Shown in pieces: positions 1 to 64,000 of a stretch of DNA of 64,000 bases. The notes below the pieces were generated by a model. The model was given only the letters and a program-made list of their open reading frames with translations. It made no database searches and was not told the origin of the DNA. Numbering within the stretch: position 1 is the stretch's first letter; the number at the start of each line of letters is the position of its first letter. Origin of the DNA: a virus (lineage: Duplodnaviria; Caudoviricetes); the IMG/VR virus record IMGVR_UViG_3300031555_001562. One strand, 5' to 3'. The translations under genes and the position numbers were made by a program.

Positions 1-148
1 TTTCCAGGATAACCGCATCCGGGATATCACCAGGGAAAAGCACGGGGAGTCCGTCGTTTCCATTGCATCCGGTAAACTCATCACTCCAAAAGTAGTTGCT
101 TTTCAGCTCATCCAGCTGATCCCGGTTAAGTTCGTGAACGCTCAACAT
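1..148 (-). CDS. Small early phage protein, 3' end outside the window (MLSVHELNRDQLDELKSNYFW...)
   Basis: ATG at 148 preceded by GGAGGG on the minus strand; frame stays open to the window edge. Confidence 0.6.
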   Translation of the reverse strand, partial: MLSVHELNRDQLDELKSNYFWSDEFTGCNGNDGLPVLFPGDIPDAVILE

Positions 149-165
149 ATTTCATTCCCTCCAAT

Positions 166-354
166 TCATTTAGATAAAACCTGATCCCGTGTATATTTGA
201 ATGTGATATTAGGCGCTGATACATAATAAATTCCGTCGTGCGTTGCGTCCGCTGCAAATTCCTTCATTTTCCGGAAACTTGAAAATGTTTTGTGCTTGCA
301 TCCGCCTTCTGTGAATTCTTTTTCACTGCCGATATACGTATATTGTCTTTTCAT
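166..354 (-). CDS. Hypothetical early protein (62 aa)
   Basis: ORF 166..438; start moved to ATG 354, which follows GGGG and avoids overlap with the upstream gene. Confidence 0.55.
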   Translation of the reverse strand: MKRQYTYIGSEKEFTEGGCKHKTFSSFRKMKEFAADATHDGIYYVSAPNITFKYTRDQVLSK

Positions 355-367
355 GATCGTTACCCCG

Positions 368-661
368 TCATTCAATTTCAATCCGGTAAATTTCGGTAAA
401 GCAATCAAAATTAATGATCCATACGGTTCCATCGTCACGAATAACAGTTGCTTTATTGAAGATCTTTTCTTTTGTGCCTAAAACCCGGCATACATGCCCA
501 GCAACTTGTTTTTCTTCAGGATAGCAATATGGTTCATTTCCGCCACGCTTTACAGATCCGCAATAGATAAAGCTATTCCATCCCATAGCTGCGCCGTGTC
601 TATGATAGAAGGGAATTTCACTTAATTTCATTTTCTTAATAGGTAATTCAAGATATTTCAT
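368..661 (-). CDS. Hypothetical early protein
   Basis: GGAGG upstream of ATG 661; part of a tightly packed minus-strand gene run. Confidence 0.65.
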   Translation of the reverse strand: MKYLELPIKKMKLSEIPFYHRHGAAMGWNSFIYCGSVKRGGNEPYCYPEEKQVAGHVCRVLGTKEKIFNKATVIRDDGTVWIINFDCFTEIYRIEIE

Positions 662-677
662 AGTCAGCGCCTCCACA

Positions 678-1001
678 TTATTGCAAGTCAAACAATTTCA
701 AAATTCTATCGCCCATACCGGGATCATATTTATAAAGGCTATTCCATGCCTCCATTGCATCCGCCCATTCATCCGGAAATTCACTTTTTGCGGAATACCA
801 GGACGCAAGAACCATAGCGGAGGCAGTCATTGCAGTTTCCAGTGTTTCAAGTGTGCCGTTTTTATCGGTACAATTCCGGATGTATGCGGAAAAATCATCG
901 CCGTATTCTTCTGGATGATCCGCCTTCAGTTTATTAAAGGCGGTTTTCAGCTCATCCTCCGTGATAATTCGTATGCATTCCGTATCAAGGTAAACTTTCA
1001 T
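678..1001 (-). CDS. Hypothetical early protein (107 aa)
   Basis: GGAGG RBS before ATG; tight packing. Confidence 0.7.
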   Translation of the reverse strand: MKVYLDTECIRIITEDELKTAFNKLKADHPEEYGDDFSAYIRNCTDKNGTLETLETAMTASAMVLASWYSAKSEFPDEWADAMEAWNSLYKYDPGMGDRILKLFDLQ

Positions 1002-1022
1002 TGTATGCCTCCCGTGTCCGTC

Positions 1023-1412
1023 TCAAGCCCTTGCAAGTCTACAAATCATGTTAGAGGCCTGATAGAGTGCGCGCGCCTGAGTATCCAGCCATTCCTCCCG
1101 GCTATTAGGCCGTCTTTCACCGTTGCGTGTTTTCTTCAGTTCGGAAGGGCTGCAAAGACGTTCCGCAATATCGGAATCATAAATCAAGGAACATCCGCTC
1201 CAACTGTATTGATCCCAGTCACTAGCGCCGTTTAATAGCTGCTTTCTAAGCAATTTGGGCGCCTCCAGATCTTCAGCTTCGAAATAGCCGTTTTCAATTG
1301 CCTCCTCCAGCTCATCAACCAATTCCAGGGCATAGGCCTTAACGCCACGGCTCCAGGCGCTACGGGCATTCTCAGCGTTAACCGCTTTTCTCAGATCATT
1401 AATATTAGTCAT
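1023..1412 (-). CDS. Hypothetical early protein (MTNINDLRKAV...)
   Basis: AAGGAGG before ATG 1412. Confidence 0.7.
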   Translation of the reverse strand: MTNINDLRKAVNAENARSAWSRGVKAYALELVDELEEAIENGYFEAEDLEAPKLLRKQLLNGASDWDQYSWSGCSLIYDSDIAERLCSPSELKKTRNGERRPNSREEWLDTQARALYQASNMICRLARA

Positions 1413-1425
1413 TTTAGTAACCTCC

Positions 1426-1614
1426 TTAAAAATTGAATCTAGCGCCGAACATGAAATAAACCTTGCTTTTAGGGATCTCAATTTTCACGGCTGCGCTATG
1501 GTTAATACCGTACTTTGTCATTTCACGTTCTGTATAAAGTTCATTTGATACCAGGATGGAACCATCAGAACGGCGCTTATTATCGAATTCGGGCTTGATT
1601 TTATAGTAGATCAT
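1426..1614 (-). CDS. Hypothetical early protein (62 aa)
   Basis: GGAGGT RBS before ATG. Confidence 0.65.
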   Translation of the reverse strand: MIYYKIKPEFDNKRRSDGSILVSNELYTEREMTKYGINHSAAVKIEIPKSKVYFMFGARFNF

Positions 1615-1686
1615 TTTTATACCTCCATCATCAACTTTGTTGCGATCCCTTTACCGGTCTAATATTAGGCGGTTAGATCGCTCATA

Positions 1687-1911
1687 TTATTTGTACCAGA
1701 AATTCACGGTATGACCGCTGAAGAAATTAACCTCCAGTCTATCGCCAAGATCACAAATATAATCGGGATCATCATAAATGTTTTTATAAATGGGATATCC
1801 GGCACGTTCCGTTTTTTCGTCGTGGAGGTAAATACCATCCATAAATACCCACTGTTTTTGTACGGCTGCGAAGGCCTCCCGTTTAGAATTGAAATGATAA
1901 TGTTTATTCAT
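1687..1911 (-). CDS. Hypothetical early protein, first gene of the leftward operon
   Basis: GGAGGT RBS before ATG 1911. Confidence 0.65.
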   Translation of the reverse strand: MNKHYHFNSKREAFAAVQKQWVFMDGIYLHDEKTERAGYPIYKNIYDDPDYICDLGDRLEVNFFSGHTVNFWYK

Positions 1912-1962
1912 GATTTTTACCTCCGTTGTCAATCACTTTGTTGCGTCCTATCTGATGACTTG

Positions 1963-1991
1963 ATATTAACACGTTACACATTATTTGTCAA
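1963..1991 (-). promoter_or_regulatory. sigmaA promoter, leftward P1
   Basis: TTGACA-17 bp-TAATAT with extended TG and upstream A-tracts (UP-like) on the minus strand. Confidence 0.8.
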
Positions 1992-2065
1992 GTACTTTTT
2001 TCGAATTTCTTAGATTTTATTTTGTGCTTGATTTTATTTCGTGCCGTGTCTCATCTGATGTACAT

Positions 2066-2094
2066 ACTATACCTCCGAAATATTTATTTGTCAA
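2066..2094 (-). promoter_or_regulatory. sigmaA promoter, leftward P2
   Basis: TTGACA-17 bp-TATAGT with UP-like A-tracts; CATCAGA follows the -10 box in both P1 and P2. Confidence 0.8.
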
Positions 2095-2565
2095 TACCTT
2101 TTTTCTAATTTATTTGATTTTATTTTGTGTTTCATGTATACAATATAATATAGAATAGGATCATTGTACAGCTGCGCTATTAATGATCTATGTTAGGCCG
2201 TCAGCGTGCCCAGGATCGGCGCATAAAAGAATAGCGCCATAGAACAATATTATAATATTAATTAATTGTAGACCGTCTGAGCGCCTGAGAAATAGCCGGT
2301 ATATTTTGCCGGAATATATAGCGCTGGAAATAAGATCTTGTATTAATGAATAGTGCTGCATGAACTAATATTGAATACTGGAATCAGGCCTAAAGCATTT
2401 ACCTATAAAGTTAATAGGTTAATAATTGCTTTATGGCTGTATTGCATACAAAGATGATGGGTAAATAAGGATCTTATTTGCCTACTGATTTAATAGGTAA
2501 ATAGAATTTACCCTTTACCGAAGATTAAACCGAAAAAGTAGGATCCCTGGAAAATCGAACTTTTT

Positions 2566-2756
2566 AGTTAGTTTGTGCTAACTGATTTGATAAAAGTAAA
2601 TTTTTATCTATTGGTTAGCTATCGCTAACTGCCATTGCATCAAGTCCGATTTCTGCACTATTACGGACTTGTAAACCGATACGGAAATATCGATACTTTC
2701 GTACCTAGTTAGCATCCGCTAACCGGGTATGTTTACATAGTTAGCCTGGACTAACT
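2566..2756. repeat. Four copies of palindrome RGTTAG-N6-CTAACY
   Basis: Copies at 2566-2583, 2613-2630, 2707-2724 and 2739-2756. Confidence 0.85.
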
Positions 2757-3237
2757 GGGTATTCCAGCCTGAATGTGATGTCCTTCACTCTCCCCTAAAA
2801 AATCGAAATCCCAACTTTTTGACCCTAAACCGAAAAGTCAATTGCTCAAAGTTCAAACTCCGAAAGTTTCGAAAGAATCTGCTTATAGACTCGAAAAATA
2901 ATTTTATTTCTGCAAACATCGAAAGTATCGAATGTTCTTCGGAAAGTTATTCGGATCCCGATAAAACTTGACCTGTGATTGATGGGTTTGCATGCAGATC
3001 TATTGCGCAGAAATGATCGAAAGTTTCGAAGCTATTGCCTCAAGATCAGACCAAACATCACGATTGGCAAGGCAACAGCTGCTATCAATTTGAGTGACTT
3101 CGGAACGAAAATTGATAGCCAAGAATTGCTCTAAGCGAATACATACTGCGCTGATAGGATAGTCATACCAGATAAGGCTATGTCTGCGCTATTATTTTGT
3201 ATTCCGGTGGTTCCCTATAGAAAGTTCGAAAGTATCG
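2691..3237. repeat. Iteron/operator-like repeats CGAAAGTWTCG
   Basis: Copies at 2691 (reverse), 2861, 2920, 3018 and 3227; another reverse copy at 8424. Confidence 0.75.
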
Positions 3238-3249
3238 TCTATTCTACAT

Positions 3250-3362
3250 TAAGTATTTTATATATAAAAGGTATACATATAAATATATATGATCTATATA
3301 TAAAATACTTAATTATTAATATAAGTATATACTTACTATATTATTATATATATATTATGATT
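3250..3362. other. Extremely AT-rich tract, candidate DNA-unwinding element of a replication origin
   Basis: Nearly pure A/T run next to the repeats and upstream of an HTH-like gene; function is inferred. Confidence 0.45.
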
Positions 3363-3442
3363 AAGGAGATGCAGTTTTTCGACAAGCCAGGTGGATCCTG
3401 GCCTGTGAGAAAAATATTTTAGACTACGCAACAAAATAGTTG

Positions 3443-3471
3443 TTGACATTTCCGCAAAGGTGTGTTATAAT
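3443..3471 (+). promoter_or_regulatory. Consensus sigmaA promoter, rightward
   Basis: TTGACA-17 bp-TATAAT with extended TG. Confidence 0.9.
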
Positions 3472-3510
3472 CCAGCCAAGGAGTTAACCAAAGGACAAAC
3501 GGAGGCCACC

Positions 3511-4188
3511 TTGAAAGAGTTTATCACAATCCCACGCAGCTTGATCCTTGACCGGGAATTGGGCGACAAACGGGTTCTAGTCTACTCTTCCATCCTCTTC
3601 TCTGACTGGTCTGGCAATAGCCTTGAAGATTTGGTTCGTTACTCCAAGTACTCTGCTTGCCGTGATAAGTCTGGCGTTTTGAACCAATACAAGACAATCG
3701 TAGATCAGCTGGTATCAAAGGACTATTTCTTCTACAACAGTAGGGGTATAGTTTACATCAAACCAAATGACTCCTTTGGCATTATCTATCATAGCGAGTT
3801 CCAGAGAATCCTTCAGGAACGGGAGCGCAGCCAGGAAAGAGGCCAGCGGATGAACCATGCGCATCTGCTCCTGCTTCTGGCTCACATCAGACTGAATATG
3901 ATACATAAACCGGGTGTGCCGGAAATGTACTCTAATCTTCTGGTTCGAATTTCTGAAAGCACCGGACTGTCTGTGCGGAGTATATCTGCCGGACTGAAGA
4001 TTCTGGAAGAACTCAATATCATACATAATGAAGAACTACCTAGATACAAAGACGAAGAAGGCCACTGGCATTCCAATGTTAGGATATTCGTCAATATGGA
4101 ACCTGGCGGAAGTTCAGATGTGCAGCGAGACTGGCAAGGAGAAGTATACCGAGGAATAACATACATATTGGCAAGCCAGAGGTTTTGA
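3511..4188 (+). CDS. Putative winged-helix DNA-binding protein, possibly replication-initiator-like
   Basis: GGAGG then TTG 3511 (the GTG at 3460 lies inside the promoter); HTH-like segment ISESTGLSVRSISAGLKILEELNII. Confidence 0.55.
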   Translation: MKEFITIPRSLILDRELGDKRVLVYSSILFSDWSGNSLEDLVRYSKYSACRDKSGVLNQYKTIVDQLVSKDYFFYNSRGIVYIKPNDSFGIIYHSEFQRILQERERSQERGQRMNHAHLLLLLAHIRLNMIHKPGVPEMYSNLLVRISESTGLSVRSISAGLKILEELNIIHNEELPRYKDEEGHWHSNVRIFVNMEPGGSSDVQRDWQGEVYRGITYILASQRF

Positions 4189-4203
4189 CGGAGGACGGAA
4201 ACC

Positions 4204-4581
4204 TTGACGCTTGAAGACCTAAAGAACGTTGACTTATCTGCTCAACGGCCACCGGCTGAAATGACAGACGATCAATGGCAGGAGTATTTTAAGTCAATGA
4301 AGCTTCTGGTTCAACCAGTGAAAGACCGTACCATGCACTGTAAAAGATCTTCGATGACGGTGAACGGGCGAAGACTGGAAGACCAATCATCATACAATGG
4401 AGATACCCAGTGGTATCACTATTGCCAATTCATAAATACTGTTCTGAGTGCGATCCGCCACAAGGAACACGACTATTGCTATAACATTTATCAAATCACA
4501 GACCTACTGAAGTATGAGCATGACCGGCTGGAAACCAGATGGTTGCCGGAAGACCGCTGCATCGAAGTATGGTTAAAGTGA
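4204..4581 (+). CDS. Hypothetical protein (125 aa)
   Basis: GGAGG RBS before TTG. Confidence 0.65.
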   Translation: MTLEDLKNVDLSAQRPPAEMTDDQWQEYFKSMKLLVQPVKDRTMHCKRSSMTVNGRRLEDQSSYNGDTQWYHYCQFINTVLSAIRHKEHDYCYNIYQITDLLKYEHDRLETRWLPEDRCIEVWLK

Positions 4582-4754
4582 TTTATCTTATATTGTTTTA
4601 GTAGACGCAACAAAGCTTACAAAGCGATGCAAGGGCTTTAGACGGGCGTTTATTTCAGTGAACACCTTTCTCACGAATCGAACAAAAGTCCGAATAAAAG
4701 CCACCAGACGGCTCCCAGAGCCATTCAAAGACATTTGAACAGGACGGTAAATGA

Positions 4755-7538
4755 ATGGAGCAGAAGAGCTGCTTAAAAATGATTTACAAAGTTCACAGCA
4801 GACAAATACTCAAAGCCAAACTCAATTTGGTGATGCCGCTTGAAACTGCTATGAGCGATTACCCTGAGATGATCGTCTCACTGAATGATAGTCAGCTGCT
4901 ACGGTTCATAGATGAACTGAACGGTGTGACGGAAGTCGATGAGAAGATCAGAGAGATTAAGAAGAAAATCAAGTTCGAGAAGAAACGACCACGGAGCAGA
5001 GAAACCAAAGTCAATATCAAGAACTTATATCGAAACCTGTATGAGCTGCAATTTAAGAAAGATTATGTCTGTGTAATCATGGACAGCAATGCAGACTATG
5101 ATCGCATCAACCAGGGATTCACGATCAACGGAATTCAGTTCCGGAGATTCCTCGGAACCAATGGTGGAATCAAGAATTCTACCATCGTGTATGTAAATGC
5201 AGAACTATATCCTGAATTGAAACGCAGATTGGACAACGGAAGAGACATGACTAAGGCACTGGTTCCTGCAAAGCTGGAGGCTTACCAGGCGCTCGTGTGT
5301 TCAGGTTCTACTCCGCTGCCGCCACCAAAAGGATTCATCGTTGTCAACGATTGCATTACCAAATTTACAGATGATGTGATCCTAATCAATGATGAAACAG
5401 ATGGTGAACCCGACTTGACGTATGTCAAAGACTATGAGATTGAACACAACGATTCTGACGGCTATGGCCTGATGCTACCCTCCTATTCTCGCAAGGTCAA
5501 CGAGTATTTGACTGGTGATGGAGAAAATACCATCTCCGGAATGAACACCCGGTATGCGTGGACTAAGGGCATGGTTTACACATTCGATTTCATTGAGTTT
5601 GCAGAGAAAATAGCTGGGACTTATGAGATCATCGACGCATGGGGCGACAAGAGGGATATCCGGGATGCAGAAGTCATTTTGACTGTATCTATGCTGAAGC
5701 TGTGGGACAGCTATTCGAGTTGGGAAGACTACTACGAGAATTGTGAGAAAAACCATTACCAGTTCTCTACACCAAAGATTACTCCTGCAAATCTGGAACA
5801 CGTTCGCAATACGAACTATCAGTTCCTCCAGAGTTACAATTTCACAGATGAAGAGCTGCAAGCACTGTGCCAGCCAACAATAGATGAAATCAAGGACGTT
5901 CTTGGCATGGACTACCGTAAGAGCCTCGTATTCCTTGCTGGCTATGGTCTGAATGATGACAATGCCTATACCGACAATTTCGATTACTGCATTCGTGCGC
6001 TTATGATCGATGAGCGGATGATTAATGATCCTTTCATTCGCCGCAAGATCTGGAACATGATTACACGCAGAATTGAAATGGCAAAGCGTGGCGCAATCAA
6101 AGTCAATGCAAACTTCGCTATGATTTCTGGTGATCCATATGCTCTGGCGCAAAGCATGTTCGGACTGGAAGTGACCGGACTGCTGAAGGCAGGAGAAGTA
6201 TATCACAAATATTGGATTGACAAGGGATCTACGGAGCTTGCTTGTTTCAGAGCGCCCATGACATGCCACAACAATATCCGCAGGATGAAACTCTGTCTGA
6301 CAGAAGAGGCTGCACACTGGTATCAATATATTACCACCGCCTCAATTCTGAACGCATGGGATACTGCGTGCGATGCAATGAACGGTGCAGATAAAGACGG
6401 CGATACCAATATGGACACCGATAATCCCGTGATCGTTCGCAACACACTCAACTCTCCAACAATCGTCTGCATGCAGCGCAAGGCAGAGAAAAAGGTTGCT
6501 ACGGAAGAGGATATCATTCAGGCGAACAAACTTGCGTTCAATGACGATATCGGAACGGTGACAAACCACGTTACGAGTATGATCGAGGTTCAGGCTGGTT
6601 TTGAACCTGGTAGTGACGAGTATGAGACTCTGGCCTATCGCATCATGTGTGGTCAGCTGTACCAGCAGAACACGATTGATCGTGCAAAGGGCATTATTGC
6701 AAAACCAATGCCTGAGTATTGGTATAACATCCGGGATAACATTGTCAGAGATGATGATACTCCGGAAGAGGCAGAGACTAAGCGGTATAACAGAAGAATC
6801 ACTGCGGCGAACAAACCATACTTCATGACATACGTGTATCCCAATCTTCGGACGAAGAACAATACATATATCAAGAACAGCGATTACGGCGCAATCATGC
6901 GGTTCGGCGGATACGGAATCCGTAGTATCAAGGATTTGGAAAAATATGAACCAAAGACTCAAGAGATGCTGGACTACCTTGATTACTACTATCGATACAT
7001 ACCAGTTGGCAACAATGCCTGTGTCGTAAATAGAATCTGCTGGATTTTTGAGAATGCATTCAACGGTTATCTATCAAAAAAATATGAGCAACCAAAATTC
7101 GATTACAACATTCTAAAGAGTAATGTTGAGTACAGTCGTAAGAACTATCTTGACATTCTTGCAGTATATGAGGACTATCAGCGCCGCATTGAAGCATTCC
7201 AGAAGAGATCAAAGGCAGAAAAACTTGATCTGTTCGATGCGTGGCAGGAGCGTAGCCGCCTTACTACCTGGTTCCGGAAGTCTTGCGAAGAAATTTGCTC
7301 AAACGAAAAAGAACTATGTGATATCGTGATCGATATCTGCTATAAGGCCGAGAAGACAAAACAGTTTGCATGGGATATTTGTGGATCAACTATGCTTGAC
7401 AATTTGCTTGCAAATAATGGCGGTGTGATTCATTATCCAAAGTTGACGGATTCTGATGGCGATTTCGTTTACTGCGGTGAACAGTTTGTTATGTGCGAAA
7501 AAGAGATTGGTGGTGATAGTGATGATTGTTTTGAATGA
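4755..7538 (+). CDS. yonO: YonO-like single-subunit DNA-dependent RNA polymerase (double-psi beta-barrel, eukaryotic RdRP-related)
   Basis: 927 aa with catalytic NGADKDGD (DxDGD), SDGYG, KGMV and FRAP motifs; lies upstream of late genes as in SPbeta. Confidence 0.88.
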   Translation: MEQKSCLKMIYKVHSRQILKAKLNLVMPLETAMSDYPEMIVSLNDSQLLRFIDELNGVTEVDEKIREIKKKIKFEKKRPRSRETKVNIKNLYRNLYELQFKKDYVCVIMDSNADYDRINQGFTINGIQFRRFLGTNGGIKNSTIVYVNAELYPELKRRLDNGRDMTKALVPAKLEAYQALVCSGSTPLPPPKGFIVVNDCITKFTDDVILINDETDGEPDLTYVKDYEIEHNDSDGYGLMLPSYSRKVNEYLTGDGENTISGMNTRYAWTKGMVYTFDFIEFAEKIAGTYEIIDAWGDKRDIRDAEVILTVSMLKLWDSYSSWEDYYENCEKNHYQFSTPKITPANLEHVRNTNYQFLQSYNFTDEELQALCQPTIDEIKDVLGMDYRKSLVFLAGYGLNDDNAYTDNFDYCIRALMIDERMINDPFIRRKIWNMITRRIEMAKRGAIKVNANFAMISGDPYALAQSMFGLEVTGLLKAGEVYHKYWIDKGSTELACFRAPMTCHNNIRRMKLCLTEEAAHWYQYITTASILNAWDTACDAMNGADKDGDTNMDTDNPVIVRNTLNSPTIVCMQRKAEKKVATEEDIIQANKLAFNDDIGTVTNHVTSMIEVQAGFEPGSDEYETLAYRIMCGQLYQQNTIDRAKGIIAKPMPEYWYNIRDNIVRDDDTPEEAETKRYNRRITAANKPYFMTYVYPNLRTKNNTYIKNSDYGAIMRFGGYGIRSIKDLEKYEPKTQEMLDYLDYYYRYIPVGNNACVVNRICWIFENAFNGYLSKKYEQPKFDYNILKSNVEYSRKNYLDILAVYEDYQRRIEAFQKRSKAEKLDLFDAWQERSRLTTWFRKSCEEICSNEKELCDIVIDICYKAEKTKQFAWDICGSTMLDNLLANNGGVIHYPKLTDSDGDFVYCGEQFVMCEKEIGGDSDDCFE

Positions 7539-8385
7539 AAAAGAGTATGCAGAGCAATGTCTGAAGTCAAAGACTATCGGTGACAAGCCATTCTTCACCC
7601 TTTCAATTTTGGCGAAGTACTATTACCACTGCCACGGATACAGAAAGAAGAAGATTACAGATCTGCTGATTTCATTCATCAGTGAATGTTACCCACGGTA
7701 CTCATGCAACCGTGCCGACTGGGATGCCCATATCGAGAAGTTGGCAGCAAGCGCCGGAAAGTACACACTATTTGAGATCGATGGAATCTGGATTACACGA
7801 GCAGAGCTGGATACCATTGAGGGAATTCACAACAAGGTTCTTGAGCGCCTTGCATTTACGATGCTCTGCCTTGCAAAGCTTGGTAATGCACGGAACAGCA
7901 AGAACAATGGATGGGTCAATTACACAGCCAAAGACATCTACTCTATGGCCAGGATCTCATGCAGCGTTATTGACCGGTACGAAAAGCTTTCACAGCTTAA
8001 CCAGCTATCTCTGCTAGAGTTCCCGAAAAAGAATGATAACCTAAGCAGTCGAGTTACATATGTCGATGATGACAGCGAAAAGATTTTGTTTATCTATGAC
8101 TTCAGAGAGCTTGGATATGAGTATCTGAAATACAAGGGTGAAAACTTCATTCGTTGTAGGGAATGTGATGTTCTTGTGCGCAATAACAAGTGTGGCGACA
8201 AGAAATATTGCTCTAACTGCGCTGGTTATGTGCCGATGGAGCGAAAACAAGTTACCTGTGTTGATTGTGGGGTTGAATTCACAGTAAACTCAAAAAACAA
8301 CAAAACACATAGGTGTGCATATTGCCAAAAAGAATATGTTCGGGCATATGACAGAGAGCGAAAGAAACGAGATAATTCCGTTTAA
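7522..8385 (+). CDS. RNAP-adjacent protein with C-terminal CxxC zinc fingers
   Basis: Overlaps the RNAP stop; CREC, CSNC, CVDC and CAYC pairs. Confidence 0.7.
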   Translation: MIVLNEKEYAEQCLKSKTIGDKPFFTLSILAKYYYHCHGYRKKKITDLLISFISECYPRYSCNRADWDAHIEKLAASAGKYTLFEIDGIWITRAELDTIEGIHNKVLERLAFTMLCLAKLGNARNSKNNGWVNYTAKDIYSMARISCSVIDRYEKLSQLNQLSLLEFPKKNDNLSSRVTYVDDDSEKILFIYDFRELGYEYLKYKGENFIRCRECDVLVRNNKCGDKKYCSNCAGYVPMERKQVTCVDCGVEFTVNSKNNKTHRCAYCQKEYVRAYDRERKKRDNSV

Positions 8386-8611
8386 CAATTAAAACCGATT
8401 TTTGTTTTATCACCCGGAACCCTCGAAACTTTCGGGGCTTAAAATGGTGCAAATAAAACACAAAAATTCCTATTATAGTGGGAATATATACGTCCTACAA
8501 ATCTCATTTCTTTATCTTTCTCTTTTCTTTGTGTGTGGCACTGGTGCGGCAATCGCCGTGCCAGATGCGCTCAAAGAGAAGTTTATCAATAGTTCAAAGG
8601 AGACAATAGTT

Positions 8612-9259
8612 GTGATTACGCTGAAGAAGAGTTTTGAGTTGCAGAACTATCTGAAGAGATTGTTCGATGATGCTCTGAGTGTCTTGTCCTACAATGACAA
8701 TATCACTGAGACCAAACAGGAACACATGCGAAAGAAAGTTCTGGCTGACGCAGAGGATGAGGTCGTTACCAAGCCTAAGCGTCATGAGTATGAGTTCGAT
8801 ATGAATACACTGATCGACTTTGCGTGCTACATTCAGGAGCAGATGTCAACCCTGACCACCGAGATCAATGTTGCAAAGTACAACAGTATCAGTGATCTTG
8901 ACGGCATGATCGCCGTGAACAACCAGAAGCGCAAGTTGCTGGAACGCATGGTCGCTATGTCTGCGGTTAAAGCCAGAGAGACCATTACCCAGGGACGTGG
9001 TGTGAAGTTCAATGGTGAGGGCAACCAGACTACCTACACCTATGATATCAAGGAGATCACCACTATCGACTTCGACCGGAATAAGGTCAAGGCAATCGCA
9101 AGTCGGCTGCGCCGTGAACTGGATGAGACCTCCACTGAGATCGACAAGATGATGCTGGAAACCAGTGTCTATTACGTCTCTATTTTTGAGATCGGTGATG
9201 ATCTGGAGGAAGCTGTCACGAAGTACCTCGACGAAAAGAACAAGGGTAATAACACCTAA
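8612..9259 (+). CDS. Coiled-coil protein, 215 aa, possibly DIP1984-like
   Basis: AAGGAG before GTG 8612; helical hairpins flank a beta-rich GRGVKFNGEGNQTTY segment; family call is from memory. Confidence 0.65.
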   Translation: MITLKKSFELQNYLKRLFDDALSVLSYNDNITETKQEHMRKKVLADAEDEVVTKPKRHEYEFDMNTLIDFACYIQEQMSTLTTEINVAKYNSISDLDGMIAVNNQKRKLLERMVAMSAVKARETITQGRGVKFNGEGNQTTYTYDIKEITTIDFDRNKVKAIASRLRRELDETSTEIDKMMLETSVYYVSIFEIGDDLEEAVTKYLDEKNKGNNT

Positions 9260-9269
9260 ATAAACATAT

Positions 9270-9825
9270 GCGGCTTATGTGAACCATCCTTCTAACTATA
9301 TACAGACTCTGCCGATTGAGTGAATCGGCTCCATACAAGATAAGGTTCAGAAATTTCCGCAATTTACAGTGACTACTATATAGAGGGCTGGAATATATTT
9401 TGATTTCAGTCGCTTCAGGTGCAGACGAAGTGTAGTGCTGCGCAGCTTTGGTGAGCTTATCGCCAGTATTGAATCATTTCAATAAAACTTTGATACTCGC
9501 TATCAAAATCTTTATACATACTTGGTTAAGCCAGATTGTAGGCTCCATTTTGAAGAAAGTAGTGCATGCGATAATCAAGGCCATAATCGATCTGCGTTCA
9601 ATACGTGAATTCCGTAATTCAACAATTCGAAATATCAATAACTCAATAATCGTTTCGCCAACATGATGGATCAAATATTTGGGTCAGTTAATGAAATTCT
9701 TAATAGATAACAATGCAAAAGAGGAATGATCTCTTCTGGATTAATGCAATTCGGATTTGGTCATCGATTTTTGATTAAATTGATTGGGTTGATTTGATAT
9801 TTCAGTCTTCTATATAGTAGTCACT
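9270..9825 (+). ncRNA. Candidate large structured ncRNA
   Basis: Multi-stem 5' domain (GCGG/CCGC, TGAACC/GGTTCA, GCCGATT/AATCGGC); 28-bp stem 9369-9396/9797-9824 whose only non-Watson-Crick pairs are three G-U; several internal hairpins. Confidence 0.65.
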
Positions 9826-9834
9826 TTTACATAT

Positions 9835-9921
9835 GGGCGAGTAGAGTGTAATTGGTATCACCCCGGACTGTAAATCCGGTGCTTTTAGCCACTGTAGGTT
9901 CAAGTCCTACCTCGCTCACCA
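9835..9921 (+). tRNA. tRNA-Tyr(GTA)
   Basis: GGGCGAG/CTCGCTC acceptor, CCGGA-CTGTAAA-TCCGG, long variable arm, CCA. Confidence 0.92.
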
Positions 9922-9925
9922 ATAT

Positions 9926-10001
9926 GGGTGGGTGGCGTACATGGTTGGCGCACCGGACTGAAAATCCGAGGACGTTGGTTCGATTCCAACCCCTCCCACC
10001 A
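9926..10001 (+). tRNA. tRNA-Phe(GAA)
   Basis: Cloverleaf, CTGAAAA loop, GTTCGATT T-arm, CCA. Confidence 0.9.
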
Positions 10002-10005
10002 ATAC

Positions 10006-10080
10006 GGCTCGTTGGTATAACGGTTATTATACCGGACTGTCTCTCCGGTGACATGGGTTCGACTCCCATACGGGTCGCCA
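10006..10080 (+). tRNA. tRNA-Asp(GTC)
   Basis: CCGGA-CTGTCTC-TCCGG, G73, CCA. Confidence 0.9.
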
Positions 10081-10083
10081 CAT

Positions 10084-10158
10084 GCAAGTGTACCCAAGTG
10101 GTTAGGGGCAGCACTGATAATGCTGTAGACGTGAGTTCAAATCTCTCCGCTTGCACCA
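10084..10158 (+). tRNA. tRNA-Ile(GAT)
   Basis: CAGCA-CTGATAA-TGCTG, CCA. Confidence 0.9.
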
Positions 10159-10257
10159 TACAGAGTTGCATAACTCTTACTTTTTTGGTTCTTCGGTAAA
10201 CCTGAAACCGATCTTGGAGACAAGGAGGAGTCTGCATAGATTCCTCATATCTGATAT

Positions 10258-10333
10258 GGCTCCTTAGCTCAGTCGGTAGAGCAACGGCCTGTTAAGCCGT
10301 GGGGCGAAGGTTCGAGTCCTTCAGGAGCCGCCA
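10258..10333 (+). tRNA. tRNA-Asn(GTT)
   Basis: ACGGC-CTGTTAA-GCCGT, GGCTCCT/AGGAGCC, CCA. Confidence 0.95.
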
Positions 10334-10346
10334 AATAATTCTCTAT

Positions 10347-10424
10347 GGGGCAGTAGACGAATTGGATAGAGTCACCAGCCTTTCACGCTGGAATTTGTGG
10401 GTTCGATCCCCATCTGCCTCACCA
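10347..10424 (+). tRNA. tRNA-Glu(TTC)
   Basis: CCAGC-CTTTCAC-GCTGG, CCA. Confidence 0.92.
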
Positions 10425-10431
10425 AATATAT

Positions 10432-10507
10432 GCCGATATAGCTCAATTGGCAGAGCAACTGATTTGTAATCAGTAGGTTGGGGGTTCAAGTCCGTCTATC
10501 GGCTCCA
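10432..10507 (+). tRNA. tRNA-Thr(TGT)
   Basis: ACTGA-TTTGTAA-TCAGT, GCCGATA/TATCGGC, CCA. Confidence 0.95.
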
Positions 10508-10513
10508 ACTGAT

Positions 10514-10589
10514 GCGGACATAGCTCAATTGGTAGAGCATCTGATTGCCATTCAGAAGGTTGCGAGTTCAAGCCTCGTTGTTCGCTCCA
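10514..10589 (+). tRNA. tRNA-Gly(GCC)
   Basis: TCTGA-TTGCCAT-TCAGA, U73, CCA. Confidence 0.93.
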
Positions 10590-10624
10590 ACAACAAAAAA
10601 ATACACCAAAGGAAGTTTAGATAT

Positions 10625-10795
10625 ATGAAGCAGATCACTAAAGAAGAAATGGAACGGTTACTGAGCAAGGGAATTGTTCGGAACTCCCACAAGGGTTTCG
10701 TTGACAAGAAGGGATTCACTGTTGGATTCTACCGCACTCGTAACAAACGATATATTGAGGATAAATACGTAGGTATTGCAAGAAAGCTTTCTTGA
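10625..10795 (+). CDS. Small basic hypothetical protein (56 aa)
   Basis: ATG after AAGGAAG, downstream of the tRNA array. Confidence 0.6.
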   Translation: MKQITKEEMERLLSKGIVRNSHKGFVDKKGFTVGFYRTRNKRYIEDKYVGIARKLS

Positions 10796-10813
10796 TAAGT
10801 AGGGCTGTGGCGT

Positions 10814-12256
10814 ATGAGCAAGAAAAAGTTAAAAGGCGACGGCATCTTCTTTACCGGAAAAGCTTCCGAAGAGGTCACTGGATCTCAGTACCTGGTACGT
10901 TTTGGAGATTATCAGATCTTGCTGGAATGCGGATTGCACCAATCCAAAAGTAACAGCTATCTTGATTCTTACAAGATAAACTCCGAAAAATTTCAATTCA
11001 AACCGTCTGAAATTGATTTCTTGTTTGTAGCCCATCCTCATATCGACCATTGCGGCCTTATTCCAAAACTTGTGAAAGAGGGATTCCGTGGCAAGATCAT
11101 TGCAACACAAAATACCGCCACGATCATGAAACCACTTTTGCTAAATTCATGCTACATCCTAAGTGATGAGGCACGTCTTCTTTCGAAGCGATATAAAAGA
11201 GAATACAAGCCTTTATACGAAGAATCAGATGTTCATACTGCCTTGCGGTTAGTCAATGCTTACTGCGAGTACAATACAGTATATCAGCTAAATGAAACGA
11301 TCAGTTTCCAGTGGCTGAAGAACTCCCATTGTGTTGGTGCTGCGCAGTTGCAGCTTATCATGAGCGACAAGGGAAAAACGAGAAAAATCCTGTACACATC
11401 TGATATTGGCGCTCTACATACAAATAATCATTATTTGACGGATACTGAGATTCCTGCAATGTTTAACGATGTTGTTATCATGGAATCTACATATGGCGAG
11501 TCTAGACGAGATACAAAGAAAACCAGAGGCTTTGATGTTGAACACCTAAGAGTTTCAATTAACACCGTTCTTGAAAGGGGCGGCAGCGCAATTCTGCCAT
11601 GCTTCAGCTTTAGCAGAACGCAGGAGCTACTGACTACTTTGTATGATATCTATGGCTCAGACGAAAATTTCGCTACGCAGATCATTGTTGACTCAAAGCT
11701 GAGTTGCGACATTAGCAAGCTGTACTCATCTGTATTGGATGGGAAAGACCTTGAAATGTGGGAATCAGTATACAATTGGCAGAATGTCAAGTTTATATCC
11801 GAGAAAACTGACTCACAGCATTGTGTTGCCGATCCTACACCAAAGATTGTAATCTCTTCTTCTGGTTTCTGTACAAACGGAAGAATTGTGAATTACTTGA
11901 AACAATATTTGAAAGATCCGAACAGTATGGTGATCTTCTCCGGTTACACTGGCGATAATCCAACATACTTGTCATATAGAATCAAGAATTACAGAGAACA
12001 TAAATTCATCAGCATTAACAAAGAGCAAATTGCCAACAAAGCAGATTGTATTACTCTTTCAACCTTCAGTAGTCATGCAAATCACAGTGACCTAATCAGG
12101 TATGGTAGTTCACTGAATACAAACAAGGTGATCCTTGTGCATGGTTCTGCTGAGGGCAAAAAGTGTTTGTCCGAAAAGTTAAAAGAAGCAATCTCCAAAA
12201 ATGACAAGACATATCGTGTTATGTCTGCTTTCCGTGGCATGATTGTTCATTTATAA
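10814..12256 (+). CDS. MBL-fold beta-CASP ribonuclease (YSH1/CPSF73-like)
   Basis: HPHIDH, SHCVG, YTSDIG, MESTYG, RTQE, FSSHA and LVHG motifs. Confidence 0.9.
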   Translation: MSKKKLKGDGIFFTGKASEEVTGSQYLVRFGDYQILLECGLHQSKSNSYLDSYKINSEKFQFKPSEIDFLFVAHPHIDHCGLIPKLVKEGFRGKIIATQNTATIMKPLLLNSCYILSDEARLLSKRYKREYKPLYEESDVHTALRLVNAYCEYNTVYQLNETISFQWLKNSHCVGAAQLQLIMSDKGKTRKILYTSDIGALHTNNHYLTDTEIPAMFNDVVIMESTYGESRRDTKKTRGFDVEHLRVSINTVLERGGSAILPCFSFSRTQELLTTLYDIYGSDENFATQIIVDSKLSCDISKLYSSVLDGKDLEMWESVYNWQNVKFISEKTDSQHCVADPTPKIVISSSGFCTNGRIVNYLKQYLKDPNSMVIFSGYTGDNPTYLSYRIKNYREHKFISINKEQIANKADCITLSTFSSHANHSDLIRYGSSLNTNKVILVHGSAEGKKCLSEKLKEAISKNDKTYRVMSAFRGMIVHL

Positions 12257-12267
12257 GGAGAAGGCTT

Positions 12268-12879
12268 ATGGAAAACGAAATGGTTGGCGAGAACATTAAT
12301 TATTGTCTCGAAGACATTTTTACCCTGGAAGATATCGAGAATAGAAGAATCTATTTGAACTGCGACATTGACTCAAAAGCAGCAGAACACGCCGTTTACT
12401 ATATTCTTCGCTATAACAGAATGGATATCGGCAAACCAGTTGAAGAGCGTAAGCCGATCACGATCTATCTCAATTCTAAGGGTGGCTCTGTTACGGCTGG
12501 ATTTGCTATCATTGATGCAATGATTCATAGCAAAACTCCTGTTCATACCGTAAATCTTGCAGAATGCTACAGCATGGGTTTCCTTATTTTCATTGCCGGC
12601 GAAAAACGCTATGCAATGCCTAGCTCCACATATTTGTGTCATGACGGAAGTTCATATGCCTATGACTCAATGGGCAAATTGAAAGATCGCATGGAATTTG
12701 AGCTTGGTCAGATGGAAGAGCGTACCAAGAAGTATGTTGTTTCAAGAACAAACATTACAGAAAAGATGTATGTGAAGAACTACAGAAAAGAGTGGTACTT
12801 CTATCCTGAAGAAGCAAAGAATCTTGGTGTGGTAACTCACATTGTAGGAATCGACTGCGATATTGATGAAATTCTGTAA
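12268..12879 (+). CDS. clpP: ClpP-like serine protease
   Basis: YLNSKGGSV, CYSMG (catalytic Ser), GEKR, HDG (His), EEAKNLG. Confidence 0.82.
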   Translation: MENEMVGENINYCLEDIFTLEDIENRRIYLNCDIDSKAAEHAVYYILRYNRMDIGKPVEERKPITIYLNSKGGSVTAGFAIIDAMIHSKTPVHTVNLAECYSMGFLIFIAGEKRYAMPSSTYLCHDGSSYAYDSMGKLKDRMEFELGQMEERTKKYVVSRTNITEKMYVKNYRKEWYFYPEEAKNLGVVTHIVGIDCDIDEIL

Positions 12880-12906
12880 TTCTCTGTATTCGGAAAGGTA
12901 CAAAGA

Positions 12907-14127
12907 ATGATAGAAGATTTGAGAAAGAAAATCGAGGAATATGGTTTAACAACTGACGAATATGAGGCATGTCTGGCCGATGCATATGCAAAGGCAAACA
13001 GAACGATTGATCTGGATTGGCAGGAAATCATCGATAAGTATGGCCTGGATATTCATTATGATACTCTGAGAAAAGCAACGCAAACCATCTTTGGCGGAGC
13101 ATTTGTTGCAGAGTATTATAAAGCAAAGCAAAGTCAGAACAAGACTTCATATCTCGATGATCTTCGTGCTGAAAAGCAAGAAGTGAGAAAAGAAAAGCAA
13201 AAGCTATTCGATGAGCGTGTCGCACTGAATAAGCTTCTGCGTGAACAAGGCAGAATGGAATCAATGTACGATATTGTCAAAAGAGCAATTGACGATTATC
13301 GCCCTGTTCATTTTGGCTATACTCCAACACAAATTGAAGATAGCGATAATGATCTGATTATTCATTTGACTGATGTTCACTGTGGTGTTGACATTGATTC
13401 ACCGTTTAATCAGTTCAATACTGATGTTTTGAGCCAGAGACTGAAAAATTATCTGGACGAGATCTTTGAGATCAGAAATACATACAAGTCACAGAATGCA
13501 TACCTGATTCTTGGCGGAGACTTGATTCACGGTATTATTCACCTTAATGCCAGAATCGAGGCTAAGGAAAATATGGTCATGCAGATCATGAAAGTAACTG
13601 ACCTAATCAGTAATTTCATTTATGAACTGAGCAAAATGTTCCAGAATGTAGAAGTACATACTACGGCAGGAAATCATGCTCGTTCTACTGCAAACAAAGA
13701 GGAATCACCGAGAGGCGAGAACTTTGACCTACTTGTTCCCTATGCATGCAGAAAAGACCTCCAGAATGTCAGTAACGTGCAAATCGTTGATAACTATCTG
13801 GGATATGATATCGCTACTTTCAAAGTGCGTGGTCATATGGTTTATGCAACTCATGGAGACAAGGATACTCCACATAACGTTGTTTACAACATGACCAAAT
13901 TTGCTCGAAAAGCAAACTTGCCACTACCTGATATTTGTTATCTGGGTCATCGGCATACCAATGGACTAACGACTGTTGATGATGTAAAAATCATTGAAAG
14001 CGGATGTGTCGATGGAATGGACTCATTTTCAATTGATAAGAGACTTGTCGGCACTCCTGAGCAGACTGTCGTGGTTGTCACCGAGAAGCGTCGTATCAAG
14101 GCATTGTGCGATGTTCAAATTGATTGA
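12907..14127 (+). CDS. Calcineurin-like metallophosphoesterase with N-terminal helical region
   Basis: DVH, GGDLIHG, GNH, HGD and GHRH motifs. Confidence 0.85.
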   Translation: MIEDLRKKIEEYGLTTDEYEACLADAYAKANRTIDLDWQEIIDKYGLDIHYDTLRKATQTIFGGAFVAEYYKAKQSQNKTSYLDDLRAEKQEVRKEKQKLFDERVALNKLLREQGRMESMYDIVKRAIDDYRPVHFGYTPTQIEDSDNDLIIHLTDVHCGVDIDSPFNQFNTDVLSQRLKNYLDEIFEIRNTYKSQNAYLILGGDLIHGIIHLNARIEAKENMVMQIMKVTDLISNFIYELSKMFQNVEVHTTAGNHARSTANKEESPRGENFDLLVPYACRKDLQNVSNVQIVDNYLGYDIATFKVRGHMVYATHGDKDTPHNVVYNMTKFARKANLPLPDICYLGHRHTNGLTTVDDVKIIESGCVDGMDSFSIDKRLVGTPEQTVVVVTEKRRIKALCDVQID

Positions 14128-14156
14128 AATTATTAGTTGAAATTGAGGAATATAAT

Positions 14157-14435
14157 ATGACGAAGAACGAATTGATTACAAATATTGCAGCAAAAACCGG
14201 GCTATCAAAGATGGCATGCGAATCAGTTGTCGATGCCTTTTCTGATGAGATTAAGGATTGCCTGGTCAGAGGCGATAAGATCCTGCTAAAAGGATTTATG
14301 AGTTTCGAGGTAATCGAACGAGCAGAGCGTGAGGGTAAAAATCTGAATACCGGCGCTCCTATTACATACCCATCCGTCAAGTCCATCAAGTGCAAAGTAA
14401 GCAAGGCATTCAAGGACGCCGTTAATGAGAAATAA
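14157..14435 (+). CDS. hup: HU family DNA-binding protein
   Basis: MTKNELITNIAAKTGLSK...GFMSFEV..RAEREGKNLNTG signature. Confidence 0.9.
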   Translation: MTKNELITNIAAKTGLSKMACESVVDAFSDEIKDCLVRGDKILLKGFMSFEVIERAEREGKNLNTGAPITYPSVKSIKCKVSKAFKDAVNEK

Positions 14436-14446
14436 TGGAGGTCGCT

Positions 14447-14953
14447 ATGGAACATATTGCTTTTGCACAAATTGGAGATTTGGCTGAATATATGATTAAC
14501 AGAGTTGAGGACAAGGAATACATTGTCGCAGCTCTGTTTTTTGATAATGCCGTTGAATTGATGAGAAGTTTGCTTCTATATGATGAAGTAAGAATCGGAA
14601 CAATCGAGATTTCAGATATCGAATATGACGGCTATACAGGTGAGTACTATGTTTCACTCATGGATGATTACACTCTATGTGTTGAACGAGCCTTGTCTGA
14701 TGATAAATACCTAAGAACAGACGCAGCGCTTCTTTTGCTGGATGGTGATGTGAAATACGCCATTGTTGAAGCAAATGATGCAAGCGAGTGTGTCGAGATC
14801 GCCATTGGCGATGATGACTGCGGTGAGTGCGTGGATGCATCTGAAATGATCGACAGAATTTTTGATGCTATCAAAATGGTGTACGATCCAGAAAACCACA
14901 CTGCATCATTCGCATTTGACGGCAACGCATTGTACAACCTACTTTTCAATTAA
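14447..14953 (+). CDS. Acidic hypothetical protein
   Basis: GGAGGT RBS; ORF. Confidence 0.7.
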   Translation: MEHIAFAQIGDLAEYMINRVEDKEYIVAALFFDNAVELMRSLLLYDEVRIGTIEISDIEYDGYTGEYYVSLMDDYTLCVERALSDDKYLRTDAALLLLDGDVKYAIVEANDASECVEIAIGDDDCGECVDASEMIDRIFDAIKMVYDPENHTASFAFDGNALYNLLFN

Positions 14954-14990
14954 AAAATATGCCCTCTCTTCCACAGGGAGGGCTTCATAT

Positions 14991-15065
14991 TGCGGAGTGG
15001 AGCAGCGGTAGCTCACCGGCCCCATAAGCCGTTGGTCGCCAGTTCGAATCTGGCCTCCGCAACCA
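14991..15065 (+). tRNA. tRNA-Met(CAT), initiator-like and atypical
   Basis: TGCGGAG/CTCCGCA, GAGC/GCTC D-stem, loop CCCATAA, TTCGAAT, CCA. Confidence 0.88.
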
Positions 15066-15076
15066 AGGAGAATTTA

Positions 15077-15355
15077 ATGGATCCAGTAAAAGAATTCATT
15101 GATAGAAGATTTAAGGCAGATTGCAATTGGCTCAATGGAAATTGCTATTATTTTGCCTTAATACTGAGTGATAGATTTCCTGGTGGAACGGTATATTATG
15201 ATGTGATTTATGGTCATTTCATATATTCCTACAAAGGAAAGTATTATGATTGGTCTGGCGAAATGAAACCGGATGGATATCTGGTAGAATGGGCTAGATT
15301 TGATGAATATGACTCATTGCAAAAGAAACATATTATCGAGGGCTGCTTAATGTAG
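15077..15355 (+). CDS. Hypothetical protein (92 aa)
   Basis: AAGGAG before ATG 15077; GNCYYFA..H..YYDW motif. Confidence 0.7.
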   Translation: MDPVKEFIDRRFKADCNWLNGNCYYFALILSDRFPGGTVYYDVIYGHFIYSYKGKYYDWSGEMKPDGYLVEWARFDEYDSLQKKHIIEGCLM

Positions 15356-15372
15356 CTCTCGTTTACATATAT

Positions 15373-15464
15373 GGCAGGTTAACTGCGACGGCTCGCAGCT
15401 CCGTCTTGAAAACGGTTGGTACGGCTAGTAACCGTATGGGGGTCGGCACCTCAGCCTGTCGCCA
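15373..15464 (+). tRNA. tRNA-Ser(TGA) with non-canonical 8/4 fold
   Basis: 8-bp acceptor GGCAGGTT/AGCCTGTC, 6-bp D-stem CTGCGA/TCGCAG, loop CTTGAAA, V-arm GTACGG/CCGTAT, 4-bp T-stem GGGG/CCTC, G73-CCA. Confidence 0.8.
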
Positions 15465-15551
15465 GATCATACTCCGGATACCTACGGGTTCCGGGGTTTT
15501 ATATTTTAGTTGATAACGATCTATTAGTTGTAAATAGAAAGAGGTGGCATA

Positions 15552-16463
15552 ATGCCAAAAGACAATTCAAAAGCAAATGTGCAGAAATGCTGCCGTTGCA
15601 ACGAGACGTTTGATCTAGATGTAGGATTTTTCAAATCAAATAGTGAATTGTATAGTGGAACACAAAGACTTCCTATATGCAAGACTTGTTTGGGCGAGAT
15701 GTTCGATGAATACACCGTGAAATACAATAGCCAAAAAATCGCTATGCAACGTATTTGTATGGCATTTGATTTGTATTACAGTGAATCGGTGTTTGACACA
15801 TGTAGCGGAGATCCAAGCACTGCACTTGGAAACTATATCAAACGGTTAAACATGGCTCAAATCAGTAAAAAGAAAAAGACATTCGACACAACTCTTCAAG
15901 AAGGTTTCGTTTTCATGAAAGAAACCAAGAAGAAAGATGTTGAAAAGAATAATTTCAAGGAAGAGCCAAAAGTTAATCCAAAAGATGTTGAAACGTGGGG
16001 CGATGGTCTATCAGCCGCCGACTATGATACCCTGAACAGGCACTATAAGTTCTTGAAACAGGCGAATCCAAATTGCGATAGCAATCAGGATATCTTCATT
16101 GAAGATCTATGTTACATCAAGATGCAACAGATGAAAGCTATTCGTGAAGGCCGAGCTGATGATTACAGCAAAATGGCAGAGCAGTACAGAAAGTCGTTCT
16201 CTCAGGCTGGTTTGAAAACCACACGTGATGCAACTGAAACTGAATCGTTTACTGTTGGTGTAAACATTGAAACAATAGAAAAATACACTCCTGCCGAGTA
16301 TTACAAAAATAGAAGTCTGCATAAGGATCATGACAATATTGGTGATTATATGGAAAGATTCTGCTTGAGACCATTGCGGAATTTGATGTATGGAACCACC
16401 GACAGAGATCATGAGTTCTTTGTCAAAGATGAGGAAGATGTCAATGAGTTTACAGACGAATGA
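15552..16463 (+). CDS. Putative terminase small subunit with N-terminal Zn finger
   Basis: Directly upstream of and overlapping TerL; CCRC and CKTC motifs. Confidence 0.6.
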   Translation: MPKDNSKANVQKCCRCNETFDLDVGFFKSNSELYSGTQRLPICKTCLGEMFDEYTVKYNSQKIAMQRICMAFDLYYSESVFDTCSGDPSTALGNYIKRLNMAQISKKKKTFDTTLQEGFVFMKETKKKDVEKNNFKEEPKVNPKDVETWGDGLSAADYDTLNRHYKFLKQANPNCDSNQDIFIEDLCYIKMQQMKAIREGRADDYSKMAEQYRKSFSQAGLKTTRDATETESFTVGVNIETIEKYTPAEYYKNRSLHKDHDNIGDYMERFCLRPLRNLMYGTTDRDHEFFVKDEEDVNEFTDE

Positions 16464-18288
16464 GGCATCTGCAAAGAAACATTATAAGAACCGTAATGCA
16501 GACGAAAGACAGGCAGAGTTGTATAGGAAGTTCCCATCTGATAGTTTTCTTGGAAACGAGACAAACATGGATCATTTCATTCAGTGGGTAACTTTCTTCA
16601 GAAGAAATTTACATAGATTTGCAATGGATTATCTGGGCATTAAACTTCACTTATACCAGATAATCATGTTGTATATGATGGGAATCAACAACTTCATTGT
16701 TGTTATTGCCAGTCGTGCATCTGCAAAATCATTCATCATTGCATTGTATGCATGTTGCAGATGTATTTTGTATCCAAACTCAATGATCGTTCTATCATCC
16801 GCCACAAAGGGTCAGAGTAAGCTTCTGGTTTCTGAAAAGATTCAGAAGGAGCTTATGACGATATCTCCAATTTTGCGGAAAGAGATTCTGAGAGTTAAGG
16901 ATAACCAGAACGAAGTTATCGTTTATTTCAGAAACCATAGCACAATCACTGTTGTCCCGGCATCTGAAAACGGACGTGGCTACAGATCAAATGTTATCGT
17001 CAGAGAAGAGTTCAGACAGATCAAGAAATCTGTTGATGATAGTATTCTTTCTCCTTTCCAGATCATTAGACAGACACCGTACATGAAAGACGAATTTTAT
17101 GTGAATGTCAAAGAGCTGGAGGAAGAAACGATTGATATCTATATCTCTTCTAGTTGGTTCGATAATGGACACTGGATGTGGGAAATTGTTGACCAGGCGT
17201 ATGACGAGATGCTTAAAGGAAAATCTTCATGTCTGCTTGCATTCGATGAATCCATTGCTATTAAGCACAAGATTAAGACAATGCGCTATTTCCAGACTGA
17301 AAAGAAGAAACAGGATCCAATCACGTGGCAGCTCGAATTTATGAATGCACGACTGAAAGAAAACCAGTTTGCATTCTTTACATACGGTATGCTTCAGCAG
17401 AATCAGCGTGTTATGAAACCGTTCTATCCACGGTCAATGATTGATTTCAGAATCAACAAAAAGAATCCATATGACATCCCAAAGCAAAAGGGAGAAATTC
17501 GAATAATTTCTTGTGATATGGCTTTCGTTGAAAACAAGAAAAACGATAATTCAATTTTCTCATGCATGCGCCTACTGCCGGACTATACCACATACAATCG
17601 TGAGTCTTCCGGCGATATCAAGATTGACAATGGCTACCGGAGAATTGTTTCTTATTTGGAATCTGTTCAGGGTGGAGACGTGACAAGACAAGCTCTAAGA
17701 ATCAGACAGCTATTTGAGGATTTCGGCGCAGACTATATTGTGCTTGACCTTAGAAATGCTGGTATTTCTATCTATGACTTGCTTGCACGAATCATGTATG
17801 ACGATGAGAGAGACGTTGAGTACTCTCCCCTGTCATGTATGAATGATGAGTCAATCGCAAACAGAATTAAGATTGAGGGCGCAAATCCATGCATCTTTGT
17901 AATCAATGCAACACAGAAGCTTAACAGCGACATTGCGCTTGATTTCAGAAGAGTGCTGGAAAACAAACAAATCGATCTTCTGATTAGCTTTGAAAAGGCT
18001 AACGAGGAAGTTTTGCCAAATATAAAAGAGTACATTAACTCACCGGATGCCGATCTTCAGTTCTTCTATGAAGCTCCATTCTTCGAGACACAGGAATTTA
18101 TCAGTGAGACCACTGGCCTGGTATACGAGAAGAAGCCGCAGACGGGTGTTATTGTCATATCCGAGCAAGGTAATAACCGAAAAGATAGATACACTTCCGT
18201 TTCGTATGGTTCATGGTTTGCTTCAGCTCTTGAAAAAGATTTGATTTCTGCAAACGATGACTATGAGGTTTCGGTGTTTATCAACTAG
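16444..18288 (+). CDS. Terminase large subunit
   Basis: LHLYQ adenine motif, Walker A variant SRASAKS, Walker B variant IVREE, nuclease acids in ISCDMA, LDLRN and KDRYTS; upstream of portal. Confidence 0.85.
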   Translation: MSLQTNEASAKKHYKNRNADERQAELYRKFPSDSFLGNETNMDHFIQWVTFFRRNLHRFAMDYLGIKLHLYQIIMLYMMGINNFIVVIASRASAKSFIIALYACCRCILYPNSMIVLSSATKGQSKLLVSEKIQKELMTISPILRKEILRVKDNQNEVIVYFRNHSTITVVPASENGRGYRSNVIVREEFRQIKKSVDDSILSPFQIIRQTPYMKDEFYVNVKELEEETIDIYISSSWFDNGHWMWEIVDQAYDEMLKGKSSCLLAFDESIAIKHKIKTMRYFQTEKKKQDPITWQLEFMNARLKENQFAFFTYGMLQQNQRVMKPFYPRSMIDFRINKKNPYDIPKQKGEIRIISCDMAFVENKKNDNSIFSCMRLLPDYTTYNRESSGDIKIDNGYRRIVSYLESVQGGDVTRQALRIRQLFEDFGADYIVLDLRNAGISIYDLLARIMYDDERDVEYSPLSCMNDESIANRIKIEGANPCIFVINATQKLNSDIALDFRRVLENKQIDLLISFEKANEEVLPNIKEYINSPDADLQFFYEAPFFETQEFISETTGLVYEKKPQTGVIVISEQGNNRKDRYTSVSYGSWFASALEKDLISANDDYEVSVFIN

Positions 18289-18304
18289 AAAGGAGGAAGA
18301 AGTT

Positions 18305-19936
18305 ATGCCAGACAATGCTTCTGCTTCCTCTGCTCCTAAGAAGAGAGGGAGACATCCTAAGAATAAAGCAGCGGAAGTGAATACTTCTCAGGAAGTAACA
18401 AATGAATTTTGCACAATGAACAGTTCATTGGCATATACCTATAGCTATTTTGGCTTAAACATTTTTGATCTATATTCTCAAGAACAATTGGCAGATCTTG
18501 TCCGGGATCCAATTGCCAATAATGAAATTTTGAGAGAATTGTCTATGATCCTATATGGAACAAATGGTGCTTTCACAAATACTGTTGACTATATGACTGC
18601 AATGCCTACCCTAGATAAAGTCATTGTGACACACGGAAGAAGCAAGAACAAGAAGAAACAGAATAAGGAACTTATGGAATCAGTGTTGCGCACTATCCGT
18701 GATAAGGAAGTTATTCGTGATGCTCTGTTCCGTGGAATGATCGAGGGACTGGCATTTTACTATTTTGAGACAACAACTACCCCGGCATCCAGGCAGAAGT
18801 TCATGACCGACTATGATGTTGATAGCGTCATGGAGATCAATGAACTTGGCGTGAATGCAAGTATTGTTTCTCTGCCGACAAAGTATACGAAGATTGTCGG
18901 AAGAAAGAATTCTTCATATGTCATTGCTTTCAATCTGGATTACTTTGATATTGCTGATGGTGAATCAAGAGAGAAGAAACTTCGCAAGTATCCAAAGGAA
19001 ATCCGTGAAGCATATGAGCGTCGTGATAAGGAAGTAACGAACGGAAACTGGGTAGTCCTTGATAGCTCAAAGACAATTGTTCATAAGATTCGTTCCAAGA
19101 GAGAAGAACCTTATGGCAGACCTATCGTTCTTGCAGCTATTAGTGACATTCTGTATGGAGACTATTTCACACAGACAAAGCGCAATGTTCTTGACGAGAT
19201 CAACAACAGAATCGTGTATATGACTTTCCCTGAAGGTAAAGAAAAGGGTACTTCTGCACTAACCAAAACACAGCAGGAGAAGCAGCATAATGCTGTTAAA
19301 GGCGCTGTAATGAACAAGAATAATCGTGGCGGAATTTCTTTCTTCTCTGTTGCTTCAGGAACAAAGATCAGTGCGATTGATACACAGAATACAGATATCT
19401 TTGATGATAAGTATGAATCCAATCTGAATGACAAAATCTCATTGGATCTTGGTATTGCCGGATCATTGTTGAATGGTGTCGGTAGCGGTACATATTCTGC
19501 CCAGCAAAATAACTTGGAGTTGCTATCAGCACAGCTATTCCAGTGGATCGAACAGATCTCAGCTGAACTGAATAAGTGCATTTCTGCAAACATCATCAAG
19601 GATAGTAAGAATTGGGTTGAGTGCAAGTATCTGCCTATCACTCATGTCAACAAGAAAGAAATGGTTGGCTACATGAAAGACTTGTGGCTACAGGCTGGTG
19701 GTTCTATGTCTGCCTACATTGCATCTTGCGGCATTTCTCCCGATGCTTATTATGCCTTGCTTGACGAAGAAATTGAGAATGGCATTTACGAGAAGTATAA
19801 GCCCCATGCGACATCATATACGATGTCTGGTGAAGAAAACGCTGGTGGAAGACCTGAAACTGATAATCCTACGGAGAATACCGTGAAGTCTCAGGCCAAC
19901 AACGGAAATTCAATTCCGTCCCCATCTGACAAGTAA
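18305..19936 (+). CDS. Portal protein
   Basis: Size, position after TerL, PYGRP motif, C-terminal GGRP; AAGGAGG RBS. Confidence 0.8.
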   Translation: MPDNASASSAPKKRGRHPKNKAAEVNTSQEVTNEFCTMNSSLAYTYSYFGLNIFDLYSQEQLADLVRDPIANNEILRELSMILYGTNGAFTNTVDYMTAMPTLDKVIVTHGRSKNKKKQNKELMESVLRTIRDKEVIRDALFRGMIEGLAFYYFETTTTPASRQKFMTDYDVDSVMEINELGVNASIVSLPTKYTKIVGRKNSSYVIAFNLDYFDIADGESREKKLRKYPKEIREAYERRDKEVTNGNWVVLDSSKTIVHKIRSKREEPYGRPIVLAAISDILYGDYFTQTKRNVLDEINNRIVYMTFPEGKEKGTSALTKTQQEKQHNAVKGAVMNKNNRGGISFFSVASGTKISAIDTQNTDIFDDKYESNLNDKISLDLGIAGSLLNGVGSGTYSAQQNNLELLSAQLFQWIEQISAELNKCISANIIKDSKNWVECKYLPITHVNKKEMVGYMKDLWLQAGGSMSAYIASCGISPDAYYALLDEEIENGIYEKYKPHATSYTMSGEENAGGRPETDNPTENTVKSQANNGNSIPSPSDK

Positions 19937-19962
19937 ACAAAAATCGTGGAGTGATTTTGAAT

Positions 19963-20136
19963 ATGAATAGTTTTGATATTGAATATCAAACTCAATGGAG
20001 AGCTGAAGTGGATTTCCTACATTCTGTTGGAATTCGTTATGCTTTTGTAAAAAGAGTAAATGGTATTCCAACTTATAAGTACACTAAAAACGGTGAGTTG
20101 TTCAAGCAACTTGCCATTTTTTATAGCAAAAGATAA
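19963..20136 (+). CDS. Small DUF5659-like protein
   Basis: FL..GI...F..YKY..L..L..F pattern; family call from memory. Confidence 0.55.
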   Translation: MNSFDIEYQTQWRAEVDFLHSVGIRYAFVKRVNGIPTYKYTKNGELFKQLAIFYSKR

Positions 20137-20158
20137 GTGTGCTGAGTGATTAACAGGA

Positions 20159-20908
20159 GTGATTACAATGTCTAAAAGAAAAACTCATGCTCAATTTATG
20201 AGCGAATTAGAATTGATTAGCCCAGATATTGAATTATGTGAACAGTATCGTAATAAGCGGACTAAAGTTCATTGTCGTTGTAAAGTGGATCATCATGAGT
20301 GGCATGCATTTCCATCTAATTTGTTAGCTGGTAGAGGTTGTCCCAAATGTAATGGTGGTTCATTTATTGGAAATAAGGAATTCCTTAAACGCTTGAATGA
20401 TATTCATAAAGGTAAAATTATATCTCTCGATGAATATAAGGGTAATCAGGTAAATATCCGATTCCAATGTACAGTATGCGATCATACGTGGACTGCAATG
20501 CCACATAATGTGATAAACCACTCGCAAACTGGCTGTCCTCTTTGCAAAGCTTCAAAAGGTGAAAAGAGAATTCAAAAGTATTTGGAAGATAACCTTTTTG
20601 AGTTTGACTCACAAAAGAGTTTTGATGGTTTGTTTGGTGTTGGTGGTGGCCTGTTGAGGTATGATTTCTTTGTGCCAAAACACAACTTACTTATTGAATA
20701 TCATGGGATTCAACATGAAAAACCAATAGACTTTGATGGATTTGGTGTAGAAGATTCTATAGAACGATTTAACAATCTCGTTGAGCATGATGGTAGAAAA
20801 GTTGATTTTGCCAACCGAAATAATATCGATCTACTTGTTATTTGGTATTATGATTTTGACAAAATCGATCAAATTCTAGCCGATAATTTACGGCAAAATT
20901 TATTATAA
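20159..20908 (+). CDS. Free-standing homing-endonuclease-like protein (Zn-ribbon repeats plus Vsr/PD-(D/E)xK-type nuclease)
   Basis: Two C..H.W...GCP.C repeats; YDFFVP..NLLIEYHGIQH and D..K motifs; AT-richer than neighbours. Confidence 0.75.
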   Translation: MITMSKRKTHAQFMSELELISPDIELCEQYRNKRTKVHCRCKVDHHEWHAFPSNLLAGRGCPKCNGGSFIGNKEFLKRLNDIHKGKIISLDEYKGNQVNIRFQCTVCDHTWTAMPHNVINHSQTGCPLCKASKGEKRIQKYLEDNLFEFDSQKSFDGLFGVGGGLLRYDFFVPKHNLLIEYHGIQHEKPIDFDGFGVEDSIERFNNLVEHDGRKVDFANRNNIDLLVIWYYDFDKIDQILADNLRQNLL

Positions 20909-20910
20909 CA

Positions 20911-20941
20911 GGAGAACCGTCTTATTGATGGTTCTCTTTTT
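20911..20941 (+). terminator. Rho-independent terminator
   Basis: GAGAACCGTC/GATGGTTCTC hairpin followed by a T-run. Confidence 0.7.
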
Positions 20942-20975
20942 ATATACAACTACACACGAAAGGCGGTGAAAAAGT

Positions 20976-22175
20976 ATGAAACTGTTTGAAATTTCTAGCA
21001 AGCGTAATAAAAATGGTCGCCGGAAGTTCAAAGCTATTTTATACAGAATCTTTCCTGATTCTTGTGTGGATGAAAACAATCAAGTTGGCACTATGTACAA
21101 CAAAAACGGCATTACATGGCTAAGAGAGTATTGTGAAAAGGCTCTGCCAAGTATCAAAGGAATGAGCCTTCGTTGTGAATTTACTGACGATGAACGAACC
21201 GAACTTTTGGGTCATGGAGACACTGACATCATTGATGGAACTCCTGTTTTTGAAGATGCGGTTGTTATCGGTACATTTACCAATGGCTACATAGACGATA
21301 TTGAAACAGAGGAAGGCGTTATCACTGTTTGTATTGGCGAAGGTGAAATCGATGCTCAATGCTATCACAATTTTGTTTCTAAGTTGGACGAAGATATTTC
21401 TAAAGGTATATATCCAAGTGGTAGTGTTGAAATAATGCGAACAGAAGACAACGATGGAATTGTGTACAAATACGGTTATGTAGACAATGGCAGAATTCCA
21501 TGTGAGTTTATTCATTCTGGCTATGCTTTGTTGGGTATTACACCAGCTGATGATAATGCTAAGTTGATTGAACTAAACGAAAAAAACAAGGAGGATTCAG
21601 AAAAAATGACTGAAAATGAAATCAAGGCTATTGTTGAGCAGACTGTTTCTACGCTGTCCGCTCATGTTGCCGAACTGAATCAGTGCAAGGCTGATTGCGA
21701 AACTAAGATTGCAGAGGCTAATGAACAGGTTGCCACTGTTACTGCTGAAAAGAATGAACTACAGGCTAGTTCTGAAGCAATTCAGAAGGCTCTGGATGAG
21801 GCTCGTGAAGAGCTGTCTGAGAAGTACAAGGAAATTGATGCCCTGTACGAAGAGCTGAACGAACTGCGTGAAGAACTGGGCAAGGCCAAGGCTCGTGAGC
21901 GTGTTGGCGAGATGAATTCTGCTATTGCTTCTTTCTCTGATGAGGAAAAGGCTTATGCAAAGGATGAAATCGCTGCTTTCGAGGCCAATCCTGTCGAGTC
22001 TGAGATCAATTCTGTCGTGAACAAGATCTGGGAAGGCATTGGCAAGAAGGCCAAGGCAGATGCTGACGCTGCTGCCGCAGCCGTTGTTGCAGAACAGAAC
22101 TCCGCAGTCGAAGTCGAAGATATTTTCAGCGAGGTTGTTATCGCTTCAACCCCCGAAGATACTAATATTTTTTAA
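20976..22175 (+). CDS. Prohead protease/scaffold protein
   Basis: Between portal and capsid genes; globular N-terminus (contains GSVE) and long acidic coiled-coil C-terminus. Confidence 0.65.
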   Translation: MKLFEISSKRNKNGRRKFKAILYRIFPDSCVDENNQVGTMYNKNGITWLREYCEKALPSIKGMSLRCEFTDDERTELLGHGDTDIIDGTPVFEDAVVIGTFTNGYIDDIETEEGVITVCIGEGEIDAQCYHNFVSKLDEDISKGIYPSGSVEIMRTEDNDGIVYKYGYVDNGRIPCEFIHSGYALLGITPADDNAKLIELNEKNKEDSEKMTENEIKAIVEQTVSTLSAHVAELNQCKADCETKIAEANEQVATVTAEKNELQASSEAIQKALDEAREELSEKYKEIDALYEELNELREELGKAKARERVGEMNSAIASFSDEEKAYAKDEIAAFEANPVESEINSVVNKIWEGIGKKAKADADAAAAAVVAEQNSAVEVEDIFSEVVIASTPEDTNIF

Positions 22176-22198
22176 TTAAAGAAAGGTGGAAATAGACC

Positions 22199-22600
22199 AT
22201 GATTAAGGTTGAAACTCTGGGCATGCTGGATATCGCTAAGATCAATCCCGTGCTGAAGTCTGAAGAAGACGTGAAGAATTACAGCTTCCTAACCGCCGAT
22301 GGCATCCTGTATCTGATCTCCAACACTGTTGTTGGCGATGACGCTTATCTGAAGGATGTCGTGATTCCTGCTGGCGATTTCCTGAATGGTTATCAGGTTG
22401 ACGCATGGGTTGGTCAGAAGCTGGTTATCGATGGCAAGCACATCGAGGGCGGCGTTGCTGCTCTGAATGTTGGCGATGCACTGGTGGTTGCCGAAGACGG
22501 CGGCCTGAAGGCTGGTGCTGCCGCTGGCGTGCATTTTGTCGTTACTGACAAGACCACTCTGACCGAGGCCGCTGTTAAGGCTCGTGTGGCTGTGGCCTAA
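22199..22600 (+). CDS. Putative capsid decoration protein
   Basis: Small beta-rich protein before the major capsid gene; strong codon bias. Confidence 0.55.
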   Translation: MIKVETLGMLDIAKINPVLKSEEDVKNYSFLTADGILYLISNTVVGDDAYLKDVVIPAGDFLNGYQVDAWVGQKLVIDGKHIEGGVAALNVGDALVVAEDGGLKAGAAAGVHFVVTDKTTLTEAAVKARVAVA

Positions 22601-22626
22601 TTTTACGAAAGAGAGGTTAACATAAC

Positions 22627-23733
22627 ATGAATACTACTTACGAACTGAATAATCTGCGTAAGGATGCCGATATGTTCAGCGGCAAGTTCACCAAGAACTC
22701 ACCCGTTGTTGAAATCTTCTCCGCTATGGTCAATGGCGAGGAAGTTTCTAAGTTTGGCGCTAAGGCTGACAAGGCCGTTGCTTACATTAAGGAACTGGGT
22801 TCTCGTTCTGAAAACGGCGATCCCGTTGCTATCTCTGAGCTGAACACTCTGAGACGTTTCGCTATCGAGACTCCTGTTATGCAGGAGCTGAAGCTGCTGG
22901 GTATCTTTGGTTCTTACCAGCACGTCGGCTACGATGAGACCATCGAGCGTGAAATCTACACTCACTCTGGTGAGCGTTCTCGTGAACAGGCTGCTTCTGG
23001 TGATGTCGTGTTCCCCGTCACCACTAAGGAGAGATACACTGTTCCTACCTACACTGTCTCCGGCGGTTACGCTGTTGACTACCGTAGAGTTGCCCTGGGT
23101 GACATGAGCAAGGAAAATGAAGGTATCAACCAGGTCAAGATTGACATCCGTAACCGTGCGCTGCTGTCTATCGTGAACCGCATCTACAAGGCTCTTCAGG
23201 ACGCTACTGGCGTGAAGTTCATGGTTGAGGAAGCTGGTCTGACAAAGACTGCTATCGACGATGTTCTGACTAAGGTTCGTCGGATGGGTAAGCCCACCGT
23301 CATCGGTGACTACGCCCTGATTTCTCAGTTCACTCCTTGGGCTGGTTACGTTGGCTCTGTCAACGGCAACACCATCACTGGTGTTTCTGAGAAGGTCATG
23401 AACGAGCTGGCTGCTAACGGCGCTCTGGCTCAGTACAACGGCGCTATCCTGTCTGAGATGCCCAACCCCTATGACCTGTACAACCTGAATGAAGCTGGCG
23501 ACAACTTCAAGACTCTGCTGCCCGCTGGTCTGGGCTTTGTTATCCCCACTGGCGCTCAGTCTCCCATCGCTACTTATTCTCGTGGCGGTCTGACTTCTTT
23601 CACTGGTAACAACGTCAAGAACGGTAAGATTGAGACTCGTTTCGATCTGGAAATCGGTTGCGACATTGCCAAGGGTCAGGAGTACAAGATTGGTGTCATT
23701 TACGATACCAATGTTGGTGGTCTGGCTGTCTAA
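22627..23733 (+). CDS. Major capsid protein
   Basis: 368 aa, strong high-expression codon bias, synteny, followed by a terminator. Confidence 0.8.
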   Translation: MNTTYELNNLRKDADMFSGKFTKNSPVVEIFSAMVNGEEVSKFGAKADKAVAYIKELGSRSENGDPVAISELNTLRRFAIETPVMQELKLLGIFGSYQHVGYDETIEREIYTHSGERSREQAASGDVVFPVTTKERYTVPTYTVSGGYAVDYRRVALGDMSKENEGINQVKIDIRNRALLSIVNRIYKALQDATGVKFMVEEAGLTKTAIDDVLTKVRRMGKPTVIGDYALISQFTPWAGYVGSVNGNTITGVSEKVMNELAANGALAQYNGAILSEMPNPYDLYNLNEAGDNFKTLLPAGLGFVIPTGAQSPIATYSRGGLTSFTGNNVKNGKIETRFDLEIGCDIAKGQEYKIGVIYDTNVGGLAV

Positions 23734-23747
23734 TAGCTAAAATTATT

Positions 23748-23784
23748 GAGACATCCTATCAGAAATGGTAGGGTGTCTCTTTTT
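23748..23784 (+). terminator. Rho-independent terminator after the capsid gene
   Basis: GAGACATCCTATC/GGTAGGGTGTCTC plus TTTTT. Confidence 0.8.
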
Positions 23785-23804
23785 AGCAATGCAGGAGAAA
23801 TGAT

Positions 23805-23993
23805 ATGGAAAACAAAGAATTTTTCTATTGCTATTCATTAAGACTGTTCCATTATATCTCTGCATTTAGAGAAGAATGTTTGGCATCCAAGATTAACAAG
23901 TTGAGTGGCAAAAGATATTGGGTTTTCAAGAAGTCTGATCGATTGGATAAGATCATCGACTCTTATAACCGAGTGAAATATGAATTTAGTTGA
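23805..23993 (+). CDS. Small DUF5659-like protein
   Basis: FFYCYS.RL.....K.YWVF.KS..L pattern; AGGAG RBS. Confidence 0.6.
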   Translation: MENKEFFYCYSLRLFHYISAFREECLASKINKLSGKRYWVFKKSDRLDKIIDSYNRVKYEFS

Positions 23994-24026
23994 AATCATC
24001 AAAAATAGTTGAAATGAGGAATTGAC

Positions 24027-24506
24027 ATGGCAGAAAAGAATGTTCAGGAAGAACTGGATCTTGACAAGAAAGTAACTGTGCGAAACATTGCCGGTTGGAA
24101 TGTTGGCTTTGCACGCAGAGTTGACGGCTATGGTGATGTTACCATTGCCCCAAATGGCAGCATTAAGCTGAGTAGAAACGAGATCATTGCTCAGATTCAG
24201 AATGGCAATAAGCTGTTCTCCGGTATTGATGGACGTGGTACTCACGCAACGTTGTATATCGACGATGCTCCCACTCGTGTTGAGGTGGAGTTTGATGCTC
24301 CAAGAAAGAAGCAGACCGTGTTTGCACACGAAGATCTTGGCAAGTTATTCGAACATGCTAAGACAGAGTTTGAAAGCGAATTTGTTCGAATTATTCATAC
24401 TCGTGCTGAAAAATATGCGATCATGGAGTATATGCGCAAGGCCGGTGTGAACGATTATTCAAAGATTCGGTTTGCAGAACAGCACACAGGATATAAATTT
24501 CAGTAA
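24027..24506 (+). CDS. Head-associated hypothetical protein
   Basis: Synteny; GAGG RBS. Confidence 0.6.
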   Translation: MAEKNVQEELDLDKKVTVRNIAGWNVGFARRVDGYGDVTIAPNGSIKLSRNEIIAQIQNGNKLFSGIDGRGTHATLYIDDAPTRVEVEFDAPRKKQTVFAHEDLGKLFEHAKTEFESEFVRIIHTRAEKYAIMEYMRKAGVNDYSKIRFAEQHTGYKFQ

Positions 24507-24520
24507 TTAGGTGAATTCGA

Positions 24521-24913
24521 ATGGATAATACACAGGCAAGAGAAGTATTTGACAGCTTTGAAGCCTCATTCCAAGATAAGAGTATTATTCCTGAAGGATT
24601 AGAACTTGAATGGTTACGAAAGGCCGTCGCACGGTATTCCGTTGAGCTGGATCCAATTGAGTTCAATGATACAGAAATGTGCTTTACAAAGAAACTCGAC
24701 AGATATGTAATCGATACTCTGGCTGCTTTTATGAAGCAATCGTATCAGGAAAGAGAAGTTTCAAAAGTGAATAAGCGTGTTTCTATCGTCGGTAAAGACA
24801 TTAGTATCGACGGAAATAATGGTTCAAAGACCGCAGCTAGATCAGAATTGGAATACGACGATGCAAAATCTGCCCAGATGATCCATAACCAAATGCCGAC
24901 TGCATACGTGTAA
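24521..24913 (+). CDS. Putative head-tail adaptor
   Basis: Size and position after the capsid module. Confidence 0.5.
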   Translation: MDNTQAREVFDSFEASFQDKSIIPEGLELEWLRKAVARYSVELDPIEFNDTEMCFTKKLDRYVIDTLAAFMKQSYQEREVSKVNKRVSIVGKDISIDGNNGSKTAARSELEYDDAKSAQMIHNQMPTAYV

Positions 24914-24924
24914 GGCGGTGTATT

Positions 24925-25992
24925 ATGGCACAAGAATGGTATCTTTTGAAGAGTCCGCACAGTCAGTTGAGCGGATATGAAACAGAGGCTTTGAATGATT
25001 TTGCAGAAGAGGGATTCCTGGAGGCTCTTGACTCTGGAATTGCGGTGGATGTAGAACTGTGCAATTATGATCTATCTGATTGCAAACAAATCCGGGCTAT
25101 CGTAGAACATACAGTCCAGGATACCAAATTGAAAACACTGACTCGTCTGTTGCTTGTGCCTATTGGAACATGCAAGGCCGGAATGTACGTAAAGTACAAA
25201 AACAGATTTTGGCTTATTACTGGACTCGTTGATGATAATACGATGTACGAGAAAGCTGTCATGCAGATCTGCAACTATTATTTGACATGGGTCAACGATG
25301 ACGGAAAGATTGTCCAGAGATGGGCAAACATTACGTCAGCCTCACAGTATAACAACGGTGAGACAAGCACTGAGAATTACAGTGTGAGAAGCGATCAGCT
25401 GATGATTCTTACTCCGGACGATGATGAATGCTTGCTTCTCGATCAGGGAAAGCGGTTTATCATCGATCAGCGGTGCAAAGTGTATGAAAAGCACTTTGAC
25501 GCTACTGTTGAGAAAGATACTAGCAAACCAGTTATGGTTTATCAGCTGACAAGAGCCGACTCTGTTCTGTTTGACTACCAAGATAGTGGTCATTATGAAT
25601 TCATGGTATACCAGGACGAACAACGAGAACAAGATGGCTACTACGTCATTGATGGTAAGGGATATTGGCTGTGCGAGAACGTAAAGTATGATGGTATAGC
25701 AGGACTGTTATCTTGCGCAATTGAGTGTGAATCCGCAGAAATCTACGATGGACTTGAAGCTGGCGAATTTGTCGCAAAGTTCTATGATTCTGACGGCAAC
25801 ACTGTTGCAGCAGATCCTACATGGAACATCTCTTGCGATTTCATTGATGATCTGGTTATTTCGTATGTTGAAGATACAATCCTGATTTCTGTTGATAATC
25901 CAAAATTGGTCAATAAATCATTTGAGCTATCTTTGAGCGGAAACGGATACGAACCAGTAACCATTTCAGTTACAATCAAAGCATTCTTATAA
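24925..25992 (+). CDS. Putative head closure/neck protein with Ig-like C-terminus
   Basis: Synteny; G.YV....FWLI motif; beta-rich C-terminus. Confidence 0.5.
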   Translation: MAQEWYLLKSPHSQLSGYETEALNDFAEEGFLEALDSGIAVDVELCNYDLSDCKQIRAIVEHTVQDTKLKTLTRLLLVPIGTCKAGMYVKYKNRFWLITGLVDDNTMYEKAVMQICNYYLTWVNDDGKIVQRWANITSASQYNNGETSTENYSVRSDQLMILTPDDDECLLLDQGKRFIIDQRCKVYEKHFDATVEKDTSKPVMVYQLTRADSVLFDYQDSGHYEFMVYQDEQREQDGYYVIDGKGYWLCENVKYDGIAGLLSCAIECESAEIYDGLEAGEFVAKFYDSDGNTVAADPTWNISCDFIDDLVISYVEDTILISVDNPKLVNKSFELSLSGNGYEPVTISVTIKAFL

Positions 25993-26005
25993 GGAGGTCT
26001 AGGAC

Positions 26006-26494
26006 ATGGCAAAGAGAAAAACTACCGCAGAACGTGGTAAGTTCAAAACCGAGATCTCAACCGCACTCTATAAGAATGCCGACATTCGTGATCTTATTTT
26101 GGGTGATACTGAAGGAATGAGTTCAAGGCAGATTCAAACTGCTTTCAAAGAACATGTGAAGTCTCACTTATTTATAGATGATACTATCACGGAATCTACT
26201 AGCTACATCTTCTATGATGTGCGTTTCCCATATATGCATTCTAATGTGAAAACATGTCAGATTGTTATGTATGCCATTTGCCACAGAGACATTTTGGAAA
26301 CATACTCTAAGGATGGATATTACGGTGATCGAGCAGATATTCTAGCTCAGATGATCGAAGACACGCTCATTAACGACGAGGACGTTGCTAATAGCTTTGG
26401 CATTGGTAAATTGAATTTAGACGGCGTAGAGATTTACAATGCAACAAGATTCTATGGGTGCATTATGTACTTTAGTGTGCCTAACTTCCGGTAA
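26006..26494 (+). CDS. Putative tail terminator
   Basis: Synteny and size. Confidence 0.45.
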   Translation: MAKRKTTAERGKFKTEISTALYKNADIRDLILGDTEGMSSRQIQTAFKEHVKSHLFIDDTITESTSYIFYDVRFPYMHSNVKTCQIVMYAICHRDILETYSKDGYYGDRADILAQMIEDTLINDEDVANSFGIGKLNLDGVEIYNATRFYGCIMYFSVPNFR

Positions 26495-26499
26495 TAAAA

Positions 26500-27288
26500 G
26501 TGCGATTTGATTACGGAACACAACTTAACCCCAATCCGATACCGCTGTCTATCGGAACATTGAAGAAACCAACGTTAAATGAAATCAGCGCATTGACGTT
26601 CGATAAGTTCAATATGTTCGAGGCGTTTTTGAAAATGACACCTGAGCAATTCTTCACGAAATTCAAAGAAGATGGTCAGGAATACTGGGATTCTCTTACC
26701 GAGGAACGGCAAGATACAATTACCATGTATGATCTCTTGATGGACGATCCTGCCCTCCAGGATACATATGTAGAGATTTTTGACTTCTTCTTTGTTGAGC
26801 AAGTAATCTTCAAAGAGGGTTTATTTATCATTCTCAAGCAATCAATTGAGAAAGACGCTGATATCATTGCTGAGAATGTTCGTGGAGTGATTCACGATAA
26901 GACTTTTACGCAGATTCTTGATCTTCTGCAACAGATATGCTGTATTCATGAAAAAGAAACGGCAATTGAAGACATGAAGTTCAAGAATAACATGGCGAGA
27001 AAGTTATATGAAAAAATGCTAAAAGCGCAGAAGAAAGAAAGAGAGAATAAAAAGGCAGACATCAACATGTCTTTGCCCAATATTATATCTTCTGTTTCAA
27101 ACGCACATCCATCAATCAATTTATTGAATGTGTGGGATTTGACTGTGTTTCAGTTGCTTGATTCATTCAACCGGCTACAAGTGAATTCCATGTTTAAGAT
27201 TGATTGTACTAGGGTGTCTGTTTGGGGAGATGAGAAGAAAACTTTCGATGCGGCGCTTTGGTATAAAAATCATTACGATTCGAAATGA
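26500..27288 (+). CDS. Tail-module hypothetical protein
   Basis: 262-aa ORF in the tail module. Confidence 0.6.
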   Translation: MRFDYGTQLNPNPIPLSIGTLKKPTLNEISALTFDKFNMFEAFLKMTPEQFFTKFKEDGQEYWDSLTEERQDTITMYDLLMDDPALQDTYVEIFDFFFVEQVIFKEGLFIILKQSIEKDADIIAENVRGVIHDKTFTQILDLLQQICCIHEKETAIEDMKFKNNMARKLYEKMLKAQKKERENKKADINMSLPNIISSVSNAHPSINLLNVWDLTVFQLLDSFNRLQVNSMFKIDCTRVSVWGDEKKTFDAALWYKNHYDSK

Positions 27289-27339
27289 GCAGTCCACTTT
27301 TGAGTGGGCTGTTTTAACTTTTACAAGGAGGAAATAACT

Positions 27340-28089
27340 ATGCCCGAACTGAATAAGGCTAATAGACAGGTTTGCGACGTTGATATTCGTATTCTGAAGA
27401 CAATGGCTCCTTTCCTGAACTTTGATACCGCCAACACCACCACTGCTGGCCTGAGCGGTGATTCTGTTTACGCTATGGCTAAGGGTTCTCGTAGAATTGC
27501 ATTTGCCAACCCCCTGGAAGGCACTATGTCTATCGAGGCTCAGGTCTATCCTTTCAAGTTCTTCGCTCTGCTGTCTGACGGCGAGATCGAGACTACCGCT
27601 GCTTACGCTGCTTCCCAGACTATTACCGCTACAGAGGCTGGTAAGCTGGCTATCGAGGTTAAGAACGGCACTATTACCGCTGGTACTGTGTTCGCTTATC
27701 CTGCTGATGCATTCGGTGATGAGGCTGCTCTGATTGAGGGTACTTTCGCTGATGGCACTTTCACTGCTACCACTGCTTCTGAAATTGCTGTCGGTACTGC
27801 TTATAAGGTTGGTTACATTGTGAACCGTACTGGTGTTAAGAAGATCACCTTCAACAATAAGAGACTGCCCAAGGATTACTTCATCACCATGACCACCGTT
27901 GACAAGGACGAGGAAGGTATGCTGACTCCCTTTGTCATGACCGCTTACAAGGCTTCTATCCAGAGAAACTTTGAGCTGTCTTTCTCTTCTGAGGGTGATC
28001 CCGCTTCTGTCACTCTGACCTTCGACCTGATGGAAGACAAGGATGGCAACATCTTTGACATGGTTGAGCTGACTGAGGATGCCGAGTAA
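27340..28089 (+). CDS. Major tail tube protein
   Basis: AAGGAGG RBS, strong codon bias, LSFSSEGDPASVTLTFDL C-terminus, followed by a terminator. Confidence 0.75.
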   Translation: MPELNKANRQVCDVDIRILKTMAPFLNFDTANTTTAGLSGDSVYAMAKGSRRIAFANPLEGTMSIEAQVYPFKFFALLSDGEIETTAAYAASQTITATEAGKLAIEVKNGTITAGTVFAYPADAFGDEAALIEGTFADGTFTATTASEIAVGTAYKVGYIVNRTGVKKITFNNKRLPKDYFITMTTVDKDEEGMLTPFVMTAYKASIQRNFELSFSSEGDPASVTLTFDLMEDKDGNIFDMVELTEDAE

Positions 28090-28102
28090 TTCAATACTCA
28101 CT

Positions 28103-28134
28103 GAGGGTAGTAGGTAACACTACTACCCTCTTTT
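28103..28134 (+). terminator. Rho-independent terminator
   Basis: GAGGGTAGTAG/CTACTACCCTC plus TTTT. Confidence 0.8.
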
Positions 28135-28153
28135 CACATTAAGGAGAATTGAT

Positions 28154-28390
28154 ATGGTTAAAGAATGTTTGGTTATTCTCAACAACGATCTTGTAACCGT
28201 CGCTCGATTCGATGACAAAGACATTCAGTTCCCGTCTGTCCGCAAAGATGTGAAGAAGGTATTTGTGAATTACGAAAACGGCAGATACTCAATCGTTGAC
28301 GAGAATTTCAGGAGCGAAAGCGCTCCAAAAGCAAAAACTACAAAGAAGAAGAGCGCAGCTAAGAAAACAACTGTTAAGCAAGAGGATTAA
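28154..28390 (+). CDS. Small protein with Lys-rich tail
   Basis: AAGGAG RBS. Confidence 0.65.
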   Translation: MVKECLVILNNDLVTVARFDDKDIQFPSVRKDVKKVFVNYENGRYSIVDENFRSESAPKAKTTKKKSAAKKTTVKQED

Positions 28391-28531
28391 CATAGCGGTA
28401 CAGCTATGTATGTTGTAAATATCGCATAGTTGTATTGTATTTTTGATAAGGGAGATTGTATCTCGCAATACACCGATGCGTTGCGAGGCAGTTTCCCTAC
28501 TTTTTTGCGCTTTGAATTAGGAGAAAAGAGC

Positions 28532-28765
28532 ATGAAGTCCATAGATTTTAAGTCACTTGAAGAGGCAATCGAATGCTATGGACGTGAAAATTTGGTAGCT
28601 ATCGATTGCATCAAGCAAATTATTTTTTACACCCGGCACGGTTGTCAGCCAAAGTTTGTGTGGGAAAAAGAAACCAAACCAGGCCAGATTACGGCATGGT
28701 TCCTGAAAAATGAGACTAACTACGTCTATAAAAAGTGGATGGCAAACTCCCCTGATCGGCGGTGA
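28532..28765 (+). CDS. Small hypothetical protein, possibly DUF5659-like
   Basis: AGGAG RBS; Q..FY..HG.QP....F...ET..VY..W. Confidence 0.55.
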   Translation: MKSIDFKSLEEAIECYGRENLVAIDCIKQIIFYTRHGCQPKFVWEKETKPGQITAWFLKNETNYVYKKWMANSPDRR

Positions 28766-29283
28766 TCCCGTTGAATATAGGAAAGGTTTTTGAAGAGCAG
28801 ATTGGCAAGTCAGTTCCGGATTATGCATTGCTCTACAGATTGCACGATTCTGCACAGTCATTTGGTGGAAGCTCAAAACTGCGATTCAGTTCAAAAAACC
28901 CGTTTGATTATATTCTGTGGGACTCTAGGCGGCATATTTTGTATGCCCTTGAATTGAAGACTGTCAAAGAGAAATCAATCTCTTTTGAACGCCAGGATGG
29001 AGACGAGGGTAAAATTCATCTGCACCAAATTAATGGTCTGATGGAATGGGATAAATACGATGGAATCACATGTGGTTTTATCATTGAATTTCGAGAATTA
29101 GAGACAACTTGCTTCATAAATGTGAAAGACTTCAAGGAGCTAATCGATAAGATTCCAAAGAAAAGCTTCAATATGAAAGATCTTCTTGAGTATAAGGTTC
29201 CGCACATTATCATTCCACAAAAGAAAGCACGAACCAGATATACCTATGATCTGGATTCATTTCTTTCTGATGCAAGCAAGTGA
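28762..29283 (+). CDS. recU: RecU-family Holliday junction resolvase
   Basis: G..FE, PFDY, LELKT, IHLHQ..L and GFIIEF motifs. Confidence 0.8.
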   Translation: MIPLNIGKVFEEQIGKSVPDYALLYRLHDSAQSFGGSSKLRFSSKNPFDYILWDSRRHILYALELKTVKEKSISFERQDGDEGKIHLHQINGLMEWDKYDGITCGFIIEFRELETTCFINVKDFKELIDKIPKKSFNMKDLLEYKVPHIIIPQKKARTRYTYDLDSFLSDASK

Positions 29284-29310
29284 TTTGATATACAAAGAAC
29301 AGAGAAAAAT

Positions 29311-29898
29311 ATGGAGGTTACTATGGAAAAGACTTTTGTGGTCAATACCAAACTGGGAGCCATTGACTATGCTCTGATGGTCAATGATATTGCATCTCAG
29401 TATTTCTATTCTGATGGCGAGTATGCACCTCAGATCGGCCTACTGAACGCAATGCGTTTGTTCTACAACTGCTGCGTAAAGGAATCAAAATTTGATGATG
29501 TGGTTAGCCATACTTCAGACACGCTGGACGATATGGAGACTCTGGCGACTGACGATCAGTTTATTGAAGAGTTTAATAAGGCACTTGTTGCAGACAAGTA
29601 TTGCCTGGATTTCGCAAATGCATTCCGTGACGCAATGGATATTGTGAACACCAAGAAGACTTCATTCAATCACATGGTCGTTATGCTGAAGAATGCGATG
29701 GAGTCTATTGTTGACAGAATTGCACCGGCTCTGACTCAGGAGAACATTGAGAATATTGGCACTATTGCAAGAGACATCTCAGCTGGTAAGGTCAGCGCAG
29801 AGTCAATTGTTGAAGCTTACTCAAAGTCTGAAAGAGTCCAACAGCTGATCGAGACCGTTAAGGGTCATGAAGATCAGCCAAATGTTATTAAGGAGTAA
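29311..29898 (+). CDS. Tail-module hypothetical protein, possible assembly chaperone
   Basis: ORF and position. Confidence 0.5.
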   Translation: MEVTMEKTFVVNTKLGAIDYALMVNDIASQYFYSDGEYAPQIGLLNAMRLFYNCCVKESKFDDVVSHTSDTLDDMETLATDDQFIEEFNKALVADKYCLDFANAFRDAMDIVNTKKTSFNHMVVMLKNAMESIVDRIAPALTQENIENIGTIARDISAGKVSAESIVEAYSKSERVQQLIETVKGHEDQPNVIKE

Positions 29899-29903
29899 TA
29901 CAT

Positions 29904-30332
29904 ATGGGATCCGCTCGTAATGCAAAGCAACTGAATGCCTTGATTATGAAGGATTTGAAAAAGGCAGCTCATATTGCATCTGAGAAGATGCTTGCTGATA
30001 TGTACGAGGAAACCGGAGATTTCTATACTGGCGGTGAACCAGTTATGTATCAGCGTACCGGAGCGCTTGGAGATACGCCACGCACTACTTCGGTCGATTC
30101 TGCTTCGACTGCTGATGGCGGATCCGTGTCCTTTAAGGCATATTTAGATACATCTACCGGATATACGACTGGTAGAAGCCCGTCCATGCAAACAGTTCTT
30201 GACCTTGCCAACAACGGTGGAGATATGACAAATCCACCCATGAGAGCAGTTGTTGGTAAGTCTGGCTTTTGGGACAGGGCAGAAGAAAAGATGGAAGAAT
30301 CGTTCAAAGAAACTATGGAACAGTTCTTCTAA
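29904..30332 (+). CDS. Putative tail completion protein (HK97 gp10-like)
   Basis: Y.RTGAL motif and C-terminal FW..A helix. Confidence 0.5.
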   Translation: MGSARNAKQLNALIMKDLKKAAHIASEKMLADMYEETGDFYTGGEPVMYQRTGALGDTPRTTSVDSASTADGGSVSFKAYLDTSTGYTTGRSPSMQTVLDLANNGGDMTNPPMRAVVGKSGFWDRAEEKMEESFKETMEQFF

Positions 30333-30366
30333 ATAAACAACTACTTTTGAATAAGGAGGTGTCACG

Positions 30367-31413
30367 ATGGGGAAAGAAGGCAGATCAACTGTTTACAACA
30401 ACATTACAAGTCCTGAAAAGTTGCGCCAAGTGAATGCGGACAACATTCAGCTGGAGGAAGACTTCTTGGAGTATTTGGCTTCAGTTGATAGATCAAAGGG
30501 TACGATTGCACAGTACAAGGCAAATCTGCATGTATTCTGGTGCTGGAACCTTGAATACAACAAGAACAAATTCTTTGTTGATTTGACGAAACGTGAGATC
30601 TCTAAATTCCAGAGCCACGCAATTAATGTTTGGAAATGGTCTCCAAAGAGAATCCGTACCGTCAAGGCGACAATTAGCAGCCTGTCAAACTTCATTGAGA
30701 ACATCTTGGATGATGAATATGAAGATTACAGACCGATTGTTCGGAAGATTGAGTCTCCTGCGGATGAAGCGGTCAGAACAAAGACCGTGTTCCAGATGGA
30801 AGATCTACAACCTCTTCTGGATCAGTTGGTTGAGAAGAAGGAGTATATGAAAGCATGTGTCCTGGCACTAGGTATGTATAGTGGCAAGCGTAAAGCAGAG
30901 TTGACTAGATTCAAAGTGTCATATTTTGATGATGAGAATCTGATCTGTGGAGGTGCGCTGTACAAGACTCCTGAGAAGATGGTCACTAAGGGCAGAGGCC
31001 AGAGAGGTAAGTTGCTCGATGTGTATACTCTGGCAAAACCGTTCAAGCCATATCTGGACATGTGGCTGGAGGAAAGAGATCGGCTTGGAATTAAGACCGA
31101 TTGGCTTTTCCCTAAATATAAAGATGGAGAATGGCTGGACGAGCATATTGATACTTCTCTTCTAGATTCTTTTGCAAGAACATTCTCAAACATGTTGAAT
31201 AGACCAATGTACTTCCACTCATTGAGACATGCGTTCACTACATATCTGCTTGAGCAGAATCTACCTGAGAATGTTGTTCAGATGATTCAGGGTTGGAGTT
31301 CAAGTGATATGGTTCGTGTCTATGATGACCGGAGCGGAGATTCACAGCTCGAAAAGTACTTTGGTGCAGATGGAATTAAGCAAATTGAGCAGAAGTCTCT
31401 TGACGATCTGTAA
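30367..31413 (+). CDS. Tyrosine recombinase inside the tail module (SPbeta YomM-like position)
   Basis: G.R..EL, TKGRG, HSLRH, QGW and RVY catalytic set; SAM-like N-terminus. Confidence 0.88.
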   Translation: MGKEGRSTVYNNITSPEKLRQVNADNIQLEEDFLEYLASVDRSKGTIAQYKANLHVFWCWNLEYNKNKFFVDLTKREISKFQSHAINVWKWSPKRIRTVKATISSLSNFIENILDDEYEDYRPIVRKIESPADEAVRTKTVFQMEDLQPLLDQLVEKKEYMKACVLALGMYSGKRKAELTRFKVSYFDDENLICGGALYKTPEKMVTKGRGQRGKLLDVYTLAKPFKPYLDMWLEERDRLGIKTDWLFPKYKDGEWLDEHIDTSLLDSFARTFSNMLNRPMYFHSLRHAFTTYLLEQNLPENVVQMIQGWSSSDMVRVYDDRSGDSQLEKYFGADGIKQIEQKSLDDL

Positions 31414-31522
31414 GAATGGTGCGTGATTCCATTGGACATGAAAAAGTTAAAACAAGTTTTTTATCACCACAATGACGTGGTGATTTTTCTTTATTCAAAT
31501 TTCTGAGGAAGGAGGTCAATAA

Positions 31523-34057
31523 ATGGCGAATAATTATGAGGCCATAGTGCGTGCTGTATTAGATCAAAGACGATTTAATTCAGAGATGGACGCATTGGAG
31601 AATGCTAGATATGAGCTTCAGAATGTTCATATTGATACGAGCAATTTTGTGCGAGAAATTCAAAATGCAATCAATTCTGCATCTTTCACGCTAAATATTA
31701 ATCCCACATTCAATGCAAATCAGGCACAGAATATGGGACGTACATATGGACAGAATCTGAGTCGTGGTATTAATACAGCTATCAATTCCGGTATTCGTGG
31801 CGGCGGAGTCAATCTGCTAGAGAACATTTTAGGTAATACACACAATGTAAATCAAAATGCTGTATCACGTATTATTTCAGGAATTACAAGAGATGTCGGA
31901 ACTGCCAATATTCAGATTCAGAATATGCGCACACAGTTCCAGAATGCTTCCGATGCCGCAAATGGTCTGCGTAATTTCAGAATTACTGGCGTTGATGAAC
32001 TTGGCAACGTCATTACGAATCTGACACAGATTGACGAAGCTACTGGCGGAGTTGTGTCAAGCTTGACTACTGTCACGCAGAACTTTGATAGAAGTGCTGA
32101 GGCGGCAAGACAAGCTCAACAGCAGTACAGTCAGTTGCTTACCCTTGCTCAACGTATTGGTCAGCACGAAATCAAGCTTGCTGGTCTGGATAGCGCAACT
32201 GATTCACATCAGATTGAAACTCTTCGTGTTCAGATTGTAAATCTAAGACAGGCATATAATCAGCTGTATGCAACTGCAAACCAGAATTTGTCCGCTACAC
32301 AGCTGGCACATCTTGGCGACATTACAAGTGAAACAGCTGCAAGAGTTGATCTGCTACGGGCGAAACTTCAAGATGCTTCAGCCGCAGAAGCTCTCAATAC
32401 AAGCTTTAAGAATCTTTACGATACTGCAAAAAAGATTAGCCAGCTTGAAATCAAAATTGCTGGTCTGGATCCAACAAAGAATTCTAGTCAGATTAGTGTT
32501 TTAACAACACAGCTGAATGGTTTGAAAACTGCTTATGCTACAATGAAGCAGTCCGTTCAGGGTGGATTATCGGCAGAGCAGGTCAAAAAGCTTGGTGATG
32601 TAAGCAAAGAAACGGCTGATAAGGTTGCGCTAATCAAGGCAAAGCTAGAGGATGCGAAGAAATACGCAAGCAGCTTGCAAGTCATTACATTTGATAATGA
32701 AATGACAAGTTGGCTTGAGAAGAATTCAAGGGCTTCAAAAGATTTTGGCGCATCAATTGATGCGTTAAGAAATAAGCTGAGAACACTGAATTCAACTGGC
32801 GATCTAACGGAAGCACAGCTGAAAGATCTAAGGAACGAATTTAAGAATATTCAGCAACAAGCAATTGCAACTGGTCAAGTCGGGCAGTCTTTTGGTTCTA
32901 CTTTCTCCAAGGCTTTTAAGAGCATTGCAAACTATGTGTCTGTAGCAAGTATTATTAGCACTGTCGCTAGAACATTCAGAGAAATGTACACTGCGGTTCT
33001 AGATGTTGATTCTGCAATGGTAAACTTGATGAAAGTTACTGATGAGACAAGTTCTAGATACCAGAAATTCTTAGATGATGCTTCTGAATCCGCAAAAGAG
33101 CTTGGTAGAAGTGTGTCCAGTTTGGTTGAGCAGTCTGCTAACTGGGCTAAGTTAGGTTATACACTTGATGAATCCGAAGAGTTAGCTAAATTGTCATCTA
33201 TTTATGCAAACGTTGCTGAAGTTGATGACAGTACGGCTGTTTCTGATATGGTTACAGCAATGAAGGCATTCAATATTGAGGCCGCAAATGCTATAAACAT
33301 TATTGACCCCTTGAACAAACTTGGAAACGAGTTTGCAACTTCTGCCGCCGATCTTGGTGAGGGTTTGGCAAAGTCTGCTTCAGCAATGAGTTCTGCTGGA
33401 ACGGATATGTACAAGACTCTTGCTATGTTGACTGGTGGCGCAGAAATCACCCAGAACGCAGGAGAATTTGGTAGCTTCCTGAAAGTTGCCAGCATGCGTA
33501 TACGTGGTATGAAGGGTGAATTGGAAGAGCTTGGAGAAGAAGTTGATGAATCAGTTGATTCTATCAGCAAAGTCCAAACTCAGATCCTAAACCTGACTCA
33601 CGGTAAAGTTAATATTTTTGATGATTATGGTGAGTTTAGAGATTACTATGACATCATGAAAGATATTTCTGAAGTTGTCGATGATCTGACTTCAACCGAA
33701 CGGTCTTCATTATATGAAATTCTGTTTGGTAAGATGAGAGGCAACCAGGGTGCAGCTTTGATTCAGGCATTCCAATCTGGACAGATTGAAAAAGCATACA
33801 ACGCAGCAACTAACGCTGCCGGATCAGCCGCAGCAGAGCAAGAAAAGTGGATGGAAGGTCTTGAGGCAAAAATCAAGCAATTCCAGGCAGCATGGCAGAA
33901 TCTTTCTATTACTTTCCTTGATTCAGGCTTCATAAAAGGTCTAGTTGATTTCGGTACTTTCGCAGTCACAATTTTGACCAAAATCATTGATGCTGTAGGA
34001 TCACTAAGCGTTGTACTCGCCGGTGTTGGCATATATGCATTCATTAAGAACTTCGAT
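31523..34057 (+). CDS. Tape measure protein, exon 1
   Basis: TP901-type tape measure core (VDSAM..L.KV, WAKLGY, GNEFA, LFGK..GN); ends at the predicted 5' splice site. Confidence 0.85.
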
Positions 34058-34486
34058 TGACTCGTTTAGAGTTATAACATTACCCAGAATATGTTTGGTC
34101 TACTATGGGGGAAGACTCATCATATTGGCGATGACGATAATTCCATAGGATGAAAGTTCTAAAATAACAAAAGGAAAAATTGCTTGAAACCATAATACTT
34201 GCTACTCCATAAATATAGTGGAAACCGATCTAAAGGTAAATAAGTCAAACCGCTGGTACACGGGAGCAAGTTTTCTACGGCTAACAAATAACGCCGGACA
34301 GATTTACAATTGGTAACGAGCAGCGCACCCATTAGCCGAAAGGACTAATCGTATAATCCGATAGGTAGCAATCGTGAAAGCGATGTCGGGATAAGGATTT
34401 TTGTAATGGGAACGTTCAGAGGACACCATTCCTTACAGTAAATGAAAGCCATATTTCATTTGCTGTTAATGCATGTTCCAAAGTAC

Positions 34487-34529
34487 CACAACAAATAAAC
34501 GCACTGCCATAGAAATAGCAATGCGTTTA
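34487..34529 (-). terminator. Terminator of the intron-internal antisense gene
   Basis: TAAACGCA/TGCGTTTA hairpin followed by TTTGTTGT on the minus strand, just past the stop codon. Confidence 0.65.
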
Positions 34530-34536
34530 ATATAGT

Positions 34537-34833
34537 TTAGAAATCACTTTTACAATTATTACAATGCCACTGTTTTGCAATTTTGCCAACAGAGAAAATA
34601 CCAAAAATGGCTACACTTCCAACCTTTGATATACTAGATATTTTCTTTGTATCTTTTGAATGACAATAAGGGCATTCTATTAGTGGCGGCGGTACATATC
34701 CATTTATAAATTCAAAAAAGGTTAGTTCACCGCACTGTAAACATTCCCCTGATGTGAATGTTGCAGTGGTATCCTTATATGATTTATCATGACCGCATTT
34801 TGAGCAAATATAATCAATTATTTCTCTAGACAT
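34537..34833 (-). CDS. Intron-encoded antisense 98-aa protein: four CxxC motifs and a hydrophobic segment
   Basis: CSKC, CLQC, CPYC, CNNC; VGSVAIFGIFSVG; RBS AGGGGGTGGT. Confidence 0.8.
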   Translation of the reverse strand: MSREIIDYICSKCGHDKSYKDTTATFTSGECLQCGELTFFEFINGYVPPPLIECPYCHSKDTKKISSISKVGSVAIFGIFSVGKIAKQWHCNNCKSDF

Positions 34834-34852
34834 TTTACCACCCCCTATTGTT

Positions 34853-34881
34853 ATTATAAATTGTAATTATTCATTTGCCAA
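34853..34881 (-). promoter_or_regulatory. sigmaA promoter for the intron-internal gene
   Basis: TTGGCA-17 bp-TATAAT on the minus strand, 19 bp upstream of the ATG. Confidence 0.75.
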
Positions 34882-34921
34882 GTGGTTTTTAAGATTATTT
34901 TGTACTTTGTAATATTTATAG

Positions 34922-37900
34922 CAATTTAAGGTTCTGGGGTTACAAGGTGCAACAAGCATCGATCTAGTTACAGCAGCAACCGCAAGAATGACTGTTGCCG
35001 ACACAGCCGCTGCCCTGGCTAAAACTGGATTATCAGAGGCACAGAAGATCGCAATTCTTATGAGCAAAGGCTTATCTGCCGAAGAAGCAAAAGCTTCCTT
35101 GGCAACAGCATCTCATACGGCTGCAACTGTCGGAGCAACCGGTGCCACAGTAGGATTAACCGGTGCAACCCTTTCTCTAAAAACTGCGTTAAATGGTCTT
35201 AAAGTCGCATTCATGACGAACCCATTGACTGCAATAATTACTATTGCTTTGACTTTAATACCAATCATTATCAGTATTGCAAACGCAGTAAAAGATGCGC
35301 ATAAATCTGTGTCTGAAAAGTTAGAAGATTTGAATTCACAATTCACAGAATTGTCGAATAAAATCAAACAGGTTTCTTCTGATTTTCAAAGTTTGAAGTC
35401 AAACGCAGATAGCGTTATTCCAAGGTTTACTGAACTTGCACAGGGAGTAAATCAATTTGGAGAAAATGTCTCTTTAACCGACGAAGAATATGAAGAATTT
35501 CTAAGATTAAACAATCAAATCGCAGAAATGTTCCCAGAGTTGAACTTGGGAATGGATAGCAATGGAAATGCTATGTTGGCATTGTCCTATTCTGCCGATA
35601 CATTAACAACCTCTTTGTATAATTTAGTAGAAGCAGAACGGCAAGCTGCCCATGCTGAAATTGCGGGTACAATGCCAGATGTTATCGAAAATATCAAAGA
35701 TACAGTTGAAGTTTACAAAGATGAAATTGATGATCTTAAAGATTCGAAAGAAGATTGGGAAGATGTATATAATGACATCTTAAATCAGTCTTTGCCCACA
35801 AATGTCGGTAGATACTCAACACAAGAAGCTGGTTATCAAGCAGCATTAGACTTTATTGAAAAAGCACAATATCTTGGAATGCACGGAAATGTGCTTATGG
35901 ATAATCAGCAAAACACAAATAACGGCTATGTGTTTAGTGTCCAGTGGGATTATGAAAATGTAAACTTGGACTATGTGGATAAATTATATGCCGCAAAGCA
36001 GGAAGAATTTGATAAACAAATCCACGATTATGAGCGCAGAATTCAAGCAAAGTGGCAAACCATAAATCCCGTCGTAGGCAGTTGGTTGCAAACTGACTTC
36101 TTGTTTAATGATTTAGATAAGAATATGCAACTTGTTGCCGAAACTATGGTTTCTGGTCTTGATTTTAGCTCTCTTGGGCTGACAACACAAGAAGAAGTTC
36201 AAGATTATATAACGAATAATATTCTTAATCCTTTGTTCCTTGCAGCACCAGAAGTACGAAATGCTTTTGCAAGTATTACTGATTGGAGAGAACAGTTACA
36301 AAAAGGAGAAATCACTTCTGAGCAATTCTCTAAAAATGTTAAAGATACATTTAACAATTTAGTCAATGGCATGGATGCTTCACGAATCGATACATTTAAG
36401 TCTGCGTTTGTATCTGGATTTAATGCGATAGGAATTGAGGGAGATAATTTTGATGCCGTAGTCGATAACATTATAGCAAGTTGGGGCAGCACGAACTCTG
36501 TATTCAACAAAACTGATGGTATCGACGATGCAATATCAAAAGTACAGGCTCTTACAAGCAGCATTTCTACCGTGCAAGAAGTGTTATCAGGACAAGGCAC
36601 TGGTGTTTCTTTATCAATCGAGGATTTTAATTCCGCAGAATTAAAAGATTATACATCGGCTCTTGAGTACAATAATGGTGCTTTGCAGCTAAATGCAGAT
36701 AAGGTAAATGAGCTGATTAAGGCAAAGACCGAAGAACAAATTGCCATTAATGATACCAATAAAGCCGTTGCTCAGTCTAAATATCTTGAGAACGCTGCCG
36801 AGATTGAACGTCTACGCAGAGAACTTGGTGAACTTGATGAGAGCGAAACAAGTGCAAGAGACGCAATTCAAGGAAATATTAATACTCTCCTAGAAGAAAA
36901 CAGTGTCCTAAAGAATACTTGTACTCAGTATGATTTGATGACTTCTTCCTTACGAGAAGCCACAAGTGCATATCAGCATTGGCTCAATGCACAAAGCGCT
37001 GCTCAGAGCGGAGATATGTTTGATGACACTGTTGATGCATTTAATCATATCAATGATACTCTGAATAACAAGGATTCCGATCTATATGGAAGAGTTGGAC
37101 GTACTGACTATGAAGCAGCAGTAAATCTGGTCATTCCTGATTCCATTGATCCTAAAGACACAGAGGCCGTTAATGCATATATGAAAGAGATTTACAGTCT
37201 CTTTACGTATAACGATGACGGTAATTATGCTGGTCTGAATATCAAGAACTTCTGCGAACGTGCAATCGACGAAGGATTAATGGTGCTTGATGAAGCAACC
37301 AATTCTTATCAGATTGTTGGTCAGCAGACAATGGAAGACTTTGCTGAAGGCATGGATCTTTCACTTCCTCTTGTCCAGGCTATGTTTGGCGAGATGGAAG
37401 AGTTTGGCGCTGAATTCTCATGGGCAGACGAGGCACACCAATCATTTGGTGATCTTGCTGTTTCTGCTAATGAAGCTGCCGAAGCTCTACGTGGCTTTGA
37501 AGGAAACGAAGATTTGGAGATTCGTCTGGATGTTTCTGATATTGAAAGTGGTCAGGAAAAGCTAGACACATTGGATCTGACTATTGCCGAGATGAATTCG
37601 ATCAAGGCAAAACCAAATGTTGATCCTTCAGAAGTTGAGTATGCGAACGAGGTCATTAAGTACTGCGTAGCCCAGAAGCAACTACTATCTCAACCTGATG
37701 TCATGATGGTTGATACTTCTGTTGTCGAGGGTGATCTTGGCAATGCTATTGCACTGCTACAGGAGTTCCAGACTGCTAAAAACAATCTGGAAGTCGCTCA
37801 AGCACTAGGTATTGACACTACTCAGGCACAGGCTGATCTGGATGCTGCCGCACAAAAGATTCAGAACCTTGATGCAAATATCACGAGCGAAAAGGCGCTA

Positions 37901-40900
37901 AACATTGACACCACTTCAATTGACACAATTACAACATCGATTTCAAATCTGTCTGCTGAATTGATTGTCAAGGCCGGTGTTGATGAAACCGCAGTCATTG
38001 GATATCAGGCCTCAGAACACGATGCGCAAGGTACGGTCATTTGGGACAATGATACCAAACTCGTCGATGTATATGCGGAAGCAGCGCACTACGCAGAAGG
38101 TACGGTCACATGGTATAACAACACAAATCTTGTAAAGACAAGGTTCTATGCCAATGGATATGTTAACTGGAATCAGGTTAACGGAACCGCACATGCATCT
38201 GGTACTGCTCGTGCTGGCGGTGATTGGGGTACTGCACCTGGCGGCAAGACTCTCGTCGGAGAACTTGGTCAGGAAATTGTTGTAGATCCTCATACCGGAC
38301 GCTGGTACACAGTTGGTGATACCGGAGCTGAATTCCGTGATATTCCTCGTGGTGCAATCGTCTTTAATCACAAACAGTCAGAGTCACTGCTGAAAAACGG
38401 TTACGTCGCCGGAAGAGCATCCGCCCTAGTTGGTGGTACAGCTATGGTTACTGGCGGCATTCCTGTCAGCGGAGCAGATGCAAGCACTGAATCTGGCGGC
38501 AACAAGACCAGTAATCACACTAAAGGTACTTCTAACAACAGTCATGATACCGAAGATGAACTCGAAGTATTCGACTGGATTGAGGTTGCTATTGACCGCA
38601 TTGAGCGTGCTGTTGATCGACTGAAGACAACGGCTACCAGTGCATACAAAGCACTGAAGACTAAGCTTGGTGCGACATACGATGAAATCAGCAAGGTCAA
38701 TGAAGAGATTGCTGTTCAGGGACTTGCTTATGAAAGATATATGGAAGAAGCCAATTCTGTTGGTCTGTCTTCTGATCTTGCAAGCAAAGTTCAGGATGGT
38801 ACAATCGATCTGACTGAGTACGATTCTGAGACCCAAGAGCTAATCAAGGATTATCAGGAATGGTACGAGAAAGCATTGGATTGTTCCGATGCTATTCAGC
38901 AGCTTCATGAAGATCTTGCTTCTCTATATGAAGATAACTTCAACAACATAAAAGATGACTTTGATAGCCAGCTAGAGCTGCTAGAGCATATGACCACAAC
39001 ATATGAGACTGGTATCGATAAGCTGGAAGCACAAGGTTATCTGCAAAGCACTGAATACTATGCCGCCTTGAAAGATGTTGAGCAGCAAAATATTGATGTT
39101 CTGAATCAAGAACTTGCTTCTCTTATTCATTCTTTCTCCGAAGCTATGGCCTCCGGTGAGATTGAAGAAGGTAGCGAGGCATGGTATAACATGCAAATTG
39201 CCATAAATGATGTTAAAGAGCAGATCGATGAAGCGGAACTGTCTTTGGCTGAGTATGCGCAGACTATGCGTGAAATCGAGTGGGAACACTTCGACTACAC
39301 CCGTGAGCGTATTGCGCAACTAACACAAGAGTCTGACTTCATGATCGAACTCATGAGTAATTCTGATATGCATACAGACAATGGACAGCTGACCGATGAG
39401 GGTATGGCTACTATGGGTCTGCATGGTCTGAATTACAACACATATATGGCTGAAGCCGATGCTTATGCTCAGGAGATTTTGGAGATTGATAAGCAACTAG
39501 CAGAAGATCCCTATAACACTGAGTTGATCGAGCGCAGAGAAGAGCTGCTTGGCCTACAGCAAGATTCTATTCTTGCCGCAGAAGCAGAAAAACAGGCAAT
39601 TATCGACCTGGTTCGTGAAGGCATTGAGATTGAACTGGCTTCTTTGAAAGAACTGATTGACGGATATACCGATGCACTTGATAGTGCAAAGGATTTGTAC
39701 GAATATCAGAAGAAGATCAAAGAACATACTCAGGAAATCGCTTCTATTCAGAAGCAGTTGTCAGCATACGAAAATGATTATTCTGAGGAAACTCAGGCAA
39801 AGGTTCAGCAGCTGAGAGTCCAGCTGGAGGAGGCAGAAAGCAATTTGGAAGAGACTGAATATACTCAGTATATTGCAGATCAGAAGAAATTGCTTGATGA
39901 ACTGTATCTGGAATACGAAACAGTTCTGAATGAACGCCTAGATAACACAGAAGCACTTCTGGAGGAAATGATTGGCGCTGTCAATGAAAATTCTGGTTCT
40001 ATTAATACAACCTTGACAGAGGTTGCAGATAGTGTTGGATATACAATGACAGAGAGCATGCAGTCTATCTGGAATGGCTCTACTGAAGCACTTGATGGCA
40101 TCATTTCTACATACGGAGATGACTTCGGTGAAAAGATGACCGCCGCAAACAATGTGCTAAGTCAGATCGAGGCGAACACTGCCGCAATGATTGCAAACAG
40201 TGACGAACAGGCGGAAGAGACCGTTGAGGATACAACGCCGACAACAGATCCTGATCCTGATGTTACTGCTCCAACAACTCCCACCGAACCAGAACCTAGC
40301 ACTCCTTCGGAACCGGCTCCCCAGGAAAAGACTATCACCGTTGGTGGTAAGATCAATGCCAAGGGTGCTAAGATCTATGATTATGCTGGTGATAAGTCTG
40401 GTGAAAATCAGTACTTCTCAAAGGATCCTATCTATACTGTCCTTGACGAAAAGAGCGGATACCTGAAGGTTCGTCATCACAAGCTATCCAGCGGTGTTAC
40501 TGGTTGGTTCAAGAAATCTGATGTTAAGGCATATAAGACTGGTGGCCTGGTTGATTATACTGGCCTGGCACAGCTGGACGGTACTCCTGGTAAGCCAGAG
40601 CTTGTTTTGAATGCACAGGACACAGCCAATTTCATTGCTCTGAAGGAAACCCTACAGAGAATGAGCGAACAGGGATTGTCTTTTGGCACATCCTATGGCA
40701 GTGCTTATGTGCAGAGCCTTAGCGGTATCACTGATATTTCCAAGAAGATTGCAAGTATCCGTGATACGTCCGGCATTAACACCGGAGTCAACATTGGTGA
40801 TACTCAGATCACCATTGAGATTGACCACGTTGAAGACTACAACGATTTCGTTGCACAGCTTCAAAAGGATAAGCAGTTCGAACGTTTTGTTCAGTCTATG

Positions 40901-40963
40901 ACCGTTGACCGTCTAGTTGGCGGAACATCTCTGAAGAAGAACAAATATTTCGGCAATAGATAA
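34922..40963 (+). CDS. Tape measure protein, exon 2 (spliced product about 2858 aa)
   Basis: Frame open from CAA 34922; long coiled coils, LVGELGQE and GTPGKPE motifs, Pro/Thr linker and SH3-like domain near the C-terminus. Confidence 0.85.
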   Translation, partial: QFKVLGLQGATSIDLVTAATARMTVADTAAALAKTGLSEAQKIAILMSKGLSAEEAKASLATASHTAATVGATGATVGLTGATLSLKTALNGLKVAFMTNPLTAIITIALTLIPIIISIANAVKDAHKSVSEKLEDLNSQFTELSNKIKQVSSDFQSLKSNADSVIPRFTELAQGVNQFGENVSLTDEEYEEFLRLNNQIAEMFPELNLGMDSNGNAMLALSYSADTLTTSLYNLVEAERQAAHAEIAGTMPDVIENIKDTVEVYKDEIDDLKDSKEDWEDVYNDILNQSLPTNVGRYSTQEAGYQAALDFIEKAQYLGMHGNVLMDNQQNTNNGYVFSVQWDYENVNLDYVDKLYAAKQEEFDKQIHDYERRIQAKWQTINPVVGSWLQTDFLFNDLDKNMQLVAETMVSGLDFSSLGLTTQEEVQDYITNNILNPLFLAAPEVRNAFASITDWREQLQKGEITSEQFSKNVKDTFNNLVNGMDASRIDTFKSAFVSGFNAIGIEGDNFDAVVDNIIASWGSTNSVFNKTDGIDDAISKVQALTSSISTVQEVLSGQGTGVSLSIEDFNSAELKDYTSALEYNNGALQLNADKVNELIKAKTEEQIAINDTNKAVAQSKYLENAAEIERLRRELGELDESETSARDAIQGNINTLLEENSVLKNTCTQYDLMTSSLREATSAYQHWLNAQSAAQSGDMFDDTVDAFNHINDTLNNKDSDLYGRVGRTDYEAAVNLVIPDSIDPKDTEAVNAYMKEIYSLFTYNDDGNYAGLNIKNFCERAIDEGLMVLDEATNSYQIVGQQTMEDFAEGMDLSLPLVQAMFGEMEEFGAEFSWADEAHQSFGDLAVSANEAAEALRGFEGNEDLEIRLDVSDIESGQEKLDTLDLTIAEMNSIKAKPNVDPSEVEYANEVIKYCVAQKQLLSQPDVMMVDTSVVEGDLGNAIALLQEFQTAKNNLEVAQALGIDTTQAQADLDAAAQKIQNLDANITSEKALNIDTTSIDTITTSISNLSAELIVKAGVDETAVIGYQASEHDAQGTVIWDNDTKLVDVYAEAAHYAEGTVTWYNNTNLVKTRFYANGYVNWNQVNGTAHASGTARAGGDWGTAPGGKTLVGELGQEIVVDPHTGRWYTVGDTGAEFRDIPRGAIVFNHKQSESLLKNGYVAGRASALVGGTAMVTGGIPVSGADASTESGGNKTSNHTKGTSNNSHDTEDELEVFDWIEVAIDRIERAVDRLKTTATSAYKALKTKLGATYDEISKVNEEIAVQGLAYERYMEEANSVGLSSDLASKVQDGTIDLTEYDSETQELIKDYQEWYEKALDCSDAIQQLHEDLASLYEDNFNNIKDDFDSQLELLEHMTTTYETGIDKLEAQGYLQSTEYYAALKDVEQQNIDVLNQELASLIHSFSEAMASGEIEEGSEAWYNMQIAINDVKEQIDEAELSLAEYAQTMREIEWEHFDYTRERIAQLTQESDFMIELMSNSDMHTDNGQLTDEGMATMGLHGLNYNTYMAEADAYAQEILEIDKQLAEDPYNTELIERREELLGLQQDSILAAEAEKQAIIDLVREGIEIELASLKELIDGYTDALDSAKDLYEYQKKIKEHTQEIASIQKQLSAYENDYSEETQAKVQQLRVQLEEAESNLEETEYTQYIADQKKLLDELYLEYETVLNERLDNTEALLEEMIGAVNENSGSINTTLTEVADSVGYTMTESMQSIWNGSTEALDGIISTYGDDFGEKMTAANNVLSQIEANTAAMIANSDEQAEETVEDTTPTTDPDPDVTAPTTPTEPEPSTPSEPAPQEKTITVGGKINAKGAKIYDYAGDKSGENQYFSKDPIYTVLDEKSGYLKVRHHKLSSGVTGWFKKSDVKAYKTGGLVDYTGLAQLDGTPGKPELVLNAQDTANFIALKETLQRMSEQGLSFGTSYGSAYVQSLSGITDISKKIASIRDTSGINTGVNIGDTQITIEIDHVEDYNDFVAQLQKDKQFERFVQSMTVDRLVGGTSLKKNKYFGNR

Positions 40964-40969
40964 CATTAT

Positions 40970-40999
40970 GGAGAGATGGCTTCGGCTGTCTCTCCTTTT
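40970..40999 (+). terminator. Rho-independent terminator
   Basis: GGAGAGATGGC-TTCG-GCTGTCTCTCC plus TTTT. Confidence 0.8.
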
Positions 41000-41014
41000 G
41001 TATTGGAGGAACGT

Positions 41015-41335
41015 ATGAAAAACGAAAAGAAAGTTGCTTTCCAAAGCCAACGTATTGCTGAATTAGAGAAGCAAATCAAATGTTTGGAAGCAGAGAACAA
41101 ATCAATGGAGAAAGACATTGATCGCTATAAAAAGATTATTTCATCAAAGGATGAGACAATCGCCGCTTTGCAGTCTGAGACAGCAGAGTATAAGAAGCGT
41201 CATGATGCGGAAATGCATGATGTTATGGAACTGAAAGCAAGTCTGAGAACCGCAATCAGTGATGCAAAGGCTTCTCGTGCCAAATACGAGAAAGAAATGA
41301 AATCCCTTATTGATCGAATCAGAAAGGGAAAATAA
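41015..41335 (+). CDS. Coiled-coil hypothetical protein
   Basis: GGAGG before ATG 41015. Confidence 0.65.
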   Translation: MKNEKKVAFQSQRIAELEKQIKCLEAENKSMEKDIDRYKKIISSKDETIAALQSETAEYKKRHDAEMHDVMELKASLRTAISDAKASRAKYEKEMKSLIDRIRKGK

Positions 41336-41353
41336 CGGTAAGGCGGTGAAACT

Positions 41354-42172
41354 ATGTATGCTATTGACTTTGAATATGATGGTCAGTATTTGAGTGACTA
41401 TGGATTCATTATCTGCAACTTTGATAGTGCATCCGGAGCGGACGTAGTTGATGCTGGCTCAAAGATTACTTTCAATAAGGTATCTCGAAACAGAGGTAGG
41501 CAGTATAGTTTAGCCAGTACACAATATGACGCATGCATCCAGGCAACATTTGATATCTGCAAAAATCCAGACGAGTATGACTATGAAGATATGGTCATTT
41601 CAAATGATGAATATAGAGATCTTATGCGCTGGCTGAATCGTCGTGAATTTCTGAAATTCCAGGTATTTGACCAGGATGATAAAGAAAGAGACACATGTTA
41701 TTACGATGTGAGCTTCAATATTGACAAGATCAAGATTGGCGAAATTCTGTATGGTCTGCGCCTCACTATGGAGTCGAATAAACCATTTGGCTATGGTCAG
41801 GAACAGTATGCTTCATATACATTCTCTGACGTTACAAAGTCTTATTTGCTTAGTGATATATCTGATGAAATCGGATCTACATATCCATATGTGACTATCA
41901 CTTGTAATGTTGATGGAGATTTGCAGATTTACAATGAGCTTGAAGATTGCACGACTCTAATTAAGAATTGCAAAGTTGGTGAGGTAATTACGATGGACGG
42001 AGATGCACAGATCATTTCCACCACATATGCCAGCCACGATATTTGTAATGACTTCAATTATGAATTCTTCAGAATTGGTAACACGATAAGCACGAGAAAC
42101 AATCGAATCACTGTATCAAAGCCATGCAAACTCGAAATCAGGTATGCGCCAATTATTAAGGATACACCATAA
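41354..42172 (+). CDS. Distal tail protein (Dit)
   Basis: Position after tape measure; DFEYDG..LSDYG start, PFGY, N.I.V end. Confidence 0.7.
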   Translation: MYAIDFEYDGQYLSDYGFIICNFDSASGADVVDAGSKITFNKVSRNRGRQYSLASTQYDACIQATFDICKNPDEYDYEDMVISNDEYRDLMRWLNRREFLKFQVFDQDDKERDTCYYDVSFNIDKIKIGEILYGLRLTMESNKPFGYGQEQYASYTFSDVTKSYLLSDISDEIGSTYPYVTITCNVDGDLQIYNELEDCTTLIKNCKVGEVITMDGDAQIISTTYASHDICNDFNYEFFRIGNTISTRNNRITVSKPCKLEIRYAPIIKDTP

Positions 42173-42183
42173 GGAGGGATTAG

Positions 42184-45100
42184 ATGGCTATCCGGATCAA
42201 GTTCGATTCGACGCACAATGCCCAGTCCCCTACTTATGTTTTAGCTACCAGAAGTGGTCGGAGACTTGGAAAGCTACCGGCTTACAATATTACATTCAAA
42301 GACACTCTGAATAGCTATTCTGAGATTTTCTTTAGAATCAACAAGGTAGATTGTGTATCGAACGCAACTAAAGACAAAAAGATTAACATGAAGCCGATCA
42401 GTGTTCATAATGTCATAAACACTATGACTGGTTATGTAAAAGTCGGCTCTGTTACTGTTGATAAATACAGAGAATTGGTTGAGTATGCTTCAATCATTTC
42501 TCATATCTCTAACTTTCTTCTGCAATTTCGTGGTGAGAGTGCAACATATAAGTTCACAGATATTTCTTTGGTACATTCAACCGACGATGCAGCAGTCTAT
42601 GTCATGGATGCGGAAGAAACTATTCTGCTGAGAATCAATTCAGAGGGATCTGTACATATTTACAACCCCAAAAGCATTGGCCTCATTGAGACTGAATCAT
42701 GTAAGGTTGACTTGTCATTCGATGTTCCGGTCAGCGTTGTTGACAATAAGTTTTGGAACAACGTAAAAGACTTCAAACTCATGTATTGTAGAGAATATGA
42801 TATGTGGTTTGAGCTATACGTTGAGGTTGATGAGTCCAACCATCTTGTGAAGAACGTAACAGCAAAGTCATTGGGCGAAGCTGAACTGTCACAAATTATT
42901 CTGTATGGAATTGAGATCAATACGGAATTGGATATTTCACGAGATGATTATAAACCAACGATTCTGTTTGATGAAACAGATCCAAAGGCTTCTCTGCTTG
43001 ATAGAATTACAGAAAAAGCTCCGCACTACAAGATTACCCATGTGGACAAAAGTATTGCGAAGATTCAGCGCACATTCTCGTTTGATTCAACTACGATCTA
43101 CGATGCATTCCAGGCGATTGCACAAGAGATCAACTGTCTGTTTATCATCAAAGTTTGCATGGACAATGACGGTAATATTTCTCGTGAGATTGCAGTGTAT
43201 GATCTTGAATCTAACTGCCTTGACTGCGGCAAGCGTGATGAATTCACAGATGTTTGCCCTGAGTGCGGAAGTAAGAATATTCTGAATGGATACGGAAAAG
43301 ACACAACAATTTTTGTGTCAACCGATAATCTGGCGTCAGATATCCAATATTCAACAAATGTAGATTCAGTAAAAAACTGTTTCCGGTTGGTTGCCGGAGA
43401 TGATTTGATGACCGCCACGTTAGTCAACTGCAATCCGAATGGTAGCGGCTATATTTGGTATGTGTCTGACGAATCAAAAGAAGATATGTCTGACGAGCTT
43501 GTTTCAACGCTTTCTGAGTATGACACACAATATGCATATTATCAGAAAGAACATGTTACAAGAATACCGTTTGATTTACTGAATCAGTATAACAACCTGA
43601 TTGATAAGTATATCGGATATACAACTGAGACGGCGATGCCAGATGCTATTACTGGATACCCGGCATTAATGAATGCATACTATGATGCGATTGATATGTA
43701 TCTGTACTTGAACAACGAGCTTATGCCGAGGGTTTCAATGCAGGATACAACTGCTGTCAAGGAAGCTGTGAAGCTCAATGCCGCAAATCTATCGCCAGTT
43801 GCGGTACTGAATCTTGATAAGGTTACTGCCGCATCTGCAAACAACGCTGTTCTGTCTGTTGCAAAAGTGATTGTGGATTCACGCTATCAGGTCAAAATTA
43901 AGGAGTCGCTGTTTGACGGAACTGTGTGGTCTGGTAACTTTACGGTTACTAACTACTCTGATGAAGAAGATACTGCAACAAGTGCGAGAGTAATGCTGAC
44001 GATCAACGACAACTATGAGACTTATGTGAAACAGAAGATTGAGAAGTCACTGAACGGCGCTTCAGATGAAAGTACTGATGTTGTTGCAATTTTTGATTTG
44101 GAAGAGGAAGAATTTATTTCTCAGATCAAGAAATATTGTCTATCTCGTCTTACATCTTTTCATGACGCATGCCAAGCTTGCCTCGACATTCTGATTGAGC
44201 AAGGTATTGCAGATAAGGATACTTGGGCTAATGAGGATCCAGACTTGTACAGAAGTCTATATGTACCATATTACAACAAACTGACATACTTGAGCGAAGA
44301 GATCAAGGTAAGAGAATCTGAAATTGCAGTTGTCATTGGAACATATGACAGATATGGTGAACTTATCACCGAAGGTGTGCAAACCGTTCTTGAAAAAGAG
44401 CGTGATACAATTCAGGAGATCTTGAACTTCGAGAAATTTCTTGGAGAAGACCTGTGGCTAGAGTTTGTAGCATATCGAAGAGAAGATACATATCAGAATG
44501 ATAACTATATTTCAGATGGATTGAATAACGCAGAGCTGTTTGAGCGTGCGCTAGAATTTATTGAAGTTGCCAAAAAAGACATCTACAAGTCTGCGACATT
44601 ACAACACTCAATTACTGCAACGTTGAAGAACTTGCTTGTAATGAAGGAGTTTGCGGCAATTGTTGATTACTTCGAAGTTGGTAACTGGATTCGTGTCAAA
44701 GTTGATGGAGAAGTGTACAAGCTCAGAATTGTTGACTTTGAGATCGATTATGACAATCTTGACAATATCTCTATTGTGTTCTCAGATGTAAAGAGTGGCG
44801 CAGATGGAGTCAGTGACGCAGAAAGCATTATGAACCAGGCGGCTTCTATGGCTACTTCTTACGGAGCCGTCTCAAGACAGGCCAGCCAAGGTTCTAAAAC
44901 AAAGCAGAATCTTGATGGTTGGGTAACAAAGGGTCTGGCACTGACAAAGATGAAGATCATTGACAGTGCGGACAACCAGAACATTACGTTCGACTCACAC
45001 GGTTTGCTGTGTAAAGAATATCTGCCAATTACGGATGACTATGACGAGAAGCAGCTGAAGTTAATAAACCGAGGAATCTATCTCACCGATGACAACTGGC

Positions 45101-45882
45101 TTACGTCCAGAGCTGGCATTGGTGATTTTACTTTCTATAACCCAGAAACGGGAAAGATGGAAGAAACCTATGGTGTTATTGCTGATACTCTTGTTGGCAA
45201 TTTGATTCTGTCTGAAAAGGTTGGTATTTACAATAAGAAGAACAGCATCACCCTTGACCAGAACGGTGTCATTATTACTTCAGATAATACAGGAGATGCG
45301 CTAAACCAAACTTCATTTACTATTCAGAAAAAGTCTCTGGATGCAGATGGAAATGAGTATTTGACGCAGATTATGTATGTTGACTCGGATGGCAACCTTG
45401 TTCTTAATGGTACTATTCGAATCAACTCTACTTCTGATGACTCTGTTTCTACGCTTGATGATCTGACTGATACGAGCAGATTCAGTCAGGAAATTAAAGA
45501 AACAATCGATGAAGAATTGTATCGTCAGCCGGACGAAGATGTAGAGGGTGACACTGGTGGCGTTTATTCAACTATTAACTTGAAATATCAAGAAGTGCAT
45601 GATTATGCCGATAATATGCTGAATGAATATAAAGCAAGTGTTGGTCAATACATGCAATTTGATGAAAATGGTTTAACTCTTGGAGCTACTACAAGTAGTT
45701 TCAAAACCGTCATCGATAATGAGCGCCTAGCATTCAAAGAAGGCGATGCAACTGTTGCATATATCAGCAATAGCCAGCTGTATATCACCGATGCAATCAT
45801 TCGAAACAGTTTGATTTTGGGAAGCTTCTTCTTCTCCCCTCGTGAGGACGGCGGTGTTTCTCTTACCTGGCAAGGGGGCTAA
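42184..45882 (+). CDS. Tail tip/baseplate hub protein
   Basis: 1232 aa after Dit; GVIADTLVG repeat-like region; C-terminal VAYISNSQLYITDA. Confidence 0.65.
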   Translation: MAIRIKFDSTHNAQSPTYVLATRSGRRLGKLPAYNITFKDTLNSYSEIFFRINKVDCVSNATKDKKINMKPISVHNVINTMTGYVKVGSVTVDKYRELVEYASIISHISNFLLQFRGESATYKFTDISLVHSTDDAAVYVMDAEETILLRINSEGSVHIYNPKSIGLIETESCKVDLSFDVPVSVVDNKFWNNVKDFKLMYCREYDMWFELYVEVDESNHLVKNVTAKSLGEAELSQIILYGIEINTELDISRDDYKPTILFDETDPKASLLDRITEKAPHYKITHVDKSIAKIQRTFSFDSTTIYDAFQAIAQEINCLFIIKVCMDNDGNISREIAVYDLESNCLDCGKRDEFTDVCPECGSKNILNGYGKDTTIFVSTDNLASDIQYSTNVDSVKNCFRLVAGDDLMTATLVNCNPNGSGYIWYVSDESKEDMSDELVSTLSEYDTQYAYYQKEHVTRIPFDLLNQYNNLIDKYIGYTTETAMPDAITGYPALMNAYYDAIDMYLYLNNELMPRVSMQDTTAVKEAVKLNAANLSPVAVLNLDKVTAASANNAVLSVAKVIVDSRYQVKIKESLFDGTVWSGNFTVTNYSDEEDTATSARVMLTINDNYETYVKQKIEKSLNGASDESTDVVAIFDLEEEEFISQIKKYCLSRLTSFHDACQACLDILIEQGIADKDTWANEDPDLYRSLYVPYYNKLTYLSEEIKVRESEIAVVIGTYDRYGELITEGVQTVLEKERDTIQEILNFEKFLGEDLWLEFVAYRREDTYQNDNYISDGLNNAELFERALEFIEVAKKDIYKSATLQHSITATLKNLLVMKEFAAIVDYFEVGNWIRVKVDGEVYKLRIVDFEIDYDNLDNISIVFSDVKSGADGVSDAESIMNQAASMATSYGAVSRQASQGSKTKQNLDGWVTKGLALTKMKIIDSADNQNITFDSHGLLCKEYLPITDDYDEKQLKLINRGIYLTDDNWLTSRAGIGDFTFYNPETGKMEETYGVIADTLVGNLILSEKVGIYNKKNSITLDQNGVIITSDNTGDALNQTSFTIQKKSLDADGNEYLTQIMYVDSDGNLVLNGTIRINSTSDDSVSTLDDLTDTSRFSQEIKETIDEELYRQPDEDVEGDTGGVYSTINLKYQEVHDYADNMLNEYKASVGQYMQFDENGLTLGATTSSFKTVIDNERLAFKEGDATVAYISNSQLYITDAIIRNSLILGSFFFSPREDGGVSLTWQGG

Positions 45883-45923
45883 ATATTTTCGATGGTTAAC
45901 GAAATAAGGAAGGAGGATTCCAT

Positions 45924-47396
45924 ATGGCTTTAAGTGGCAACGTACAAACAAGTGCATGGCAAAGCAGTAATGGTTATGATTGGCGAATTGTTCTAAATTG
46001 GACTGCAACGCAGAGTATAACTAATAATAAATCAACGATATCGTGGAATATTAAATGTTCTACATCGCAAGGTGGATACGTTGTTGTTGGTGAAGTTAGA
46101 GCAACAATTAACGGAACGGAAGTCTTTTATAGACCTACATCAGATAGATCGAATTGTTCTAATGGCACACAAATTGCAAGTGGTACAATTGATGTTCCAC
46201 ACAACAATGATGGAACAAAATCTGTTGCAATGAAGATTGAGGCTGGTATTTATGTGTGGGCTATTAGTGAGACTGGTAGTAACACATTTACTCTTGATAC
46301 AATTGCTCGTGCATCAAGCATTTCAAGCGCAAGTAATGTCACACTTGGAAATGCATGTAGCGTAAAGTGGACACCGGCTTCTACATCATTTTCATATAAG
46401 CTAAAATTTTCAATTGGTAGTTGGAGCTATACTACCGGAGCAATCAGCCCGTCAACTACGAGCGAGTATACATATACTGGATATAAAATAGCTTTAACTG
46501 CTGCCAATCAGCTGCCAAGTGCAACGAGCGGTACAATGACAGCTACGCTATACACATATTCAAGTAGTGCGTGTTCTACACAGATTGGATCTGCGGCAAC
46601 TAAGACTTTTACAGTAACCGTTCCAACATCTGTTATTCCTACAATATCATCATGCACGGCAGAGATTGTAAACTCGAACTCTACTATCAATGGATGGGGC
46701 GTTGCAGTTGCCGGATATACGAAAGTTAAGATTACTGCGGCAGCAAGCGGTTCATATAGTTCCACAATCAGTAGCTTCACGATTAGTGGTGGTTACAGTG
46801 CAACGAAAACAGGAACGAGTTTGTCATATACTGGAGGAACAATCACTTCGTCTGGTAGCAAATCGTTTAGTGTTGTTGCAAAGGATAGCAGAGGTAGATC
46901 ATCTGCAAAATCTACACCAACAGCAATAACTTTCTATGCATACTCAAAACCATCGGTGACTTCATTTACAGCCACTCGTAGTACGTCAGACCAGAGCAAG
47001 GTTATTGTGAAAGGCAATTGGTCTTTCTCAAGTGTCAACAGTAAGAATTCTGCTACGGGAACCTTGTATTATAAGAAATCAACTGCTACTAGCTGGACAA
47101 GCTATGGAACAATTTCAAAGAATACGAGTACAACACTGACAACTAATTTTGATACGACAGTCAGTTACAACTTCAAACTTGTTGTTACTGATGCCCTTTC
47201 AAATTCGGCACAGGATGAAGCATTCGTTTCAACTATGGAAGTTTTGCTTGATTTCAGAGCTGGTGGCAAAGGACTTGGAATCGGAAAGATTTGTGAGTCT
47301 GATTCTATGGAAGTTTCACTTGATGCAAAATTCTTCGGAACAGTGTACATAAACGGTGTCACGCTGGAAGAATATATACAATCAATTGTTGGTTAG
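45924..47396 (+). CDS. Ser/Thr-rich minor tail structural protein (DUF859-like)
   Basis: VPHNNDGTKS, LDTIARAS, KDSRGRS and GKGLGIGK motifs. Confidence 0.7.
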   Translation: MALSGNVQTSAWQSSNGYDWRIVLNWTATQSITNNKSTISWNIKCSTSQGGYVVVGEVRATINGTEVFYRPTSDRSNCSNGTQIASGTIDVPHNNDGTKSVAMKIEAGIYVWAISETGSNTFTLDTIARASSISSASNVTLGNACSVKWTPASTSFSYKLKFSIGSWSYTTGAISPSTTSEYTYTGYKIALTAANQLPSATSGTMTATLYTYSSSACSTQIGSAATKTFTVTVPTSVIPTISSCTAEIVNSNSTINGWGVAVAGYTKVKITAAASGSYSSTISSFTISGGYSATKTGTSLSYTGGTITSSGSKSFSVVAKDSRGRSSAKSTPTAITFYAYSKPSVTSFTATRSTSDQSKVIVKGNWSFSSVNSKNSATGTLYYKKSTATSWTSYGTISKNTSTTLTTNFDTTVSYNFKLVVTDALSNSAQDEAFVSTMEVLLDFRAGGKGLGIGKICESDSMEVSLDAKFFGTVYINGVTLEEYIQSIVG

Positions 47397-47421
47397 CAAC
47401 GTTTAAGGAGAAGATAAAGAA

Positions 47422-47646
47422 ATGAGAAACAAGGTTATGAAGCCTATGTCTGTCGCAAGATCTGAGTTTATTCAGTCTTTGACAAATATGATTAATGAAA
47501 GCACATTGCCGCTATTTGTAATCGAATCTATTCTGAAGGATATGCATTCAGATGTTCGTTCCCTGTCTCAGCGGCAGCTGGAAATTGATCTGAAAAACTA
47601 TCGTGAAGCATTGAGTCGGGCTGAAGACGAGGACACTGCGGAGTAA
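47422..47646 (+). CDS. Small hypothetical protein
   Basis: AAGGAG RBS. Confidence 0.6.
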   Translation: MRNKVMKPMSVARSEFIQSLTNMINESTLPLFVIESILKDMHSDVRSLSQRQLEIDLKNYREALSRAEDEDTAE

Positions 47647-47677
47647 GATATAGAATCTGAAATAAGGTGGTGACATA

Positions 47678-48070
47678 GTGTTCGATTTGACCCAGAAAGA
47701 GTTCGAGAAGAAGTTGGCTGAGATTCAGGAGAAGAACAAACAGAAAGAGTATCGCAGACTGTTGCGAGAAGAGCGGAAGAAGTCTAGGACAAAAATCAAA
47801 TTTCCATCAACAAGTAAGCTGATCTTGTTGGTGGCTTTTTTATTGTGTCTTGAAATCATCATTTTCTGTGAATACATGATGGTTAAGACTGGCGACCTCA
47901 GTTCATTGTACGCAATGATTGGAGTTGCTTCTGCACTGATCCCCCTTTGCCTGGGCTATTACTTCAAATCTAAGGCAGAAAACACTGCCGGAGGCATTAC
48001 ATATGACATGGCAATGCTGGAAGCGAACCAGAATCTAAACTATGAAGAATCAACCGACGCAGTTGGATAA
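47678..48070 (+). CDS. Membrane protein with two TM segments, putative holin
   Basis: Two hydrophobic segments, YYFKSKAEN; in the lysis cassette. Confidence 0.55.
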   Translation: MFDLTQKEFEKKLAEIQEKNKQKEYRRLLREERKKSRTKIKFPSTSKLILLVAFLLCLEIIIFCEYMMVKTGDLSSLYAMIGVASALIPLCLGYYFKSKAENTAGGITYDMAMLEANQNLNYEESTDAVG

Positions 48071-48076
48071 GGAGAA

Positions 48077-48490
48077 TTGAGTATGAACATTTTGAATGGC
48101 ATTCAGAACTTTTTGATGCTGGTCAATGAGCATTGGACTGAAATCATTGTGATTATCGGTCTGGCACTGGTTCTGTACAAGAGAGTTAAGGGCTATCTTG
48201 GCAAGACCAATGAGGAAAAGATTGAGATCGCTAAGGTGCAGATCAAGGAAACCGTTCTGAGACTGGTTACTGATGCGGAAATGGACTATAAGGAATGGGT
48301 TAAGGCTGGCGCTGTTAAGAGAGCGCAAGTAGTCGAGGAAATTTTCATGATGTATCCCATTCTGGCTAAGGTCACTAATCAGAAGGAACTTGTCGCATGG
48401 ATTGACGATATCATCGATGAAGCTCTGGAAACTATGAGAGAAATTTTTGCGGAGAATGAATCTCAGGAAGCAGAAGAATCCGCAGAATAA
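48077..48490 (+). CDS. Putative holin with one TM segment
   Basis: N-terminal TM, LVTDAE...G..KR motif; precedes the endolysin. Confidence 0.6.
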   Translation: MSMNILNGIQNFLMLVNEHWTEIIVIIGLALVLYKRVKGYLGKTNEEKIEIAKVQIKETVLRLVTDAEMDYKEWVKAGAVKRAQVVEEIFMMYPILAKVTNQKELVAWIDDIIDEALETMREIFAENESQEAEESAE

Positions 48491-48555
48491 TGAAAAATTG
48501 AGATTAGGCCAGTCGAAAGACTGGTCTTTTCTTATGTCGAAAGGAAAGGTAATCA

Positions 48556-50400
48556 ATGTCTTTAATTGGTTCTAACAACGAGCAAAAGATTTGGAATTAC
48601 CTCAAATCAAAAGGACTGAACGATTATGGCATTTCAGGTCTTATGGGCAACATTTTTGCCGAAAGCGGCTTAAATCCAATGAATCTTCAGAACACTTATG
48701 AGAAATCTCTAAAGTATTCTGACGAAGAATACTGTAAAGCTGTGGATAACGGTACTTACACGAACTTTGTGCAGGATAAAGCTGGTTGGGGTCTTTGCCA
48801 ATGGACATTTTGGAGCAGAAAGGAAAATCTGCTCAAATTTGCCCAGGCGAACAGAAAGTCAATCGGTGATCTTGAGATGCAGCTTGATTTCTTGTGGAAA
48901 GAATTGAGCGAAAGTTATAAGTCCGTGTTGAATGTGCTGAAAACCGCAACTTCTGTTCTTGAAGCTTCCAATGCAGTCCTTCTGAATTTTGAGCGTCCAG
49001 CAAAACGGGATGAAGAAGTTCAAAACAAACGTGCCGGATTTGGCAAGGTTTATTTTGATAAATACGCAACCGTGAAAGATCAGACTACAAGCACTGGAGG
49101 TAACGGAAAAATGAAATATAGTGCAAATAACAAACCTATTGTATGCATGATGACAAACAGTACATGCTACAAGGGTACGAGAAAGATGAATGTGCTTGGC
49201 GTTCTGTGGCACAGCACAGGCGCTAATAACCCTTGGCTCAAGAGATACGTTCAGCCTAGCGACAATGCCAGTGACAGAGCGGAGCTGATTGAGCTGATCG
49301 GTAAGAATACATACGGAAACGATTGGAATCACATTAATCGTCAGGCCGGTCTGAATTGCTGGATCGGTAAGCTTGCCGACGGTACTGTTGCTACTGTCCA
49401 GACAATGCCTTGGGATTATCGTCCCTGGGGCTGTGGCAGTGGTTCAAAGGGTTCTTGCAACAATGGCTGGATTCAGTTTGAGATCTGTGAAGATGCGCTG
49501 ACTGATAAGACCTACTTCGATAAGGTCTACAAAGAAGCTTGCGAAATCACTGCATATCTGTGTGATATGTATGACCTGGATCCCAACGGAACTGTTACTA
49601 TGAACGGCGTTAAGGTTCCTGTTATTCTGTGTCATGCAGATAGTTATAACCTTGGCCTTGGTTCAAATCATGGCGACGTTCTGCACTGGTTTAAGAAGCA
49701 CGGTAAGACAATGGCTGATGTTCGTAATGACGTTGCTGCCCTGATGGGTTCTGCCGCTACAGACGCTCCCACTACGCCCACAACTCCTGTTCAGCCTGAT
49801 ACTCCTGTAACGACTGAAATGTATCGTGTGCGTAAGTCATGGGCTGATAGCAAATCTCAGATCGGCGCATACCGTGACCTGAATAATGCAAAGGCTGCAT
49901 GCGATAAGGCCGGTGCTGGTTACTACGTGTTCAACTCAGCTGGCAAGGCAGTTTATCCCGTCGTAGACAAGCTGGAAGTTGGCGATGAAGTCACTCTGGT
50001 ATCTGGCGCAAAATATACTTCAGGCGCAACTCCTAAGCCCTGGGTGTACACTTCTACTCTGTATGTCAGAGAACTTCGCAATAACGATACTGTTGCCGTG
50101 ATTTCTACAAAGAAGACTGGCGACATCACTGGCGTTGTATATGTCAAGGATCTGAAGCAGAAGGGACAGATTTCTACTGTTCCTGCTACTCCTGCATTCC
50201 AGGCATACAAGGTAAAGGTTACTGCCAATGTGCTTAACATTCGTAAGGGTGCTGGCACTAACTATGGAATTGCTGGCGCAATTAAGGACAAGGGTATTTA
50301 TACCATCGTAGCTGAGTCCACCGGAAAGGGTGCAACTAAGTGGGGAAAGCTGAAGTCTGGCGCTGGTTGGATTTCCTTAGATTACTGTGAGAAGATTTAA
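48556..50400 (+). CDS. Modular endolysin: tail-lysozyme domain, amidase_2 and SH3-type cell-wall binding domains
   Basis: GLMGNIFAESG, GLCQWT, FERP; HSTG, FEICE, HAD; C-terminal LNIRKG...WGKLKSGAGWISLDY. Confidence 0.85.
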   Translation: MSLIGSNNEQKIWNYLKSKGLNDYGISGLMGNIFAESGLNPMNLQNTYEKSLKYSDEEYCKAVDNGTYTNFVQDKAGWGLCQWTFWSRKENLLKFAQANRKSIGDLEMQLDFLWKELSESYKSVLNVLKTATSVLEASNAVLLNFERPAKRDEEVQNKRAGFGKVYFDKYATVKDQTTSTGGNGKMKYSANNKPIVCMMTNSTCYKGTRKMNVLGVLWHSTGANNPWLKRYVQPSDNASDRAELIELIGKNTYGNDWNHINRQAGLNCWIGKLADGTVATVQTMPWDYRPWGCGSGSKGSCNNGWIQFEICEDALTDKTYFDKVYKEACEITAYLCDMYDLDPNGTVTMNGVKVPVILCHADSYNLGLGSNHGDVLHWFKKHGKTMADVRNDVAALMGSAATDAPTTPTTPVQPDTPVTTEMYRVRKSWADSKSQIGAYRDLNNAKAACDKAGAGYYVFNSAGKAVYPVVDKLEVGDEVTLVSGAKYTSGATPKPWVYTSTLYVRELRNNDTVAVISTKKTGDITGVVYVKDLKQKGQISTVPATPAFQAYKVKVTANVLNIRKGAGTNYGIAGAIKDKGIYTIVAESTGKGATKWGKLKSGAGWISLDYCEKI

Positions 50401-50504
50401 TTGACATTTGTGATTATGGCGAGGTAAAAGCCTCGCCATAGTTATTAAAGGCATCTCATGCTTGGTGCCTTTTATTATTACAGAAGGTATGGTGTTAGTG
50501 TGAA

Positions 50505-51155
50505 ATGCTTAATTATTTGGAATATTTGAACATTCCGGCTACAGTTGCTTTCTGCATAGCCGTAGTGTTTTTCGGACTCCAATTGGTTGGAGAGTTCTTG
50601 GAAAAAATGGGCAAGATTGTTCCCGAATTCATGAAGATCAGAAAATATTTTGCTCGTAAGAAAAGAGAGAAGGAAGTGCTTGCACAGCTCCCTGAAATTT
50701 TCGCTGAAATTCGTGATGTTCCTGCAACACTGAAGCAAGTTAAAGCTTTGTTGAGCGACGTTGATAAGCACTATAGCAAAGACAATATTGCGAAGAGAGA
50801 TGGTTGGATTAATACAGTGAATACAAAACTTGAATCTAACGATCATGTTATTCAAGAACTTGTCCGCAAGATGGATCAAAACAACGAAGATACTCTCGAA
50901 TTAAAGATTGAGAGCAAACGTAGTACAATCATCGATTTTGCCTCATATGTAATCGATGAGAGCCGCCCAGTCACCAGAGAGCAGTTTAATAGAATCTTCA
51001 AAACTTACAATGAGTATGAAGAGACGATTGAGAAGAATGGTTTGACGAATGGTGAGGTTGATATTGCATACAGAATTATTACTGAAGCATATGAAACACA
51101 TATGAGAAATCGTACCTTTATCGAAGATATTCGTGGGTATGATAAATCAAACTAA
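50505..51155 (+). CDS. Membrane-anchored hypothetical protein
   Basis: N-terminal TM; YE......NG.V.....I...Y C-terminus. Confidence 0.6.
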   Translation: MLNYLEYLNIPATVAFCIAVVFFGLQLVGEFLEKMGKIVPEFMKIRKYFARKKREKEVLAQLPEIFAEIRDVPATLKQVKALLSDVDKHYSKDNIAKRDGWINTVNTKLESNDHVIQELVRKMDQNNEDTLELKIESKRSTIIDFASYVIDESRPVTREQFNRIFKTYNEYEETIEKNGLTNGEVDIAYRIITEAYETHMRNRTFIEDIRGYDKSN

Positions 51156-51173
51156 GATTTTATTGACCATTCA

Positions 51174-51221
51174 ATACAATATATAGTTTGATTTTGATAT
51201 TCGTAACACAACATGTAGTAG
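51174..51221 (+). promoter_or_regulatory. Tandem NrdR-box-like sites
   Basis: ATACAATATATAGTTT (51174) and ACACAACATGTAGTAG (51206), 32 bp apart; both fit acaCwAtATaTwGtg at the conserved positions. Confidence 0.55.
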
Positions 51222-51293
51222 TTAAAGAATGGTGGATGGGGTTTCTTGTCCACCATTCATTGTATTTTGATGAATGAAAGGAGGAAACGGTAA

Positions 51294-54200
51294 ATGGATA
51301 TATTGGTCAATGTAGCTAACCAAAAACTGAAAATCGCTACCAATCTAAAAAGCCTCGTTGCTGGTACTCAGGAATTTGTTAGATTCGTTTTCAACCTGAC
51401 TGGCGACTGGGATGACCTATTAACATTTGCCCAATTCCGTCAGGACGGCGTTGCTTATAACCAGTATCTAGATGAAGATAACAGCGCATATTTGCCAGCA
51501 GAAATCGGAACTGGCACTTGTACGCTGATGCTATATGGTAGTAACGATAAGACAATCGGTACTACAAACTATATCACGCTGACCATTGATGAGAATATTC
51601 TGGTCACTGATGCAAACAGTACTGAGATCACAGAATCTCTGTATAATCAGCTCGTCACAAAAGTCAATTCTCTGACCACTTGGAACGAGCAGAGTGCGGC
51701 AGACCTCATCGAGACAGATAAAAATCTTCAGATTCAGATCAACAAGAAAGCCGATCAATCTGCTCTTGATACTGAGATTGCAAGAGCTAAACAGGCAGAA
51801 AAGGCCAATGCTGATGCGATTGCACTAAAGGCAAGTCAGTCAGATGTCAATGATCTGATGCTGAAGGTGTCTGAACTTGAGAACAACGAAGTCGTTGCGG
51901 AGCTTATTCAAGATGCTGTTATTGCAGAAATGGAAGAATATATGTCTTCCGGTAAGCTTGCAAATATGACGATTGCAGATAGTAGCATTACAAGAAGTAA
52001 GGTTGATTCTGATTTCAATGACACTCTGACAAAAGCCGATTCTGCAATGCAGCCGTCAGTTTACGATCCGCAAGGATTGAAAGTTGACGTGTTCTCTTAC
52101 GCAAAGGCAAAAGCTGATACCGTCCAGATGAATCTGGAGGATGTTAAAGATGAGATTAAGGATGCTTATAAGCTGACCGACACAATCTCATACACTACCC
52201 TGGGCGATGCCATTCGTGGTATCCTGCCGCTGTCACAGCAGTACGCTCAGGCTTTGCTGGCAGACTACAAGGCATTTACCATTAAGATCGTCGAAGAACT
52301 TCCCACAACGGGTGAAGTTATGACGTTCTATCTCGTTCCAAATGATTCTAATACTGGTTACGATAAGTATTGGTGGATCACTGATGAGAACGGCGACTCT
52401 AAGTGGGATGTCTTCGGTAGCTCTTCTACTATGGTTGTTACTGAGCTGCCTGAAACTGGCGACGCAGACGTGGACTACGTTCTGAAATCAGACGCTGGTT
52501 GTCTGTACTATAAGTGGATTGATGGCTACTGGGAAGTTGTCGCCGGATCTGTTGCCGACATTGTGACGGAACTGCCCGAAGAGGGCAATGAGTTCACTGA
52601 TTACTATCTTCTGAATGATGAAGGTTCCTATGTGCATCATCGTTGGATCAACGGAAGATTCCATGTTATCGGTGGCAATTCATATACAAAAGATGAAAGC
52701 GACACAACAGTATCTCAGTTGAGAGATGAAATCGTAAATGTTCAGAAAAATGTTGATGCGAACGCTACTAACATTGAATCAAATACTGCGAATATTGCTT
52801 CTCTTAACGGTACTTTGACTGCGCTTCAGCAGGAAATGAAGAATCTGGATGTTGAGGGTTATACATATTACGCAACATACGGAAAGACGGTCACTATCAC
52901 TGGTGAAGAAAAAGATTACGTCTATACTCTATATCAGTGTAAAGGTGACGTAGAAGAGGTTGTTAGCCAGTTTGTCATTGCTGGTGGCGGCACTGGTACT
53001 GGCGACACCACTACCGTGACAAATCTGGTTGTCGAGAAAGTAACCTCTTCGCCCGTTATCGCAACTCCTACTAATAAGATCGAACTAGAGTATACATACT
53101 CTTCAACCGATACTGATGGAGAAGAGATTGACGGTACTTATACATGGAAACTCGGCAAGAACACAATCATTGGAACTGGTTCTTGTATTCAGGGAACAAA
53201 CAGATTTGATGTGACCGATTTCGTTAGTGTCGGCACACAGAAGCTTACTTTGACAGTTGTCGATGATGGTGGTAGCGTCGCTGTTAAGACATGGACTGTT
53301 CAGATTGTTGACGTGCGTTTGGAATCGGCATTCAGCGATAAGATTACTTATACTGCTGGAAATGCTGTCAATTTCTCATATACACCTTACGGCGCTGTCT
53401 CTAAGACAGTGCATTTTATTTTGGATGGAAAACCTCTCGATCCTGTGACAACATCCGCATCTGGTATTTCACAGTCTTATTCTCTTCCTGCACAAAGCCA
53501 CGGCGCTCACTTGCTTGAATGCTATATTACTGCAAAGATCACCGATACCAACACTGTTGAAACAGATCATATCTTCAAGGACATCATATGGTATGACGAA
53601 GCTTCAAACGTTCCTGTTATCGGCTGTATCTACAGATACGATCATTATGGCAAAGTTGCAGCAAGACAATACGACTCCACAAATATCGTATATCATGTTT
53701 TTGATCCTAATACCGGAAGCCCAATTGTTGAGCATAAGGCTGATGATGCAGTTGTTTCAACTCAGACGATGACAACCACATCAAATACGTGGACATACAA
53801 ATCTGATATTATCGGAGATCATACGCTTGTTATCTCTTGCGGAGAAACATCTGTGACAATCGTCATGGATATTAAGGATCTTGGTGTCGAGATTGTTCCC
53901 GTTACCGCAAACCTCGAATTCGACTTTAATCCAACCGGCTTATCTAACAGTAGTGCAAATAAGTTGTGGGTTGACGAAAAAACTGGCGTTGCTTTGTCTG
54001 TATCCGACAACTTTGACTGGAATAACGGTGGTTATCAGCTTGATGCTGATGGCAACCAGTACTTCTGCGTTAAGGCAGGAACAGAGGCGTATATCGACTA
54101 TAAGTTGTTTGCCAACGATGCCATTAGCACTACTGGCGCAGAGTTCAAAGTCATTTTCAAAGTAACCAATGTTCGTGACGTTGACGCAACATTCTTGTCT

Positions 54201-57200
54201 TGTGTCGCCGGTTCTGTTCCTGTTGGCCTGAGAATGGATGCTCATGCTGCCTATCTGATGACGAGTGGTACTGGCGCAGATCCTCTGTACATGCCATACA
54301 GTGAAGACGATATCATCGAGTTCGAGTTCAATGTGAATCCTCTGGTTGATGAAGATTCCACTGCTCTGATTATGAGCTACGAAGACGGAACTGGTTACAG
54401 GCCGTTGCTATACGATTCTTCTCACAGATTGTATCAGTATTCTTCAGAAGCCGCTCCTATCACAATTGGTTCTTCTGACTGTGATGTTCATATCTATCGT
54501 ATGAAGGCATATAGCGCATTCCTAAGCGATGCCGATATTCTTTCAAACTTCATTGCAGACGCTCGTGATTCGGAGACCATGTTGAATAGATATGACCGAA
54601 ACCAGATCTATGATGAGAACAATCTTCTGAAGCCTGATTATCTATCAGAGATTTGCCCCGATCTGAAGATCATCACAATCGAATGTCCTCACTTCACGAA
54701 GGACAAGAAAGAGATGATTAAGAACTCCATTGTCCAGTGTTACCACAAAAATGGTGACGCAGCTCTAGACAATTGGAGAGCAATCAACTGTTGCCACTCT
54801 GGTCAGGGTACTACTTCAAACGAATATGGCTATGCAGGACGAAACCTGAATATCTATATGTGTTTTGACGGTCAATACTCTAACAAGAATCTTGATGATG
54901 GCGCTATTGACCCGAACTTCATCACAGAGCTGAGACTTGGCGACGGAACAGTGTACTCAGACGGTACTGGTAAGGTTACTCTGACCAGAACATCTGTTGA
55001 AAATGCACTGTTCAATATTAAGGTCAATATTGCTTCTTCTGAGAATGCAAACAATGCTCTTTTGGCTAAGAGATTCCATCGTTATCTGCCATACACAACT
55101 GTTGGAGAGAGACGTAATCCTAACGCAAAGACCACTATGGAATTCGTAAACTGTGTTGTTTTCATTAAGGAAACCGACACTGATATGAGTACACATAGAG
55201 AGTTCCAGGACAATGAATGGCACTTCTATGCCATTGGTAATATTGGTGACTCTAAGGATACAGATATTACTCGTGTGAATGATCCTGACGATCATAACGA
55301 ATTTGTCGTTGAAATTGAGGATAATACTTTCCCTAACTCTATCTTCCCGACTGGTGTAACTGACAGCGATGGAAAGCAAGTTTATCCCATCTCTGAATCT
55401 CAATGGGTTTCTGGAAATACTGCCTATGATTCTCTGCATAATAATTGGGGCGACACATACGGATTCCGTTACTCACATCCTGACATTACCGATGCAGAAG
55501 AAGAGGCAAACATTGCAATCTGGAATAACTTCTACAAATGGCTTATCACCGCAACGGATGAAGAGTTCACTTCCGAATTGTCTAATTGGTTCATTGAAGA
55601 GTCCGCTCTGTATATGTATCTGTTTACTGAGCGTTATACCATGCTGGATAACCGTGCTAAGAATACTTTCTGGCACTGGGGCAAGGTGTATATCTCCGAT
55701 GCAGAGGCAACTGCAATGGGTGCAACAAAAGCTGCATGGTTTACCCTGGATAATGAAAAAGCAGCCATCAACAATGGCTACCGCTTCGATTTCTGGGATT
55801 ACGATAATGATACCGCAATCGGTATTAACAACTCCGGTGAGATGACCCAGCCTTATGGTAAGGAAGACTATGACTATCGTACAGATGGTGATCCCAACTC
55901 TGGTTATATCTTCAATGCAGCTGAAAGCGTGTTCTTCTGCCGTATCCGTGATCTAATGTATGACAAGCTACAGGCAATGTACCTGAGTTGTGAGACAGCA
56001 GGAGCATGGAGTGCATCTGGTCTGATCTCAGAATTTGATGCATGGCAAGAAATGTTCCCTGAAGAGCTGTGGAGATTGGATACTGAGCGTAAGTACTATC
56101 GTACCTATCAGGGCGGCGGTCTGAATGGTGGTCTGACCCCTGAGCCTACTCCCAGATTCCTTGTTACCATGATGAATGGTCGTAAGAAATATCACCGCAG
56201 ACAGTGGGAACGTGACCAGGAGAAGTACATGGGTACTAAATATGTTGGCGCTGACGTTAAGGCAGACCAGATCATGTTTAGATGCAATACTCCTTTGACT
56301 GCCGTTGTGACTCCCAACTATGACCTTAGCATTATTCCTTATTCTGATATGTATGTCACCGTTCTGTACGGTAACTACAATACCCCGATGAGAGTGCGTG
56401 CAAAAGCTGGTGTGGAGTACAAAATTGAGAATCCTCTTGGTAACTCAATGGATGACACTGCAATCCTGATTTACTGCGCTTCTCGTATTCAGGCATTGAA
56501 TGACCTGTCTGGTTGCTACATCCACGACAATGACTTCTCTAAGGCTTCTAAGCTTCAGAAATTGATTATCGGTAATAGTACCGAAGGTTACTCAAATACA
56601 TTCATGACCGAGCTGAACCTTGGTAACAATGCTCTTCTTCAGGAATTGAATGTACGTAATTGCCCGAATCTTGTTGGATCTGTCAATCTGTCTAGTTGTG
56701 GTAATCTGGAAACATTCTATGCTGAAGGAACCGCAATCACTGGTGTTACGTTCGCATCAAATGGTAAGATTTCTGTCGCATATTTGCCTGACACTGTTAA
56801 CACTTTGGTCATGAGAAATCTGAATTATTTGACTGATCTTCAGCTCGTGTTTGATAGTCTGGAAACTTTGACCGAAGAAAACTCAGTCGTTGATGAACTG
56901 GCAATCGTACAGGATGCCATTGATACCCTCCAGACTTTGAGACTGGTTGGAATCAACTGGACGCTTTCTGATACAACTCTGCTGAATCAAATCCTGCGCA
57001 TGAACAGTTCTTCACTGTCCGGCAAGGTTTATGTCAGCGGCGCAATTCGTCTGAACGAACTTTCAAACTATGCCGCCGCATGGCCTGATCTGGAAGTTAC
57101 ATATAACTCCGCAAACCTTGTTACTCAGTATCTCGTCACTTATGTGAATGCTGATGCTGATGCAACGGTTCTGTACGAGGCATATGTTGACCGTGGCTCA

Positions 57201-59006
57201 CTGCCTCCCGATCCTTATGCAGAGGGTTGGATTGAAAAACCAACAATGGAAAGTGACGCACAGTATCATTATGACTTCGGTACTTCTACTGATGGTGTCT
57301 ATGATGTCGGAAGTGGTTGGGACGATATCACTGGTGCTGTCCTGAATAACATGACTGTTGTTGCAGTGTACACAAAGTCTGTGAGAATGTATACCGTTAC
57401 ATGGTATTCAAGAGCCGGTCTATCACTGGGTTCAAAGACTGTTGCTTATGGCAGCGACGTTGAATATGATGGTGATACTCCGACAAATGATTCCGAGGAA
57501 GGTATGTACGTTTACAACGTGTTCGCTGGCTGGAACAAGAGTACTGGCTATATCAGAGAGGATACTGATGTGTATGCAATCTGGGATAGAGCGGAACTTC
57601 CCAGCACAAGCACCGATCTGTCTGAAATGACTCCCGGTGAAGTCTTCGGCGTTACCACATCTGGCAACACTGCAAACTATTTTACTCTGAAGGATCACAT
57701 CGATATTACTCTTGGTCATGACTTTGACTTTGAAAATGTTGATAGTGAAGTGCTTGCTGAGAATGTGTATTTCGACGGAAATACCGCATTCGATAAGCAA
57801 ATCACTCTATTTGGAGAGAATGATCGTTCTTTCACTTTGGCTATTGACTTCCAGTTCTCGGCTACTACGGCAAACAGCACACTCGTGTCTTGCTTCGAAG
57901 AAGATGGCACGGAGGGTTTCCGTCTCCGTTATAGCGCAGCCCCCAACATTCAGTGGGGTGATGCAACACTGAGCTTCGGTAGCGGCAAGATGAGAGATAT
58001 TGTTGTTCTGAGGCACGTCAAGGGAGACAACAAACTCTACGTGTATGCTTCAAACAGCACGTCTTCTGGTACGCACTTCGATCTTGCAATCACACGTGCC
58101 GAGTTGACAAGAAGCCGCAGCACAAACACATCAGCAATCATCACTCTGGGTGCAATTCGCTTCATGGCAGACGGTGGTTACGATGACTACGGTACTGGTT
58201 TTGTTCACTGGTGTAAGATCTGGCATGACGATCTTGGCGAGGCAAACTGCCGCAAGCTTGCCGCATGGTGTCACGAACCCCTGAGAATGGAGTTCTACGG
58301 TGAAGGTCTGTACAGACTGTCCGGTGGTACTAGCCAGAGATCAAATGCAAGTTTTATCTGCAACCATTTGCTTGGTAGCAGAACTCAGCAGATGAATACT
58401 TCCAACACTAACGTTGGTGGCTGGGATGCAACCAAAATGCGCACATTCTTAGCAGACAGAATTTATCCTGCTCTGCCTACGGTATGGCAGTCTATGATTA
58501 AGCAAGTCAAGATCAATGCATCAGCCGGTAACAAGTCTACAGAAATTCTTATTTCTGATGACTATGTGTACATTCCCTCTCTGACTGAAATGAACAACAG
58601 TAAGGACGAGCCATACGTCAGCGAAGGCACTTATATCTCCTGGTTTACGTCAGATCCGATGAGACTGAAGTATAAAGGTATTCTTGTCCCGGACGATTCT
58701 ACCTATTACTCAGATGCATCTGATCCGTCAACCAATACCGCTTATGACATTCAGCCTGGTGACAGATGGAAGAAGAGTGGTGGACAGGGATACGTCTACG
58801 TGTCTCAAGATTATGTGGACAAGTATGCTATCACTCCTGATGTTACAGCTTCTATTGGCGGTGGATGGGTTTCCGCTTACAACTGGTGGTTGCGCTCACC
58901 TAATGTTGGCAGCACCACTTTCTTCTGGAGTGTCCACAACAATGGCACCTTGACCAACGGCAGCGCCAGCAACTCTATTGGCGTGTGTCCCTGCTTCTCA
59001 ATCTAA
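51294..59006 (+). CDS. DGR target protein: giant tail fibre/adhesin with C-terminal C-type-lectin-fold variable domain
   Basis: 2570 aa; N-terminal baseplate-anchor-like region, LamG-like and LRR segments; ends in WWLRSP...GVCPCFSI encoded by the VR. Confidence 0.85.
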   Translation: MDILVNVANQKLKIATNLKSLVAGTQEFVRFVFNLTGDWDDLLTFAQFRQDGVAYNQYLDEDNSAYLPAEIGTGTCTLMLYGSNDKTIGTTNYITLTIDENILVTDANSTEITESLYNQLVTKVNSLTTWNEQSAADLIETDKNLQIQINKKADQSALDTEIARAKQAEKANADAIALKASQSDVNDLMLKVSELENNEVVAELIQDAVIAEMEEYMSSGKLANMTIADSSITRSKVDSDFNDTLTKADSAMQPSVYDPQGLKVDVFSYAKAKADTVQMNLEDVKDEIKDAYKLTDTISYTTLGDAIRGILPLSQQYAQALLADYKAFTIKIVEELPTTGEVMTFYLVPNDSNTGYDKYWWITDENGDSKWDVFGSSSTMVVTELPETGDADVDYVLKSDAGCLYYKWIDGYWEVVAGSVADIVTELPEEGNEFTDYYLLNDEGSYVHHRWINGRFHVIGGNSYTKDESDTTVSQLRDEIVNVQKNVDANATNIESNTANIASLNGTLTALQQEMKNLDVEGYTYYATYGKTVTITGEEKDYVYTLYQCKGDVEEVVSQFVIAGGGTGTGDTTTVTNLVVEKVTSSPVIATPTNKIELEYTYSSTDTDGEEIDGTYTWKLGKNTIIGTGSCIQGTNRFDVTDFVSVGTQKLTLTVVDDGGSVAVKTWTVQIVDVRLESAFSDKITYTAGNAVNFSYTPYGAVSKTVHFILDGKPLDPVTTSASGISQSYSLPAQSHGAHLLECYITAKITDTNTVETDHIFKDIIWYDEASNVPVIGCIYRYDHYGKVAARQYDSTNIVYHVFDPNTGSPIVEHKADDAVVSTQTMTTTSNTWTYKSDIIGDHTLVISCGETSVTIVMDIKDLGVEIVPVTANLEFDFNPTGLSNSSANKLWVDEKTGVALSVSDNFDWNNGGYQLDADGNQYFCVKAGTEAYIDYKLFANDAISTTGAEFKVIFKVTNVRDVDATFLSCVAGSVPVGLRMDAHAAYLMTSGTGADPLYMPYSEDDIIEFEFNVNPLVDEDSTALIMSYEDGTGYRPLLYDSSHRLYQYSSEAAPITIGSSDCDVHIYRMKAYSAFLSDADILSNFIADARDSETMLNRYDRNQIYDENNLLKPDYLSEICPDLKIITIECPHFTKDKKEMIKNSIVQCYHKNGDAALDNWRAINCCHSGQGTTSNEYGYAGRNLNIYMCFDGQYSNKNLDDGAIDPNFITELRLGDGTVYSDGTGKVTLTRTSVENALFNIKVNIASSENANNALLAKRFHRYLPYTTVGERRNPNAKTTMEFVNCVVFIKETDTDMSTHREFQDNEWHFYAIGNIGDSKDTDITRVNDPDDHNEFVVEIEDNTFPNSIFPTGVTDSDGKQVYPISESQWVSGNTAYDSLHNNWGDTYGFRYSHPDITDAEEEANIAIWNNFYKWLITATDEEFTSELSNWFIEESALYMYLFTERYTMLDNRAKNTFWHWGKVYISDAEATAMGATKAAWFTLDNEKAAINNGYRFDFWDYDNDTAIGINNSGEMTQPYGKEDYDYRTDGDPNSGYIFNAAESVFFCRIRDLMYDKLQAMYLSCETAGAWSASGLISEFDAWQEMFPEELWRLDTERKYYRTYQGGGLNGGLTPEPTPRFLVTMMNGRKKYHRRQWERDQEKYMGTKYVGADVKADQIMFRCNTPLTAVVTPNYDLSIIPYSDMYVTVLYGNYNTPMRVRAKAGVEYKIENPLGNSMDDTAILIYCASRIQALNDLSGCYIHDNDFSKASKLQKLIIGNSTEGYSNTFMTELNLGNNALLQELNVRNCPNLVGSVNLSSCGNLETFYAEGTAITGVTFASNGKISVAYLPDTVNTLVMRNLNYLTDLQLVFDSLETLTEENSVVDELAIVQDAIDTLQTLRLVGINWTLSDTTLLNQILRMNSSSLSGKVYVSGAIRLNELSNYAAAWPDLEVTYNSANLVTQYLVTYVNADADATVLYEAYVDRGSLPPDPYAEGWIEKPTMESDAQYHYDFGTSTDGVYDVGSGWDDITGAVLNNMTVVAVYTKSVRMYTVTWYSRAGLSLGSKTVAYGSDVEYDGDTPTNDSEEGMYVYNVFAGWNKSTGYIREDTDVYAIWDRAELPSTSTDLSEMTPGEVFGVTTSGNTANYFTLKDHIDITLGHDFDFENVDSEVLAENVYFDGNTAFDKQITLFGENDRSFTLAIDFQFSATTANSTLVSCFEEDGTEGFRLRYSAAPNIQWGDATLSFGSGKMRDIVVLRHVKGDNKLYVYASNSTSSGTHFDLAITRAELTRSRSTNTSAIITLGAIRFMADGGYDDYGTGFVHWCKIWHDDLGEANCRKLAAWCHEPLRMEFYGEGLYRLSGGTSQRSNASFICNHLLGSRTQQMNTSNTNVGGWDATKMRTFLADRIYPALPTVWQSMIKQVKINASAGNKSTEILISDDYVYIPSLTEMNNSKDEPYVSEGTYISWFTSDPMRLKYKGILVPDDSTYYSDASDPSTNTAYDIQPGDRWKKSGGQGYVYVSQDYVDKYAITPDVTASIGGGWVSAYNWWLRSPNVGSTTFFWSVHNNGTLTNGSASNSIGVCPCFSI
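58871..59000 (+). repeat. DGR variable repeat (VR)
   Basis: Matches the TR with 13 substitutions, all at TR adenines, plus one 3-nt indel. Confidence 0.95.
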
Positions 59007-59047
59007 GCGAAGCGCCAAATACAACTGTGTACTCATATGGAATGAAC

Positions 59048-59088
59048 AATATATCTGCTGGCGGCATAGCCCGCCCAGCATTTATATT
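59048..59088 (+). other. Hairpin/cruciform downstream of the VR, likely DGR target-recognition element
   Basis: AATATA..TGCTGGCGG...CCGCCCAGCA..TATATT imperfect inverted repeat. Confidence 0.6.
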
Positions 59089-59100
59089 GAGAGGTAACAA

Positions 59101-59898
59101 ATGTCAGTATTAAGAAGTAAACGGCATATCGCTGAGACTGAGTTTGAGCATACATTCTCTGAGTTGTATGCTTATAGCATGGAGCATACGGCAGCTGTAC
59201 CAAAGCGTCGTAAGAAGTGGCTTTGCACCAACATTGACATGACCATGAATCGACTATTTGATCTTATCATGGAAATCAATGAGGGTTACTACTCAAAAGA
59301 AGAAGTTCAACAGGCACACGATGACTTAATTGGACAGTCTCTTGACTGTCTGATTAAGTTGGAGAAGCCTTTGATGATAATGTGGAATGTTGAATCATAT
59401 GAGACACGTAAAATGGCTCATTGGATAGACATTATCAACAGGGAGATTGTGTTACTCAATAACATGCACAGCAATAGGAAAAAGAAACCAAAGCAGATCC
59501 GAATCTTAGATTGGAAGAAGATCAATTCAGTTGCTTTCTTGAAGAACATGTCTAACTTCAATCGGTATGTTCATGGCAAGGTAATTCATGCGAAAAATCG
59601 ATATGATGACACAGAAGCATCTCTGCTAATTCGATTAGTGGACGATGCTTTTTATTCGTTGATGGAGGCAAATTTCAGAATTCCTGAGACGAAGAAAGAG
59701 TATGAAGAACGGCGGAAAAAGATTTCACACGCAATTTCTTGCTTAAACAAGATGAATAGGCCAATGGTCTTCTATTTCAACACAATGCAATACAGTGAGC
59801 GAGTAATGCGTGAGTGGGCAGATATGCTTACAAACGAACTCAAAATGCTGTATGCATTGCAAAAATCTGATAAGAGCCGTTTTAGGCACTTACAATAA
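59101..59898 (+). CDS. avd: DGR accessory variability determinant, apparently two tandem Avd domains
   Basis: Between VR and TR; MSVL.SKR start, AN.R.P......R motif and KSDK.RF end; basic and helical; about twice normal length. Confidence 0.75.
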   Translation: MSVLRSKRHIAETEFEHTFSELYAYSMEHTAAVPKRRKKWLCTNIDMTMNRLFDLIMEINEGYYSKEEVQQAHDDLIGQSLDCLIKLEKPLMIMWNVESYETRKMAHWIDIINREIVLLNNMHSNRKKKPKQIRILDWKKINSVAFLKNMSNFNRYVHGKVIHAKNRYDDTEASLLIRLVDDAFYSLMEANFRIPETKKEYEERRKKISHAISCLNKMNRPMVFYFNTMQYSERVMREWADMLTNELKMLYALQKSDKSRFRHLQ

Positions 59899-59927
59899 CA
59901 ATTTCATATAGTCGGTTATATTCTGCG

Positions 59928-60060
59928 TTCCGCTAACAACTGGTGGTTGCGCTCACCTAATGTTGGCAACACCACTAACTTCTGGAATGTCAACAACAAT
60001 GGCAACTTGAACAACAACAACAACGCCAGCAACTCTAATGGCGTGTGTCCCTGATTCTCA
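59928..60060 (+). repeat. DGR template repeat (TR)
   Basis: AAC-rich copy of the VR between avd and the RT gene. Confidence 0.95.
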
Positions 60061-60340
60061 TACATGAAGTAACCTAAAATAAGGGTGAAGTCTATTATTT
60101 GAGATATGAATGAGAAGGAGAATATAACCGTCCATATTTCAATATGGTAAATAATACGCACTTTTGCATTAAAGAGTGCATGCTATGACAGCATTCCGGT
60201 GCGGACGGGTGGACGCTTCTTGCATGGATCGGAAATGATTGCAATTCCGGTTTTCATACCCATATGCCTAGTAGCCATAACCGCAATCAAACAATAAGGC
60301 TATACGGAGGAATATCAAACAAACAGAAAGAAGTTAAACG

Positions 60341-61633
60341 ATGACCAATAATGATCGTATACAGGCCAGAATTGCACGAGATAAGGAACGTCGGCGGCTA
60401 CGTAAGATCGAGCGAAAGAAAGAATATGATGACTTCAATAGTGTAATTACCATGCAACATTATGTAGATGCTTTACGTAAATGTAAGAAAGGTGTTAACT
60501 GGAAGGGATCTGTTCAAGAGTATTCGCAGAATGCAATTTCTGAAATAGACTCCGCAATCGTGTCTCTTGAGAACGGAGTTTTGCCTAAACTATCCAGTGT
60601 AAAACACATTGTTTTATACGAACGTGGTAAGAAGAGAACGATCACGCCCATCACAATAAGAGATCGCATGACTCAGCGTGTGTTGTGCGATCACTCATTG
60701 GTTCCTGTGTTGGAACATAATCTGATTTATGATAATGGCGCAAGTCTAGAGGGAAAGGGCGTTGAGTTCACACGCAAACGATTATTGATTCACTTAAAAG
60801 AAGCTGTTAAGGAATATGGAAGCGACTTTTATGCGCTGACATTTGACTTCAAAAGTTTCTTTGATAGCATTCCGCATAAAACATGTCTGAGGGTCTTAAA
60901 CGAACATTTTGAAGACCGATATATCAAAGGTCTTGTTATGGCTATTATTCGTTCATATCAGGAACCTTTCTTGGAGAAAGAACCTAATCCGGAATTGCGT
61001 GAATCCAAACTGTACCAGCTGAAGCATAATCAGTTACATGGAATTTGCCTAGGAAGTCAGATTTCTCAGATTATGGCACTTGCTGTACCAAACAAACTAG
61101 ATCACTTTGTAAAGGACGCTAAGAGTGTCCGGCATTATATTCGATACATGGATGATGGTATCATCCTGTCTGATAATAAAGAGTTCCTACATGCGCTATA
61201 TCTTGAAATGAAAGAAGTTTGTGAAGATCTTGGCCTTACTTTCAATGAACGCAAAACAAAAATTGTGAAGATGTCAAAAGGTTTTGTATTCATGAAAGTA
61301 AGATATCGTGTTACGAAGACTGGAAAGATCATTCGCACACTGGTTCGATCAGGAATTGTTAGAATGAGAAGAAAACTAAAGAAATTTTGCAGACTGGTCA
61401 GATTGAAGATTATGACATTGGACGATGTGTTCAACTCAATTCAATCATGGCTTGCGCATTCTAAGGTTGCATCTTCTTATAAAACTGTAAAAAGCATGTT
61501 GAAGCTTTACAATGAATTGTTTGACGGATATAAGATTACGAAAAAGTATGAACATGTAAAAGGAGGGAATCACGGTGAAATACTACAAGCTGATAAATGG
61601 CGAAAACTTCGTTGGTGTCGGAACGTCGCTTGA
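60341..61633 (+). CDS. DGR reverse transcriptase
   Basis: ERGKKR.I, RDR..Q, DF..FFDSI.H, G..LGSQISQ and YIRYMDD motifs. Confidence 0.95.
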   Translation: MTNNDRIQARIARDKERRRLRKIERKKEYDDFNSVITMQHYVDALRKCKKGVNWKGSVQEYSQNAISEIDSAIVSLENGVLPKLSSVKHIVLYERGKKRTITPITIRDRMTQRVLCDHSLVPVLEHNLIYDNGASLEGKGVEFTRKRLLIHLKEAVKEYGSDFYALTFDFKSFFDSIPHKTCLRVLNEHFEDRYIKGLVMAIIRSYQEPFLEKEPNPELRESKLYQLKHNQLHGICLGSQISQIMALAVPNKLDHFVKDAKSVRHYIRYMDDGIILSDNKEFLHALYLEMKEVCEDLGLTFNERKTKIVKMSKGFVFMKVRYRVTKTGKIIRTLVRSGIVRMRRKLKKFCRLVRLKIMTLDDVFNSIQSWLAHSKVASSYKTVKSMLKLYNELFDGYKITKKYEHVKGGNHGEILQADKWRKLRWCRNVA

Positions 61634-62339
61634 TATGCGCATGTTCCAACTGAAGCATCGTATCATTCTAGCGTGTACCGAAGAACAAGCTCAGTATATT
61701 CAGTGCAACGATCAGATGTATCGTGCGCTTTGGATGGTTCCTGTCAATAACGATAAGATATCGTATGAAACCTTAGATGTTATTCTGATCGAAAAAGAGG
61801 AATATGACATTCTCTATGAGGCAATTCAGTCTGGTGAAGATATTGTTGTCGAGCCGGAAGAGATGCCAGAGGTTGAGGATGAAGTCATTGTTGATCCCAA
61901 CACAGAGGTTACTGTTGAATATGTGAAATCTGCAAAGGTTGCCGAACTAAGTGCAATTTGCAATAAGGTAATTGAAAATGGCGTTGATGTTACTTTAAGT
62001 GACGGAGTTACATATCACTATTCACTGACTACACAGGATCAGCTGAATCTTATTACTCTTTCTACGATGATTGCATCTGGTGAAAACGCAATTCCTTATC
62101 ACGCAGATGGGGAACTATGCAGATACTATTCAGCTGCTGACGCAACCGCTATTATGAATGCGGCAACCGCATTTAAGACATATCACGTCACATACTTCAA
62201 TTCCTTGAAGGTGTATGTGAATTCTCTGGATAACATTGCAGATGTCTCTGCAATCCAGTATGGTGTGACAATTCCGGAAGAGTATCAATCAGATATCCTG
62301 AAGGACTTGATTGCGCAGATGGCAGGAGGTAATTCATAA
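61575..62339 (+). CDS. Putative tail fibre assembly protein (DUF4376-like)
   Basis: AGGAGG before GTG; SLT..DQ.N, YHADGELC, H.TYFNSLK. Confidence 0.6.
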   Translation: MKYYKLINGENFVGVGTSLDMRMFQLKHRIILACTEEQAQYIQCNDQMYRALWMVPVNNDKISYETLDVILIEKEEYDILYEAIQSGEDIVVEPEEMPEVEDEVIVDPNTEVTVEYVKSAKVAELSAICNKVIENGVDVTLSDGVTYHYSLTTQDQLNLITLSTMIASGENAIPYHADGELCRYYSAADATAIMNAATAFKTYHVTYFNSLKVYVNSLDNIADVSAIQYGVTIPEEYQSDILKDLIAQMAGGNS

Positions 62340-62806
62340 TGGTTATGAAAGTAAATAAGAACATTGTTTTGTTCGTTGTTGGATTTATGACCTATATTAC
62401 AATCGAAGTCCTGTTCCGTGGCTATTCATTTCCTTTGATGGGTCTTTGCGGTGGACTTGCAATTGTTATCCTTGACAAGATCAATAACAAGCTATCATGG
62501 AATACAGACATTCTGATTCAAGCATTGATCGGTTCCTTGCTGATTACATTCTTTGAGCTGGTTATTGGCGAATTGGCACTTCATACATCTATTGTGCCAA
62601 TTATGTGGGACTACTCTGATGTTCCGCTGAATTTTGACGGAGTAATCTGTCTTCCGTTCAGTCTGGCCTGGGCAGGACTGTCTCTTGTCGCAGTGTTCAT
62701 TGCTGATGCAATTACATACTACGTCTTCGAAGAGCTACCTGTGCCGTATTACAAGCTGTTCGGCAAGGTTATACTGAGATTCAAAGAAAAGAAATGCAAC
62801 TTCTGA
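62339..62806 (+). CDS. Multi-pass membrane protein (CmpB/ABC type IV-like)
   Basis: IE.LFRGYS, GG, WDYS..PLNF.G.ICLPFS motifs. Confidence 0.7.
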   Translation: MVMKVNKNIVLFVVGFMTYITIEVLFRGYSFPLMGLCGGLAIVILDKINNKLSWNTDILIQALIGSLLITFFELVIGELALHTSIVPIMWDYSDVPLNFDGVICLPFSLAWAGLSLVAVFIADAITYYVFEELPVPYYKLFGKVILRFKEKKCNF

Positions 62807-62852
62807 TAAAAATGGGGAGTACAAGCTTTATGCCTGTACTCCCTACTTTTTT
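62807..62852. terminator. Bidirectional terminator between convergent genes
   Basis: GGGAGTACA/TGTACTCCC stem flanked by A- and T-runs. Confidence 0.75.
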
Positions 62853-62864
62853 GCGCTTTCAGTT

Positions 62865-64000
62865 TTACTGACTATTCAGTTTTTTGACAGCATTTTTCTT
62901 CTGCTGATTAATCAGATGGATATACGTGTTATATGTGATCGTGATATCAGAATGACCGAGAAGTTCACTAACAGTCTTCACATCTTCACCATTCGCAAAA
63001 AGTCTACTTGCAAAAGTATGACGAAGAGAATGAAGCCCGTAGATCTTATCTTCTTCAAATCCTGCTGCAACAGCAATCTTTCTAAACATTCTATCAAGAT
63101 ATCTTGGAGCAACCGGCTTACCAGCTTTTGTGGCGAGAACGTAATCAAATGTGCCAGTAATCTCTTTCAGCCGAAGAAGAGCATCATAAGCATCATCATT
63201 GAGATGCACGTCTCTTGTACTGGTTTGAGACTTAGTTGAATCCTGTTCAATGACAACGTACTTTTTGGCAGCATCTACGCTTCTATCTTTGACAACGACT
63301 CTTGTTGCGTTGATATGGATGATTCTGTTGACAAGATCAACGTCAGTCCACTTCAGAGCTAAAAGTTCAGCAAGTCGCAGCCCGGTATTGACATCAAGTA
63401 CAATTGCATCTCCAAGGCGATATACTCTTTTACCATTCGAGTAAATGCCAACAGCAGCCTCACAGAGCTTCTTGGTCTCGTTTTCATCGTAGCAGCGGAT
63501 TTCTTTCTTACCAAACGAACTCTTGGCAGGAATCGTCACTCCGAGCGCAGGATTGAACAAAACTGTCTTCTGGATGATTCCAGTTCTAAAACACTCATTT
63601 ACTGCGTCATATGCCTTTTTGATCGTAGAATAAGACATTCCAGCTTCAGCCAGATTGTTAATCATATTCTGAACATCATTGGCCTGGATTGCCGCAAGCT
63701 GAATGTGACCGATCTGCGGAATCACCTGATAGGTTATAGTCTGCTCAAGGCGATCATAGCTCTTAGGTTTCAGCGTGTTCTTCTTATTGGTGTGCAACCA
63801 GTTCAGCATGTAGCTTTCAACTGTGTTTTTCTGCACGACTGTCTGATCGTTCTTGTAGAACTCTTTCTGGAATTCCTTCAGCTTCTTTTTGACTTCTCTT
63901 TCTGTTTTGCCATACAAGGCTTTGATGCGTGGTTTTCCTTTTTCATTGACACCGATGACCATTCTTGCAGTCCATGTTCCGTCCTTTCTCTGAGATATTG
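62865..64000 (-). CDS. Tyrosine integrase, 5' end outside the window
   Basis: TGLR..EL, TKS, HSLRHTFAS, LGH, TYNTY; frame continues upstream as ISQRKDGTWTAR (arm-binding domain). Confidence 0.9.
   Translation of the reverse strand, partial: ISQRKDGTWTARMVIGVNEKGKPRIKALYGKTEREVKKKLKEFQKEFYKNDQTVVQKNTVESYMLNWLHTNKKNTLKPKSYDRLEQTITYQVIPQIGHIQLAAIQANDVQNMINNLAEAGMSYSTIKKAYDAVNECFRTGIIQKTVLFNPALGVTIPAKSSFGKKEIRCYDENETKKLCEAAVGIYSNGKRVYRLGDAIVLDVNTGLRLAELLALKWTDVDLVNRIIHINATRVVVKDRSVDAAKKYVVIEQDSTKSQTSTRDVHLNDDAYDALLRLKEITGTFDYVLATKAGKPVAPRYLDRMFRKIAVAAGFEEDKIYGLHSLRHTFASRLFANGEDVKTVSELLGHSDITITYNTYIHLINQQKKNAVKKLNSQ

Follow-up and report, generated by a model that had tools for sequence, protein, structure and literature searches.

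A conserved pseudoknotted RNA family encoded directly behind a protein gene in gut phages and bacteria

Introduction

Apart from those of the translation apparatus, bacteria and phages have few large structured RNAs, most of them of unknown function. The stretch of phage DNA analysed here (the window, 64,000 nt in full) raises the question of whether it encodes another one. Between a gene for a 215-aa protein, p215, and an array of tRNA genes lies a region of about 560 nt, which a first-pass annotation of the sequence proposed as a candidate large RNA, perhaps a new one, closed by a 28-bp stem and possibly partnered by the protein upstream. We therefore asked whether the region specifies an RNA, how widely such an element occurs, and what its relation to p215 may be.

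Results

A long closing helix in the window

The annotated stem was real and proved to be a 29-nt inverted repeat, 90% complementary, with its arms 400 nt apart. These arms (P1; Table 1) delimit a plus-strand element of 458 nt at window positions 9368-9825. Each of the three mismatches, read from the sequence, places a G opposite a T on the plus strand, exactly as the annotation had it. The longest ORFs within the element are 72 aa (+) and 66 aa (-); neither had a match in Pfam or PHROGs, and a search for tandem repeats in the element found none. Across the RNA family described below no ORF was conserved, and peptide similarities were restricted to close relatives and fell on both strands. A coding reading was rejected for these reasons, in keeping with the earlier view that the region holds no convincing ORF.

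The interior of the element is AT-rich (GC 0.31-0.40). The inner hairpins noted previously, TGGTGA/TCGCCA (9449-9454/9460-9465), TATTGAA/TTCAATA and TTTGATA/TATCAAA, were all present and also appeared in the centroid fold. Fold energy was -131.8 kcal/mol for the plus strand (z -5.0) versus -107 for the minus strand (z -4.4). A compact 5' domain had been proposed at 9270-9360: this stretch folds modestly (z -2.2), and it is specific to one phage lineage and lies outside the family core.

Table 1. Positions of the p215 gene, the RNA element and adjoining features in the window
Feature	Position	Strand	Evidence or remark
p215 gene, 215 aa, GTG start	8612..9259	+	Homologues directly upstream of every RNA copy with upstream DNA
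Leader domain, two-helix stem, conserved loop AUCAUCCUUCUA	9260..9367 (108 nt)	+	Only in W-like phages (defined in the text)
P1 5' arm, closing helix	9368..9396	+	25/27 aligned pairs altered on both sides
P2 5' strand, partner 9781-9787	9406..9412	+	5/7 pairs compensatory
PK1 5' strand GCUUC	9412..9416	+	Co-variation of second pair
P3 hairpin (9419-9424 with 9438-9443)	9419..9443	+	All 6 pairs compensatory; loop holds GAAGU 9427-9431, the PK1 3' strand
Probable H-type pseudoknot PK2: AGC 9444-9446/GCU 9455-9457 and UGGUGA 9449-9454/UCGCCA 9460-9465	9444..9465	+	
Seven phased 8-nt units, UUCnnnAA-like	9594..9649	+	Periodicity versus block shuffles
Near-invariant AAAUUG, then P2 3' strand (9781-9787)	9777..9787	+	Invariant columns, pair counts
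P1 3' arm, closing helix	9797..9825	+	Inverted repeat and pair counts
Array of 8 tRNA genes	9835..10589	+	Begins 9 nt past P1 3' arm; probably co-transcribed

Terminal inverted repeats of 29 bp could also belong to a MITE or another mobile DNA inserted beside the gene, and a 5-nt direct repeat, TTTAC, flanks them in the window. The element was present once in the complete 163,674-bp IMG/VR phage genome, whose first 64 kb, on the reverse strand, make up the window, and the linked protein gene was single-copy in five bacterial genomes. Flanking direct repeats of at least 4 nt occurred in 8% of 48 loci compared to 5 ± 3% in mismatched controls; direct repeats were thus at background level, and the TTTAC flanks are attributed to chance. 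The element sits in the same place behind the same gene at every locus, where its arms diverge by compensatory change. Insertion of a mobile DNA is almost certainly the wrong explanation: of the signs that the first-pass annotation had named for it, dispersed copies were not seen and target-site duplications did not exceed background.

Homologous elements in phages and bacteria

Eight loci in IMG/VR encode relatives of the 215-aa protein, and each gene is followed by about 500 nt free of ORFs. Alignment of the eight stretches revealed the closing helix with compensatory changes, together with intrinsic terminators directly past its 3' arm. It also revealed a block, YCGCUUCAG...GCAGAYGAAGURUAGUGCUGC, that was 87-94% identical where the linked proteins share 36-42% identity. 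Co-varying structure was found, then, downstream of p215 homologues, where it had been proposed to look for it.

Viral, genome and metagenome contigs were scanned for the conserved block, and a hit was kept if a long inverted repeat was correctly placed around it. Helix scores separated real hits (at least 18) from chance hits (at most 13) and left 47 distinct elements. A protein profile search returned at least 140 viral loci in IMG/VR, 80 of which were retained. The pooled set comprised 77 distinct elements from viral, metagenome and MAG contigs, forming 49 clusters at 80% identity. Element length in this set was 348-537 nt (median 443), and P1 measured 20-39 bp (median 27).

The carriers included many uncultivated phages (genomes of about 90-215 kb) of Firmicutes from gut and rumen, as well as some bacterial chromosomes. 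Carrier MAGs came from gut and rumen and were assigned to Lachnospiraceae, Eubacterium, Roseburia, Clostridia and Veillonellaceae/Schwartzia. Neither the RNA (blastn) nor two family proteins (tblastn) had a match in 50,697 deposited phage genomes. Distribution was patchy: the gene and RNA were found, in single copy, in two of 301 sampled Lachnospiraceae species genomes. In one bacterial genus, 4 of 22 genomes carried them, in at least two different places; the genes flanking sites with and without the pair were not syntenic, so that insertion boundaries could not be read.

A conserved core with an H-type pseudoknot

RNAalifold applied to 16 diverse sequences returned three helices: P1 (27 pairs), P2 (7 pairs) and P3. 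P2 joins the bases directly 5' of CGCUUC to those directly 3' of AAUUG, and in the window phage and its closest relatives it may extend to 9398-9411/9782-9794. Across the 16 sequences, alignment cells of P1, P2 and P3 were paired in 95.9% of cases, versus 74.1% after shuffling of columns and 33-40% after sliding the partners by 1-3 columns. Change on both sides was seen at 36 of the 40 pairs.

The two strands of PK1 seemed invariant until more distant members joined the alignment. The combinations then observed were GCUUC/GAAGU, GUUUC/GAAAU, GGUUC/GAACU, GGUUC/GAAUU and ACUUC/GAAGU. At the second pair, the 44 aligned sequences had C-G (33), G-C (8), U-A (2) or G-U (1), and none was unpaired. 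On this co-variation, PK1 is an H-type pseudoknot. The P3 loop that supplies its 3' strand is nearly invariant (consensus AYGAAGURUARYG). For the probable PK2, visual inspection picked out similar interleaving (GGNN...NNCC around a 5-9 bp hairpin) in roughly half of the clusters, and a crude automated test gave 9.2 bp, no better than the 8.4 ± 3.0 bp of shuffles.

The remainder of the interior was poorly conserved and could not be aligned across subgroups, which limits the family-wide elements to P1, P2, PK1 and P3. In one subgroup extra helices were supported, including a hairpin directly 5' of AAAUUG. The tract of 8-nt units reached a best-window periodicity of 0.58 at lag 8, a value attained in 0 of 200 block shuffles. 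A phased tract was significant in 11 of the 49 clusters, with a lag of 8 each time and in most cases in the same central place; by prediction it was no more single-stranded than the remaining interior. As judged from the alignments and periodicity scans, the interior is made up of a variable set of hairpins, with phased 8-nt units in part of the family.

Evidence for a plus-strand RNA that matches no catalogued family

In P1 across the 49 clusters, 106 G-U pairs on the plus strand stood against 28 A-C mismatches, the counterparts of G-U pairs if the minus strand is read instead (binomial p 7e-12, for clusters that are not phylogenetically independent). Strong intrinsic terminators followed the 3' arm at 10-35 nt in 11 of 34 clusters. 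In the window phage and the related loci L004, L040 and L080 (hereafter W-like phages) tRNA genes take their place. The element had the orientation of the upstream gene at all loci. The G-U excess on the plus strand, and the terminators or tRNAs 3' of the element, indicate an RNA of the plus strand. Base pairs are kept by compensatory substitutions on that one strand, as in structured RNAs generally; by this comparative evidence, 9368-9825 encodes a large structured non-coding RNA. The original reading of the repeat as an RNA helix rather than repeated DNA was borne out by the strand bias, the co-varying pseudoknot and the downstream terminators.

We also considered a site acting at the DNA level that p215 would recognise, for instance in recombination, in single-strand initiation or as an origin of replication. 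Initiator genes often adjoin their sites, and the position behind p215 follows this general pattern. The interior is AT-rich, inverted repeats are the most striking feature, and a single-stranded DNA form of the plus strand would also be compatible with the sequence taken alone. A double-stranded DNA site is hard to reconcile with a pseudoknot that co-varies between junction and hairpin loop and with the preference for G-U over A-C on the gene strand. Fixed orientation to the gene at every locus, terminators after the element, and occurrence in bacterial chromosomes with no evident extra replicon also speak against a DNA site, and we judge it very unlikely.

A cmscan of 9100-10000 against Rfam 15 at E<=10 returned only tRNAs and two chance hits. 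ROOL and GOLLD were absent from these results and had no hit at the gathering score in the whole 64-kb window, as expected if the RNA is new and lies outside both families. Taken with the homologue collection and the covariation, these searches indicate that the RNA family is real, widespread and uncatalogued in Rfam, with a defined core. A published IMG/VR catalogue of candidate structured RNAs contains motifs of 29-151 nt only (PMC10690425) and could thus include no more than fragments of this RNA.

The RNA and the p215 gene occur together

Linkage was assessed from both sides. Starting from the RNA, all 32 loci with upstream DNA encoded a p215 homologue on the same strand (30-65% identity), whose stop codon lay 7-190 nt before P1. 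Starting from the protein, all 78 loci with enough downstream DNA carried the closing helix, enclosing 389-537 nt and beginning 6-186 nt past the stop codon, mostly 11-25. The usual gap between gene and RNA in the family was 7-25 nt. No second neighbour of this kind was found: no other gene family was common to more than 7 of 34 loci. A YonO/RdRP-like polymerase gene lay upstream in 7 of the 34, distant lineages included, and a metallophosphoesterase gene was nearby in 3. In MAG and metagenome contigs the neighbours were ordinary chromosomal genes, among them FeoB, DnaX, histidine kinases, GH115 and glycosyltransferases. Some Lachnospiraceae carry the pair by itself between housekeeping genes: in one that is widely sampled (664 contigs) it stood alone between the purE-purD operon and a peptidase M29 gene, with a 533-nt RNA starting 11 nt past the stop codon and followed by a terminator-like hairpin. 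On this genomic co-occurrence, the RNA gene and the p215 gene are an inseparable two-part cassette, inherited together. As for the suggested partnership with p215, the genetic linkage held in every locus, and a physical partnership would be a further step that the linkage makes plausible.

The main rival to a partnership in trans is that the RNA is a cis-acting 3' UTR element that sets the level of p215 mRNA and has no trans function. Such control could run through RNase III cleavage of P1 and subsequent 3'-to-5' decay, as in lambda sib/int, or through feedback binding by p215. The RNA starts 7-25 nt past the stop codon in most loci, leaving no space for a promoter of its own; a terminator follows it, and linkage is strictly one-to-one. 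Known retroregulators such as lambda sib need far less than a pseudoknotted element of 350-540 nt, and the length of the RNA, its invariant pseudoknot core and its 20-39 bp helix far exceed what retroregulation requires. The transcript of W-like phages appears to continue into the tRNAs, and the core is 87-94% identical where the protein is 36-42% identical. We consider a purely cis-acting role unlikely.

p215 is predicted to form an intertwined dimer

The p215 sequence had no match in Pfam, PHROGs, NCBIfam or PADLOC, and no Pfam domain was found across 30 family members. In public metagenomes the family forms 1,636 or more clusters at a threshold of 90% identity; among the 120 matches listed, each source name shown was 'hypothetical protein', and Pfam domains were absent. 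Family members are acidic (pI 4.8-5.4, about 5.1; net charge about -7), with conserved basic residues at K5, R40, K42, K89 and R156.

The AlphaFold (AF2) model of p215 (pLDDT 92.5) shows five long helices plus a beta-hairpin (residues 122-150). Modelled as a homodimer, the protein scored ipSAE 0.61 versus 0.00 for the best control; runs shared at least 93% of their contacts, and the pLDDT of the partner was 86 or higher. In calibration, 20 of 30 proteins whose structures were solved as pairs attained the mark applied to dimers, as did 1 of 23 solved as single chains. The model supports a symmetric intertwined homodimer, and the predicted interface includes many invariant residues (H38, K42, Y142, Y144, D153, D155).

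Foldseek searches of PDB and BFVD with p215 gave nothing clear, 3kdq_A appearing at TM 0.45/0.60 and E 0.41. A PDB profile search yielded matches to a tail tube and a 'PVC protein', at no better than E 0.02. An exhaustive structural search (VIA-align) ranked 3kdq_A first (Z 10.5, rmsd 3.8 A, 146/152 residues), and the remaining rows spanned only a 60-residue helical hairpin. In the ESM Atlas, p215 matched a cluster at TM 0.62/0.76, 14% of whose members carry DUF6847. Going by the model, p215 would have a 3KDQ-type fold. A small-terminase reading, raised by weak Foldseek rows, was dropped: TerL and portal genes lie 7 kb away, and the cassette also occurs outside phages.

Comparison with known RNAs and protein-RNA modules

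ROOL and GOLLD are large ornate RNAs found in phages and patchily in bacteria, beside tRNAs in some phages (Weinberg et al. 2017, PMC5737381; Kretsch et al. 2025, PMC12286853). The p215-linked RNA resembles them in being several hundred nt long, multi-helical and pseudoknotted, in occurring in phages or prophages and patchily in Firmicutes, and in sometimes lying beside tRNA genes. It would fall in a loose ROOL/GOLLD-like class of large phage RNAs often beside tRNAs, with the qualification that tRNAs adjoin it in the W-like lineage only. Unlike ROOL and GOLLD, it has a closing helix of 20-39 bp, a core of the GCUUC/GAAGU pseudoknot and AAAUUG, and always one protein gene, whereas those RNAs are described as RNA-only homo-oligomers.

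The resemblance suggests an RNA that works without protein, either as a ROOL/GOLLD-like machine or as a decoy (a sponge for a host protein or nuclease), with p215 as a mere companion in the operon, for instance one that aids assembly or stability. An acidic p215 would suit this role, and size, pseudoknots, the spread through phages and patchily through bacteria and the tRNA neighbourhood in some phages are as this reading predicts. Linkage to p215 in 110 of 110 loci is not: according to PMC5737381, an obligatory protein gene is not part of ROOL or GOLLD. Similarity to the ROOL and GOLLD models of Rfam was also absent, and we regard an RNA-only function as improbable.

Ro60 (Rsr) and Y RNA offer a closer parallel in organisation, since a protein gene there has a dedicated structured RNA gene adjoining it, is patchy in bacteria and occurs in phages, and the 5' and 3' ends of Y RNA are paired as well. 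Unlike Ro60, p215 has no TROVE or vWA domain (no Pfam match in 30 members), and its predicted fold is helical with a beta-hairpin. The p215-linked RNA is three to four times longer than Y RNA and matched no Y RNA family in Rfam.

The best structural match of p215, 3kdq_A, is the structure of DIP1984 (3KDQ; DUF6847), a protein of unknown function. A link in sequence was not found: a whole-genome HMM search gave no PF20935 match over p215 and there was no NCBIfam (NF038048) hit, DUF6847 was not among the Pfam families listed for 30 p215 members, and hhalign against 8 DUF6847 proteins returned a probability of 0.3%. p215 is also about 60 residues longer than DUF6847 proteins.

DUF6847 genes were present in 22 of 201 Lachnospirales genomes, in single copy. 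At eight Lachnospirales loci (L235-L243), a conserved non-coding stretch lies within the 240 nt past the DUF6847 gene and is a candidate RNA, differing from the p215-linked one. Its features are a T-arm-like hairpin, GGUUCGAAUCC, units resembling GUUACA and an end of the form GAGGGUGGG...GGGG. The p215-linked RNA differs from these stretches in its larger size and long closing helix, and no motif in common was visible.

Evenly spaced short units beside the gene of an oligomerising protein recall TRAP and the trp leader, or HutP and the hut RNA, in Bacillus, a possible working analogy. The units here differ in having a period of 8 rather than 5-7, are degenerate and were detected in 11 of 49 clusters; the RNA is downstream and not a leader, and there is no relation in fold or sequence. 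Long perfect helices 3' of genes or around stable RNAs, such as lambda sib/int and the stems flanking rRNA, are RNase III substrates. P1 is similar in lying 3' of a gene and enclosing what may be a stable RNA, while sib is a simple hairpin and lacks a conserved 400-nt interior.

Two further systems were tried and set aside. Type III toxin-antitoxin modules (ToxIN-like) have repeats of about 36 nt upstream of an endoribonuclease toxin gene; here there were no tandem repeats, the RNA is downstream and PADLOC gave no hit. For retron msr-msd, Pfam and PHROGs scans of neighbours in the window and the examined loci found no reverse transcriptase, and an RT-2 RNA lies 50 kb away. No paper describing a p215-RNA or a DUF6847-RNA module was found in the literature.

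A possible ribonucleoprotein

Our best reading, held with moderate confidence, is that the RNA is transcribed on the plus strand as the 3' part of the p215 transcript and that the two products make up a dedicated ribonucleoprotein. RNA and protein would act together, assembling in cis as the RNA emerges behind its own mRNA. As far as alignments and the dimer model allow, p215 dimers may dock on the invariant pseudoknot core, on the phased units or on both. The long P1 helix would serve as a stability or processing module. RNase III could cut P1, and in the window phage RNase P could also cut at the tRNA-Tyr that follows; these cuts would release the RNA from the mRNA. Counting against a ribonucleoprotein are the acidity of the p215 family, unusual for an RNA binder; a phased tract significant in only 11 of 49 clusters, in an interior that is mostly poorly conserved; and the tight linkage, which fits a purely cis-regulatory 3' UTR too.

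More tentatively, and with greater doubt than hope, p215 and its RNA might represent one branch of a large undescribed superfamily in phages and bacteria, in which a dimeric protein of the 3KDQ fold has a dedicated pseudoknotted RNA encoded directly behind it. The protein would read phased units on an RNA scaffold, and the particle would do something for which no counterpart has been described, for instance in RNA metabolism or in the conflict between phage and host. Were the fold link to DIP1984/DUF6847 and the neighbouring RNAs real, a whole class of protein-RNA modules would lie unannotated as 'hypothetical protein plus intergenic region'.

Apart from these proposals, the collection adds a large structured RNA family that is common in metagenomes and sharply defined in architecture. 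Its obligatory protein gene, unlike the situation in ROOL and GOLLD, gives experiments a handle. At about 1.1-1.3 kb the cassette is compact and self-contained, and it is found in chromosomes of gut Lachnospiraceae as well as in phages; it should therefore be movable into a model host as one unit.

Other features of the window and of related loci

The tRNA neighbourhood stressed at the outset is confirmed for the window, and it is a trait of one phage lineage and not of the family: tRNAs follow the RNA only in W-like phages, and other lineages end in a terminator. Consensus scans for promoters and terminators between gene, RNA and tRNAs in the window gave counts not above shuffles, and no terminator was found between RNA and tRNAs. 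A promoter-like TTGATT-18-TATAGT at 9789-9818 (+), within the P1 3' arm, could drive the tRNA array; the count of such matches was not above shuffles.

The leader stem between p215 and the RNA was likewise common only to the window phage, L004, L080 and L040, with four compensatory pairs. Its loop at 9283-9300 (+) reads AUCAUCCUUCUA, is preceded by GCGGCU in the window and lies in the same place in the other three. The loop presumably resembles the 3' end of Firmicutes 16S rRNA with the anti-Shine-Dalgarno sequence, a likeness that could be chance.

Elsewhere in the window, a 927-aa protein encoded at 4755-7538 (+) matched the Pfam RdRP family (PF05183, E 2.9e-9) and may be a single-subunit RNA polymerase of the YonO type. 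Just past the tRNA array, the gene at 10814-12256 (+) specifies a beta-CASP/RMMBL ribonuclease (RNase J or CPSF type) and is conserved with the array in W-like phages. A full-length match to RT-2 RNA at 60055-60329 (+; RF03077, 80 bits, E 1.4e-16) suggests a reverse-transcriptase-linked element.

Two observations concern other loci. A sequence of about 110 bp between the p215 gene and the next gene of one locus (L110:2199-2308) had at least 10 copies on other contigs of the same genome, at 79-91% identity, and probably represents a short dispersed repeat that has nothing to do with the RNA. Among four otherwise collinear Lachnospiraceae contigs, two carried an inserted block of genes just downstream of the cassette (L231/L233:11372-16042), absent from L232/L234, which includes a gene for a Roc-COR/LRR GTPase of 1,096 aa.

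Follow-up and report, generated by a model that had tools for sequence, protein, structure and literature searches.

A probable group I intron and an antisense zinc-ribbon gene within the tape measure gene of an SPbeta-like phage of Clostridia

Interrupted tape measure gene

The window, namely, the whole stretch of 64,000 nucleotides that was analyzed, belongs to the 164-kb record of an SPbeta-like phage whose hosts are gut or rumen Clostridia. This phage is probably temperate; such a lifestyle is plausible because an integrase is found at the record end (match of 93.6 bits) and because the isolate genome of Ruminococcus sp. YE282 contains, on a 207-kb contig, a homolog of the intron described below. 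The tape measure gene in the window is composed of two parts that are separated by an insert:

31523..34057, plus strand: tape measure exon 1, 845 codons, ending in ...AFIKNFD, last base U
34058..34921, plus strand: predicted group I intron, 864 nt, last base G34921, based on covariation in alignments A3 and A5 of homologous same-site inserts
34922..40963, plus strand: tape measure exon 2, 2013 codons plus stop, starting with QFKVLGLQGATS...

Exon 1 contains a PhageMin_Tail domain (residues 522-736) and is homologous, up to residue 837, to the uninterrupted tape measure protein of Sundance, which is encoded by a single ORF of 2528 aa. BLASTP of the start of exon 2 against the Sundance protein across the junction gave no alignment, so that the colinearity with Sundance concerns exon 1 only. 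No match was obtained when positions 33000-36000 were compared by blastn with 50,697 phage records. The downstream frame opens exactly at 34922 (QFKVLG...), and removal of the 864 nt joins ...FIKNFD to QFKVLG... in frame. A preceding sequence-only reading of this locus had placed the junction here, and its coordinates were verified: 845 and 2013 codons amount to 2858 aa for the joined protein. The insertion site, between ...KNFD and QFKVLG..., is conserved; it falls within the central, hydrophobic part of the tape measure gene.

The first ~430 nt of the insert were shared, at the same site, by nine viral loci and three loci of bacterial genomes. With nhmmer, L007 to L011 were recognized as more distant homologs, as was L014 over the 3' core only. 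The intron of YE282 (locus L056) has a length of 909 nt; overall, the introns are 826 to 1015 nt in length, mostly not a multiple of three, and in L028 to L030 the frame of exon 2 differs from that of exon 1. Gene callers break the tape measure gene in two in the close relatives examined. Among the relatives, the first 14 to 36 codons of exon 2 are kept, yet they lie upstream of any in-frame start codon. A search of the viral contigs for an intron-less allele with the ligated-junction pattern yielded only one chance match in an unrelated gene. Other types of intervening element were also considered. A group II intron, an intein, and a programmed frameshift were all rejected: the insert begins with UGACU and not with GUGYG, the insert lengths are not divisible by three, the junction contains a stop codon in frame, and the frame of exon 2 differs in relatives.

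Fold of the insert and its covariation

The secondary structure assigned to the insert comprises the following elements:

34055..34100, plus strand: P1, 34055-34059 with the guide 34096-34100, U34057-G34098 pair at the 5' splice site
34060-63/34069-72 and 34076-80/34091-95, plus strand: two small hairpins inside P1
34095-97, plus strand: P10, guide UUG with the CAA of exon 2, covariation in L028
34103..34148, plus strand: P2 (34103-08/34143-48), 4 pairs change on both sides
34117-21/34130-34, plus strand: P2a, hairpin inside P2, 4 pairs change on both sides
34171..34175, plus strand: 5' strand of P3, AAGGA, partner 34430-34434, followed by J3/4 AAA
34180-86/34317-23, plus strand: P4, enclosing P5 and its extension, covariation
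34190-92/34311-13, plus strand: P5, inside P4
34197-34296, plus strand: large P5 extension with five hairpins
34328..34410, plus strand: P6 (34328-34/34404-10), 3 pairs change on both sides
34338-41 (GAAA loop) and 34357-61/34386-91 enclosing 34371-74/34381-84, plus strand: two hairpins inside P6
34411..34434, plus strand: J6/7, 5' strand of P7, and 3' strand of P3 ('R' element, GUUCAGAGGAC)
34435..34466, plus strand: P8, 13-bp hairpin, 6 pairs change on both sides
34467-74, plus strand: J8/7, from the covariation alignments
34475-79, plus strand: 3' strand of P7, GUUCC, from the covariation alignments
34480..34908, plus strand: P9 region, stem AAAGUAC 34480-86 with GUACUUU 34902-08 around the antisense cassette

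The 5' strand of P7 consists of G34419, the bulged A34420, and GGAC (34421-24). Its pairing as GUUCAG[A]GGAC with GUUCC forms the predicted G-binding site, a G-C pair adjacent to a bulge; this bulge is kept (A, or C in L009 and L010), and this segment presumably matches the group I R consensus sequence. The guide UUGGUC (34095-34100) pairs with GAU and the following UG(A) at the 5' splice site; once the exons are ligated, its partner is CAA. The minimum free energy fold of the single sequence, for which the z-score of the intron was -3.5, also recovered the helices of the P4/P5 region (34180..34323).

We compared this fold across 13 homologous same-site inserts using alignments A3 and A5, with partners slid by 1 to 3 columns and 500 shuffles as controls. 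A number of observations were made. (i) In total, 94.8% (A3) and 94.4% (A5) of the pairing cells were paired, versus 34 to 45% in the slid controls. (ii) Changes on both sides were found in 23 of 97 pairs (A3) and 34 of 75 pairs (A5), versus 0 to 8 in the slid controls, and they occurred in each of P3, P4, P6, P7, and P8. None of the 500 shuffles attained the observed pairing or covariation values. (iii) At the 5' splice site, the U-G pair of P1 was invariant in all nine sequences, and position -2 changed from A-U to G-C in L007 and L008. (iv) In P3, A-U was replaced by G-C in L007 to L010, whereas the closing pair of P7 went from G-C to A-U in L009 and L010, and two of its inner pairs swap G-U and A-U. 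(v) P10 changed on both sides, from CAA/UUG to CGA/UCG, in L028. (vi) A U precedes the 5' splice site in all members, and a G precedes the 3' splice site in all seven members in which the 3' end is covered. The covariation thus supports the predicted full group I fold (P1 to P8, with the P3/P7 pseudoknot and the bulged A in P7). The core that had been read from the window alone (P3, P4, P6, P7 with A34420, and P8) and the double pairing of the guide, with GAU-UG(A) and with the ligated CAA, were thereby confirmed. The closing stem of P9 fared differently. It is present in the window and almost identical in L054, the nearest relative, and was not found by eye in L028, L029, L051, L053, and L055.

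The Infernal check suggested in the sequence-only reading came out negative. The group I model RF00028 produced no match at the gathering score, nothing at an E value of up to 10 on the 1.4-kb region, and no genome-wide match for the insert. Likewise, when Rfam was run on 34 related loci and two other insert types, there was no match for the insert type of the window, and the sole RF00028 match, of 62.6 bits, corresponded to a different tape measure insert, L027. This failure reflects the coverage of one model and not a defining property of the group I class; the intron appears to belong to a lineage that is missed by the Rfam model. Elsewhere in the genome, a weak RF00028 match at approximately 41299-41619 (10 bits, E value of 0.5) falls in a coding region and was dismissed.

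The missing RF00028 match also bears on whether the insert is spliced at all. Alternatively, two tape-measure-like proteins would be made, and 34058-34921 would be an intergenic moron plus a conserved non-coding element with another role. Apart from the model, this alternative can draw on the split of the gene by callers in all relatives, on an in-frame ATG at 34988, and on L007, in which only the 5' part of the tape measure gene is present, followed by ribozyme-like sequence and an unrelated gene. We nevertheless regard it as very improbable. The covariation is specific to the group I fold and extends, in P1 and P10, to the exon ends; the 22 codons that precede the ATG at 34988 are conserved as protein in relatives; no Shine-Dalgarno sequence was found before the candidate starts of exon 2, except for GAGG before the ATG at codon 28 in L028; and the Sundance homolog is one ORF. 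If the insert is spliced, the ribozyme would excise itself during late transcription. The guide 34096-34100 would hold the 5' exon through the U-G pair and would then align exon 2 through P10, with G34921 sitting in the G site of P7. Translation of the ligated RNA would give one protein of 2858 aa with the junction peptide ...FIKNFDQFKVLG....

Antisense transcription unit and zinc-ribbon protein

In introns of this kind, the region after P7 usually holds a homing endonuclease gene on the sense strand. In the window, this region contains a putative transcription unit on the opposite strand:

34853..34881, minus strand (read from 34881 to 34853): sigma-70-type promoter TTGGCA-17-TATAAT, 11/12, the best promoter-like site in the region
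34838..34845, minus strand: RBS GGGGGTGG / GGGGGUGG, a few bases before the AUG, read from the sequence
34537..34833, minus strand: ORF P0003, 98 aa, with four CxxC motifs and a hydrophobic stretch
34496..34529, minus strand (read from 34529 to 34496): intrinsic terminator, 15-pair stem followed by UUUGUUGU, the only terminator-like site in the region

These sites, all proposed beforehand, were recovered by a scan of the region and by reading of the sequence. P0003 is the only ORF of at least 60 aa within the insert and, as in a moron, is flanked by its own promoter and terminator inside a late operon. In most close relatives, corresponding elements were read by eye at equivalent positions; the promoters include TTGACA-17-TATAAT in L028 and TTTACA in L029, and the terminators are other hairpins followed by a T run. 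A homologous ORF is located at the equivalent place and in the same orientation in all seven close relatives with the 3' region covered, and two truncated contigs contain part of it. The view of P0003 as an independent cargo had to be given up in light of this constancy. The zinc-ribbon ORF is under clear purifying selection (pN/pS of 0.1 to 0.5, with synonymous sites nearly saturated).

The unit might act mainly as an RNA or regulator, either because convergent transcription or pairing with the intron loop damps leaky expression or splicing in the lysogen or because the protein binds the intron RNA. The positions of promoter and terminator are conserved while their sequences drift, and zinc ribbons often bind nucleic acids; among the folds nearest to P0003, all of them weak, are ribbons of RNA polymerase and TFIIS. 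Such a role is nonetheless quite improbable given the purifying selection on the protein, its large family with free-standing members away from introns, and a terminator that ends the antisense RNA before the ribozyme core.

P0003 is composed of an N-terminal zinc ribbon and a C-terminal ribbon with an inserted hydrophobic helix (CPYCHS.DTKKIS..SK.GSVA.FGIF..GK..KQWHCNNCKSDF). The structure model contains two ribbons and a helix at residues 68-81, the latter predicted with low confidence (pLDDT of 52 to 68); this helix is short, glycine-rich, and below the length of a normal membrane span. The family, with 2787 representatives at an E value of up to 0.001, is large, uncharacterized, and mostly phage-borne, in phages of Bacillota. 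Its N-terminal ribbons vary, whereas the C-terminal module, of 45 residues, is fixed, and the smallest member has 56 aa. Some members are free-standing genes beside HTH regulators, outside any intron, and others are fused to transmembrane segments.

Searches of Pfam, PHROGs, NCBIfam, and PADLOC gave zinc-ribbon matches only and no homing endonuclease family, and P0003 did not match the LAGLIDADG, GIY-YIG, HNH, His-Cys, and PD-(D/E)xK families. A PHROG match annotated as HNH endonuclease (E value of 0.0013) covers the ribbon only, as does a match to Cas12f1-like_TNB (E value of 0.046). In Foldseek searches of the PDB, only generic ribbons were retrieved, with E values above 0.2, the nearest being the RNA polymerase and TFIIS ribbons mentioned above, and the PDB sequences contained no solved relative. 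Readings of P0003 as a nuclease, defense protein, or transposase were set aside, as Pfam, PHROGs, NCBIfam, PADLOC, the PDB, Foldseek PDB, and the ESM Atlas yielded nothing beyond generic zinc-ribbon similarity. These family and fold searches agree with the earlier description of four CxxC motifs plus a hydrophobic segment and no homing endonuclease motif, and the outcome that had been named as counting against that description, a nuclease fragment, was not encountered. In the LITAF/SIMPLE-like domain, a zinc ribbon of the type CPxC ... HxCxxC, a hydrophobic stretch between the knuckles anchors the protein to the membrane. The similarity of P0003 to LITAF is an analogy only, since its stretch has ~13 residues versus ~22 and there is no sequence match; LITAF (PF10601) was absent from its Pfam matches up to an E value of 0.1.

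Spread of the introns and role of the antisense gene

The ribozymes are 77 to 94% identical, versus 47 to 58% for the distal exons. Between the window and L054, the ribozyme is 94% identical despite exons as diverged as those of any pair, which points to horizontal spread, and some spreading mechanism is therefore needed. The zinc-ribbon protein could provide it as the mobility factor of the intron, namely, as a new homing endonuclease or targeting subunit that is encoded antisense and cuts or marks intron-less alleles. In agreement with this idea, the gene occupies the usual place of a homing endonuclease gene and is found in every full-length close copy; other intervening sequences inserted at this tape measure site also have a member of the family in their 3' end, and at least one of them, the L018 type, resembles a separate group I lineage when inspected by eye; and 38 of the 80 nearest family genes on viral contigs are antisense just past a tape measure 5' part. 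Variable N-terminal ribbons joined to a fixed C-terminal module are also what would be expected of a DNA-binding part linked to a constant part. We consider a mobility factor rather unlikely, however, because neither a nuclease family nor a solved relative or a fold other than generic ribbons was matched, the conserved module and the smallest member are so small, and other members, away from introns, occur as fusions with transmembrane segments or as solitary genes next to regulators. In addition, divergence is much greater in the cargo than in the ribozyme, so that the two are not simply travelling together.

In our preferred reading, which we hold to be probable, the tape measure gene is interrupted by a group I intron that contains an antisense, moron-like accessory gene. 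The best guess for the zinc-ribbon gene is an accessory gene expressed from the prophage: its transcription by the host RNA polymerase would not depend on the late operon and would most likely take place in the prophage state as well, and a moron-like gene would have become a stable companion of tape measure introns. Its product may be membrane-associated and act in exclusion or defense. What counts against a moron is that the association of 38 of the 80 genes with tape measure inserts exceeds the expectation for a casual one. This tight and repeated association fits a function in connection with either the intron or the tape measure protein. Consequently, we give a smaller, though appreciable, chance to the gene being a functional partner of tape measure introns, either as a new homing or targeting factor or as a prophage factor that acts at the membrane on incoming tape measure proteins and stays physically linked to its own tape measure allele. 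If so, several group I lineages of gut and rumen Clostridia phages would have given up the homing nuclease and taken in, instead, an oppositely oriented gene with transcription of its own, and the introns of some relatives would have grown into multigene accessory or defense bays within an essential virion gene. In L009, which has a homologous ribozyme, several further genes follow the ribozyme, including a KwaB-like defense gene. This locus lends indirect support to the earlier notion that the ribozyme serves as a landing pad; the part of that notion that implied arbitrary cargo was not borne out.

For prophages of the Bacillus cereus group, group I introns have been described at three different positions in the tape measure gene (TMP-IVS1, IVS2, and IVS3; Tourasse and Kolstø 2008; PMC2504315), and the statement that phage group I introns usually reside in DNA metabolism or terminase genes is thus outdated. 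Tape measure introns are hence already published, while a backwards passenger gene, as predicted here, was not found in the literature. The B. cereus-group introns are similar to the present one in that they are group I introns in the tape measure gene of temperate Firmicutes phages, sit at the most conserved stretches of a diverged gene, are shared between phages, and occupy several sites per gene; they differ in belonging to IA1/IA2, in being without a complete homing endonuclease gene, and in that no antisense gene was reported (PMC2504315). The intron of the window is distinguished from them by its lack of recognition by RF00028, its large P5 extension, the one base between P3 and P8, and the conserved antisense gene. 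The introns of T4 td (I-TevI), SPO1 (I-HmuI), Twort, and the Moonbeam terminase likewise consist of a self-splicing ribozyme that resides in an essential gene and accommodates a protein gene in one of its peripheral loops (PMC4299906). As with those phage introns that encode a homing endonuclease on the sense strand, the site of insertion shows higher conservation than the remainder of the host gene. The passenger in the window, by contrast, is encoded on the opposite strand between a promoter and a terminator of its own and lacks a nuclease motif.

Three further systems share individual features with this layout. (i) IStrons, such as CdISt1 of Clostridioides difficile and BcISt1 of Bacillus cereus, contain IS200/IS605 tnpA/tnpB genes and move by transposition; genes other than homing endonuclease genes are carried in the 3' part of a group I ribozyme, which makes insertion in a gene harmless. 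An IStron was rejected for the window, where no tnpA/tnpB ORF was found and the sole ORF of at least 60 aa is P0003. (ii) Nuclear rDNA group I introns, which are eukaryotic and located in rRNA genes, contain antisense His-Cys box homing endonuclease genes. Their ORF is also opposite to the ribozyme strand and needs its own promoter; it differs in being a recognizable nuclease. (iii) Morons of temperate phages are promoter-ORF-terminator cassettes that reside in a late operon and are open to expression in the prophage, as proposed here, but their position is intergenic, not intragenic, and they have no link to a ribozyme. HK97 gp15, a moron of the tail-gene region, is located in the membrane and prevents the entry of DNA, in which the tape measure protein takes part.

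The layout with the antisense zinc-ribbon gene appears to be common to many related gut and rumen phages. If the preferred reading is true, there would be a phage group I lineage with a constant non-nuclease companion that is transcribed against the host gene, and the spread as well as the maintenance of such introns would call for an explanation. This ribozyme lineage would be invisible to the standard Rfam group I model, RF00028. The length of the tape measure protein, and hence the predicted tail length, would be misjudged wherever the gene is called as two. The intron would allow an essential late gene to accommodate, without any cost to itself, another gene transcribed by the host RNA polymerase, and it would represent a new address for accessory genes, the same place in relatives being occupied by defense-type genes. 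For the zinc-ribbon family, with its thousands of members, the link to the tape measure gene offers a concrete entry point for functional work.

The interrupted tape measure gene

The window corresponds to the initial 64 kb, in minus-strand orientation, of an IMG/VR virus record that comprises 163,674 bp and is rated 100% complete. Its tape measure gene is split by an insert at 34058-34921, and all sequence features listed by the sequence-only reading are present in the window.

Features of the tape measure gene, the insert and the antisense unit
31523-34060, plus strand: tape measure part 1, an ORF of 845 aa
34057, plus strand: end of exon 1, ...AAC UUC GAU
864 nt with last base G34921, plus strand: insert, read from the sequence
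34095-34100, plus strand: guide UUGGUC, read from the sequence
34480/34902, plus strand: stem AAAGUAC/GUACUUU, read from the sequence
34922, plus strand: start of exon 2, CAA UUU AAG
34922-40963, plus strand: tape measure part 2, an ORF of 2013 aa whose frame opens immediately after a stop
34881->34853, minus strand: promoter TTGGCA-17-TATAAT (11/12), the best promoter-like site in the region
Upstream of the 98-aa ORF, minus strand: ribosome-binding site GGGGGUGG, read from the sequence
34529->34496, minus strand: terminator, the sole terminator-like site in the region

Part 1 contains a PhageMin_Tail domain (Pfam, 8.7e-23), and its residues 456-837 share 33% identity with residues 699-1083 of the tape measure protein of the SPbeta-like Brevibacillus phage Sundance, which is uninterrupted (2528 aa). 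A Phage_integrase match (93.6 bits) in a 377-aa ORF at about 62913-63482 (minus strand) is located at the extreme end of the record, as expected for a prophage end, and because of this placement the phage is likely to be temperate. Another Phage_integrase match (51.7 bits) was obtained for a 348-aa ORF in the tail-gene region (30367-31413, plus strand), whose end is separated from the downstream tape measure gene by ~110 nt. A tyrosine-recombinase-like gene within a tail module is odd; in Sundance, a gene annotated as "integrase" is found two genes upstream of the tape measure gene. The window also contains nine tRNA genes (9837-10586 and 14991-15062, plus strand), eight of them clustered and the ninth separate, each exceeding its Rfam gathering score, and an RT-2 RNA (RF03077; 60055-60329, plus strand) that scores 80 bits (gathering score, 40). 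The RT-2 RNA motif is a companion of reverse transcriptases, and the site coincides with a diversity-generating retroelement as placed by the sequence-only reading.

Phage introns had been assumed to reside mostly in DNA-metabolism or terminase genes, a premise that is out of date: group I introns in tape measure genes of Bacillus cereus-group prophages were described in 2008, at three sites, belonging to classes IA1/IA2 and without complete endonuclease genes (PMC2504315). The location of the intron is therefore not new.

Group I fold, covariation and probable splicing

The covariance-model search suggested in the sequence-only reading was negative, since RF00028 matched nothing at the gathering score, nothing at E<=10 over the 1.4 kb searched, and nothing in the whole genome. 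The fold was therefore tested directly, using a group I structure derived by hand. This structure comprises P1, whose loop contains two small hairpins, P2/P2a, P3 (AAGGA/UUCCU), J3/4 (AAA), P4 (UUGCUUG/CGAGCAG), P5 extended by five hairpins, P6 enclosing two inner hairpins, J6/7, P7 (G[A]GGAC/GUUCC), and a 13-bp P8. Most of these helices were recovered in the minimum free energy fold of the window copy alone (z = -3.5).

Other viral contigs and three bacterial assemblies, identified by pattern and protein searches, carry the insert too, always at the same codon; one of these copies is located on a 207-kb contig of Ruminococcus sp. YE282. More distant copies were found by nhmmer in the related loci L007-L011 and, over the 3' core only, in L014. 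We analyzed covariation in an alignment of 8 close copies (A3) and in one of 9 sequences including distant copies (A5). Standard pairs occupied 94.8% of the cells in A3 and 94.4% in A5, compared with 34-45% and 35-45%, respectively, when partners were slid by 1-3 columns. Both sides had changed in 23 of 97 pairs (A3) and 34 of 75 pairs (A5), compared with 2-6 and 0-8 in the slid controls, and the observed values were reached by none of 500 shuffles in either alignment. Helices that are invariant among close copies show changes on both sides in distant copies: (i) A-U to G-C in P3, (ii) U-A to C-G and G-C to A-U in P4, (iii) G-C to A-U in the closing pair of P7, of which two inner pairs swap G-U and A-U, and (iv) A-U to G-C at exon position -2 in P1. 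In P10 of locus L028, guide UCG is combined with CGA in exon 2, whereas UUG and CAA are found elsewhere. Hand fold and covariation thus bear out the group I intron, and we are highly confident that the feature is real and the assignment well supported.

In all members, a U precedes the 5' splice site and a G the 3' splice site. The inserts measure 826-1015 nt, mostly not a multiple of three, and in L028-L030 the two exons are in different frames. At its beginning, exon 2 is conserved among members at the protein level over 14-36 codons, Q(L/F/I)(K/R)(V/L/I)LG..GA(T/S)..., all upstream of any in-frame start; candidate exon 2 starts lack a Shine-Dalgarno sequence, save one GAGG in L028. Taken together, these observations give two independent genes little room. 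We consider it very improbable that there is no splicing at all. A search for the ligated junction in viral contigs retrieved no intron-less tape measure allele.

Between copies, the ribozyme is 77-94% identical, the 30 nt flanking the insert on each side 67-83%, and the distal exons 47-58%, near the level of unrelated AT-rich DNA. The ribozymes of the window and of locus L054 are 94% identical, with exons as diverged as in any other pair. The intron looks either mobile or very strongly constrained.

The antisense zinc-ribbon gene

The proposed antisense unit was confirmed, since promoter, ribosome-binding site, terminator, and a 98-aa ORF (34537..34833, minus strand) with four CxxC motifs are all present. 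A homologous ORF, located and oriented as in the window, is present in each of the seven close copies for which the 3' region is covered. Its stop is followed by a hairpin and then a run of T, and in most copies a promoter-like site is found near the 3' splice site (TTGACA-17-TATAAT in L028); the truncated contigs L039 and L040 contain a partial ORF. The C-terminal 45 residues are nearly fixed (CPYCHS.DTKKIS..SK.GSVALFGIFA.GK..KQWHCNNCKSDF), and the N-terminal part ranges from being absent to comprising three additional ribbons. In the fixed part, pN/pS is 0.1-0.5, with synonymous sites near saturation (pS 0.5-0.9). On these substitution data, the ORF is a real protein-coding gene, a conclusion that we hold almost as firmly as that on the intron, and by sequence comparison it is far more diverged than the adjoining ribozyme.

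A profile search retrieved a family of 2787 cluster representatives (E<=0.001), with a single copy in the window's genome. The conserved module is C-terminal in all cases. What precedes it may be zinc ribbons, coiled stretches or transmembrane segments, and member length goes down to 56 aa. All three members checked are ordinary free-standing genes, two of which adjoin helix-turn-helix (HTH) regulators in prophage-like DNA. Matches in Pfam, PHROGs, NCBIfam, and PADLOC were limited to generic zinc-ribbon similarity, with scores near or below threshold. The AlphaFold model (pLDDT 76) consists of two ribbons and a helix (residues 68-81) formed by the hydrophobic stretch; Foldseek against the PDB retrieved only RNA-polymerase and TFIIS-type ribbons (E>0.2), a profile search of PDB sequences gave no match, and in the ESM Atlas the protein matched nothing beyond its own family, which is mostly viral and uncharacterised. 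Nothing in these searches points to a nuclease, in agreement with the earlier failure to see nuclease motifs, and the nuclease reading is unsupported. A ribbon with a hydrophobic, glycine-rich insert between its knuckles resembles the LITAF domain, which is membrane anchoring; the protein gives no LITAF match, and the resemblance is an analogy.

Tape measure inserts in related phages

Using tblastn, we found family members opposite the tape measure strand in L009-L012, L015, L016, L018-L024, L031, L033, and L038. At the four mapped loci, the zinc-ribbon gene directly precedes the resumption of the tape measure frame.

Inserts at this tape measure site or close to it, each with an antisense zinc-ribbon gene of the family at its 3' end
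L012: 4870-5807
L015: 4963-5774
L018: 4876-6747
L020: 4876-6740

These four inserts show no similarity to the window's ribozyme and no Rfam match. By eye, textbook Q, R, and S elements (AAUCAGCAGCC, GGUUCAUCGACUGUA, AAGACAGUCAG) can be recognized in the L018-type insert, which is probably another group I lineage. Among the 80 viral loci closest to the family, 38 have a tape measure 5' part at most 3.5 kb away on the other strand, past the stop of the zinc-ribbon gene in 35 cases; nine carry the window-type ribozyme. RF00028 matched none of 17 of these loci, 16 of which have the tape measure 5' part nearby.

Several further arrangements were observed. (i) In L027 (4436-4729), the tape measure gene is interrupted by a different insert of about 345 nt, located about 100 codons farther upstream, which is an RF00028-positive group I intron (62.6 bits), and L026 has an insert of about 1.67 kb (about 4561-6236) at about the same place. 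(ii) In L077 and L078, which are closely related to the window's phage, the 5' part of the tape measure gene is interrupted a second time (3275-5243), by a stretch with a sense-strand 315-aa ORF (weak or faint DUF723 and DUF4379 matches) that may be a classical intron-encoded endonuclease. (iii) Besides its intron copy, L010 contains an additional family gene (1887-2297, minus strand) and another partial match (2455-2589); both lie antisense to the tape measure gene and upstream of it. (iv) In L007 (4845-8838), an unrelated 797-aa ORF takes the place of exon 2 behind the tape measure 5' part and ribozyme core, with a transposase-like ORF nearby; this locus looks rearranged or decayed.

The intron had been proposed to be a neutral landing pad for a moron, with different cargo expected in P9 of related loci. 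L009 (4782-8792 and beyond) fits this idea: its homologous ribozyme is followed by several kb of additional genes, including an HTH_26 protein, a membrane protein, a lipoprotein-like ORF, zinc-ribbon fragments, a KwaB-like protein (PF16162, 33.4 bits, above the cut-off), and others, and the 3' part of the tape measure gene begins again about 5 kb further on, as estimated from the match position. The seven close copies all keep the homologous gene, and because 38 of the 80 closest loci have the tape measure 5' part opposite and nearby, the zinc-ribbon gene is, as judged from these loci, not a random passenger but a hallmark of such inserts in this group of phages.

The nearest concepts are IStrons, which combine a ribozyme with transposase genes, nuclear rDNA introns with antisense His-Cys box genes, and morons. 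We found no publication in which a phage group I intron is described with a conserved antisense gene that has its own promoter and encodes no nuclease, which, given incomplete literature coverage, is absence of evidence only. The hallmark status keeps mobility or a tape-measure-linked role alive; we consider it unlikely that the product is a mobility factor, and a regulatory role of the antisense unit is less likely still. We see a roughly even chance that the antisense gene is a prophage-expressed accessory gene, possibly acting in membrane-associated exclusion or defence.
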